From: Bugula neritina
Lineage: Eukaryota; Animalia; Bryozoa
Assembly (NCBI GenBank): GCA_964035545.1
Contig: OZ037765.1
Coordinates: 19,902,995 to 19,966,994 of the forward strand
Direction: 5' to 3'
Length of the DNA stretch: 64,000 bases
The notes beneath the pieces were generated by a model. It worked only from the letters and a program-made list of their open reading frames with translations. It was not told the origin of the DNA and ran no database searches. Shown here piece by piece: positions 1 through 64,000 of the stretch (positions are counted from its first letter, which is position 1; each line of letters begins with the position of its first letter). The translations under genes were made by a program, and so were the position numbers.

Positions 1-78
1 TACTACTACTACAGTACTACTGCTACTACTGCTACTACTGCTGCTACTACTACAATACTACTGCTGCTACTACTACTA

Positions 79-113
<35 letters not shown>

Positions 114-203
114 ACTACTACTACTACTGCTGCTACTACTACTACTACTACAATACTACTGCTACTACTACTACTACTGCTGCTACTACTACTACTACTA
201 CAA

Positions 204-240
<37 letters not shown>

Positions 241-390
241 GCTACTACTACTACTACTACTGCTGCTACTACTACTACTGCTACTACTACTACTACATAC
301 TACTGCTACAGCTACTACCACTACTACAATACCATTGCTGCTGCTACTGCTGTCACAATCGCCTATGCTGCTACTTCTCCTACTATCTAC
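1..390. repeat. (TAC/TGC)n imperfect trinucleotide microsatellite
   Basis: Directly visible tandem TAC/TGC triplets; explains the poly-Ser/Val ORF 148..399. Confidence 0.95.
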
Positions 391-808
391 TAAATTCACG
401 TTGTTGAAAGTGTTACTATATTCTTTATATATTGCATAGAGTACACTCAGAACATCAGAAATCTTTGAGTGAAGGCTGATTAATAGCTCTTTGGTTTTGC
501 AATGAATAGCTTTTGCTGCACGTTACAGTACTCCAAAACACTATACTAGCTTGTTAACTTTTCTTTATCACCCTTTCATTTTTACTATTTTTGATACAAT
601 AGTTCCTGCAGAGTTGTATGTTTTCTGCATATTATTCTGCTTAATCTTATTGAATTTATTTTTTATTCTGCTTACCAATTAGTTTGAATTTCTAAATGGT
701 AAATTTTAGGAATTTGGTGAAAAATCCTGATCATTAGTTTTGAATTAACTAGGACAGTTTTAAACTAAGATAACGCTCTTCCAAAAAATTGTGGTTTTCA
801 ATTTTTAG

Positions 809-1064
809 GACTTGACTTGTGTCTGTATAGAAACCATTCCGATAGCCTAATATTGTTAATGTTGCATCCATCTTGGAACATAGAGGTACTTATGTGTAAG
901 TAAAAATATGTCCTTTAATGCTCACATTAATCAGATAATGTTCTTCCAAGTGCAGGTTGAAAGCCAACGGTATTTCCACTGCTGAGGTGATGCTGGAAAA
1001 GACAGGGATTGCTGAGTCTCTGATATCTGAGAACAGCTCTTCTGATAATGACCTTGAGATGTGA
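809..1064 (+). CDS. Possible last two coding exons of an unidentified upstream gene
   Basis: Exons 809-885 (tttttag|...GAG|gtact) and 951-1064 (ttcttccaag|...TGA) join in phase: LDLCLYRNHSDSLILLMLHPSWNIE-CRLKANGISTAEVMLEKTGIAESLISENSSSDNDLEM*. No family recognised. Confidence 0.3.
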
Positions 1065-2823
1065 AATTGGCTTTGAAATCCTTGGTGAAGGCCAAGTTCA
1101 ATTGACCATGCTACTTCCTAAAGTAACATCCTGTCTCTGCAAAGCTAGATTAGTTTGCTACTTTTTAGATCCGTTTATGTACTTATTATACACACATTTA
1201 TTTATATAGTTATGTCTGACTGTGGACGTAATATGTTTGAACTATAAGAACAGGTTTTTAATATTTATTTTTGGTTTCTTGTTGTTGCTATGTGGATGTA
1301 TTATAAATGATCTGCCTATTTATCTCCTTTTCATTCATATTCGTGCACTTCTACTTGTTTTTATTGCTGGTATATTAATTATAGTGTTGGCTGTCTCAAT
1401 TAGCATGAGAACATGTAATTATTTTACAACAATATTTTCGCTGTGATGCAATTTTTTCACTGTTGATGAACATCACTTAATGTTACTTTATTCATACTCA
1501 GTTCATAGTTTTTGATGAAGTTTCATTCGTATGATTTGCCATTGCTTCAAGGCTAAACCCACCAAATGCTTCGTTGTGTTATTATTTAGTATGAGTAGTG
1601 TAGCATTGCACTATTGTACTTTTCACCATCATGTTTATACATGCTTCTGGTTTACTAGTTCATCATTGGTTGCAGACTATACCTAACAGGAGGTAAAATC
1701 TTGGCTGCAATCAAGTTAATTAAATCATGTTCATTATCATGTAGTTTTTTACAAGTTTACTCTTCAAGAGAGATGTGTATATAGTTTACTTTTTACGTTA
1801 TCAACAAATATAATTGAGTTTATAAATTTATAATGCAATACAAACTGATTTGTCTACAATTTCATATGCTTCCGAACTCAAATCACAATAACACTTTGCT
1901 TGAAAAGTTCCAGTATTTTATAATTTATAACATGGCTGTCTGCCAACTAGGTTGCTATAGTAACCTAACCAGTGCTTGCTGTACAGAGAAATGACACAAA
2001 GTTATCAAATGCAGGGAAAGAAATAATTTCATGATCTAAATCAACTGGATGCATCAATAAACTAATAACTTTTATAAAGAAAATGTTTATCTTAAAGCCA
2101 ATAACTAGCTGTTCATCCAATTAACTCATCAAAGAATGCTTTTGCTACCACACACTTTGATATTGAAAATTCGAGATACATGGAATATGCTTAGTATAAA
2201 GACATGTGCACTGACTAATGGAAAATATTTCAGTGTGATGCCTTTTCATTAGACAATTTGTCTTTCTATAAGTTGCAAAATCAATTTTCTGGAACCAGCC
2301 ATTCTCAACTTATAATAGTTCTAAAAAACTCAAAAGTGGCAGAAAAAGATAATTACACTTCTGCTTAGATTTCAGTAAATTTGACCCATAGGTTGGTGAT
2401 ATTATACATGTACATATTATATTTGTCTTGACTAACTGATTATTTTTAGCAAGTATGAATTAAATTCAGGGATAGGCAACTTCCCTTGCTAAAAACTTTA
2501 GAAAAACCAAGTCTGAATCCACCTTTGCACAGTGTTCTTTAAAGTTCTCACAGCTTTCAAATTAGCCTATGGCCTAAGTAGAAATTTTCCTGCAGTTTCT
2601 TTACCCTGTAAATAAGTGTGTTGCTTTACACACTAAAGTGTACATTGTTGCAACCTTCTATCTTGCTACAAAAGATGCTAATTATTGCTAAAGCTATCTT
2701 ATGATGATAAGAAAATTAAACTTTCATAATTTCTCACATGATAAAACTCTAAAGGTTATCAAGATAACAGGTATACCACTTGGTTTTTCAGTTATTCCAT
2801 GCTAGTGTTTTACTACTGCAAAG

Positions 2824-12674
<9,851 letters not shown>

Positions 12675-13287
12675 GTCATGAATTTTAACTATCACAAGAG
12701 CAGTTATAAGGCTAACTTGCCATCGCTTTAAAAAAAGTTTTTTTGGTTTAACATATAGTCATCTTTTAGAGTTATATGTGCCGTGAATAATTCATATCAT
12801 ATAACTAATATCTACATTATCTACATAGTGCTCGACTACATCAGTTGAGTAGCAGACTGTAAAAAGTCAAGTTATTTTCAAGGGCAATAGTAGCCAGTAA
12901 ACGTATAAATAATAACCATCTAAACTATTAATATACCTCCAAAGAAACTGTATAAAGTTTTGTTATGGTCAACTTATCATTTATATCCTCATAAATTTTT
13001 TGTAGTTTCTGCAATACAGACACAGTCGGTAAATTTCAAAAATAGATATACTTTTTCAGCCAAAAAAAACTGTTATTTATGCAAAATAATATATTTACGG
13101 TATAACCATTAATGGACAATGAGTAGGTGTGTAAATAAAAGATGGACATTCATACAGGCAACTTGATTGCCAAATGTTTTGACATTTGCACAGTCTAAGC
13201 ATGGTCGGACTTCGAAAACAAGACAAAGTCATACTGATAAGTAAAATATTGTTTTGGCACACCAAGCTTTATATATAGTTATATTAA

Positions 13288-14023
13288 GGTAGGTGCACCA
13301 CCACTACATTGGCAAGGTTTTCTGTGCAAAACTGTCTGTCCAATAAAACATCTCCAAGTATTTTGTATATATTGTAATTCAGGCCAGACACATTAAGAAT
13401 TACTTTGAGTGTTGCGCAACCTATCAACTAACAGAGGGGGGGGGTAACAGGTTTCAAGGTTTTTTTGCAGAAAATGATTATGTGGTAATAGAAAATGAGC
13501 TTTTAAAACTCACAATTAGATGGAAAATCAGTATTTGGTGTTATTTGACTGCATTTTGTAGAGCAGTCATAAGCGATGAGTTTTAAAACATATTATTATG
13601 CCATTCATACATCTTACTAAAATAAGCAGGTATAGAATTATTATCTAATTATTTTATTAAACATAAGCACATATGACTTTTTTGATTTTAGATGTTTTCT
13701 TAATCTAATAAACAATAAATGAAAAATAATCATGTATTGAATATAATTATTAGAATAATTGTATCTATCCAGATTCATTCATAAAACAAAAAGTTACCCT
13801 TTATTGTCTAAAGAAGCTAAATTGAAAAATTTGAGAAGAGTGGCTAGTAAAAAATATTAATAATCTCCAATTAGGATTGGTAGTGAAAACATCCTTAATA
13901 ACCTAACTTTTTAATTTTCCTTAACAGCTTTGGTTTGGAGGGGCGTTATTAGACATTCTTGTGAAAAGACATTTCTAATTTAAAGCACAGGCTTTTGTCA
14001 ATTTCTATATTAGTGCACCTACC
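13288..14023. mobile_element. Non-autonomous DNA transposon (MITE), possibly Kolobok-type
   Basis: 11-bp terminal inverted repeats GGTAGGTGCAC ... GTGCACCTACC; left flank TTAA, right flank TTTT (degenerate TTAA). Superfamily is inferred from the TTAA flank and GG..CC termini. Confidence 0.55.
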
Positions 14024-16637
14024 TTTTTAATGGAGGACCTTTTAGAGAACACACTGCTGTATGCACCTGGGATGTGCCAATTTATTTAAAACATAAGTTT
14101 TCTAGACGCTCTAGCAGCTACTGTATAAAGGTTACTGCATAACAGATTCATGAATATTTCATGCGTTTAAAGAGCATGAAAAGCAAACTGGTAGGTAGTT
14201 ATACTGTCTATAACCCACTTACTAAGATATTATAGTTTTTACCTAATGTTCTATTTTCAAATTTATGCACTTTATTCATGTCATAACCATGACACTTCAA
14301 CGAACCTATCTAAAAGTCACTATTAATTAAAGGTTTTTAGTGTTTCTAACATACAAAAATATTTATAAGTATGAAAAAATAAATAAATATAGATCTTAAG
14401 TGAAATAGACAAAACTTAGAATTTACTAGTTTAAAAGATTTGATTAATTAAACTCTATTTTTCTTTTTCAAACATGGTTTAATGTTTCATAAATTTCTGC
14501 TGAACAGCTGTAAAATGATTGGGTATTGTAAACATTAACACACCTCTACTTCAATATAATGTTCAATGCTTTGTAAACTGTTCTGCTTATTAATATGATT
14601 CTACAAATAAAATTTGGGAATTTGCAGGATTCGGAGCATATTATCATGTCACCAGGGTAATACCTATCAGCACATTCTATAGAATATAAAGCATTGCTCT
14701 TTCTAGAACCTTTGAACAGTCTTCATGCATATTATATACCTACATAATTCAACCAGAACTACGAAAAGTCACTATTTTATTGTACAACCTGCAGCATCAA
14801 GTGTTCAACTGGCAACTTTAAAACAAATAAATTATGGAAATTTGATGACTCAGCAGGCATGAAACACAAGGAATGCTGAGACTTGAGCATATTACTAGAG
14901 TCACTTTTGAAATGGCATAACTATTTCAGTTTCCTAGTTTTTTCTCAGTATAATATATGGAATTTATACAATATAATTCGGAGAGAAGTGATCTACTACG
15001 ATAAACCACTGCTATAAGATTCTTAGCAAAGGGGAGCTGCAGTAGTCTAGGGGATAGAGATGTGGCTTACTAAACACAGGTCATGTGATCCTTAGAAAAG
15101 ACCATTGATGATGTTAGCAAGAGCATACAGTTATAATTGCTCCTTAGTGAAAAAGTTCATAGCCCACTAAAAAGAATCTTCCACTTAGGGTTTCTCACAG
15201 ACACCTAAATGAGAAAGGTAAGAAATATCATTCTCAACAAGGCCACTATTTGAAACTTTTCAACCTACAACATCTGTTTAACTTTAGTAATAGTTAATGA
15301 CACGAAAACATTCCTTTACTCTAAGTCCCAAGACCTTATTCCTTAGTCTGGGGCTGTCAGCTGCTGTTATATGATGAGTTCATTCACATATCAGCACTGA
15401 CACAGACTACGGATAACAACATCCTTGCCGTCTGCCTTTTTTGGCAGCAGGCCCACAAAGTGTTGGACGGTTGCCAACAGTCTGCCTGAAATCTCTCATA
15501 ATAAAGCAACATCTCGATTTTTACAGTAGTTTAGAGTTTGCTTTGTTCTTCAATGCGTGCAATGCTTCATGACAAACTGTTAACTCAATATGTAGGAGTA
15601 AAAGCAGAAATGCTTACATACTTGCCCCACAGCAGCTCAACTCCCACATAAATAGTTTAAAAAGTAGTATAAAACGAAGTTGCCATCATTCACGAATTTA
15701 ACAAAGCTATAGGATAACTGAGTGCATGTAAACAGAAACCTACAACCGCCTATAATGTATGTCTCACAATAGTTTGAAAATTAAGAAGAGTCACCAAACA
15801 CACTAGTTAAATGCCTACGTTTTTGCTGAGGTGATCCAAATGCATACCTGATGGTGGAAATACTATTTTCGAAAGAGTTTCAAGTATGCAACTCATAAAA
15901 GAAATGCAATTCTATTTGTAGTAGTAGGCAATGTACCTACTGATCAGTTCAGTTGGGTTAGCACCAATACAACATTTAGCCTTCAGAAAAGATTCACTAC
16001 CACCAACTGCTTAGAAGCCAAGCCTGCTAAGGGCTCCAATATTATTTTAAAGGTCATTTTCTCTGCATATAATGACTGTCATTCACACAGATTCATTGTT
16101 TTGATCTCATCTCAGGAAGTGTCAGTGATACCCTGATCAGGCCATATATTTTACACATCGTAAGTTTAATTTCTAGGCCTGCATTCTTTAATGTACTTTC
16201 CTAATTACTACCACATAATGCTTCTAATGCCAGCCCTCATGCTAGCACAGGTGTTCCTTATTATGATTTCTATGTGATTCAATTTCAACAAAATTTATCT
16301 GCATTATAAAGCATCTGTGAATAACACAGGTTTTTGTATATTGAAATAAAAATACAATGTGCATAAAAGAGAGTATATACAAAAATAACTTAATAAAATA
16401 TAATTCAGTCACAATAATGAAAAATTAAAAATTTTGTACAAAGTCTGGTAATTTTCCAGCCTAGAGTGCTGGTGAAAAGTGCAATGCCTTTTTACATTAT
16501 GTACAAAAAAGATTTTTCTGAGGACAAAGAAAATGAAATAACACTACCATATACTATGCCATATAATTATAGTTGGGTAGACCACAAACTTTCACCAAGT
16601 TTGATTTAACAAGACATCTATTGTGTATTACTTTTTG

Positions 16638-17503
16638 TTATCTACCAATATAATCAAAAAAGTCACTTCTGTCATTATTTATGCATCCACCAGTCTTGAT
16701 TTCTGTAATACCTCTGGATTTTGATCTACAGAGAGATATACTGTTTGGATCCCGATTTCCTACTGTATAACATCTAGCTGGCCAAGCCTACAAACACAAC
16801 TATTTGTTTATCATACTATTATCGCAGCAATGTGAGGTGACTTTGGTTGGCTGGTCAGGTGAGTAATACACCTGTGGTCTAAAAACTGCCTGACTATAAG
16901 ATTAACTAATGGTAAAAACATGAACACTTTAGGTTAACTATGTGCTGTCAGAACCAAGGGCAGCTACTTTGTGAAATGCAAATTGGTCTTTAGACTAAAT
17001 AATGGAAAACCACAAGCTATTTTGATGGCACCAATGAGCGCAGAGAAATACTCACGATAGTCTCAAACACTGTACAATCACCAAAGCCTTCATTGTCAGG
17101 AGCAAAGGCTTGTTTTCTTGCTTCATGTGTTCCTAACGAACTGTACATTTCAAACACAGTTGAGAGTGGAACAAATTTCTGCTCACCATCAATCACTACT
17201 GGCCTGCTTTCATCAGCCATGGTTGTTCTCTACAACAAGCAGTCACAACTATTAAAACTAAATCTTGCTCATCTGGTTGCATTGATTTTATCTATTTGTC
17301 AACTATATACCACCAACACATGAAAAATGCACTACCTTGCTTCGTTTAGAAACTCTGTTGTTTTTTATTAGTTTGTAGTCTCCTGGAATAGGCACAAACT
17401 CTCCATTGATTTTGATGAACACTTCTAAAGCTTCCCCAAAGGTCACCAACATTAGAATGAAGATTGATGAAATAAAAATGTAACTTCCAGACGTGTGCTT
17501 CAT
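16638..17503 (-). CDS. Secreted neuropeptide/peptide-hormone-like precursor, 163 aa, 3 coding exons, family not recognised
   Basis: Exons 17503-17336, 17229-17056 and 16787-16638, all phase 0, GT-AG. Signal peptide, RVSKRSKR furin site, RK-Q site, four Cys, C-terminal DFFDYIGR* amidation signal. Probable 5'UTR intron about 17534-17815. Confidence 0.8.
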
Positions 17504-17989
17504 AGTAAAACTATAAGTGATTGATTGAGAAATCTACAAATAAAAAAAGTTTTTATGACTATCACAGTCACAATACTTTTTACAATTGAAAAGAACTAAA
17601 GAAAGTCTATTTGCTTTGTTTGTTTGCAATATGAATATTAAATATACTAAAAAACATGCATCTACACACCTTCCTTTTCAGAACTTTTTATATAACACTT
17701 CATTAAATGAGATGACAGATGTGCTATGGAGCAGTCATAGAATAAAACTCATACAACCCTGCTCACTGATGCAAGCATTAAAATTTATTTAAAATGAACA
17801 TAGTTTAATGCCTACCTTCCGCTGAACAAAATAGTTATGTAAGATGCTAGCAACTCGATTATCCAAAAGTAATCAGTCTTTTTATCTGTGTGATTGAGAA
17901 TGGATTCCACAAGCGATTGTAGTTTTCTACCCACACCAAGATTTATAGTGATACCTGATCAAGTGAATGACATAAGAAGAACCCATGAC

Positions 17990-18000
17990 TATTTATATAG
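17990..18000 (-). promoter_or_regulatory. Candidate TATA box for the peptide precursor gene
   Basis: CTATATAAATA on the minus strand upstream of the predicted non-coding first exon (donor at about 17815). Confidence 0.3.
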
Positions 18001-20367
18001 GCAACCACTTTACTGATTGGTTGAAAACTGATGTTGATTTTGTGCAACACGTGGTAAAAGTCTTCAGAGTAGACAGCCAGAAATCTTTCGTCATAAATAT
18101 TCGGAACAGCAAATGGAAAAATAATGGGCATAGTTCTATGAGATTGTTATGAATGGGTGATTGATAGAGTAGTTTTACACTGTGGTAATCAAACTTTTAA
18201 ACTGCCCCACAGTTATTGACACAATAATAAAATAATTGGGCCACTGCATTTAATAGTGATATTTGTTATCATTTCTCGGCATAGATTACGTAACTAGACT
18301 TGCATATAACCACCAGAGTGTTATGTTAACTGAAAGGCCAATTGCCAACACATCCATCATATACTCGTACATTAGAGTTGTGGAAAGGAAATTCAATCAG
18401 ACATCAACAAAGCTGTAAGATTGCACTTGATGGCTCCAGTCGACACCAGTCTCATAGGACAATGCACTCAGAATCATTGCATTTCAGTGTTGAGATAAAA
18501 GCTAGACTACAGTCAAAAAGTGTCACATCACAGCATATTAGATAATGCCCACTGAATTATATACCAGAATCTGTATTGTCAGATATATTGTCAATGACAT
18601 TGTAAGCTTACCAGATCTTTGAAGCTAGACGCCATGGCAAGCATCAAACAGAACTGGAGAATTCACATGTATTAAAGTTATGAGTTATCAAGCATGCTAA
18701 TGCTTGTTCTATAATGAATACATTTTTAGCAATTATAGCATTTTCTGTTTTATTAAACATCTGAAAAGATGCAGTGGTGTGCATTTAGTAAATTTGTCTC
18801 TATCTTTCAAAAGAGGTTTTATATAACTCAGCTAGTATACAGACACTTGTGCAAAGAGAATTACTACACTCTCAATGTTTTTATGGTGCACAAAATAGGT
18901 CTATAATATCTGGATTTTACCAGTCTGGCCATGAAGGTTTCCCATTCTCAGACATTAATGACTTTTTAATTACTCAGCAAAAAATAAAAACAATAAAAAT
19001 ATTATCACTGTCTGACAAACAATGTCTTTGAAACATTGAATTACTTCTATTGTTTTATGGCAAATTTTTATTAAGATTAATGGAAGAATAGTAAAATTGA
19101 TTACTATGCTATGGTAAAATTTGTTAACAAAATAATAATGAAAGTAAGGAGGCTTTAGATATGAGAAAAAATCATCTATTAAATGTATGCAGGTAAAATG
19201 TTTTTCCGTAGTTTAATATCACAATAATAGTTCAGAAAAACTAAACAGAAGTGACAGAGAATCGTTATTTTCTGCAGGTAGCAGACTCTTAAAAAGCTGG
19301 TTTGACAGATGCTGCAGGAAAACATTTCTTGCCCTGTTAAATGGTAGTTTGGGTCAAATATTTCGATATCAACTGAACAGCAAAATTATTGTTGATCAAC
19401 AGATTATACTAATTGAGCAATAAATAATATCAAAGTGTCTCAGCATTTGTTCTACCACATGCATAGTTCTATCACCTAATCAGAAAAAATAAGTTATTTC
19501 CAATTATATCATTTCAAATAATGGAAAGTTTTGAGTAATTTGAATTTTACAATTTATATTTTTAGTTATTCTATTTCCATCTTTCATAGATATAATTTTA
19601 CACTTTTATTATTTTGTGTAGTGGAAGGCATAACTGACGATTTAGTTAGAAATTGTTACTTAATGAAAAATCACTAAACACTGGTTTAGTGGTGGATCCT
19701 CACCTATCTCTGCTCGGTAGCGGAAATTGCTAGGGTGGATGGCAATATTAAGAAAAAAAGAGTATGAATTGTTTACAATATATCAAGTCACACAAAACAG
19801 TCAACTAAACTCAATATGGACAGCATAAAAAACTTGTGCATAGGTAATGTGAATGTTGGGTTCCTGGCCAACATTTCCAACTACAAAGTAGAGCATCTTG
19901 AAAAACTAATTAGAGTGTTTTAATGACTCTTCTTAGTAGCAGCAAAACTAATACATGAGCCAGAAAAAATATCTTTAATAATTTACGTCAACATCTAAAA
20001 TTTTATTCAAGGAATCTCTAGGATATATCTTAAGCCAATGATGTCAATGGCCCATCAGACGCAACGTAGTCGCCATGTTAGTTCGGAAGTAAACACAGAC
20101 AAGTTGATAAAACATTATTTATTTTGAAAATAATTAAATTATCAGGATGTGCTAAGGATTAAAGTAGAGGCATGTGTATTTTACATCAAAATATATGACA
20201 CTCAAAAACAGCTGATAAAATTTCATATATAACAATATTTCAAACAAAACAGATCCTGATTTAGTGTTTTTTAAAAAACATCAGCTTCACATAAGGTTCT
20301 TTTGCCATTCCAAATATACGAGATATAAAACTTGTGTAATGAAACTGTCCAAAATTTAAATTCAGTC

Positions 20368-22377
20368 CTATTTTATAACTTTTTTACTTCGCCAGTTAAG
20401 AAACTGATTAAATTCCAAGTCATCAGTGTCAGAAGAGCTGTCTTCTTGTGCCTCATCAACCTCCATCTTATGTTTCATTAATTCTTCTTTCCTCTGTACT
20501 ATATTATTCACTCGACTCCACTGAGCCCTAAAAAATTAAAACAATGATATAAACAGGCAATGTTTTAGAGGCTACAAAACACTCAAATTGAAATATCTTA
20601 GTGTTTGGCAGTGTGGTCCAATTTCAGAAACAATTTGATAGACGCAACAAATAATAGAGTTGAACAGAGCACCTACAGTTTTGACACAAACATTTTTGAG
20701 ATTAAAATTTAGATGTAGGCCAATCAGAATTGGGGTAGAATGTGCAATTTATTAAATAAGTGTTGAAAAATATTCTCGTGAATTACTAGAAACGTATTTC
20801 ACATTTTTGTTGCCCATTACTAAGCAACTAATTGTATTGAAATCCCTGTAAAACTGTAACTACTCTACTTACAACTACTAATTCATAGTATACATTACAA
20901 TTTTTCTAGTATATCTTTCAATGTTTCTACTAACGCGTCAGGTTGCCATGCAAAAAATATGAGAAAAGTGGTGCCAAAAAAGATTTTAAGGTCAAAACTA
21001 TTTTTTACTATTTTTAGCTATAACATTAATTAATTACACTTTACGCATGTTTTCAATTTAAAATATTATCATAAGAAGCAAATGTGTGAATTAAATTTTA
21101 AGGCTTGCATTCCCAGAATATTAAATCATTCAATGAATACAAAGATAGAATAATTATTAGAAACAGTATCTTTATAGTACTGATTTTTCACACATTAGCC
21201 ATAGATAAGACCATAATCTTATACTTATTCAGCTAAAACAAAGGAGCTAAATAAGTGCAACTGGCTCAAATATTCAAGTCCTAGACACCCAAGTGTCTAG
21301 ACAAGTGATTCAGCAACAACTCAACGGAAGCTGCCCTAATATTTGGCAGTGTAATGGTCACTTTAGGAGAGAGCTGACTTTGTCACTGGTCATCATTGGG
21401 TTTTCATTTTCATAAACAAACCAGACCATTCATTCTAACAATGAAATACTACAGACTCAAGATTCTGGATAAACAATCTAATTGGAAATAAAAACAACTA
21501 CTTGTGTTGATAGACAATTTTTGTTATTTTATAACCACAGTAGACGATAGTTAACTAGTATCAATATCATAAGCATATAATACTCAAATTGAGCTATGCC
21601 AAAATTCAAATTATACCCTACATTTTATTGAGGGGCAGAAGGATGTACGGAAGTTGTTTTAGTGGTCATATTTTTATAGTATTATTTGAAAGCTTACAAC
21701 AGTTGTATTGCTCATCCTCAAAATGGAAGCAAGTTATTACAATAACTTACAGAGATAAGTTTTATGCTAACAGTATATAGATTCTTTGAGCAAGTTTTCA
21801 AGAAATTCTATGCTAATTTTACAATGCTCCCTAAAGTAATGAGGAAGGCAGACACATGAACTGACATTCACTATACTTTAAATTTTCTTTCAAATCACAA
21901 TAGACTAGATACATTCATTTACTTTTCTGGCTTTTGTTTAGATATACACTAAGAAAATTATGAACTATTTTAAATAGACTGCTATATACCCCAAGTTTTC
22001 TTTTACACTTTGCCCAACATCATGGTCAAAGTAAAAATTTTTGTCCCAGGTAAATTAATTAAGAAAAAAAGTCAACCATTGCCACAAAATACATACAATG
22101 AGCTAGAATTAACTCAAACCTTTTTAGTGGGCTTTTCCTTTTCCCCAGAAGAATAGTCAAATATAAATATCATGAAACTATCAACATAATTTTTCATAAA
22201 ATGGCAAGGACCTTCTTCACAGTCTCTAACAAATTTGTAGCTAGCTTTTTATAATTACTTGTCAAACAATATAACTGAACTGTTTGTGGTGGCACTTTAA
22301 GTTTGCTTTGTGCTCAAGAAATTAGATTTCAAAATCCTGCTCATTTTTATATTGCTGCCAGTTGAATGCCAAACATG

Positions 22378-22419
<42 letters not shown>

Positions 22420-25400
22420 CCTAGTAAGATCTACTGAGTTTTAGACAAAAATAAACAGCAGATTTTAAAACGCATTGTAATATCATAGATAACTAGTGGG
22501 TAGCATTATATTTTTTCAAAAATTATTCGGTCAAGGAATTATTAGTTACCTTAAAACTAAATTTCAAAAAAATTTTATGTATGAGCAGCTGAACAAAGTT
22601 TAATTATACAGCTCTAAAATACAAAGATGTTATACTTACAGCTGTTCATCAATTTCTTCAATGTGCCGCTCCTCTGTAGCTACAAAATCATCGTCAGCAG
22701 TGATTTGCTCAGATATATGAGTTTCTTGTTTTATTTCAGACTGAAACTTCTCCCATTCAAACTCATCTTTATCCACATACTCAACATTTCGTGCCTAAAG
22801 TAGTATGATAGTCATGGCCTGTTACAATCAGAATGTAGAGAAAAAACAAACATTGTGAAGTGCGTACGTGTGTGTGTGTGCGTGTATGGTGTGTGTGTGT
22901 GTATGGTGTGTGTGTAAGTGTGTGCGCGTGCGTGCAGTGGTGTGCGGTATGTGCGTGTGTGTGCGCGCGTGCGTGTGCGTGTGTGTAATTACAACTAATG
23001 TATATTACTATCATTAATACTCGTAAATTTTGCCTCCTACTACTCTTTGAGAATAGTATGATGAAACATAACTACTGACTACTGACTATCTGACCATCAA
23101 TTAAGTTGACTAATATTTATGTCGATATTAAACATTGCTGAACAAATAAGTGATGCAAAAGTCTCGCTGTAACCAATCTATTCTTAGAAGAAGAAAATAA
23201 TTCAACAGATTTCAGATTTTTTTGGTGGACAGTGACAGACTAGCATCTATAAACTTTCCTAGTCTGAGCAAACATTAATTATTTTGCCTGGAAATCATGA
23301 TCTAATCAAAACAATTAATGTAAAGTAGTGCAAATAACAGCTGTTGGTGTCTGCAGGTAAAGGTAAGATTGCTCAATGTCATTATTACAACATTATTGTC
23401 TTTTCATCGTCACACATCATCTTACAAGAATAAACAACAACAAAAACACGCTGATCTTTGGCATAGGACACTTATATGATTCTACCTTTGGCTGGCAAAC
23501 AAACGAGTACAAAGGTTCGAAGGGGGTGTCAGGCAACAACGTTTCGCAAAGACACTTAATACCATAATTTACAGGAGGACAGAATAATATAACAACAGCT
23601 ATAATATATATATGAAAGAGAACTTTACTGACAAGTTCTTACATATTTGAAGGCTACCCACTGAGAAGAACTATTGAAAGATCTGACCATCAGACAGTAC
23701 TAAGGAAAAGCTTGTAAATACATGTGTTGAAAACGTATAAGAATACGTCTAAACCTATGAAGCAGCAGCGAGAGCAAATTATATTATGAAGTTCTAAGCA
23801 TTAGCAATCTGACAATTAATACACTCAATAAATCTATATGCACCTTTGCATCTGCGACTGGGTCATCAAAAAAACCTTCAGGTAATTCAGCAGCAGGCTT
23901 AGTATCCATCTGCTCTGTGCCATCTCCCTCTATTTCTGCAGATGTAGCTGCAGCTGCATTATCAAAAAAATCTAAAATATAAGAAACTTATCAGTTATAA
24001 AGGCCATTACATGACGATGGAATTTTATACCTGCATATTAAGGAATTTCTGACACCGAGCATGTATGCAGCATTACTTATTCACATATATTTTGTATATC
24101 AGCTAAATACAACTTCAGGGTTGTATGCTCAAGTATATTGATTTTATAATAAATTTTGTGCATTATGTCATACATTGACTGGGGATGATGGCTCGTTTGC
24201 TGATGGCTAATGCAATACTGCATAAATGTAACTAGTCAAAGAGTCTTTAAATAAGGACATCATCAATAAAAACACTTCAACAATGCTATTACTTTTAATC
24301 TGTTAAATCTGCTAAAACAAAAAATATAATTGTTCAATGAAAAATGAAGAAATGAACAATTTTAATGTTTTGTTTTCCCTAACCTTTGTTCCCCAATTAC
24401 ATTTATTCTAAGAATTTTTAGATGATAATTTTTATTTAATTACACCACATGTTTTTTTTGGTAGCATACTAAAAAGAGAGCCACACATTATGGAAAATAG
24501 CCATTCAACTTTCTCAATACCAGACTCCCTTTCCCCAAAGACTGGTGGTATAGTAATTGTCTGAATAGTTTTCTTTTGTGGGCAGTTAGCTGTTCATAAC
24601 AAACTTAATAAAAAATTAAAAAGAAAAGAAAAAACACTTACTGTGCCAAACCACAATAGCCAACATGTTAAAAACATCAAGTGGCTATAGCTAAGAAAAA
24701 TTGTAGTAAACTAAATAGTTGCAAGTTGAATGCTTTGACTACTTAGATTATAGAGTGTAGGTAACCGTAACTGTAAGATCTGGCAGCTGTAAAAAAAACC
24801 AGGATTTGCAATCTCATCAATCTTGAAAGTAACAAAATACCTTTTTAATTACCAACAAACAGCACAGGCAAAATTAAAAATGGCGTGATAGCAAGCCGGT
24901 GGCTATGATTGGCTATATTTTCGGCAGACAGCTTAGTATTAGCGAAAAAAAGATAAGATATGCCAGCACTATGTAAAGTATAGACTTTCAATAAAAAATC
25001 AGATACATTGTTTCACTAAATCGAAGTGTTTGCTACCCTAGTTTAAAATTTGCACCGAAATCGTTCTAGGATGAGTCAATTTCAAGTGGTCAAAATAATC
25101 ATTTAAAATGTATAACCAGGAGGATTCAACCTATAATGGTAATAATTATGGATCTTTGTCAGATTATAGCTGGGTTGATGGTGTAAGCCAGGAACAATAT
25201 AGTTTACAGCGATTGATTTTATAGGAGGAACATGTAATGACACTTGCAGTGCTTTTGCATTTGGTTGTGCTGAAAATTATGAATTGGGTCATGTATATTG
25301 TATTTTTATAGCACTATTTCATATGTTAACATATGGCAAAGAACCACCAATTGTGAAAAATAATCTTGACGGCATCTTTTATGCTTTAAAAATTGGCAGA

Positions 25401-28393
25401 TTTGTAATTCAGTCCATAATTGAGGAAGTTTGAGTTAAAAAACTTAGAATTGGTGCGTTGACATCATTCTTGCTAATTCTACTCTCAAGATGTGCATATG
25501 ATACAGTGTTAACTTTACAAAAATGGAATTACTTAAACAGATATTTTGTAAAAGATGCTAGGTTTGAGTGTATATTAACGGAAGTTGTACTGTCACACTA
25601 TGGCCACAACCTGCATCCTTCATGTCAATCATATGAGTTACACAAGAATATTAAAGACATTGCACTTAGATGATGGCTGTACTGAAATTTTTTATAGATA
25701 AATTATCTAAGAGCTTTTTTCACAAATGTCACTACTAGAAGTTACCTGCAGGTAAGCCACCAGAGGGAGCTGGTGAAGAATTTGTGGAGGGTTTTTTGCT
25801 GGTCGCAACATTATCACTTTCATTCACACTGTCCTCGTCTGAAGATGAATAGCTAGCTAAGGGAACTGCGTTTTTGAGGATGCCTTTGGGCTTTTGTTTG
25901 GTTTCTACAACCGCCAGACAATAATAATATTACATTAAACATTAGATTAACCACAAGATCTTAGATCCAACCCTCCCAGACAAGAGATAAATGTGTCTAT
26001 AGGTTGTTTAGCTTTCTTAGGTTTATATTATTACTTTAACATTGAAGTATCAATAACAATTACACAAACATGAATGCCAAGACAAAGTTTATTTTATATG
26101 AAAATTACCACTTTTGCCAAACTACTAGAAATCTGCGCAGGACGTGCGTCATCTCTTCGCAAACTGGGTGGCGTAGGTTCATTTAAAACACGTAGGTAGC
26201 ACCTAGCTTCCAACAAATGTAAACATTTCCAGTTTCTATTTTAGAAAAAATTCGAAGCTGTACATTTAATATCAGGATAATTAGAATAATAAAAAGAAAA
26301 TAAAATTGAAAACTATAGCAAGAAACTAGTTTTTGACCCACCATTCACCCGACTTTAAAAGGTAATGAACAAAACAAATGCCAACTACAGTGGAAAAATA
26401 CAAGAAAGCATTTAAGAAAATACGTAATGGAGCGTAAAATACACTGTCAGTGCCTAGCATTGCTCAAATATTAGAGTAATTTTGTTTGAGAATCTAAAAT
26501 GCCAGATGTTGTAGTAGCATTAGATGGTCAGTGAAATTCCCCATGTCTAGAATAGATAACAATTTGAAATGCTAGAGACAACCCTTTGCCTGTAATTACT
26601 CCTTCCACAGACAAACTTTACTACCACACAGAGATCTGTCTAATATCGTAAAAATTCAGATAGCCTAAGTTCTTTAAATTTCTTAGTAAATTTAGGTTTG
26701 GGGTGAGGGTTGAAATTTTGCTACATTGTTAATCTAGAATACAGAGGTTTCTCAATTTCTCCATTACTACACCTACCTCCTCAAATTACACGTGTGAAGA
26801 AAAGCATCGAAAAATTCAAAACCGGATACACGCTTAATTTAATGTAAATTAAACATCGTTACTATATAAGGGAGTTGGGACCGCCCACTATTGGCATGGT
26901 AATTTCTTCGTTAAGAAGCAATTTTGATGATTGACAGCTTCAGCAAACCTTTCAGTTTCTTAGAAGCAGGGCTCTCAGAACTGTCGAGTTTTCTCTTACT
27001 AGAGAGTGCAGCTAAGTCAGCAGCTGTCTGGTTTGTGGTCGGCTGTGAGGCTCTCTGTAACAGAGTATAAAGGATATGGAAGAATAATTACCATCTTATC
27101 ACAGTATACAAAGTATACAAAGCTGTTACGAAATTGGCAACACCAATAATTCAAAAACAATCCTAAACAAAACACCCAACACACTTGCATGGAGACTAGT
27201 GGCCAAAAAAGATAAGATAAGGAGGTTAGTGAAGAAGGATGTGGCTGACTGGTCACCGTGACCTTGTCCCGTATTAGAGCTCATGCAAGTAAACAGTGCT
27301 GCCAGGAAACAGCTAGTGACATCATTAGCAATTGGGCAATATAGCAATTTTAATAAATGTCACACTGAGAACCAAAATATAAAATAAATAATATTAATTT
27401 GTGGCACAGATAGACAAAAAGTAGAGCAAAAAATTTCATCAAAGTATAACCACCTACACCCATGTCCTGCTAAGATGGAATAAACTACTGCAAATATATG
27501 TTACACTTAGCATGATACACTTCGCATGGTTTACCTCTTTGTGTGATCTGCTGAGAAGATGTGGATTCCAGAGTCTGTCTGACTTTACCTGGCAGTTACA
27601 TACGGTACATATCAAGTGTCCCAGACTGTTGTATGTTTACATGTAGTTAAGGGAAAACATGTCTTGTCTTAACCACAATGCAAACTTGAAGGAGACACAC
27701 AAAAAATAATAATAACAGCTACACTTATGTTAAAGATGCAAAGCACCTGTAAGCAATCACTTGGATAGGCTAGGTTGATATGAATAAATCATGACTGATT
27801 ACTCTGTAAATGTATGACAGTTATCCTATCTACACATTTGAATACATTACATATATGGAGTTATTTATCCATGGTTGATCAACTAAGAGTAGATAACTCT
27901 AGTAAAAATCTCAGTGTCAGCAGTATGAAAAAAATGTTAGTGTACTATGTTAGTAAAATGATTATGAATAATGATTTTTATAATTGGTAGGGTTAACTTG
28001 TTTATGACTAGAAATATTCTTTGTAGTCTTTAAAATACTCCCATTCTGTATATAAGTATAAAAAACTCTAACTATTTTACCCACCAAAAAACTACTGGAC
28101 CATATACTATTTGTTCATGACATGTTTCAGATGACATTTAGGTATGAAAGAGACTGTACTCTTATCAGATTATCCTGGGCACAACTACTGCAAATCAATA
28201 TTCTATTTCAGCACCGCATAGCAAATTACCACGTTTTTAAGAGCACAGGAGAAAACTTAATAGAACTTAAATATCAATATAGTTTTGCTGGAATAAAAGG
28301 ATATTTAGCTAGAGGGTGAGTGATAGTTCCATGGGTGGTAATATTCTTCATGAGACGCTTCAAATCGTCTTTGGATACACCCTTCTTCGGCAT
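20368..28393 (-). CDS. ZNF830: Zinc finger protein 830 (CCDC16/OMCG1), about 298 aa, 7 coding exons
   Basis: Exons 28393-28305, 27634-27535, 27054-26949, 25904-25746, 23971-23844, 22794-22640, 20527-20368. Signature segments HPLAKYNSLGHLICTVCNCQVKSDRLWNPHLLSRSH, LPEGFFDDPVADAKAR, EWEKFQSEI, EEIDEQ and C-terminal FLNWRSK. Confidence 0.92.
22860..22986. repeat. (TG/CG)-rich compound microsatellite in a ZNF830 intron
   Basis: Visible; explains the His/Thr-rich ORF 22781..23014. Confidence 0.9.
27635..28304 (-). other. U12-type (minor spliceosome) AT-AC intron in ZNF830
   Basis: 5' site ATATCCTTTT; branch TTTTCCCTTAAC ending 11 nt before the exon; 3' site ...GTAAAC|. Splicing restores AA|A (Lys) in the conserved LAKYN motif. 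Confidence 0.92.
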
Positions 28394-29199
28394 TTTTGGT
28401 TAGGTGAGAAAAACCTGTTAATGAGACACAAACCAAATGATTTGAAATAAACTAAACAAGTTTTATGCAGTACATAACCTAAACTATTTTAACATAAATA
28501 TGTGTGATAATTGCTGGAATTAGAATATGAAAGTAAACAAAAGTTCTTATGTAAAGCAAGTAACTTCAATGATACCAGGTCAAAGTGAATTACACATGCG
28601 ATAATGCAGACTCAATATGAAGAAGCTTAACGTTGCATCAGCCATTTTGACACCTTGATCACTTCTTGGTAAAATTTTATTTGTAAAAATTATTTGTGGA
28701 GGGTCAAAAATTCCGTCTATTATAAGCATTTGCCATTTATTTATCTTTTTAGAGCCATAATCAATTAAAGGATTATAGTGTAGATGTAGTATTTGAATTG
28801 AAATACATCTTTACTAGAGCTGCTTTGTGTAAAGCAGCCCTCATCATATATATGTTACCACAAAAAGGAGACAAAATGGATAACTATTTGCTGAGCCAAT
28901 AAAATTAATCTTTTTAAAAATTAGTTTATGTCTATAATCTGCACTTTAATATTCCATCTAATGAAAAAACCTAACCAACATACATGTTCTTTTCAGAGAA
29001 AGCTACAAGTAGTACATTAGCACACTAGCACATTATTTGAAAAACAAACTTAAATCTCCCCTAAAATACATAGGTATGTACCACAAGATTTGTACCTTCT
29101 GACCATGCCACTTTGTGAGCAACGATTTGGTAGGCTAAAAGCAAAAGAGACTGCTACACCAGCCAATTTGCAAACATAATAATTATTCTTATAGAGTTA

Positions 29200-29725
29200 T
29201 ACTCATACTTATAGTATTATTTATACTCAATAACTTAGAGTTATAATAATACTATAGATTCGTAGTAGTAGTAGTAGGAATAATTTTAATAGCAATACTA
29301 ATAGTATTACTACTAGTAGTAGTATTAATAATAGTAGTACTAGTGCCTACTAGTACTAGTACGTCTACTAGTAGTAGTAGTAATCTGTAATATTTTATTA
29401 GTAGTACTAATACTATAGTAATACTAGTACTACTTTTATTAACTCTTACTCTAAGGGTAAGTACAATCACTTTAGTCAAAAACTAAGTCTAGTCATAATC
29501 ATTATCACTTTATCATAATGATATCATAATGTGAATGTCAATCACAATGAATATGATCATGATGAATGAATATGATAAATGACTTCCTAGATTAGTGAGA
29601 GCGAAGAACAAGAATGGATATCTTTATATTTTTCTCCAAAGAACGATAGGAGAGATTAGGATCAGCACTGATTGAATGACTTTTCCAGAGCAGAGTCCAT
29701 AACTGTAAATCACATACAGAGAGGC

Positions 29726-29761
<36 letters not shown>

Positions 29762-31700
29762 AAGTAGTAGTAGTAGTAGTAGTAGACGTAGTAGTTAGCC
29801 TGATAAGTTAATCTGCAAAAGAATGTTAGCATTCATTGTTTAGACTACTGCCCAAGTACTGACAACTTATTTTCTATATGCGGCACACCCCTTTTTCTCT
29901 CTAGGGAGGTCTAATGTGAAGATAATATTGACAGGTATTATCATGATCATGATGGCCATTGACAATCTGAATCACTATCAGTATCAGTATCACTATCACT
30001 ATGACTATTAGTCTGAGTCTCAGAATCACGGAGAATCAGTATTGACTATTGAGTATTCAGTATCAGTATGAGTATTGGGACATTCCCTCCGTTAAAACAG
30101 ATAACGACGTATTGTTTATAGTATAATAGTAATTTGGATGTTCATATAGTAATATCCATTATGAGTTATAAAATTATGAAAGTTGAGCATAAAATAAAAA
30201 TTGATATAATAATAATTAGCATTATGATGTTCATGATCATTAACTTTAACTTTAAGATTGTCTTTGTAAAACTCGCGCAAAGCTTTTCTGAGCGGATAAG
30301 AGAAATAAAACGATTTATGAAAGCCGTAAAAATAGCCAATATCCAGACAGCTCAAAGTTTGTGCATCTCGCTGAATTGTTGCGGCGTTTACGTCCATGAA
30401 AGGCTAGGCTAGAGACGAGCACCCGCGGTAACAAAAAGGAGAACCTGACATTGGTACGTACAACCAATAACAAGCATAACTAGTACTACTCTTTTTGATG
30501 AAACTGAATGGTGATGTTACATTTTAGTTTTTACAAAAGTCATTTCTTTGAGTTATGGACGAGCTTACAGTGGCTTTAGAGGCTGATAAGAATCACTAGT
30601 TACTTATAAGTTATTACTTATTACTAATATTATTACGTGATGACATTTCCAATTTTTAGTTGGGGGTATTCAATATCAAATTCATTATCAATATCAATAT
30701 GAATAGTGAATATCAATTATTATTAAATAATTAATATTATTCAAATTCAATATGAATATGAATAAGATTTAGTGAATATCAATATGAATATGTTAAAACC
30801 AAAATTAATTAAGTTTAATTTGAAGTTGAAGTTAACGTTCAGTTTTACTTCGACTTTTTCAGTTTTTGTTTTAAGTTTTTGGTTCAACTTTAAGCTTGAA
30901 TTTGTTTTAAATTTAATCTTACAGTTAGTGTTACTCTTACACAGTCACACAGTCTAGATTTTCAGTTGCTTAAAGTAAATCACCCTAAAGTTACAGTTAC
31001 TTTTACTTTAAAATTACACTTCGACTTACAGTAGACGTAGTTCTATAGTGTTAACTTAAACAGATTAACTATAGTATAAGTATGACTATCAGTATTACTA
31101 TTAGTATTAACTATTTTAATTTAGTGTTTAGTTGTACTTTTACTATAACTTATAGTAAAAGTTTTAGTATCTGTATAAATATTATAATACAAATGTCCAT
31201 ATTGATATTCCGTATTTATACTAATTTTCTGTTTGCAAATGCAATCAGTATTTTAATTCACTTTTACTGTGCTTCTTTTTGTTAGTATTATAAAGACTAA
31301 AAGTTAAAGAATCTTTAGTTTTGGTTTCTTTAGTTCTTCTACCTTAGGCTAAAGTGTTGGACTAAGAGTTACAGTTTGAGTTCCTTGGTTAGTGTTAATG
31401 TTATTCATTATATTCTTTTTTGTATAACCAATAGTTCAGCGACAGTCTAAGCCTTGCAGTTAGTGTTTCTAAATTATTTTCAATGTTGCACAAATACTTA
31501 GTAATATGTTATATACTATTACTTATAGTTACACTATTGCTAATTTTAATACTAATTGCTTTAGTATTAATAACAAATATATTTTTTTGAAAACACAAGT
31601 TAGTAATAGTTATATATTTACTGATCATTCAAAAGTGCTGGTAAAATTTTATGCACAATCATGTGCATTTAGTTCACCAATTTTTAAATTACCAGCAAAT
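29200..31700. repeat. Low-complexity, decayed microsatellite-rich region between the head-to-head ZNF830 and IPO13 genes
   Basis: TAG/ATC/ATT-derived runs, including (TAG)n at about 29726-29793, surround a short GC-richer island at about 30270-30460 ending in a donor (ttg|gtacgt, about 30453) that may close the IPO13 5'UTR exon. Confidence 0.6.
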
Positions 31701-31919
31701 AACTATTGTCATAGTTTTAATATTTTGTTAAATATTTGTCTTCTAACATTCTTGAGTTGCCAAATAATTTGTTACTCGAAAACCTAGCAAATATATGCAT
31801 ATAAATGCATTTATATTTATTGAATGTAAAAATTTTGGCTGCCTAATATATGTAATACTGTTCACTGTAGAGAAAGGTAATGCCTTATATGAAACAACAA
31901 GTAGCAACTTAATTTATCA

Positions 31920-34900
31920 ATGGAAGGAATTAGTGTGGAAGCAATTTCTCAGGTATTGGTTCTGATTGTTGTACAAAGTAATTTTAGCATTGTATAGAAA
32001 ACACATTAATTTTCTTATTTAATTAATTTTTTAAGTAAATATTTATACTTATTTTGCTGTAAAATAAGCCTATTACTGTTTTTACTGATGTACAAGCTGA
32101 TAGCAAAAGATGTTTAAGATTTTCTGCAGTATTGTGGACAAGATACTAGTTGTAGACAATATGAGCTCATACTCTTTGTTTCTTGGGCTATCTATAGGCG
32201 GTGAACCAGTTCTATCACTGTCCGGCAGTACGAGATAAAGCCCATTCTTGGCTCGAATCATTTCAGGCTTCACGTGAGGCATGGCAGTTCTGTTGGTTAT
32301 TATTATCTCCTGACAAGGTGAACAGCTTTGTCCATATCTTATAAGATCAGATCCACTTGCTTTTGTGACGGTACTGCAGAGTGTTGAGAGAATTTGTTGG
32401 TACTATGTTATATTGTAACATTGTTACTGAGTTTCTATTCTGTTTGCAGTCATTAGAGGTACAGTTCTATGGTGCGGCAACTCTACATAATAAAGTATTT
32501 AAGTACTGGTAAGTTACAGTGCAATTTTAACATGTACAGTTGATGCTATTCTTTATTATGCAGTGATGCAATTTAACAGGAATTTTAAATGATAGTTACC
32601 AGGTTCTGAATCAATTAGTAATAAAATAAAATCACTTCAAATTATTTTATGTTTCAGTAAATACTTAGATTTACAAATTCCAACTGTTTATTGGGTTCGT
32701 GTTACGCAGGCATGAAATTGCGCCAGAAGATGTGGAGAAGGTTCATAATCGTCTCATGAATACTATCCTTCAGTACAGCTCCAACCCCAATGGTCGTCTC
32801 ATTGCCACCAAGTTATGCTTGGTTCTAAGTGGCGTTATTCTTCACACAATAGATGAGAAGTGGCCTGACGCTGTTTCTCAAGTCATTGCTGCCTTCCAAT
32901 CCTGTGAGACAATAGCAGTAAGTAGCATGCTGACGAAGATGCCAACTAGTTTATCTATTTAATGCTACCCAAAACTTTCCACTGCATTCACATGAAGTTA
33001 TTTGATTGTGTTAGCTAAAGAATGCACATTTCGTTCTTGTCTACTAATAAGTGAAGGCTGATTATGTTGTCATGGTGACTATTGTTTACTGTGATTGAAG
33101 GCAGAGGAGCGATGCCGGTTGCTACTCGAGGTGCTGACGGGGCTGACAGATGAGTTCAAACACGCAAATTATGGCGTCCGGAGTGGTCAGGGCTCAGCCA
33201 CATACCTCAGAGTCATGCAGCAGTTTGACCACATCCGTCAGCTGATTACTCCTTTGGTATCCCTGGAGGTCCCTGAAGTAGTTCTGACCGCTGCACTGAA
33301 GTACATTTACTAATATATTTACATGCACACACGCACGCACACACACGCACACACACACACACACAACAGACACAACAGACACGGGCGCACACACACACAC
33401 AAACACACACAACAGACACGGGCGCGCACACACACACACAACAGACACGGGCGCGCACACACACACACAACAGACACGGGTGCACACACACAGCATACAT
33501 TTAGGTTTCATTGGACAAGTTTCAGCCCACCTTGAGTGAAGGCTATTGATAAACTGGCTGAATGGCTTATTTAAAACTTTATAGTTATAAGACTTTACCA
33601 ATAAATATTTGTTTTGTTGTTAAAAATAATTCGAGGTTTGTAGCGAGTTCGTAGTGTATTGTCTACGTTGTGTTCCAGATGCATGATTAGCTGGGTTGGA
33701 TTTGGGGTTAAACTGGACCAACTGGAAGAGTTACTTGAAAAAACATTTCATTGTTTGCTGAATACAGACGAGTCTGAGCTGCTAGTTGATGCTCTAGTCA
33801 TGGCATTCACCTCACATGAGCCTTTCCAGTGAGTCAACTATTTTAACCATTATTATTGGTAAAGTGTTGCACAGTGCCGGGTAAACAGTGAGCATACATT
33901 GGACATTGTCAAAGCCCTGTAATTTTAAATCATCTCCACAAGCTATAATGACTGTTTTATCTATATTTTTTCTATTTCCAGATACCCCAGAACGATCAAA
34001 AAATATTTTATGGGAGTTTTGAAGTTATTTCCCCGTTGGCAAAAGGAGTTCGAAGAGGAAAACATGGTGAGAAGCTAAAATAACTAAATTTAGATTGATA
34101 AATGTACTGTGTAGTACTGATGCTAACAGGTTGTCATCATGTGTGTGCCTTTTATTCTACATATTGGAAAGCTTTTAGAAAACTTGTGACTAGCCGAAAG
34201 TCAACAGTGAGTCTATGACCAGCTTATAATTTGCCCTCTTTACCTCGAGTATTATTCAGCTTGACTGTTTTACAATTTCTTTTCTCTACAGGTCAATAGG
34301 ATGGGTAACATGTAATATCTCAGTCACTATATTGTATATAAGAGTATATCTCTACTACATGAAGTTGTTTATGTCTTGAGACTGAAAATTATTCTCATTT
34401 CGTCGCTACAGGACTGGTGTAAAGACATCAGCAGACTGGTGATTAGTCTGGCTGAGGAGAACATATCTCTTATTGCTAAGCTTTTTGTCGGGGACGAGGC
34501 CGACCAGCAGCTGTGCCTAAATGTTGTAGGAATGATATTGGTAGGTGCTACAGTTGTACGGGATTGATGAACACTTATGCGATAGTAATGGGGAAGTTCA
34601 ATGCTTGCAACTCAGTCTCTTTGTATTTGCTCGTTTTTTAAAGGCGTAGCTAAGATTTAACTTGCACTTTTTCTGTGTTTCTTGTCAATAACAGTGAATA
34701 TTTTGTAGCACTTTACCAATGTAAAAGGCAATTTTCCGGTTGATGAGACTCTCAGTGATATTTCCTTTGGCTTCTGGTACATTCTTCAGGTTAGTTGTAG
34801 AAGTTATCAGCCCATTATACAGTTTGCTTGTCTCTGCACATACTCAGCTTAAAGTCTTTGAAACAAATGCTTGTCTTGCTGAATAATTTATCAAACGCAT

Positions 34901-37900
34901 AACCCAATTTTAGGTTGACAACTGTGCTAATCCTAACAAAAAGTTAATTTTGATGTAAAGTGTAATCTTTGTCAATTTATGTATTTTCATATTCTTTTAG
35001 TTGTATCAAAGTATCGCAGACTTCTCAAAAGCAAAAATATTATAGACAAGAATTGTATTCGCTGTACTTTTACTTTTCAGTAGACTACTATTTAATTTAT
35101 AGAAAGTGTGAATATTTTGTCTGTCAGGAGATAACGCAGACAGCCAGCGCCCAGGAACACGCAGCGCATTACTTGAAGTTGCTCACCCCTGTCTATGTAA
35201 ACCTGGTGCACGTTCTACTTAGGAAAGCTCAATACCCCGATGACTCTGTGTATAAATCTATGAATGGAGACGAAAAAGAAATCTTCAGGTGTTATAGACA
35301 GGATATAGCTGATACTATAGTGAGTATTTATTTGTGGCTAGTTGCGTCTTATTGGTCACTATCCATCATGATACAGCAACTTGAATGTGATAGAAAAAAG
35401 GTACTGACACTTTTGACATGCTCAAGCTCTGTGATTATTTGAGTATAACTATTATGCAGTATTCAAGTGCTTGTGTTTACAACAAAGCTTGTGTAAAGAT
35501 ACTAGGCTAAAGAGAATACAACTATCAGACATTTGTAGCAACGTAAACTATCATCAATTTGATTAAAGAGTTTTACTCAAATTTGAATGAGCAAACTGCT
35601 GCAGTAAAGTGAAAGTTTGATATATTTAGGAAATATAATAAACAGCTCTTTCTATTCTTATAGATTTCCTGTAAATATTTTCATTTTCATGTGCTAGGCA
35701 CGCTTTGACTCATATCTTTCTTTTGGTTTTTTTACAGTATTCGATGACACATATTCTTTCGCTCTCTATTTTATTGCACAATATTTGACAAGTGGTATTT
35801 TCAAAAGTTGATATTATTCTAGTATATAATAACGTAATACTGTTACAGATGTATGCCCACTGTATTTTATTTGATAACCTGGCATTGTTGCTCAAGTCAT
35901 GTGTGATGGATGTCACCTGTCGACTACCTGATGTGAGATGGCAGGAGGTGGAAAGTCTTCTCTATATACTGAGTAATGTCACTGATGTTAGCCTGTCTGA
36001 AGGTTTGTGTGTTGTGATACATGTTTGTGTAAAAATACATATAGTTAATAAGTGTCCAATTAAATGTGGGTTTATACCTTCATGATTCTCAGTCATAAAT
36101 TCAATTTAGTTGAGTTGAAAATTTCACTGAGTTGCATTGCATTGTAAAAGCCACTTGTCAAAGTTTTTGTTTTGCTATAACTTAATCGGTCGATTTCAGA
36201 ATAGTAATAAAAGGGGGATGATAAATCCTTGTAGATATCAGTGTTATCACTTTGGCGACTAGATGTAAAAGCTTCATGTTTATAATTATGTCGGCTACCT
36301 CTCTTAGTTATTGCTTTTATGCAGTCGACTAAACTAGTTCATTGCGTTTTCAAAAGGCACCAAATAGCAATTAAGTGAGTCATATTTTACTATTAGAAAG
36401 TGATGATGATGTCAATAAGTTTCAGCAAAACTACAAAGGGGTACTTCACCGAGTAAAGTTTACTGAAACTTGGTACTTTTTACTCAAAATTATTATATCT
36501 AACTAAATTCAAAATTTATTATAATTTTCTGTAGTGAACAACTCAAATTTATAATATATAATACTAATATGTTTGGGCATACTTCCCTAGAGTTGTATTT
36601 ACCCGATGGCCAAGATATCGGTGAATAATGTAATACTGAATAAATATAACATGTCAGATTCATTGTGTATCAGGCAGGGTTGGGGTAATTGTAATTTGTA
36701 ATTGTAATTTGTTTTAATTAATTACATTTTTTCAAGCAATTGAATATAATTTGTAATTGATATATAAAAATGTAATTGTAATTAATTACATATCTAAAGT
36801 AATTTGTTTTACAATTACTTTATAATTACATGTCAATTACTTCAAACATTTAAATCTTAAAAGTTTCATGCTTTTCCAACCATGCCTACTGTTAAATAAC
36901 AAGTTCAGATTAAGTCAATGTAGTATTGTATCACTGTTGAGAACAAAGTAGGTTCGCCTCTGTCAAAATTGCCCCTGGTAGTTGAACCCTAGAAGTGAGA
37001 TTGCATAACTTCTATTTATCCCTTGTGAGAACAAAAGTAATTGTAATTAATTACATTGCCATGTAATTGTAATTGTAATTAATTACATTGCCATGTAATT
37101 GTAATTAATTACACTACTTTTTAACTGTAATTATAATTGTAATTTTAATTGACAAATTTTCATGTAATTGTAATTGTAATTAATTACATTCCCATGTAAT
37201 TGACCCCAACCCTGGACTATCAGGTCACTAGTGTTCTGCTGAGTCACAGTGTCATAAGATGTAAGATGAGTGTTGATTGGTTGATTGTATATAGATGAAG
37301 AAGAGTGGGAGATCAACGAGTACTCAGACAGGTTAACCAAGACACCAGATACTAAAGAAGACATCATGCTGGTTGAGGTCATCAACCTCATCTCCAAACT
37401 CAATATGGATCATGAGATCCTTCTTATCTCGGTGCTACAAGTCATTGGTAAATCATCAGTATGTCTTGTCTCTTGTCATTGTTACTACTGTTAGTTATAT
37501 GTGAATACACTCATGTATTCCTGAATTTCTTTGACTTGATGCTTTCAGAGTTGTCTCATATTAGAAGATACTGTGTCATGTTTCCACGTGGCTAATGCAT
37601 GGCTGGTTGTATAGCTAAAGCCAGCTGGTTATACCAGTACATCACACTAGAGTTTTACTAACTAAACTTTTAGAGTTGTCCTTCCTTTTGATAAATTATT
37701 GATCACTTTATTAAGCTGGAATGCCTTTGCAGCTTGTAGAATTAGAATAACAAATATCTCTTAGCTTCAGTCTAAACACAAGGCTAGTAATGTATTCTAA
37801 GCAATGATTTTATCATTACATTTCCTGTAACCTAATGTGTTCAATTGATTTATCTGCATGGAACTTTCATGTGAGGTAATTCTGTTAAACGTACAGTTAA

Positions 37901-40900
37901 TAAAACTTTACAAACTGTCTGATATTTATTCAATTACTCACATATTGAAGTTTCGTTCTTTTACAAAGCCACTACTATTTTATGATGTTATTTTATAATT
38001 TATTGTTTTCAATTTTTACCAAATGGTTTTATAATTTTTTAGGTGCTTTTTCAGAAAAATACGAGCAGAAGCCTGAATTGTTGTCAGTTGTCTTCCCTAT
38101 TATACTCCTAAAAGGTCTCAATAGTTCCGAAACAGTCTTGTTTGCTACCTCCGCTCTCAAAGACATCTGTAAAGACAACAGCAAGTTAATAGAGCCGTAC
38201 TCGGACGACATTATCAGTGTGTGCCATCAGAAAATCTCCTCCAATACTCTCTCTGTACGTGCATGCCACTTTGCTTTTAATGTGTATATTATGTCTGTTT
38301 TAACATTAGTTCAGTGTAGATACAAGATAAAAATGTATGTGTGGTTTATATTATAAATGCTGTCGGTAACAACTAATGCCCAAATTAAAAGTCCCGTCGC
38401 ATTAGAAAGCTCCCACTATCATTTGATTTTTAATGTTTTTTTTTATGTTACTTCATGAATGCTATTGGTTATTACATAAAGCACTTTAAATGTTTATCAT
38501 TTATTAATGCTTTATTCTTGGTGTTTCTTAGAAATCTTTAAATCATAATTTTAGTCTCGAGACGCCGCCAGACTCTTTTCGTGTGTGGGCCACGTGCTAT
38601 CCACCCTACCTCAAGGCCGAATATATCAATGGCTAGAGAAGCTACTCCCTCCAATCACCTATTCGCTGCATCAGGCAGCATCCCTCAGCCCAAGTGGACC
38701 AGTAAAATTGCAGCTGATGGATAAAATACAAATGCTGACTTTTCTGTTTGACTCTCTAGACGTCTGCAAATACGAAGATAAGACATCATCCCACGAATCA
38801 CAACCGGTGTGAATTTTTTCTAGATCATTCAAAAATTTGACTGTTTTCTTTACAAACTTCCAGTTTACATTGTTCAGCTTTTGTATTTTAACTTTCATTT
38901 TCATCAGCTGTGCCAGTATTACTGGATGGCCTGTTTGTTTTAGGTTTTGGCAATCATGAAGAATATGATTCCAGTTTTGAATCTGATCCTATCTCACTGG
39001 GCTGCAGATTCAGAAATAGTTGGGGTATTACAATTTGCAACTCTTACTATAAATATTATATTCAATTTCTAAACCTGCTCATGCACAGTAGGGCTCTGTT
39101 GTTGCTTGAATATCATTACATAAATCACTACTAGTACATAGCTAAAATATTACTCAGTCAGTGTCTTTGCTTCTATATTTGCTGCCTTTTTTGTCAAGTA
39201 ACTACACACGTTTGTGTTATGAAGTAAACATATTGATAGTTTATGTTCTTAGTGTTCTATAAGCTTGAAGAAAGTATGCATGTAATTTGTTGCAGTGTAT
39301 CTTGGAGCTGATTAAAAAGTGTATACGGACACTACTTGAGGGGTTCAAGTGTCTGCTAGAAGAGGTCTGTGTTATGATAAGTAAGATTTATGAGCACCAA
39401 CAGCATCCCACTGCTATGGAGATCATCAGACAGGTGAGTGCTTGTGACATGTAGTGTATGTGACAGTTAGTGTATGTGACATGTAGTGTATGTGACATGT
39501 AGTGCATGTGACAGTTAGTGTATGTGACATGTAGTGTATGTGACATGTAGTGTATGTGACATGTAGTGTATGTGACATGTAGTGCTTGTGACATGTAGTG
39601 TATGTGACATGTAGTGCTTGTGACATGTAGTGTATGTGACATGTAGTGCTTGTGACATGTAGTGTATGTGACATGTAGTGAGTGTGACATGTTTTGTTTT
39701 GCATACTGTACGTACTTCCTATGCTTTTGTATGAGTTGCTTCAAACTCAGGAAAATTCCTTGCAAGCCTCTATCTTGACCATTGCTTTACAATTTACAAA
39801 TTTTGTGTAAACTTTGTCTAAACTTTATCAATAATTACATCTTAATTTGTTGACATCTGTTGTTGTGTCTATTTATATTGATTACTGTTCAATGTACGGA
39901 GTTGGTTTTGTAGCTCGTTTTGATTTTCATGAAAGACCCAGCTGCAGTAGAAATAGTTAAAGAGACATTCCACTTTACTGCTCGTAAGACTATTGACTCT
40001 TTGAAACAAGGTCAGTTCTTAATGTTTTGCTGTAATTTTATATATTGTTGGCTAACTACAAGTTTAGTGAAAATGCCGAGTATATGAATTCATGCCATCA
40101 ATACACAATTAGTACGTAGTTGATATTCATTTCTTACCGACGATGTGGTGGTATTCATGTAGGAACTGCTCTGTCCTAAGTTTGAAATGTCAATTCAATT
40201 TCATGAAATTGATTTCATGTTTAGCCTTAGATTCTTACTCTGCTAGAGCGTGTGCTAGATGATTATCAATATACAGTGCTCTCTCTGTAACCCACTAAGC
40301 TTTGGGTCCCAAAACCTCAATTCGTAACATAGTCGAATACCAGATTTAACTTACGGATCTGTTAAATTTGTCCATTTTGTTCCTATACACACATACATAT
40401 GCCACAAAACTGGGGTCCAAACCTATGGAATTGTGTGAGATATGGAGGAAGCACCGTATATGTTTTAATCATATTATGTAATTATAGACAGTAATTATGT
40501 TGTGTTGCACAGACACTCACAGTAAAACTGATCTACTCGAGTCATACATGAATCTCTGCGTACAAATGTCCAAGAAGTCATCCGATGTTCTTGCTGATAA
40601 AGATTTTCCATTTGAGGATGTCTTTGAGATGGGTTAGTACAATGTTGCTGTCTACTACCAAGGTTACTATATCAATTTGCTGCCGACTACTAGCTACTTG
40701 CTGTCGTCTGACATGTTGCTGCCTTTATTATTATAGCTGTGAGAGGAATCTTGCTGCCAGAATATCTAACAGTTAAGGCTTGCTGCTCATTTCTCACTGA
40801 TGTAATCACAAAGAAAGCCAAATATACTAGACTGGACGTACTTGTCCCTAATATTGCAACATTCCTATATGACTCTCTACTAAAGGTAACCTAAATGAAT

Positions 40901-42516
40901 AGTGATATTGCTCTGGTTTCCGTAATACTATAGCATAGTACATTGCACCAACATACATGATTCATAATACTATAGCATAGTACATTGCACTAACATATAT
41001 TATTCATAATACTATAGCATAGTACATTGCACTAGCATATATGTATATAACATATAGAGAATATCATGACTTATATCGGTGTGCAAGTATAGCTGATGAA
41101 AACTCACAAAATTTTGCCAATTTATTTCAGTTATTGCTTTAATTTAGAGTTGGGGCAAGTAAGCAAGCTAAAATTTAACTTTGTGTTTGTGAATAGCATC
41201 TTAAATAACATCTATTTTTCTGTTACCCGCAAGGACTAAAATGGATACGGTGAGAAAGAACTGCGGGACAATGTTCCGTGGCCATATTAAGTATCCTCCC
41301 GCTAAAAAGCAGAAGACTTCTTTCTTCACTCTTTTTTAAAATTATAAGCTTTTCGAGTTTCTAGCTACATAGCCCTCTAAGGCTACACAACCAGTTTAAG
41401 GTCAAGGCCTTTTGACTACTTGTAGTGCGTAGGAGGGTATTCACCTCGAGGCAACGAGTTGCACGTGACTACAGTGTTTCTAGCTATGAATCTGTCCTAC
41501 TTGCCAATCGCCTCACAAACCATGCAGCTGCTCCTCAATCAAGAGAACTACCCGGTGCCTCAGGTTACAGCTGATGACAAGCTTAGATTCATCAAGGATG
41601 TCATCAAGTAAGAATATACTATACAATCTAAACTACATTTAGATGTCAATGCTAGCCAATTTTAAAACATTACTGCTGGCTTCCCTCGGTGAAAATGTTT
41701 GTAAACATTTTATATTGTGTTTTAGATTTTGTTTATTGAACTATATATTGACTTTTATAACAAAACGTGCACCTCTACAAGTTTATACACTATTTTATGG
41801 CAACTTAGGTGTTTCTAGCACTGATTTTGTGAATGAGAATATATAAAGTGGTGGGAACTATAGATACTTGGTTTATAACAGAGTACAGTACAATATATAC
41901 AAGTTATGGTATTTTTAGGCAGTGTTCGTTTAGTATTGATCATAAACCCTATTAATTATAGAGCATCCAGTTCTATATAGGGTGAATTGAATTAACCTAA
42001 AATGTATAGCATTGTCAAACATTTTGGGTGTAAAACTCTCCGCTACTACATTATGCAGTGATTGCTATATAATATGATTTCTAAAATTCGGAAAATTCTT
42101 TGCTATTTACATTCTTAAATGTGTTGCGTATTGAAGTCGATCAAGCATAGCTTACATTTATATAGTATAAAGATAAATAAAATTCTATTTAATTTGTTAT
42201 ATAAAAGGTATATGCTATGTCTATACGATGATTAATTGTCACGATGAGCATGGGTTGCACAAACGGAATTACATGAGTTTGAAACAGAGTTAGATAATTT
42301 GTATTACTGATTATAAAAAGGTTCTAAATCAATAGGTTATATTCCAAGTGTTGATGTACTATACAAGATAATGACCTGCATGTAATGTTCATTTACAGGG
42401 AAAGGAGTAGTAAAAGAAGATTACAAGACATTATAACAACATTCTCTATGATATGCCGAGGAATAGCAGGTACTGCCTATGCTCAACAAACGGCTCTCTC
42501 TATGCAGTTTCGATGA
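31920..42516 (+). CDS. IPO13: Importin-13, about 970 aa, 21 coding exons
   Basis: Exons 31920-31952, 32198-32317, 32450-32508, 32710-32917, 33101-33300, 33679-33828, 33982-34066, 34412-34540, 34709-34789, 35128-35319, 35849-36002, 37295-37447, 38043-38254, 38555-38806, 38944-39024, 39296-39433, 39914-40010, 40513-40632, 40737-40885, 41426-41607, 42399-42516 join into one frame. Motifs AWQFCWLLLSPDK, EVQFYGAATLH, FPVDETLSDISFGFWYILQ, DEKEIFRCYRQDIADT, ERSSKRRLQDIITTFSMICRG match IPO13. Confidence 0.92.
33322..33495. repeat. (CA)n-based compound tandem repeat (unit about acaacagacacgggcgcgcacacacac)
   Basis: Visible in IPO13 intron 5; explains the Cys/Val- and His/Thr-rich ORFs at 33194-33601. 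Confidence 0.9.
36675..37214. mobile_element. hAT-like MITE in IPO13 intron 11
   Basis: TIRs CAGGGTTGGGGT ... ACCCCAACCCTG; subterminal arrays of GTAATT/AATTAC; flanks gtatcagg and (ga)ctatcagg resemble a degenerate 8-bp TSD. Confidence 0.7.
39438..39692. repeat. 16-bp minisatellite (TGTGACATGTAGTG[TA/CT]) starting just after an IPO13 donor
   Basis: About 15 visible tandem units; explains ORFs 39388..39765 and 39426..39704. Confidence 0.95.
40923..41040. repeat. About 42-bp tandem repeat, roughly 3 copies (TAATACTATAGCATAGTACATTGCAC...)
   Basis: Visible three times in IPO13 intron 19. Confidence 0.85.
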
Positions 42517-43647
42517 AATCACATTTCTTGCTCAGCTGTAAAGGGCACTAACAGCCTTCCTATTATAATCTCATTCATTGTTCATAGTAATAGTTTATAA
42601 CGCATCAAGTCTTACTTATTTTTATTCTCCTGAATGCATTTCTAATGTACAGGCAGCCATTAAATTACCTTGTATATATTGATTTCTCTGTCAGCATTCT
42701 ACTGGCTTTAGTATAATTATTTTACTGGAATTGTATTTTAATATGACCATGTAAGCTTCATGATTCAATCCTAGTCATGTCTGATCTATCAATCTATTGC
42801 AGTTAAAAGTGACACCAAACACTGTTGGTCAATTTCTATTTGACTAAATTATTTTGTAGTAAAACTGGTTAATGAAAGCATTATGTAACAGTATTTAGTA
42901 ATTCTTTTGTCATAAAACACTATTTATTATAATTTAATCTACTGTATAACTCTATAAACTCATGACTAGCTAAGCCCATAAACTGTTCTCATAGCAACTA
43001 AATAAAAAGTTCTTGGCTCAATATTTTTTTGTCATCTTTTGTGCCCAATCAGTTATTCATGTCTGATTTTACTTTTATCTGCTTTCATACCAAACTTGTT
43101 TAGTAAAAGTTTATACCACATTCCTGGCTATTGGCTTTCCTAGTTCAATCACTGGCAATATACATGTTGGTTAATTTTATTCACAGACCTAGTCCGGTCA
43201 CAAAACATACATTTCAGAATGCAATATTTTCATTTCTAATTTAAATACCAAATAACATTCTTAGATTCATTAAATAACATTTATTATAAAAAATAAAGTG
43301 CAGAACACTGTGTTTCAGTGCTGTATTGTGTAGGGTACATAGTTACTAGGTAACTAAACACTTTCACAGTTATGGTTGCTATCAGCGATTTACCACTTAG
43401 AAGGTTTTACATTTCAGAGATGCCCTTTCATTCAAAATAACAAAACACATTCGTCTATCATGCAATCTGCAACATTGTATTTCAGACATTTTTCTTAGAG
43501 ATAACCAAAAGTTGAGAAATATTTTAGTAAATAGTTAAAATGCAACAACTGCAGCCTATTTATTATTTGTTGGCACAAATATTGGAGTTTTAGATACTGC
43601 ATGTTCTGAGAACTGTGGCTCAACGGAAATTATAAGTTTACAATAAA

Positions 43648-46082
43648 TCATGACTTGAACATACTAAGCAGGCAAGCAACAGCTATAGGTAAAAACCACC
43701 GGGTAAGGGTATTGGAATTGTTGCAACCGTCTTCTTCACATACAGTCAGACAACCTCGCATGAGTATTCCCTGGTAAGTGATCTCTCTTGACCAGCCACA
43801 GTGGTCCAGTGCACCAATCTCTGCGTCTGTAGTGGGCTCTCCATTTTTGGAAGTACATCCTCTGACAAATACTGTGTGATTACCTGAGACGATACACATG
43901 AAGTATCAACTCGATACTTGGTAAATTTGGATGCACATAGAAGTGAGTTCTAAGATTACTAAGCCTATAATCGTTGTGCTCAAAGGTCTCAACAAAAAAA
44001 TATTATACTCAGTAAAGTTTAAGGATACTTACAGTTCCCACAGGGGCTATGTTATAACATGCAACTTTTCATTGCTTCCTTATTACATTTCCTGTGAAAA
44101 CTCAATATTTTTGCTCCGAACTTTTATTTTCATACACTGTGAAAATACTTGCTACTAGATTATAATTTTATTACACATATAAGTCCAGTTTCTTATAACA
44201 CTAAAACCTTAAACTGATAGTGCATTATATTCTACAGTAAGGAAATGGTATTATTGATTTGTGTGTAAACAACACTGAAAAATATTTGTTTGAATAACAA
44301 AGATAATAATAGATCAATTTGCTCTTCGTCTGACATATTCATGATGTAACTGCCATACTAATTATAGTGAAAGAAAATTTATGAAATAGTAGCCATTACT
44401 CTGCACACATTCATACACAACAAATCCGTTTTAGTCAAAGTTGTGGAGAGCTGATTAGTTCCTGGATATAATAATTCACCCAAGTATTATTTTATGCAGA
44501 CTACCCACTCAAAGTGTCTGCACAAAATACATGGTTCAACTAGCTGTTTGGAGTTATTGCAGTGTGCAATTATGATATTCTCAATTTTTTATATGAGTCG
44601 GAATTGTATTCTCTATATCCATTATAAGCTGTGATCCTAGAACTGGTACTTATTTATTTAGAAGTCCCTACAACAAAGGTTTAACCTCACTTGTATGGAT
44701 TTCTGGTTTAAGTTAGTGTCATGGTTGAAAAGCACCTCTTTCTTTTGAACACAGCTGCTGCGTTTAAGCCCTTGCATATAACTCTGCTTATGCAGGATCA
44801 GAGTGCAGCACTACAATTTTAATTTCTACTTAACTATAATAATACTCACCCTTATGTGCCTTGAACTTTATACAAGTGGAGGCTGGAAATGTGCCGCTTC
44901 GGGACTTTCTAGGCGCCATGCAGGACGACTGGTAGGCTTCGGGATAAGCATTAAACACATCTTCAAATCTCGGATCTGAACCATTAATGGACTCGCAAAC
45001 GTAGCATCCAATACCTTCAACTCCTATCAACAGTAATTACACAGGATTGCAACAGAGCAGTAATACCATATAATACAAATTAATAATTAAGCATCATGCA
45101 TTGCATAGCACACACAGTGCATGTGGGTTATACATAAATACACAAGACATTACTATGCTATTGCTATAGTCAGAGTGATATATGTCCTTTTAACCCTTTG
45201 GCTATAGTACTTATTACCTAGATAGCAGTCCTTATATGATGGCTTATACATCATAAGTTGCACCTGATACTGTTATACAGAAAGGTATACAACCACATTA
45301 GGATGACACATATCACAAATATGGTAGTAGGTCTTTGTCATTCAAACCATGGGTCAATCTTAAGTTAGAGTTGTCTCTACAGCGAGTATACGCCCGGACT
45401 ATGATATATGGAAAACTGACTATTCAAATTTGAACCAGGGCTGTTACAGATGGCAAAGTGAGGTGATAAAGAATGAACTAATTTAGGGGCTTCAGTCACA
45501 GATTTGTTTTCAGGGTTTACTTCCTAAACCTTTACCACGTTTTTCACAAGGCAGTGGAGGTTGGAATCAGTTTTCCTTCTAGATAGACTGTTTTCTAAAC
45601 TGGCGAGCTTCATTTACCCAATTAAAGAGCTGTTATCAGGCATCCATTACGCACTTTCACTTTTCTCGTATTAATTAGAAGCAGATCTGTTGAACGTATG
45701 CCTACTTCCCACAAGCAGGCTAGAAGCTGGACTTGCTTTTTTGAAATAGCACAACTTGACAGTATGAGCATATTTCTCATATCCACTCCTCTGATGTGGC
45801 TCTTATATTGCAACGCATTAGTAACAAAACTCGATCAAGTTGAAACATTCGCCAACAACAAAAATAATAAATAAGTTTAATAAGATCTGAGATTCAGCAG
45901 GATAATTACTTGCTATTTCCTGTAACCTACATGCGTTGTAAGTACTTACATGTGTTGTAAGTACTTACATGCGTTGTAAGTATCTACATGTGTTGTAAGT
46001 ACCTACCAGACATTTGTAGAAGGAGCAAAAGTACAGCTAAAAAGGCACAGACAGTGAAAGTCTTTTTCCTGCCTGAAGTCAT
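43648..46082 (-). CDS. Quiver/sleepless-like Ly6/uPAR three-finger protein with signal peptide and GPI-type tail, 161 aa
   Basis: Exons 46082-46007, 45023-44850 and 43883-43648 (phase 1/1). IGCYVCESINGSDP, FPASTCIK, VRGC, DHCG, GCLTVCEEDGCN, then a hydrophobic C-terminus. Probable 5'UTR exon ending at 46316. Confidence 0.85.
45925..46006 (-). repeat. 19-bp tandem repeat (about 4.3 copies) beginning at the donor of the Ly6 gene's first coding intron
   Basis: Minus-strand units GTA(G/A)(G/A)TACTTACAAC(A/G)CAT. Confidence 0.9.
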
Positions 46083-46773
46083 CACTAGCCGTTGTTTCAC
46101 TGTGAGTTCAGTTCCTGCTGCAACTGCTTGCTTGTATAATATCTGCGTAGGTATGCTCCTTACAGTAGTTAACAGTCAATACCCTTACAATTTCTATACT
46201 CTATGCTAAATGGATGATATTTGCATCTAATTAGGTAGTAAAAGTGAGCTAATGATATGTTTAAAATCAAGAACTTACAATATACTATAAGTTAGTTTAG
46301 AATATTGATTCTTACTCGGCTAAATTACAGCGCTGACAGGGGTGACGACGAAGATCAATAGAGAGAATCAATAGCTGTAAACTAGATGATGTCAGATCAA
46401 GGCACATAGAAAAGGACAACGGCATTGCTGGTATATTTACAACGTTTTAACATAGTGATTACAGTATATATTAGATAACAGACTTATGATATTAGCATTA
46501 TAATAATTTGAGGTAGGTGAAAAGTTACAACTTCTAACAAAATTAATGATAGTAAAACCATTTAACAGGCTTGCGAATGAAATATAACAATCACCTTCTA
46601 AATGCCAAGCTGAAAGTTATAAGCTTTTGAGTTTCATGTTAAGTAACAATATGGTCTTTTGTTGCATTCATATTTGAAAAATGATATAAATTATAACAAG
46701 TAATATTATGGAAATTGCATCAAACTTATATTAAGTATATTATGTAGTTTTAGTACGCCATATTTCCAAATAT

Positions 46774-47078
46774 TGTTATAATTTTTAGATTTAGGGTTGA
46801 TGTGCTATCCAGAGAGTCTATTTATTTACTATAGAACTGCACCAGGATAAGTCGAGTGAACGAGTATATTTTACACACAATTATACATTATAAAAACGAT
46901 ACATTATTTCCAAACAAGTTACACATCTAATCTATTTCACACTCTAGCTTCGACTGAGTTAGCAGCGGGAAACTACAATTGCTGCTAACTATCAACTACG
47001 CTAATTGGTTATCCATTGTTCCGGGTCAATTGCGCGACCCTACATGTTGTGCTGCTGGTAGTTCCACGAACCACCACA
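46774..47078 (-). repeat. 3' LTR
   Basis: Direct repeat of 53974-54278, preceded on the minus strand by the G-rich tract TGGTGGGGGCGG (47079-47090, PPT). Confidence 0.95.
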
Positions 47079-47366
47079 CCGCCCCCACCAGCAGAAAGCC
47101 ATCTTTCTGATATATATAAAAAAAAACATTCAATAGTAATTGCATACATCAGTGGACAAAAATAATACATGATATACAGGAAGAGACATAATAATAGACA
47201 GAGTCATTTTAACGATCCGTTGCATACAATTGGCCAGCTGTAGATAGACGAGGAATACTAGCTAGCTGTGGTATTAGACAAGGAATAACCTGTCTAGCAG
47301 TTAAGCATTTACACGATCTTGGTTCCTCACAAGATGTGAAGTTGCGGAGTATTCTGGGTAGCCTAA

Positions 47367-48444
47367 CTAGAGTCCTTGTTGGGCACGCCTGTGCTTGGCT
47401 TGGCATGTACGCAGTTTCCGCTTCATACGGCATACGGATCCCTTTAGCTGGAAGAGTCCTGTTGTAGTGTTAAGTAGATCTGGTGCCAGCTGGGTGAACT
47501 CTTCTTGTAATCGTAGGAGACGTTCTTCTACTGTAGCCAGGCGTACTGGGTCTGGGGACGGTGTCCGTCTGCGGCGCAAGGGTGGACTGGGGGACCTGGT
47601 TCGTCTCTTCGCCGGGGTAGGGGAGATCTCTCCTTCTTCTGGATATGTAATTTGCTCGGAGGTGTATGTAATTTGAGGACGGTCAGACACCAACGGGGAT
47701 TGTTGGCGGGCGTTGTCTAACACACGTTGGAACCCCGAGGACAGAACGGCTAATAGCATAGCCTTCTTCACCAGAGGTCGTATAAGTGTGAGGAACTCCG
47801 GGTATAGCTTAGCGTCGACCACGTAGTTTTCTCCAGGGAAACAGCCCGCCGCTCTGTGTCTGGTGACGGGGTAGGGATACACATCATTGTACCCGCAGGG
47901 GCAGAATGTTAGTAGGAGATGAGCATTGACGTGTAGTTTGAGGGAGCGGTGAGAGGCGCAATCTTCACCACAGATCTGGCATCTCGTCCGTCCTCTGGAC
48001 CCCCAGGCTGTTTCTATTTCTTCTTCTGTTTGTGGAGACACCCACCGCCAACGGCGGCGTAGTGGCTCAGGCCGGTCACCACTAGCATACTCCTCTGGAT
48101 ACGGAGCGGGAAGTGTTCTATCCCGTACCCTGGTTGTAGCGGGTCGAGTGTAATCTGAAAAAGTTTCAACAGTGTTAATACAGTACACTGCTGTGTTGTC
48201 AGCTTGAACAGCTTGGCAACTCCTAATTCAGTTACCTCGTAGAGATTTATGGTAGTGAATAGTCAGATAGAACACGTATTGCAATGAGATTATAAAAATC
48301 TCTAAGTCAAACTGAGTTCTTACTACGGTATTTCACTAACCTATCTCCAGCTCGATTGACTCAGTGAGTCAGAGCTGAGCGATGCAATCTAGTTTCGTAT
48401 TAAGATATAGTTAACTCACCCCACGATCTGTTGTCGTAAGACAT
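47367..48444 (-). CDS. Retrotransposon accessory ORF3: C2H2 zinc finger, CxC-H-C finger, Arg/Ser/Pro-rich region and coiled coil; probably spliced
   Basis: Main exon 48154-47367 after acceptor aactttttcag|. Phase-1 donors are available at 48420 (ATG 48444, MSYDNRSW) and in gag at 53900. CQIC-x12-H-x3-H present; no signal peptide or convincing TM helix. Confidence 0.8.
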
Positions 48445-48468
48445 ACTGAATGTGTGAAATGGTTTGAA

Positions 48469-51400
48469 CTACTGCTTAGAAACACGTCTACTCCTGACTG
48501 CATCAGCGAATGAAAAGATCGAGCAACGTGGTTGGGGTGCGTGATTAAGACTTTGTGCACCCGGCGGATGAATTTTGTTTCTATTTCCGCCGATGCAAAA
48601 GTTGATATTTCCGTGGTGTTGACAACTCCCACATTTGCTCGATTCTTTTCTCGTACGGTTTTCCCCTAGACTTTCATGCGTGCCGCTTTTAACGCAGTCA
48701 CATACGAAGTCCTTCAAGTATGCGGGGGGTTGCCTCGTACGCTGTCCCCTTTCTAGGGGGGGTGACACGCTTGCCGGTTCGTTAGTAGGGGCCTCTAATG
48801 GCGTCTCTACTTCACCGTCAGCGGTCACCTCTTCTTGTTCTCCGGATGGAGCCCCTCCCTCCGTGGGGGTTTGCACTTCCGGAACCGGCTCGGTTTCTGG
48901 AAGTGATGGAATTAGACTTGGCGGTGGCGAACACGCTTCTGTTGACAAAAGCTGCCGCTCCTCTCTCACCAAGTTTTCTTCCCGCGGTATGACCACTTCG
49001 TATTCAGGTCCATGCCGCCGTCGCCCGCGCGTTGTTGTTTGCCTCCTGGGCTCTAACAACGGGGGGGCTTCTCCCACTCCGCCGGGGCTAGCCCAATACG
49101 GTTTCAAGCGAGACTCATTCTGGATAGACACCTGTCCTGAGCGCTCAATCTTGTACGTATGATTGGGCATAGCCTCGACGACCACGTAGGGGCCTACGAA
49201 CTTAGGCTTCAGCTTATCAGCCTGTCCGCGGCGCCTACGGTAATTGACCATCCACACCTTATCTCCCGTTTGATAGAGAGGTGGTTCATCGGAATCTTCG
49301 TGCCGCACCTTCCACTGCTGTTGGCGCAGTATATCGTGTGCGGCCTTCATCCGTTCCACTAGTTCACTGGCATACTCGTGGACTGAGTTATCTTGCTCTG
49401 GAACGTGATAGGTGAGATGGTCAGGGACACGAGTCTCTCTCCCGAGCATCAAGAGGTTTGGGGTCTCACCAGTACTGGTGTGTGGGGTGCTACGGTATGC
49501 ACGCATGACTTGCGGCAACACCGTATCCCATTCCTCTTGACCTCGTCCAAGGAGGAGACTCCGGAGTGCATCACCTAGCATCCGGTTGTTGCGCTCCACC
49601 ACCCCGTTACCTTGAGGGTGGTAGGGGATGGTCCTGCTCTGATTTACTCCCCAGAGGCGGCAAAGGTCGCTCATCAGTTGAGACTGGAATTGAGCGCCTT
49701 GATCAGAGTGTATCTGTTCGGGGAGCCCAAAATAACAGAATACATGTTGGTCTAGTGCCCTGGCCACTGTTGGGGCTGATGCATCTGGGATAGCCAGAGC
49801 ATCCGCCCACCTAGTAAAGTGGTCGGTTAGTACTAGGATCCAATTATTGCCTCTGGGGGTCAGGGGCATGGGTCCGACCAGGTCTACAGCGACTACTTGC
49901 CAGGGCCTACCAGCGTATAGCCTCCGCCGTCCTGCTTCACCAGGGGGGCGGCTATGCTTACTGGCCTGGCAGATCTCACACTGTTTGACTCTGAGCCGGA
50001 CATCACGCTCCATTTGTGGCCAATACCACCGAAGTCGTAATTTGGACATCACTCGCTTGACCCCTGCGTGGGCCTGCTTGTGAGTATCCCAAATCAACTC
50101 ACGGCGGATGGCTGTGGGGCAGACTACCCTCTTCCTTTCTGGGTGTCTGCCGCTGGCAGCTAGAGAGATGGTTAGTAACCCATCCTGCCCGATCCGCAGC
50201 GAGTCCCAACGCTGACAGTATAGCCGGAACTCGGCGCATCCCTGTCGTATGCGTTCCTCGCTGGGTCGTCGCCCTTCCCTTTTGGCCCGGTATATGTCTG
50301 CCACGACTCCAGGCAGCTCTTCTTGGAGCTTCTTCAGCCCTCGAACATTACCGGCCAGTACAGGGTTGGCGCGGAGGTTTTGTACATCCTCCGGGGACTC
50401 ATCAACTCTTTGCCTGAGTTGACCTTGATCCCAGTCAAACGGTGCTCCGTGATGAGCCAGCGTCTCCAACTCGCATCGCGGGGGACCTCCATCCCTCCTC
50501 TCGATGTTGAGACACTGTTTGCAACCTCCGTCAGGTCGGCGACTCAACCCATCCGCATTGCTGTGTCTCTTGCCCGGTCGATGTTCGATCCGGTATGAGA
50601 ATTCAGCTAGGATTTCGAGCCACCGGGCGACCTGACTAGAGGGCTCTGCTCTCCTGCACAACCAGATCAGCGAGGCATGGTCCGTACGCAGCCGGAACTT
50701 CCTGCCATATAGGTATGGTCTGAAGTGCTTCACTGACTTGATTACTGCCAGCAGCTCCTTGCGGGTAGTGCAGTAATTTCGTTCAGCGGGTGAGAGAGAC
50801 TTGCTGTAGTAGGCTACTACTACCTCTCGGCCTTCCTGCACTTGTGACAGCACAGCGCCAACATTTTGGTCACTGGCGTCCGTGTCCAGGATGTACTCCA
50901 GAGTGAGATCTGGGTAGGCCAAGATGGGCGCCGTTAGTAGGCAGCCCTTGAGGCGGTCGAACGCTTCTTGCTCGACTGGAGTCCACTGCCACGTCACTCC
51001 CTTTGTGGTGAGCCGGTTTAACGGCTGGGCTATGCCCGCAAAGTCTGGTATGTATTGCCTGTAATACCCTACCAGCCCCAAGAAAGCCCGGAGTCCGGTC
51101 AAGTCTTGGGGGGTGACCCAGTCTTCTACTGCCCGTACCTTTTCGGGATCCGTTGCCACGCCGTTTCGACCGACAACGTGCCCCAGATACTTGACCTCCG
51201 GCTGCAATAGAGCGCACTTGGAAGGTTTGAGCTTAAGACCGGCACCTCGGAGTCTCTCGAAAACCTCCTGCAGACGACTGACATGTGTCTCGAAGTCTGG
51301 AGAGATTACGATGACATCATCGAGGTAGACCAGCAGTGTCTTCCAATGGAGTCCGCTAAGGACTTGTTCCATCAGCCTCTGGAAGGTGGCTGGGGCGGAG

Positions 51401-53040
51401 GTTAACCCGAAGGGCAGCACCTTCCACTTCCACAAACCGTCCCGTGTGATAAACGCCGCTTTCTCTTGGGCGTCGGGACTCAGAGGAACCTGCCAATAGC
51501 CGCTTAGCAAGTCTAGCGTACTGAAGTACTTGCTGCCGGCTAGGGCGTCCAATGACTCGTCAATACGAGGTAGAGGGTAGGCGTCCTGTATGGTTACGCT
51601 ATTGAGTTTGCGATAGTCCACACAGAACCGCCAACTGCCGTCTTTCTTCCGGACCAGTACGACTGGCGAGCTCCACGCGCTATGGGCGGGCTCTATCAGT
51701 CCCCGGTCCAGAAGATCCCGTACTTGTCGGCTAACCTCCTTCTCTTTCTCCGGCCCCAGCCTGTGTGTGGGCTGCCGGACAGGGACTGTCCCTGCAGTCA
51801 GCGGTATTTCGTGTCTGACAATTCCAGTCAGTCCCACGTCATGCTCTCCACTGCTGAACACATCACCGTAGTCGCGTAGTAACTTAGCCATAGCTTGGCG
51901 TTCTCTGTTACTCGCGCAGCCGCCACTGGCTGTTTCGTATAACTCCCGGAGATGTGTTGGGACTGCCCCCCGTCCCTGAATAGGGCACTGAGGGGGTGCC
52001 TCCGTCGCATCACCCAGCGACGGGCCTACGTCTCCCTCCTGAACAGAGTGAAAACGGCCCAGCATCAACCCAGCCGGGAGCTTGATAGGCTCGGTAAAGG
52101 GGTTGACACACTGCACTAAGATCTCCCCTCGCTCAGTCAGCTGATTCAGACTGCTGGCAAGTTGGATCTTTTCGTGCGCGCCTTCAACCACCCCGAGTCC
52201 AGAGATCCGGCTACTATTCACCCTGCAGTGAATGGTAGCCCGGGAGCGGCCTGGTATGATACGGTTGCGTACCACTTGCACACCTCCCACTAAAGGGCGG
52301 CCGAACTTGTCGACGCAGGCGAGTTCACGCCCGGACATCATCATTGCAGATCTGCTAAAATCTATGTGACATCCGTGCCGTTTAAGGAACGGCATCCCGA
52401 GGATAGCATCCTCCTTGAGCTGACTGACGATGAACGTCTCTTGGATCGTTTGATCACGGACTCGTCCCGTCAGCTCAATTATACCATAGAAGGGAAGGCA
52501 CGACCCGTCAGCGAGGGTGCCGTATTCCCCTTCGTATGCTTCCATCTCGCCCCTGACCCTAGTACTGAGGGTGTCGAAGAGTTGGCGGCTTAAGAGGTTT
52601 GTGGTACAGCCCGAATCAATGAGGAAAGTAACAGCTTTGCCTTCCAGTTTACTGGGCAAGAAATAGCTGTTCCCATGGGGCTGCACCTGAACTCTCCCTT
52701 CAGGCCTCACTCTCGCAGGGAGTACCTCCCTCGCTTTGGGTCGCGAAGGAGGTCTCTTAGGGCGGTGGTAGGTAGGCCTCGGGGGTGCTGAGGCTAGATT
52801 CTCAGTTACCTTTGTGGGCTCCCATCCAGATTCTTGGACTTGTAGCCCTGTGAATCTGTTGTGAAGGGGCATAGAAAAGGCAGCTGCGGGGCGAAGCCCC
52901 TTGCTGGTCCGTCGTGGCTGTTGCCACTGTTGGTTACCAGTACGCGGTACCCGTCTGGGTGACCTGCGTTTCTTCTTCCCTGGAGGTTTCATCGTCGGCC
53001 CGCGGAAGGTGGGAACATCTGCGGGCCGCGGTAGTTTAAC
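48469..53040 (-). CDS. pol: Pol polyprotein (aspartic protease, RT, RNase H, integrase), in the -1 frame relative to gag
   Basis: FLIDSG; RFCVDYRKLN, LPFGL, YLDD; LDTDAS; HHCC (THKQAH...CEIC), DDE (AVDL, HSDQG, VERNNR), GPY module; uninterrupted ORF. Confidence 0.97.
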   Translation of the reverse strand, partial: VKLPRPADVPTFRGPTMKPPGKKKRRSPRRVPRTGNQQWQQPRRTSKGLRPAAAFSMPLHNRFTGLQVQESGWEPTKVTENLASAPPRPTYHRPKRPPSRPKAREVLPARVRPEGRVQVQPHGNSYFLPSKLEGKAVTFLIDSGCTTNLLSRQLFDTLSTRVRGEMEAYEGEYGTLADGSCLPFYGIIELTGRVRDQTIQETFIVSQLKEDAILGMPFLKRHGCHIDFSRSAMMMSGRELACVDKFGRPLVGGVQVVRNRIIPGRSRATIHCRVNSSRISGLGVVEGAHEKIQLASSLNQLTERGEILVQCVNPFTEPIKLPAGLMLGRFHSVQEGDVGPSLGDATEAPPQCPIQGRGAVPTHLRELYETASGGCASNRERQAMAKLLRDYGDVFSSGEHDVGLTGIVRHEIPLTAGTVPVRQPTHRLGPEKEKEVSRQVRDLLDRGLIEPAHSAWSSPVVLVRKKDGSWRFCVDYRKLNSVTIQDAYPLPRIDESLDALAGSKYFSTLDLLSGYWQVPLSPDAQEKAAFITRDGLWKWKVLPFGLTSAPATFQRLMEQVLSGLHWKTLLVYLDDVIVISPDFETHVSRLQEVFERLRGAGLKLKPSKCALLQPEVKYLGHVVGRNGVATDPEKVRAVEDWVTPQDLTGLRAFLGLVGYYRQYIPDFAGIAQPLNRLTTKGVTWQWTPVEQEAFDRLKGCLLTAPILAYPDLTLEYILDTDASDQNVGAVLSQVQEGREVVVAYYSKSLSPAERNYCTTRKELLAVIKSVKHFRPYLYGRKFRLRTDHASLIWLCRRAEPSSQVARWLEILAEFSYRIEHRPGKRHSNADGLSRRPDGGCKQCLNIERRDGGPPRCELETLAHHGAPFDWDQGQLRQRVDESPEDVQNLRANPVLAGNVRGLKKLQEELPGVVADIYRAKREGRRPSEERIRQGCAEFRLYCQRWDSLRIGQDGLLTISLAASGRHPERKRVVCPTAIRRELIWDTHKQAHAGVKRVMSKLRLRWYWPQMERDVRLRVKQCEICQASKHSRPPGEAGRRRLYAGRPWQVVAVDLVGPMPLTPRGNNWILVLTDHFTRWADALAIPDASAPTVARALDQHVFCYFGLPEQIHSDQGAQFQSQLMSDLCRLWGVNQSRTIPYHPQGNGVVERNNRMLGDALRSLLLGRGQEEWDTVLPQVMRAYRSTPHTSTGETPNLLMLGRETRVPDHLTYHVPEQDNSVHEYASELVERMKAAHDILRQQQWKVRHEDSDEPPLYQTGDKVWMVNYRRRRGQADKLKPKFVGPYVVVEAMPNHTYKIERSGQVSIQNESRLKPYWASPGGVGEAPPLLEPRRQTTTRGRRRHGPEYEVVIPREENLVREERQLLSTEACSPPPSLIPSLPETEPVPEVQTPTEGGAPSGEQEEVTADGEVETPLEAPTNEPASVSPPLERGQRTRQPPAYLKDFVCDCVKSGTHESLGENRTRKESSKCGSCQHHGNINFCIGGNRNKIHPPGAQSLNHAPQPRCSIFSFADAVRSRRVSKQ

Positions 53041-53942
53041 CCCTGATTTAGGAAGGGACAATATCGGCGGAAATGTCCTTGATTTCCGCACTCCCAGCAA
53101 AAACTGACTGTTTCTCCCTGTGGCGGCGCCGATGGCCGCATGGGCTCAGGGGCGGTACTCACTGGGTTTTGTGGTGTCAGTGTTGCTATCAGCTTGGCTA
53201 GCATGTCCGTCAGTTGAGTGACTTTTGATGCCGTCGCCAACTGGGACACGGCAGCCGCGGCGGGGGTTTCCTCCCCTTGTCCCGCGGCCGTGTCTGCGCG
53301 GTCTATCTCCACTTGGCGGGAGCTTCCGCGACTTTTATGCATTTGATTAGCTAGGAGGTAAGCTTCCCCCTCAGTCAGAGCATCTTCAACGGTGGTGACT
53401 CCCCTAGCTAGAAACTGGTGGTGGAGACCCAGATCGTCGACAGATGCTATGAAAGCGTCGAGGGTGTACCTCTCGCGGTTGACCGGGGGCAAGTCGCTGT
53501 ACGCGATCTGTGCCAGCTTCATGACCGCGGCGGCATGCTCCCGCAGCGGGGTGCGGGGATCACGCCGCAACCTCTGCAATCGGGCCCTGGCATCTGTAGC
53601 AGAGAGGCCAAAGCGGGCCCGCAGAGAAGCAAAGATATTATCAATGTCTACACCCAGCCCATAGGGCTTGGCTTTGTCCATCAATGCCATTCTAAGCTTC
53701 AGCAAGGCCACCCTAGGGGGCCACTGAGCGACGTCCATTACGTCGCTAAACTCTTGGATAAATTGTTCCACCTCCTCTTCACCCGTGAAGGTGGGCGCCT
53801 TTAACCTGTAGCGGTCCTCAGCTAGTTCTCGCGGAACCCTTCGCTCTTCTACTACATGGTTAACAGGCATTGTCTCTACAGCATTGTCTCTATGCTCACC
53901 TTCGATTGCCGGTGGTTGAGTTCCAGCATTTTCAGTCTCCAT
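52989..53942 (-). CDS. gag: Gag (317 aa) with CCHC zinc knuckle
   Basis: ATG 12 nt after the PBS; capsid-like APTFTGEEEVEQFIQEF...LRARFG; CWECGNQGHFRRYC. Confidence 0.93.
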   Translation of the reverse strand: METENAGTQPPAIEGEHRDNAVETMPVNHVVEERRVPRELAEDRYRLKAPTFTGEEEVEQFIQEFSDVMDVAQWPPRVALLKLRMALMDKAKPYGLGVDIDNIFASLRARFGLSATDARARLQRLRRDPRTPLREHAAAVMKLAQIAYSDLPPVNRERYTLDAFIASVDDLGLHHQFLARGVTTVEDALTEGEAYLLANQMHKSRGSSRQVEIDRADTAAGQGEETPAAAAVSQLATASKVTQLTDMLAKLIATLTPQNPVSTAPEPMRPSAPPQGETVSFCWECGNQGHFRRYCPFLNQGLNYRGPQMFPPSAGRR

Positions 53943-53954
53943 CTTGGATGCACT

Positions 53955-53972
53955 ATCCCACCGCTGCCACCA
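53955..53972 (-). promoter_or_regulatory. Primer-binding site complementary to the tRNA-Leu 3' end
   Basis: TGGTGGCAGCGGTGGGAT, 1 nt from the 5' LTR; its complement ATCCCACCGCTGCCA-CCA is the 3' end of metazoan tRNA-Leu(AAG-type). Confidence 0.9.
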
Positions 53973-53973
53973 C

Positions 53974-54278
53974 TGTTATAATTTTTAGATTTAGGGTTGA
54001 TGTGCTATCCAGAGAGTCTATTTATTTACTATAGAACTGCACCAGGATAAGTCGAGTGAACGAGTATATTTTACACACAATTATACATTATAAAAACGTT
54101 ACATTATTTCCAAACAAGTTACACATCTAATCTATTTCACACTCTAGCTTCGACTGAGTTAGCAGCGGGAAACTACAATTGCTGCTAACTATCAACTACG
54201 CTAATTGGTTATCCATTGTTCCGGGTCAATTGCGCGACCCTACATGTTGTGCTGCTGGTAGTTCCACGAACCACCACA
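53974..54278 (-). repeat. 5' LTR
   Basis: Adjacent to the PBS; minus strand contains an Inr-like ACTCAGTC and an AATAAA. Confidence 0.95.
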
Positions 54279-56381
54279 ATATCCTCACATATGGAAAGAA
54301 AGGAAACAGTAAAGTAGTTTTACTTAAGCTTAATAAGCTCTTTGAAATTAGATATTAAAATACTTTGTTATAAAAATTATGGATTGTTCCAAAAAGTATT
54401 TTTTTGTGTAAAAATATGATATAGAATAAACTAATAAAGCTATCCAGTTGTTGCAGCCACTTATAAATGGCCCGAGATCTTTTATATATATATATATGTA
54501 TGTTGGTGATAAATATAGATTTTAAATATTATTTGCTGCATTCTCATTCTGATTCCTTCTAATTTCCAATCTGTCTTTTAGGGTAGCAGGTTTTTTTTCG
54601 GAAACAATATGGTTGTATTTAAACAATGCAGGCTAATACACACGAATACACTCTCACACAACACACGCACACGGACGAACACTCACACATTACTCTGGTG
54701 TTAATAGCTCAGCCGAAAGAAATGATTCTTTCAGTTTAGATTCAAACACACACGGATGCTGTGGAGCATGCACCTCAAAGCATACATTAATTAATTTTAT
54801 CAATCACATGATATCTATGTAAACTATTCTAATTGCATGGAACAGTTTTTTGCAGGGCCAAAAAATTGTATTACGCTAGTTAGAGAGAAGACAATTACTG
54901 TCTCGTAATGATTTTGACATGTAATGTGATAGCTCATGGCAACCAGCTGTAAACACCTGCTCAAATATTTTTAATAAAAGCGTAAATTTTTTTAACACGT
55001 AGACTTTAAAACCAACAAAAATGATAAGTGGTAAAAATAATTTTTTAAAAAACATCTCTGCTTTTAATATTTAATAAATCTAACAGTATTGTTGACTATA
55101 AGTATTGCAATTATTTGTTATTAAAGATGAGCTGCACAAAGTGACTAATTTGGTGTATTTTCTCTTTACACATTGTCAGCATTTACTTATCAACTAGTTT
55201 TACTCAATGTATTTAGACTTTAAAACATTTTATGGCAAACAGAAGGCTCCTCCCAGATCTGCAGCATTATGTCAATCAAAGCTTTAGTGAAACTATAAAG
55301 TATTGTAAACTATCAGCGCTTGCAATTACATTTGTGTTTTTCAATGGCACAATTTTAATTTTATAACATTTCTCATAAGACCTGGACTTTTATTTGTTCA
55401 GGAAAAAGTTCCAGAGTTTCTAAATGTTAATAATTTTCACAACATTAGTTTATGTATGTTGTATATATAAACACTTTTATTATTCTAATCTTAATTTCAT
55501 TGATTTCTATGTAATTAATGGAAACATAAGATACAGTTTATGTGAATATTATTTATTGAGCATTTAACTGATAGATGAAGTAGTGGCAACAGGTTCACAG
55601 AAAAAACAAAAGTGTGGCTAAACATAGACACAGATACTGCAATCCGGCTGCTGAAAATCACTGGTTACTGTTTTTGCAGCCAGACAACTGAAATTATATA
55701 AACCAGAACATTACAACACTTTGAATTGGGTAAAAACTAAACAGTAACTATAAAGATTGCACTCAAAAAATTATGTTGTATATTTTAAATACATCCAAGC
55801 TTGGCCATTGTTAGTTGACGCATCACATATATATATCACAGATAACATTACAACTCAACATAACGCACACGATAAGAGCGTTGCACTTCTTCTCTTGAAT
55901 ATCAGATACTACGCCACAGTGTACTGCAATATGTCTGCCCATCACTAATTATCTAGCAATGGTATTCATTCCACTGGTAGTATTTGTTCCTGCATCGACA
56001 CCTTATCTATACTGTGTTTGGTTTTATTTAGCAAGTAGTTGTCATATACCAAATGCCTTCTTCATGCAGCTTAACTTGCTCCATGTATTTAAGAAAGTTT
56101 TCTTACAGTCTGTAATAATAGAACACTACTATTATTATAAGTACGCTGTTTTACTTTTAGATATATTAACTATAGAAACAAAATTTATTAGTTTGAGATA
56201 ATTGCAGCTTTATTCAACAGTGACTATAGGGAGTATAATTCAGATAATTGTTTTATGATTGGTGACTCTTATAGCTAGGGTAACATATCATGTTACAATT
56301 ATAAAATATTTAATTTGGATTGACATTTCATTTGAACAGCATATATGAAATTATGATACCATAAATAATATGACTGCTTAC

Positions 56382-56802
56382 CTGTGTTAATATAACCGTC
56401 ATTAACTTGGTGAGCTGTGACTTTGATATGATTGAGTCATTGTATAACTTTTGTATGACATTCAACTCCTGTTCCATCTCTATTCTTTCTTCCTGTTGTA
56501 AATTATCAGAATATTTTATGAGTTTTATTATTAGTTTAAGTAGAAAATTAGTGTTCTTTACAATTTACGCTAGTAGAATAGAAAAATTAGAAAATTAGAA
56601 AAAATTCAAATCAACTTATTTAGTCATGACGTAGTGATAAACACAACATTTCACTCACTGCTGACTTATTATGTAAAACTCTCTTAATCCACATTCTCTC
56701 TCCTTTACCAAACACAGTAAATGAGTACAGAGTAGTTGAAGTGATAGACATGATGAGTGATAATATTAGTTCAGTAAATCTCTGCTCAATAAACTCTCTT
56801 GG
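56382..56802 (-). CDS. Two exons of an unidentified gene, copy 1 of a local duplication
   Basis: Exons 56802-56659 (PREFIEQRF...VLHNKSA|gtgagt) and 56492-56382 (EERIEMEQELNVIQKLYNDSIISKSQLTKLMTVILTQ|gtaagc), phase 0; may be a pseudogene. Confidence 0.4.
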
Positions 56803-56902
56803 CTGATGCAAATCAAGTTTGTGACTTTGTGTTGTGAAAGTTATGCTTTTGATTGTTGAGTGTAATGAAGTTAACAATGCATTAAAATTTGAATTTAAAA
56901 TG

Positions 56903-56904
<2 letters not shown>

Positions 56905-56960
<56 letters not shown>

Positions 56961-56965
56961 TATAC
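56905..56965. repeat. (AT)n microsatellite
   Basis: Visible; another (AT)n lies at about 22383-22416. Confidence 0.95.
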
Positions 56966-57589
56966 AATCACATATTTAGATTTTAAATATTCTGTTATTT
57001 TATTTACAGCAGAGTTATCATTTTGAAAAAAGTCAACTATGCAACGCTGATTAGAGTTAATACACAAGTGTTTAATAATATTTAATTTGATTAGAAGCTT
57101 TCATGCGATATGTTTGTTTATTTCCATTGTGTGATTTTATATACTAGAAGTTGTACCATTACGAAATTCAGATGGCTTTACATCAGTGGTTCCCAACCTT
57201 TTTTGTTCTATTCCCCCTTTCATAAATGTTGACGATTAATTTCCTCCCCCTTTCGAAGAGTGAAGAGATTTTATGACTTACTGAATGAGAATATATGATA
57301 CAATGCAATATATTTCGTTCTATTATATTTGCATATAATATAATCATCATAATAGTAATATTATCGTTATTTTTATATTATAAAACACAGATGCTTTTGT
57401 GCCAGCTTGCTTAAGCCTGGCTCTTTGTTTGACCAGGCTCATCTTAAGTCACTCTGCAGGTTAAGGCAGTTTCTCTTCTCTTTGAATTGATGAGAATCCT
57501 ACCTCACATGGATAGGTGGGGCTGGATGGCACCAGAACTCTGCTTTGTCAGTTATGTGTGGGAAGAGTTTGCTTGTTGAAACCCACAAT

Positions 57590-57905
57590 TATTTTAGGTA
57601 AAACTGGTGCATGTAAAAGTGGCACAGGTAATAATGGCACAAATGGAAAAGTAGGTAAAATGGCACACCGATGTTGAATTTTTTTAAACTCAAACCCCAA
57701 ACCCTTCACCCCAAGCCCCCAACCCTTGAACCCTAAACCCTCACTCCCTAACTCAAACTCCAGAACCCCAAGTGCAAACCCAAAATCCTCACTTCAAACC
57801 CCTCTTTCAAACTCCAAACCCCTACCCCAGTATTGAAAACATGTGCCATTTTTACCTACTTTTCCATTTGTGCCATTATTACCTGTGCCATTTCTACTGG
57901 ACACC
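57590..57905. mobile_element. MITE nested in the hAT element (9-bp TSD, Mutator-like)
   Basis: Long inverted arms built of GGTAA(A/T)AATGGCACA units with an AAACCC-rich core; ACCCACAAT duplicated at 57581-57589 and 57906-57914. Confidence 0.75.
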
Positions 57906-58214
57906 ACCCACAATCCATCAATGGGAGAAGATTTCAAATCACCCTTCATTGCTGAATTGTGAACCAACTCAATAAGATTTTCTTGTAACTCTTCTGAAAA
58001 CTTTTTAACAAAGCGTTGCAATGGGTCACATGTCAAGTTATTGTTAACCAACTTAATAAAGTCTTCCTGTAACTGTAACTGCAATGGGTCACATGTCAAG
58101 TTAAGAATCTAGCTCTTTCTTTTTGGGAGGTAGCTCAGAAAAATATCGTTAAAACTTCATTAAAGATTCAGAGAGATGCCTAGGAACTTTTTTGAAAAAT
58201 GATCTGGAACCGGA

Positions 58215-58422
58215 AGTGTCCGGTAAAAATGGTAGAGGTAAAAATGGCACAGGTAATAATGGCACAAATAGAAAATTAAGTAAAAATGGCACATATTTTC
58301 TAAATTAGCATTGTAGATTTGAGTTGGGGGTTAGGCGTTCAGAATGGAGGGGTTTGGGTTTGGGTTTGGGAAAATTTAACACCAGTGTGTGATTTTTATC
58401 TGTGCCATCTTTACCTAAAATC
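58215..58422. mobile_element. Second, inverted and shorter copy of the same MITE family nested in the hAT element
   Basis: Same GGTAAAAATGGCACAGGTAATAATGGCACAAAT arms and GGGTTT-rich core; TSD degenerate (ggaaccgga / ggaacaagt). Confidence 0.65.
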
Positions 58423-61400
58423 GGAACAAGTTCTTCTCCGATAAAAGTTCATTGAGTGTGGGAAAAAACACCATGTTTTTGATAGACGCCACCACTTTAG
58501 TGTAACTTTAAAAACATTGCTGCTGCTATGACAAGCAATGATATGATGATTGCACTCCTGCATTTTTAGGTTCAGAATACTTAGTGTAGCAAATATATTT
58601 ACTAGGTATGTAGTAGATACAGTTCATAGAGATTGACTTGCATGGCTGCTAAAAGTTGGCCTGTTGGTTTTTGCATATTTTTGACCTCCATTCGAAATAG
58701 AACAGAGAACAGTCAGGGTAGAGTAATTGATAAACACATTCATGTAGAAGTAAACTGAGATTGCAGAATATATGGTTTGGTTAAATAGATGAACTAAGAT
58801 GAAGATTTATAGATATACATATACATGTAACTTGCAAGAGCTCAAAAACCGTCAACAAATTGCGTAAATTTTTCAAAATCCAAATTCCCCCCCTAAAATG
58901 TCCAAATTCTCCCTAGGGGGGAATTCCCCCCAGATTGGGAACCACTGCTTTACATGCTATGAGAAATTTACTGCAGATATATTATGAATATTCATATTCA
59001 TATTATGAATACTTCATTTCATAACCCTGGTGTGTGTAAAGTGCATCAAACCACCTAATACTAGTAGCAGACAATTCAAACAGCTGCCTAATCTAAAGCA
59101 TTATAAACAAAAATTAGACACTGTTTCAGCTACTCACATATAATTATTAATTTTTCACAACTTTGATTTTTATAAACACAGCTTGAGCTAGAACCTGATA
59201 ACAACAAATTTTTATACTAGAAAACAGACGTAATAAATAGTCTTGATGCAGGAAGGTAGAAATGTATGACTTATATATATATATAATTGTGTTGCATGGT
59301 TAATTGTTTTATGTCAATAGATTTATATTGTAATGAAATGTGCCAACCAAATGGGTGCTAAATAAGGTGATGCTGTGAATTGATGTATAAAGTAACCCAC
59401 ACAGTCAATGTTCTATAATATTTATTGTGTTTATATGATGAAGTTCATACTTTTGTCACCATTGACAATTTGTCGAAATATTACCATAGCTTTTGTGCTG
59501 AAGTTGCTTTAGATTGCTGAATACAAGAGAGTTATAGGAATGCAGATCAAAATTTGAAATATAAGGTAATAATTCACAATCTTACATTTATACTAGTTTT
59601 AGAATTAGCTTCCACTTCTTTGCAGCTTTCATAAAGTAGTAATTAATGAATGTTTATAGTGAAGTGAATATCACTGATATACTGCAAGTAATTAGAGACT
59701 ATAGGCCATATTTATAAATGGGAACAAAAATATTAGAATATATGGAATGATAGTATATAATCAAGAAAATACATGTTGACATACGATGAAGACAGTCAAC
59801 ACTGGAATGAATGTTGGCTGTCAAGTTAATGTTAGTAAGATACTGCAATAGAAGACACAAGTTGTTAATATACTGTATGTGTTCCAGTATATATTATATT
59901 ATATTATATTATATTATAATATTATAGTAAGCCATGACAGTTATTTTTGAATTTTGTTGTCAAATAAAAAGTATCATGCTTGATCAGTTACAATATAATT
60001 AATTTGTTATAATGTATATTGTCACTTGTTAATATCTAGCTTATTAATTGAGTGTTGAAAATATATATTTCTTGGACATCTTTCAATATTAACAGCAATA
60101 CTCATGCTAGGATAGTTCAACAGTGAGAAATAAGTCCAAATGTTGCAATACAACATTAACATAATAGTTAAGTTCACAGAGATATCTTGATTTGTGCCTG
60201 TGGGAACATAACATTAGTATAATTATTACAATTTTAGTATTGTAAGGGAAAGCAACTCCGCTATATCATAGCCCAATTTATACTCTCCAACAAATAATAT
60301 AATCCGGCAATAAACAGCATTGCGATTAAACTATTTCAAAACTGAACATTGAGATAATATATTACAGTTTATCACTATAAGAGAGAATAACTCCAATTTC
60401 GTGTAGCTTTATTTTTGCTATCCAACAAATATATTATACAAGCAGACAATAAACAGCATCAGTATTATTTCACAGCAAAGCAAAGTAAATGATATAGTAA
60501 ATAGAAGAAAACCTTACAAATTAAACTCTCATTATCATGTGAGTTCTGTAATGATATAGAAAAGTTATTTGCTTTATTCATGTTATCATGTGTCCAGTAA
60601 GTTGCTAGAAATTAGGATTTTCTTAACAATATAATAGAGCGATAAGTTAACACCTTTTTACAAATTAACTATAAATTGTGCACCACGTATAAAGTTTTCA
60701 GTAGAAACTGCTGTATCAAAAGCGGAATAGCTTGGGTTGAAAACGTTGTCCTACCTTGTCGCTTGTAAGGTTTTATGTGAAGTTTGTACTCCTAATTTTG
60801 ATCACCACGTTTATAGAATAATACACCAAGTCATGTTTATGTGCAAAATTTAGAATGGATATGTGTGATATATGCTATAAATACCTATGTTGTACTGTAG
60901 TAGATAGATAATGCTATGTTTCTCTAAACCTCTGCTATGACTGGCATAATGGACTTAGTAAATAGGGAAGATAATCCCTCTGTGTCAACCACTGTTTACA
61001 GTGGAATTGTTATTAGTTACAGAATTGATCACACAACGAAAAGGTGTCTGTTGGTTACTTGCATCGAAGAGCATTTTTGCTAATTGGAGGAGTTAATCTC
61101 AGAACAATCTCAGCGTTGATCACTGTCAGCTTGTATGGAGAGAAAAATTAAGTGATGATAGAACATAGAATTAGAGTTATTCTCCCTGACACTGACTACC
61201 TCAATTACCAACGTGGCATTAGAATAAGTTTTATATTTTTGTGAACTCAAGTATTGCTATGAACAGGAGGGTTTTTTTTAAAATTTCAAATGGGTTATTA
61301 TTTCACTGCTTTTACCCTAATTACAAACACTATAATACAATAAACAAAGCAGATTACTATTAATCAGGGTTAAAAAGCCTATATTTGGAACACTCAACTA

Positions 61401-61968
61401 ATAAACCAAATGCTAGCTAGCAAAATACACTATACAAACAAATCTTGAATAAATTTATGCACAGATAATAAAATACTACAACAAATTTCAGAAAACTTAT
61501 ATAAGGTGATTGTATTCTTCTGAACGTTAAATAACGCAGCATACTCTAATATTTCTCTCTGACTAGATACATTATCTCAATGGTATTCACTTCACTATCA
61601 ACATTCATTACTGTGTTGACTGTCCATCATGTACTACATCTACCGTGTGTTGATCTCATCTTGCTTGGAGTTTTCATACCAAACACCTTTTTCATAAAGC
61701 TCAAGCCATTCTTAGTATCTGAGAAGGCTTTCTAGCAGCCTGTAAGTTTAAAATATAAACATGTTTAAAAGAGATGTTTTATCATGAAATTTTTTTTGAT
61801 ATGATACAAAACCATCATTCTGTGCCAAGTAATAATATATTATACATTAAATTATATTTATTTTATTACTTTCAACTGTTGATTGGAGAACTATAGTCAT
61901 AATATGTACATGATTTGTCGTAAATATATTTCCTAAAACTCTTTTTCAAGAAATAATGAACTATTTAC

Positions 61969-62402
61969 CTGTGTTAATATAACTGCCAGCAACTTGGTGA
62001 GCTGTGACTTTGATATGATTGAGTCATTGTATAATTTCTGTATGACATTCAACTCCTGCTCCATCTCTATTCTTTCATCCTGTTGTAAATTACCAGAATA
62101 TTTTATGAGTTTTAATATCAAGTTGAAAATAAAATCAGTATTATAATTTATAGTTCAAACTAGTAGGAAGCTCTATTTCTAAAAGCAAAAAAAATTCAAA
62201 TTTAACAATAAGGTATTATTTAGACATGACGTAGTGATAAACACAACATTTTACTCACTGCTGACTTATTTTGTAAAACTCTCTTAATCCACATTCTCTC
62301 TCCTTTACCAAACACAGTAAATGAGTACACAGTAGTTGAAGTGATAGACATGATGAGTGATAATATTAGTTTAGTAAATCTCTGCTCAATAAACTCTCTT
62401 GG
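61969..62402 (-). CDS. Two exons of an unidentified gene, copy 2 of a local duplication
   Basis: Exons 62402-62259 and 62079-61969 (DERIEMEQELNVIQKLYNDSIISKSQLTKLLAVILTQ|gtaaat). Further candidate upstream exons at about 62936-62831 and 63085-63061. Confidence 0.45.
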
Positions 62403-64000
62403 CTGATGCAAATCAAGTTTGTGACTTTGTGTTGTCAGAGCTATGTTTTTGATTGTTGAGTGTAAGGAAGTTAACAATGCATTTAAAGTTAAATTTAAAG
62501 TATCTTATTATAATTTTATAACCACATTAACTTTCTCTACTCAAACAAAAACATTTAAAAAGCAATATAACCGTTTCAACATCTCAGCAGCAGTTCATGC
62601 AAAAAATATACAGATAGGATAAGTTTATAATAACAAAATTTTGGAGCCAAATTTTAAGCAAAATTATATATTTATGGCCATCACATAGATAATTTTGAGC
62701 GATATATATTCTATACAAGCTTTTTTATTTGACATGAAGCATGTTTAATGCTAATACATAATATTCTATTGCAGGGTGCTTTAGAAACAGCTTGCAAAAA
62801 TACAAGTTTGAAATTAAAGAGATAACTTACATTTTGTAAATGCAGTTTCTATTAATTGTAGCAGGCAAGGTTTTGTTCTTAAAGCTTTTAAGGACAAATT
62901 GAAAATCTTCAGCAAAGTCACTGCGTACAGAGCTGCTATAATTAATTTTGATATCCAACAGCATATATTGAAAATAATCAGTTCAATATGTTAAAATATG
63001 GTAGTTGCTGAGCAAATCTTTCTTTCATAATTATTTATTATTTTTACAATTATTGCTTACCTGTTGATGATCTCAGCATGTTTTACTAAAAAATGCATAC
63101 AAAAGTAATACAATGTACAATTTCAAGAATAAAAAAGATTTTAAGTTGGAAGCAGCAGAACGGTTAGTCAACTCCTAGAAAGTGTTTTAAATTGTTCAGC
63201 TTTAAAACTGTATTAATATTGCAATCCATTGCCGCCAGAACACCGCTACCCAAACAGTTATCAACGTGCTACTTTAGGACTGCTAGGAGAGCATGCAGAA
63301 TTGAGATCACATTATATAGTAATCGGAATCTGCATTAGCCAATAATAGGTTGGGGCTGTTTTCTTCCGTTCATTTGCAGAACAAAGAAAACAATTTGTAA
63401 AATTTAGTTGAGTAAGAAAGCTCTAAATTTTAGCAGCAATCGATGACGATTTGTCAAAACGAACACTTGGATTTCATTCTTAAAACATTATAACTGGTGC
63501 AGCAGTTATAATTTTTCAAGAGTAAAATTTTTGATGAATTGGTATTGGACTAATATATCAGTAGAGGTGCAAGGAAGAATACTTGTGATTATGCAAGAAG
63601 CCTGATTGTGAAGCATTAGCTTAAAATTAAAGGTTCATGCAAATCTTTGCGAGTTGAATTGATTGAAAAATATTCAAAGCATCTGTAGTCTATTGCAAAT
63701 TATCACTAATGCTTTCAAAATTATTCATTGAATAATATAATAATACTTGAAGACCACTCTCATGAAATTAATCTACAGTACCTATATTGGAAATTTGACA
63801 AAAAAAACCTCATTAACATTTGGTCTTAACTCACCACCCTATATCACAACACGGGTTTATTAATTTTGGTCTGCAACAAAACTGAGAGAAAAAAAACTGC
63901 AGTCTTCAACTATGTTTTCGTGTGTGAGCGCATTGACCAGTATGGCTTCATAACTTGCAACTTAACAATCACACAAATACTTGTGGAATTTTAGTAATGG

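Follow-up and report, generated by a model that had tools for sequence, protein, structure and literature searches.

A conserved non-Env third gene, apparently spliced to the start of gag, in a young Ty3/gypsy element of Bugula neritina

What is encoded by the open reading frame that a Ty3/gypsy element of the bryozoan Bugula neritina carries between pol and its 3′ LTR, if it is not an Env protein? We examined this frame (ORF3) in a window of 64,000 nucleotides (contig OZ037765.1, positions 19,902,995 to 19,966,994), and all coordinates below are those of the window. The sequence-only reading of the locus had described ORF3 as an accessory gene for a zinc-finger protein, spliced either from a donor in gag or from a micro-exon of its own, and had proposed a nuclear regulator as the product. 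Not every third ORF that occupies the env slot of a gypsy element codes for Env, and the nuclear exit of unspliced RNA together with self-encoded regulators is known for very few LTR retrotransposons.

The window contains a young, intact Ty3/gypsy element of 7.5 kb on the minus strand, which carries the third ORF. The parts of the element other than ORF3 are as follows.

53974–54278, minus strand: 5′ LTR, 305 nt, TG...CA, with a target-site copy ATAT in front
53955–53973, minus strand: primer-binding site (PBS), TGGTGGCAGCGGTGGGAT
52989–53942, minus strand: gag, 317 aa, with a weak CCHC knuckle
52990–53040, minus strand: −1 frameshift site G_TTA_AAC followed by a GC-rich stem in the gag/pol overlap, predicted from the sequence (folding z −3.6 and −5.2 in two windows)
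48469–53145, minus strand: pol, with protease, RT, RNase H, integrase and an SH3-like tail, open for 1558 codons
47079–47100, minus strand: purine-rich tract (PPT) upstream of the 3′ LTR, assigned from the sequence
46774–47078, minus strand: 3′ LTR, 305 nt, with a target-site copy ATAT behind

The two LTRs have one mismatch over 305 nt and ATAT stands on both flanks, which indicates a very recent insertion. Both gag and pol are intact, and the frameshift site with its stem likely joins them. As expected of Ty3/gypsy, the element has LTRs with TG...CA ends, a target-site duplication, a PBS, which we take to match the 3′ end of tRNA-Leu, a PPT and the pol order protease-RT-RNase H-integrase. Among solved structures the RT comes nearest to Ty3 (E 2e-39 to 3e-40); the E values of the same RT were 1e-17 to 1e-18 against foamy virus and 1e-8 to 1e-10 against HIV. 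Rfam gave no match within 46500–54500. In read set X2 every bin of the element was covered, with summed depths much higher than in the flanks, depth not being equivalent to copy number. The pol frame extends about 70 codons beyond the usual integrase end motif, and the RNA of this tail (48640–48521, minus strand) has a folding z of −4.0.

The host is an intron-rich animal. A host gene at 43648–46082 (minus strand, three coding exons) encodes a small secreted Cys-rich protein, probably GPI-anchored, that is Ly6/quiver-like by eye (the DUF7622 match is weak, E 0.006). About 700 nt separate the 3′ LTR from the start of this gene, which lies downstream in the same orientation, so that the young insertion could affect its expression. 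Exon-like stretches at 34966–38356 (plus strand) resemble, by eye, a transportin/importin-13-type host gene. A dispersed repeat is found in two copies, 89–93% alike, at 56373–56915 and 61960–62515, and a small element at 57597–58325 has repeats of both direct and inverted type.

The ORF at 48227–47367 (minus strand) is open from stop to stop over 286 codons, and the part downstream of the predicted acceptor is the following exon.

47367–48154, minus strand: ORF3 exon, 261 codons past the acceptor; 276 aa including the Gag leader

The intact frame of about 270 aa that had been noticed between pol and the 3′ LTR is thus present. It has no ATG near its start, again as noticed, the first in-frame Met being residue 132 of 261. 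A homolog search, proposed in the sequence-only reading as a check, returned 72 homologs out of 1444 candidates at 44–98% identity, and a profile search returned 115. All of these relatives are unnamed, and no Pfam domain is assigned to any of the 72, 14 of which span at least 95% of the query at 46–55% identity. The chance that an unselected frame would stay stop-free at 53% identity is about 0.001 by an analytic estimate, which is a lower-grade test than dN/dS because protein databases hold only open frames and the homologs are related. No confirmed related locus was found in the viral, metagenome and genome contig collections searched. The comparisons support ORF3 as a genuine third gene that is conserved in a gypsy lineage.

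In regard to the expression of ORF3, the sites concerned are the acceptor aactttttcag/ (exon start 48154), the gag donor AAG/GTGAGC (last exon base 53900) and a second donor GG/GTGAGT (last exon base 48420), where the slash marks the junction and all three are on the minus strand. Their positions and sequences agree with the sequence-only reading, and so do the phases; both donor exons are phase 1 and compatible with the ORF3 frame. The donors (53899 and 48419) rank first and second among the 434 sense-strand GT sites of the element under an approximate donor matrix, and the acceptor at 48154 falls outside the top 15 of 277 YAG sites by a crude pyrimidine score. The gag donor defines the following leader.

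53900–53942, minus strand: start of gag, putative exon 1 of ORF3, 14 codons plus one base up to the best-scoring donor

E-G-E or K-G-E is found at the donor position in 50 of 64 Gag N-termini. The ORF3 homolog P0025 starts MAEEGTELPIPRNEDHTRL and the Gag homolog P0127 starts MAEEGTELPIPRNEGEKDN; residues 1–14 of the two proteins are identical at 14 of 14 positions (E 7e-9), and none of the other members among the 206 family sequences gave an N-terminal match to Gag. The Gag part of P0025 is followed by D-H-T-R, the family start, in which D is the residue where ORF3 conservation begins. The break in P0025 therefore matches both the donor place in the window (14 codons plus one base) and the predicted acceptor residue. 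The family start is visible in 24 of 86 close-family sequences, and all of these except P0025 (23 of 24) have (F/L)(S/L)(D/G) there. As a reading of a pyrimidine-rich YAG, this motif supports a conserved acceptor position. P0025 comes from a single contig of 5320 nt; a spliced copy would measure 1760 nt, and the larger contig size suggests that P0025 is probably a reverse-transcribed spliced RNA within genomic DNA. The family proteins P0048 and P0072 look like ordinary deletion fusions. In RNA run X1, which contains a small share of the sequence words, the predicted junction was absent among the 15 of 53 joints listed, and the acceptor was uncovered; the run gave 22 contigs, one within ORF3 (47788–48006) and none spanning the acceptor, which is neutral on transcription. 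On the strength of the natural join in P0025 and the conserved acceptor position, which uphold the gag-donor route proposed earlier, we strongly infer that default splicing 53900>48154 yields a 276-aa protein. Taken jointly, the gene, its conservation, the donor and acceptor sequences, their phase and this splicing to a 276-aa protein are very probably correct.

The second donor would close a micro-exon upstream of the 3′ end of the intron.

48420–48445, minus strand: candidate micro-exon, ATG at 48444, donor GG/GTGAGT
48155–48468, minus strand: AT-rich non-coding spacer, 3′ end of the intron, 314 nt, partly alignable with relatives

Translation from its own ATG puts the micro-exon in the ORF3 frame; as a middle exon behind that of gag, it would shift the frame and a stop would follow after 46 codons. 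The small intron has the claimed length of 265 nt and is AT-rich (37.7% GC; ORF3, 54.7% GC). P0027, which is 47% identical, continues across the spacer; its first residues, V-S, lie 88 codons and one further base (265 nt) upstream of the acceptor residue, a distance equal to that of the GTGAGT of the window from its acceptor. The leader parts of P0027 and P0030 align to the spacer (9/13, E 0.97; 64 columns, E 0.007). The V-S at 265 nt and the alignable spacer indicate that the second donor is probably conserved in a relative. The micro-exon proposed earlier thus keeps its donor, apparently conserved in P0027, but remains a candidate itself, and no protein led by it was found among the sequences examined. 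At about 48378–48349 (minus strand) the spacer contains an inverted pair TGACTCA/TGAGTCA inside a hairpin, in a stretch that aligns with P0027; we take the pair to be two AP-1-like sites or else an RNA stem.

The RNA around the acceptor is predicted to be structured, as listed here.

48101–48245, minus strand: predicted multi-branch stem, in which the acceptor UUCAG/A is paired with sequence about 75 nt upstream (z −4.0; 0 of 200 shuffles)

The spacer at 48155–48468 folds more stably than 100 of 100 shuffles (z −3.4). The mean folding z of the long intron (29 windows) was −2.3, in comparison with −0.2 for 6 exon-2 windows (p 0.0006) and −0.3 for 20 host windows (p 1e-5). Since strong folding extends across the whole long intron, the spacer is not unique. 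Against synonymous-codon shuffles, the z values were −3.1 for gag, −2.1 for pol and −0.5 for ORF3 (26 vs 4 windows, p 0.018). The gag-pol RNA (53900–48155) beats both dinucleotide and synonymous-codon shuffles, whereas ORF3 and the 3′ end mostly do not. The antisense strand of the intron folds about as strongly.

The protein product consists of three parts.

47703–48062, minus strand: folded 120-aa domain, with a Trp-helix, a C2H2 finger, a 5-residue hydrophobic linker, a C-x-C...H...C/H finger and three helices
47553–47612 (approximate), minus strand: Arg-rich Ser/Thr-Pro tract KRRTRSPSPPLRRRRTPSP, the basic part of which is variable
47370–47540, minus strand: C-terminal coiled coil, about six heptads, with hydrophobic a/d positions and a basic end

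The canonical C2H2 finger and the atypical second finger that had been read from the sequence are both present, with the patterns C-x2-C-x12-H-x3-H and C-x-C-x12-H-x4-C, and Pfam detects them weakly (zf-C2H2, E 0.14). Structure prediction, also proposed in the sequence-only reading, gave a confident soluble zinc-finger fold for the domain (residues 31–150; pLDDT 96, pTM 0.87) when the model was built with 40 diverse sequences; a full-length model based on close homologs scored poorly (pLDDT 52). Finger 1 combines its C2H2 spacing with a beta-beta-alpha fold. In the alignment of 40 diverse sequences, C31, H44, H48, C54 and C56 are invariant, H69 is nearly so, and the finger-linker spacing does not vary. 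Among 118 sequences with finger 1 and C-x-C, the last ligand of finger 2 is C in 89, H in 13 and unmatched in 16. The 5-residue hydrophobic linker is found in the 101 of 207 sequences that fit a strict pattern, which itself demanded that linker. Canonical C2H2 arrays have a 7-residue linker of the TGEKP type, in place of which these sequences carry the shorter one. In each of the 45 close relatives that fit the strict pattern, finger 2 carries P at +1 and Y at +2, and its recognition positions read Y/F-P-Y-P, unlike a base-reading helix. In 56 distant relatives these positions are R+1 (71%), D+2 (67%) and R/K+6 (67%), which fits DNA binding.

In the fold search only the two-finger part gave matches (Z ≤3.8, rmsd 2.4–3.0 Å over 50–57 residues), and the neighbours are DNA-bound fingers of Kaiso, SALL4, ZBTB38 and CTCF (Z 3.3–3.8). 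The family profile matches HIC2 and SALL fingers (E 1e-6 to 1e-3), finger 1 being the one matched by profile. No whole-domain match was found in PDB or BFVD (best Z 3.8 among 48,161 chains; no Foldseek E <0.49), and the ESM Atlas returned nothing beyond clusters that are unnamed or generically zinc-finger; the absence of a whole-domain match is not proof of a new fold.

The domain is connected to the coiled coil by a Pro-rich linker. The basic SP-rich tract described earlier (KRRTRSPSPPLRRRRTPSP) is present in this copy but is not constant in the family: a basic stretch stands at its position in 10 of the 81 family sequences carrying the coiled-coil start, and an S/T-P site in 59 of 81 close sequences. 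Among 44 longer distant sequences, a count that includes cluster duplicates, 20 have a run of eight residues somewhere behind the domain with at least five basic ones. The C-terminal coiled coil holds up, with hydrophobic a/d heptads modelled as one helix (residues 208–258 of the full-length model). The highest 19-residue hydropathy is 1.51, in a helix holding two lysines, and no signal peptide or membrane-spanning stretch was detected by hydropathy. Values above 1.6 occur in 8 of 52 close homologs, in seven of them from an internal lysine-bearing helix and in one from a read-through tail. No Env family, including F-type or gB-type fusion proteins, was among the matches listed in the Pfam scan or the fold search. 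These results agree with the earlier description of a non-Env protein that lacks a signal peptide and a TM segment.

The same domain is found in other contexts, and in two distant elements it comes after integrase. P0319 (1460 aa) has an RNase H and integrase 49% identical to those of the window's pol, and the same frame continues into the domain, then a basic tract and finally a helical end. In P0225 an integrase tail lies about 40 residues before the domain; between the two stands F-F-L-F-T-E, which by eye could be another acceptor. No long fused forms (971–2770 aa) were found among 7982 candidates, a weak result, as P0319 surfaced by another route. Named members of the family come from two bryozoans, Watersipora subatra and Bugula neritina, and are gene models that lack characterisation; such a member was present in 5 of the 20 distant-protein clusters looked up. 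The bryozoan models P0267, P0315, P0316, P0314 and P0323 contain the domain once or twice. The Bugula model P0323 has the same order of an acidic start, the domain, a Ser/Pro linker and a coiled coil, as do Watersipora models. P0315 and P0316 carry consecutive locus tags in Bugula and have, by eye, an N-terminal stretch in common with Watersipora P0267, a sharing that looks as expected of orthologous host genes. In the domain tree, element-linked and bryozoan rows each lie on both sides of the midpoint, and no direction of transfer can be read; 21 of 51 inner branches are open, and three chosen proteins without the pattern were skipped. The occurrence of the domain in both elements and bryozoan gene models may record traffic of genes between element and host.

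What would such a protein do for the element? We tentatively favor the reading, to which we give somewhat less than an even chance, that ORF3 is a conserved accessory gene whose spliced product acts as a Rev/CERV-like nuclear switch on the element's own RNA. In this scheme, splicing would connect the first 14 codons of gag with the ORF3 exon, and translation of the resulting RNA would give the 276-aa protein. The acceptor would be held in the predicted stem and the retained intron would be structured, so that splicing would be incomplete and adjustable. The ORF3 protein would enter the nucleus and self-associate via its coiled coil, and the finger domain and basic tracts would bind the intron-containing genomic RNA. 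Unspliced RNA would thereby escape for Gag-Pol synthesis and packaging, and Ser/Thr-Pro phosphorylation might gate the protein. Action on RNA is favored because the splice exists only to make the ORF3 protein and the retained intron is structured, because the acceptor is predicted to be masked and the fingers are packed and non-canonical in the window's subfamily, and because CERV shows that a gypsy element can work in this way (PMC10309623). Several findings point against this RNA switch. All of the best fold neighbours are DNA-bound C2H2 arrays, and the Arg-rich tract, the most Rev-like feature, is absent from most close relatives. In finger 2 the distant relatives keep residues that suit DNA binding, and the predicted junction is absent from the RNA joints listed. 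P0025 is a single protein from a single contig, beside family members that look like plain deletion fusions, and the P0319 domain in one frame with integrase is not predicted by a Rev-like scheme. The folding of the intron, about equal on the antisense strand, could also serve packaging or host export factors without ORF3.

Those DNA-bound neighbours bear on another reading, possible although rather unlikely in our judgment, in which the spliced product, dimeric through the coiled coil, would bind DNA and serve the LTR of its own element as trans-activator or anti-silencing factor; foamy-virus Tas and plant VANC proteins provide working models. The tandem C2H2-like part superposes on Kaiso, SALL4, ZBTB38 and CTCF fingers, and HIC2/SALL profile matches, R+1/D+2/R+6 and, by eye, acidic-hydrophobic N-terminal stretches in distant members point the same way, as does the sometimes doubled domain in bryozoan gene models. 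However, the fold matches are weak and PDB is rich in DNA-bound fingers, the linker has 5 residues instead of the canonical 7, and the recognition positions of the window's subfamily carry Y/F-P-Y-P. The arrangement in P0319, where the domain shares a frame with RNase H and integrase, and in P0225, where it follows about 40 residues past the integrase tail, would suit a chromatin or DNA tether that steers integration, for which the chromodomain at the end of chromovirus integrases is an analogue. We consider this role quite unlikely, since pol in the window stops 314 nt before the acceptor and the protein would need another route into the particle, which 14 Gag residues would hardly supply; the in-frame cases may simply be copies without the stop. 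The occurrence of the same domain and order in Bugula P0323 and Watersipora models is what a captured host-type zinc-finger factor would show, acting as a decoy or dominant negative on host genes or defence and not on element nucleic acid. This origin and role also appear unlikely, as the domain tree gives no direction and has many open forks.

Two further alternatives concern the gene itself. ORF3 could be expressed mainly from the micro-exon ATG, through an internal promoter or re-initiation after pol, with P0025 a chance deletion. The micro-exon ends at the second-best donor of the element, and the relative at 47% identity has its V-S exactly 265 nt before the acceptor, within an alignable spacer; but no protein with such a leader is present among the sequences examined, and the break in P0025 coincides precisely with the best donor and the acceptor. 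We consider this route very improbable as the main one, and both routes may be used. That ORF3 is an Env remnant or an unselected open frame is barely credible. Its env-like position and splice geometry do recall the idefix-type env (bioRxiv 10.1101/2023.08.03.551782), but it has no TM stretch, signal peptide or Env family match, its zinc ligands are invariant in 40 diverse sequences and its predicted fold is confident and soluble.

The features of the nuclear RNA switch, which we prefer among these readings, can be compared with known systems. Matches to a characterised accessory protein or env fragment were looked for by Pfam and fold searches, and none was found. The ORF3 family has no description in the literature searched (few subscription papers), in Pfam or in the fold databases; Repbase, Dfam and GyDB lie outside this search and may hold it. 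The available text of PMC13524379, PMC8220671, PMC2774666 and PMC6338049 does not describe such a gene. The LTR elements of bdelloid rotifers, as presented in the main text of PMC5408684, have non-env ORF3s of GDSL, DEDDy, CC and TM types. These are likewise family-specific third ORFs of invertebrate gypsy-like elements, some with coiled coils, but they are enzymes, membrane or coiled-coil proteins, and the word 'finger' is absent from that main text. The env-F genes of the errantivirus idefix subclade lie behind pol and are spliced to a short Gag peptide (bioRxiv 10.1101/2023.08.03.551782). ORF3 is similar in its position and putative splice, and differs in being a zinc-finger protein without a signal or TM stretch, whereas env-F has a signal peptide, a furin site, a fusion peptide and a TM anchor.

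The finger pairs of Kaiso, SALL4, ZBTB38 and HIC2 are similar over about 50–57 residues, which superpose at 2.4–3.0 Å, finger 1 also by profile. ORF3 differs from them in its short hydrophobic linker, its C-x-C finger 2 ending in C or H, and its extra packed helices. To our knowledge, HIV Rev has no zinc fingers, and no sequence or fold link between Rev and ORF3 was found. The likeness to Rev is one of possible logic only, comprising a spliced product, an Arg-rich tract, self-association and structured intron RNA (cf. PMC10309623).

CERV of Cer1, a Ty3/gypsy element of C. elegans, also comes close in description. According to PMC10309623, CERV (517 aa, five exons) shares exons with gag, is nuclear and is needed for export of the genomic RNA; it has H, M and G domains, a Cys finger (possibly C4), a zipper and a candidate NLS, and requires phosphorylation by a presumed proline-directed kinase. 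ORF3 resembles it, on that description, in its likely spliced mRNA with a Gag-shared N-terminus, and in its Cys-rich finger, zipper, basic NLS-like tract and Pro-directed phospho-site, and both elements keep working splice sites yet must export unspliced RNA. ORF3 differs in its 276 aa, two exons, location 3′ of pol and pair of C2H2 and C2HC fingers, and neither CERV nor Rev was among the matches listed in the fold and profile searches with ORF3. Function has been demonstrated for CERV, whereas ORF3 is known here from sequence and a model.

Non-env third ORFs, Gag-led spliced env and a spliced nuclear regulator are thus already known in gypsy elements (PMC5408684, bioRxiv 10.1101/2023.08.03.551782 and PMC10309623). 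The earlier view of a 'complex' gypsy element stands as to a real non-Env accessory gene with a likely splice, but not as a new concept. This copy is intact and very young, its splice is defined, and it offers a small, well-folded, unnamed domain together with a candidate RNA target, so that reporters can put the question to the test. It is conceivable, if doubtful, that an old and wide invertebrate gypsy lineage swapped Env for its own Rev-like circuit. This circuit would comprise an undescribed packed double-zinc-finger domain, a Gag-led spliced regulator, a structured intron, a stem-locked acceptor and a conserved micro-exon as a frame switch, the domain having moved between elements and bryozoan genomes. 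If true, 'complex retrovirus' regulation would have arisen a second time, independently of CERV, among LTR retrotransposons.
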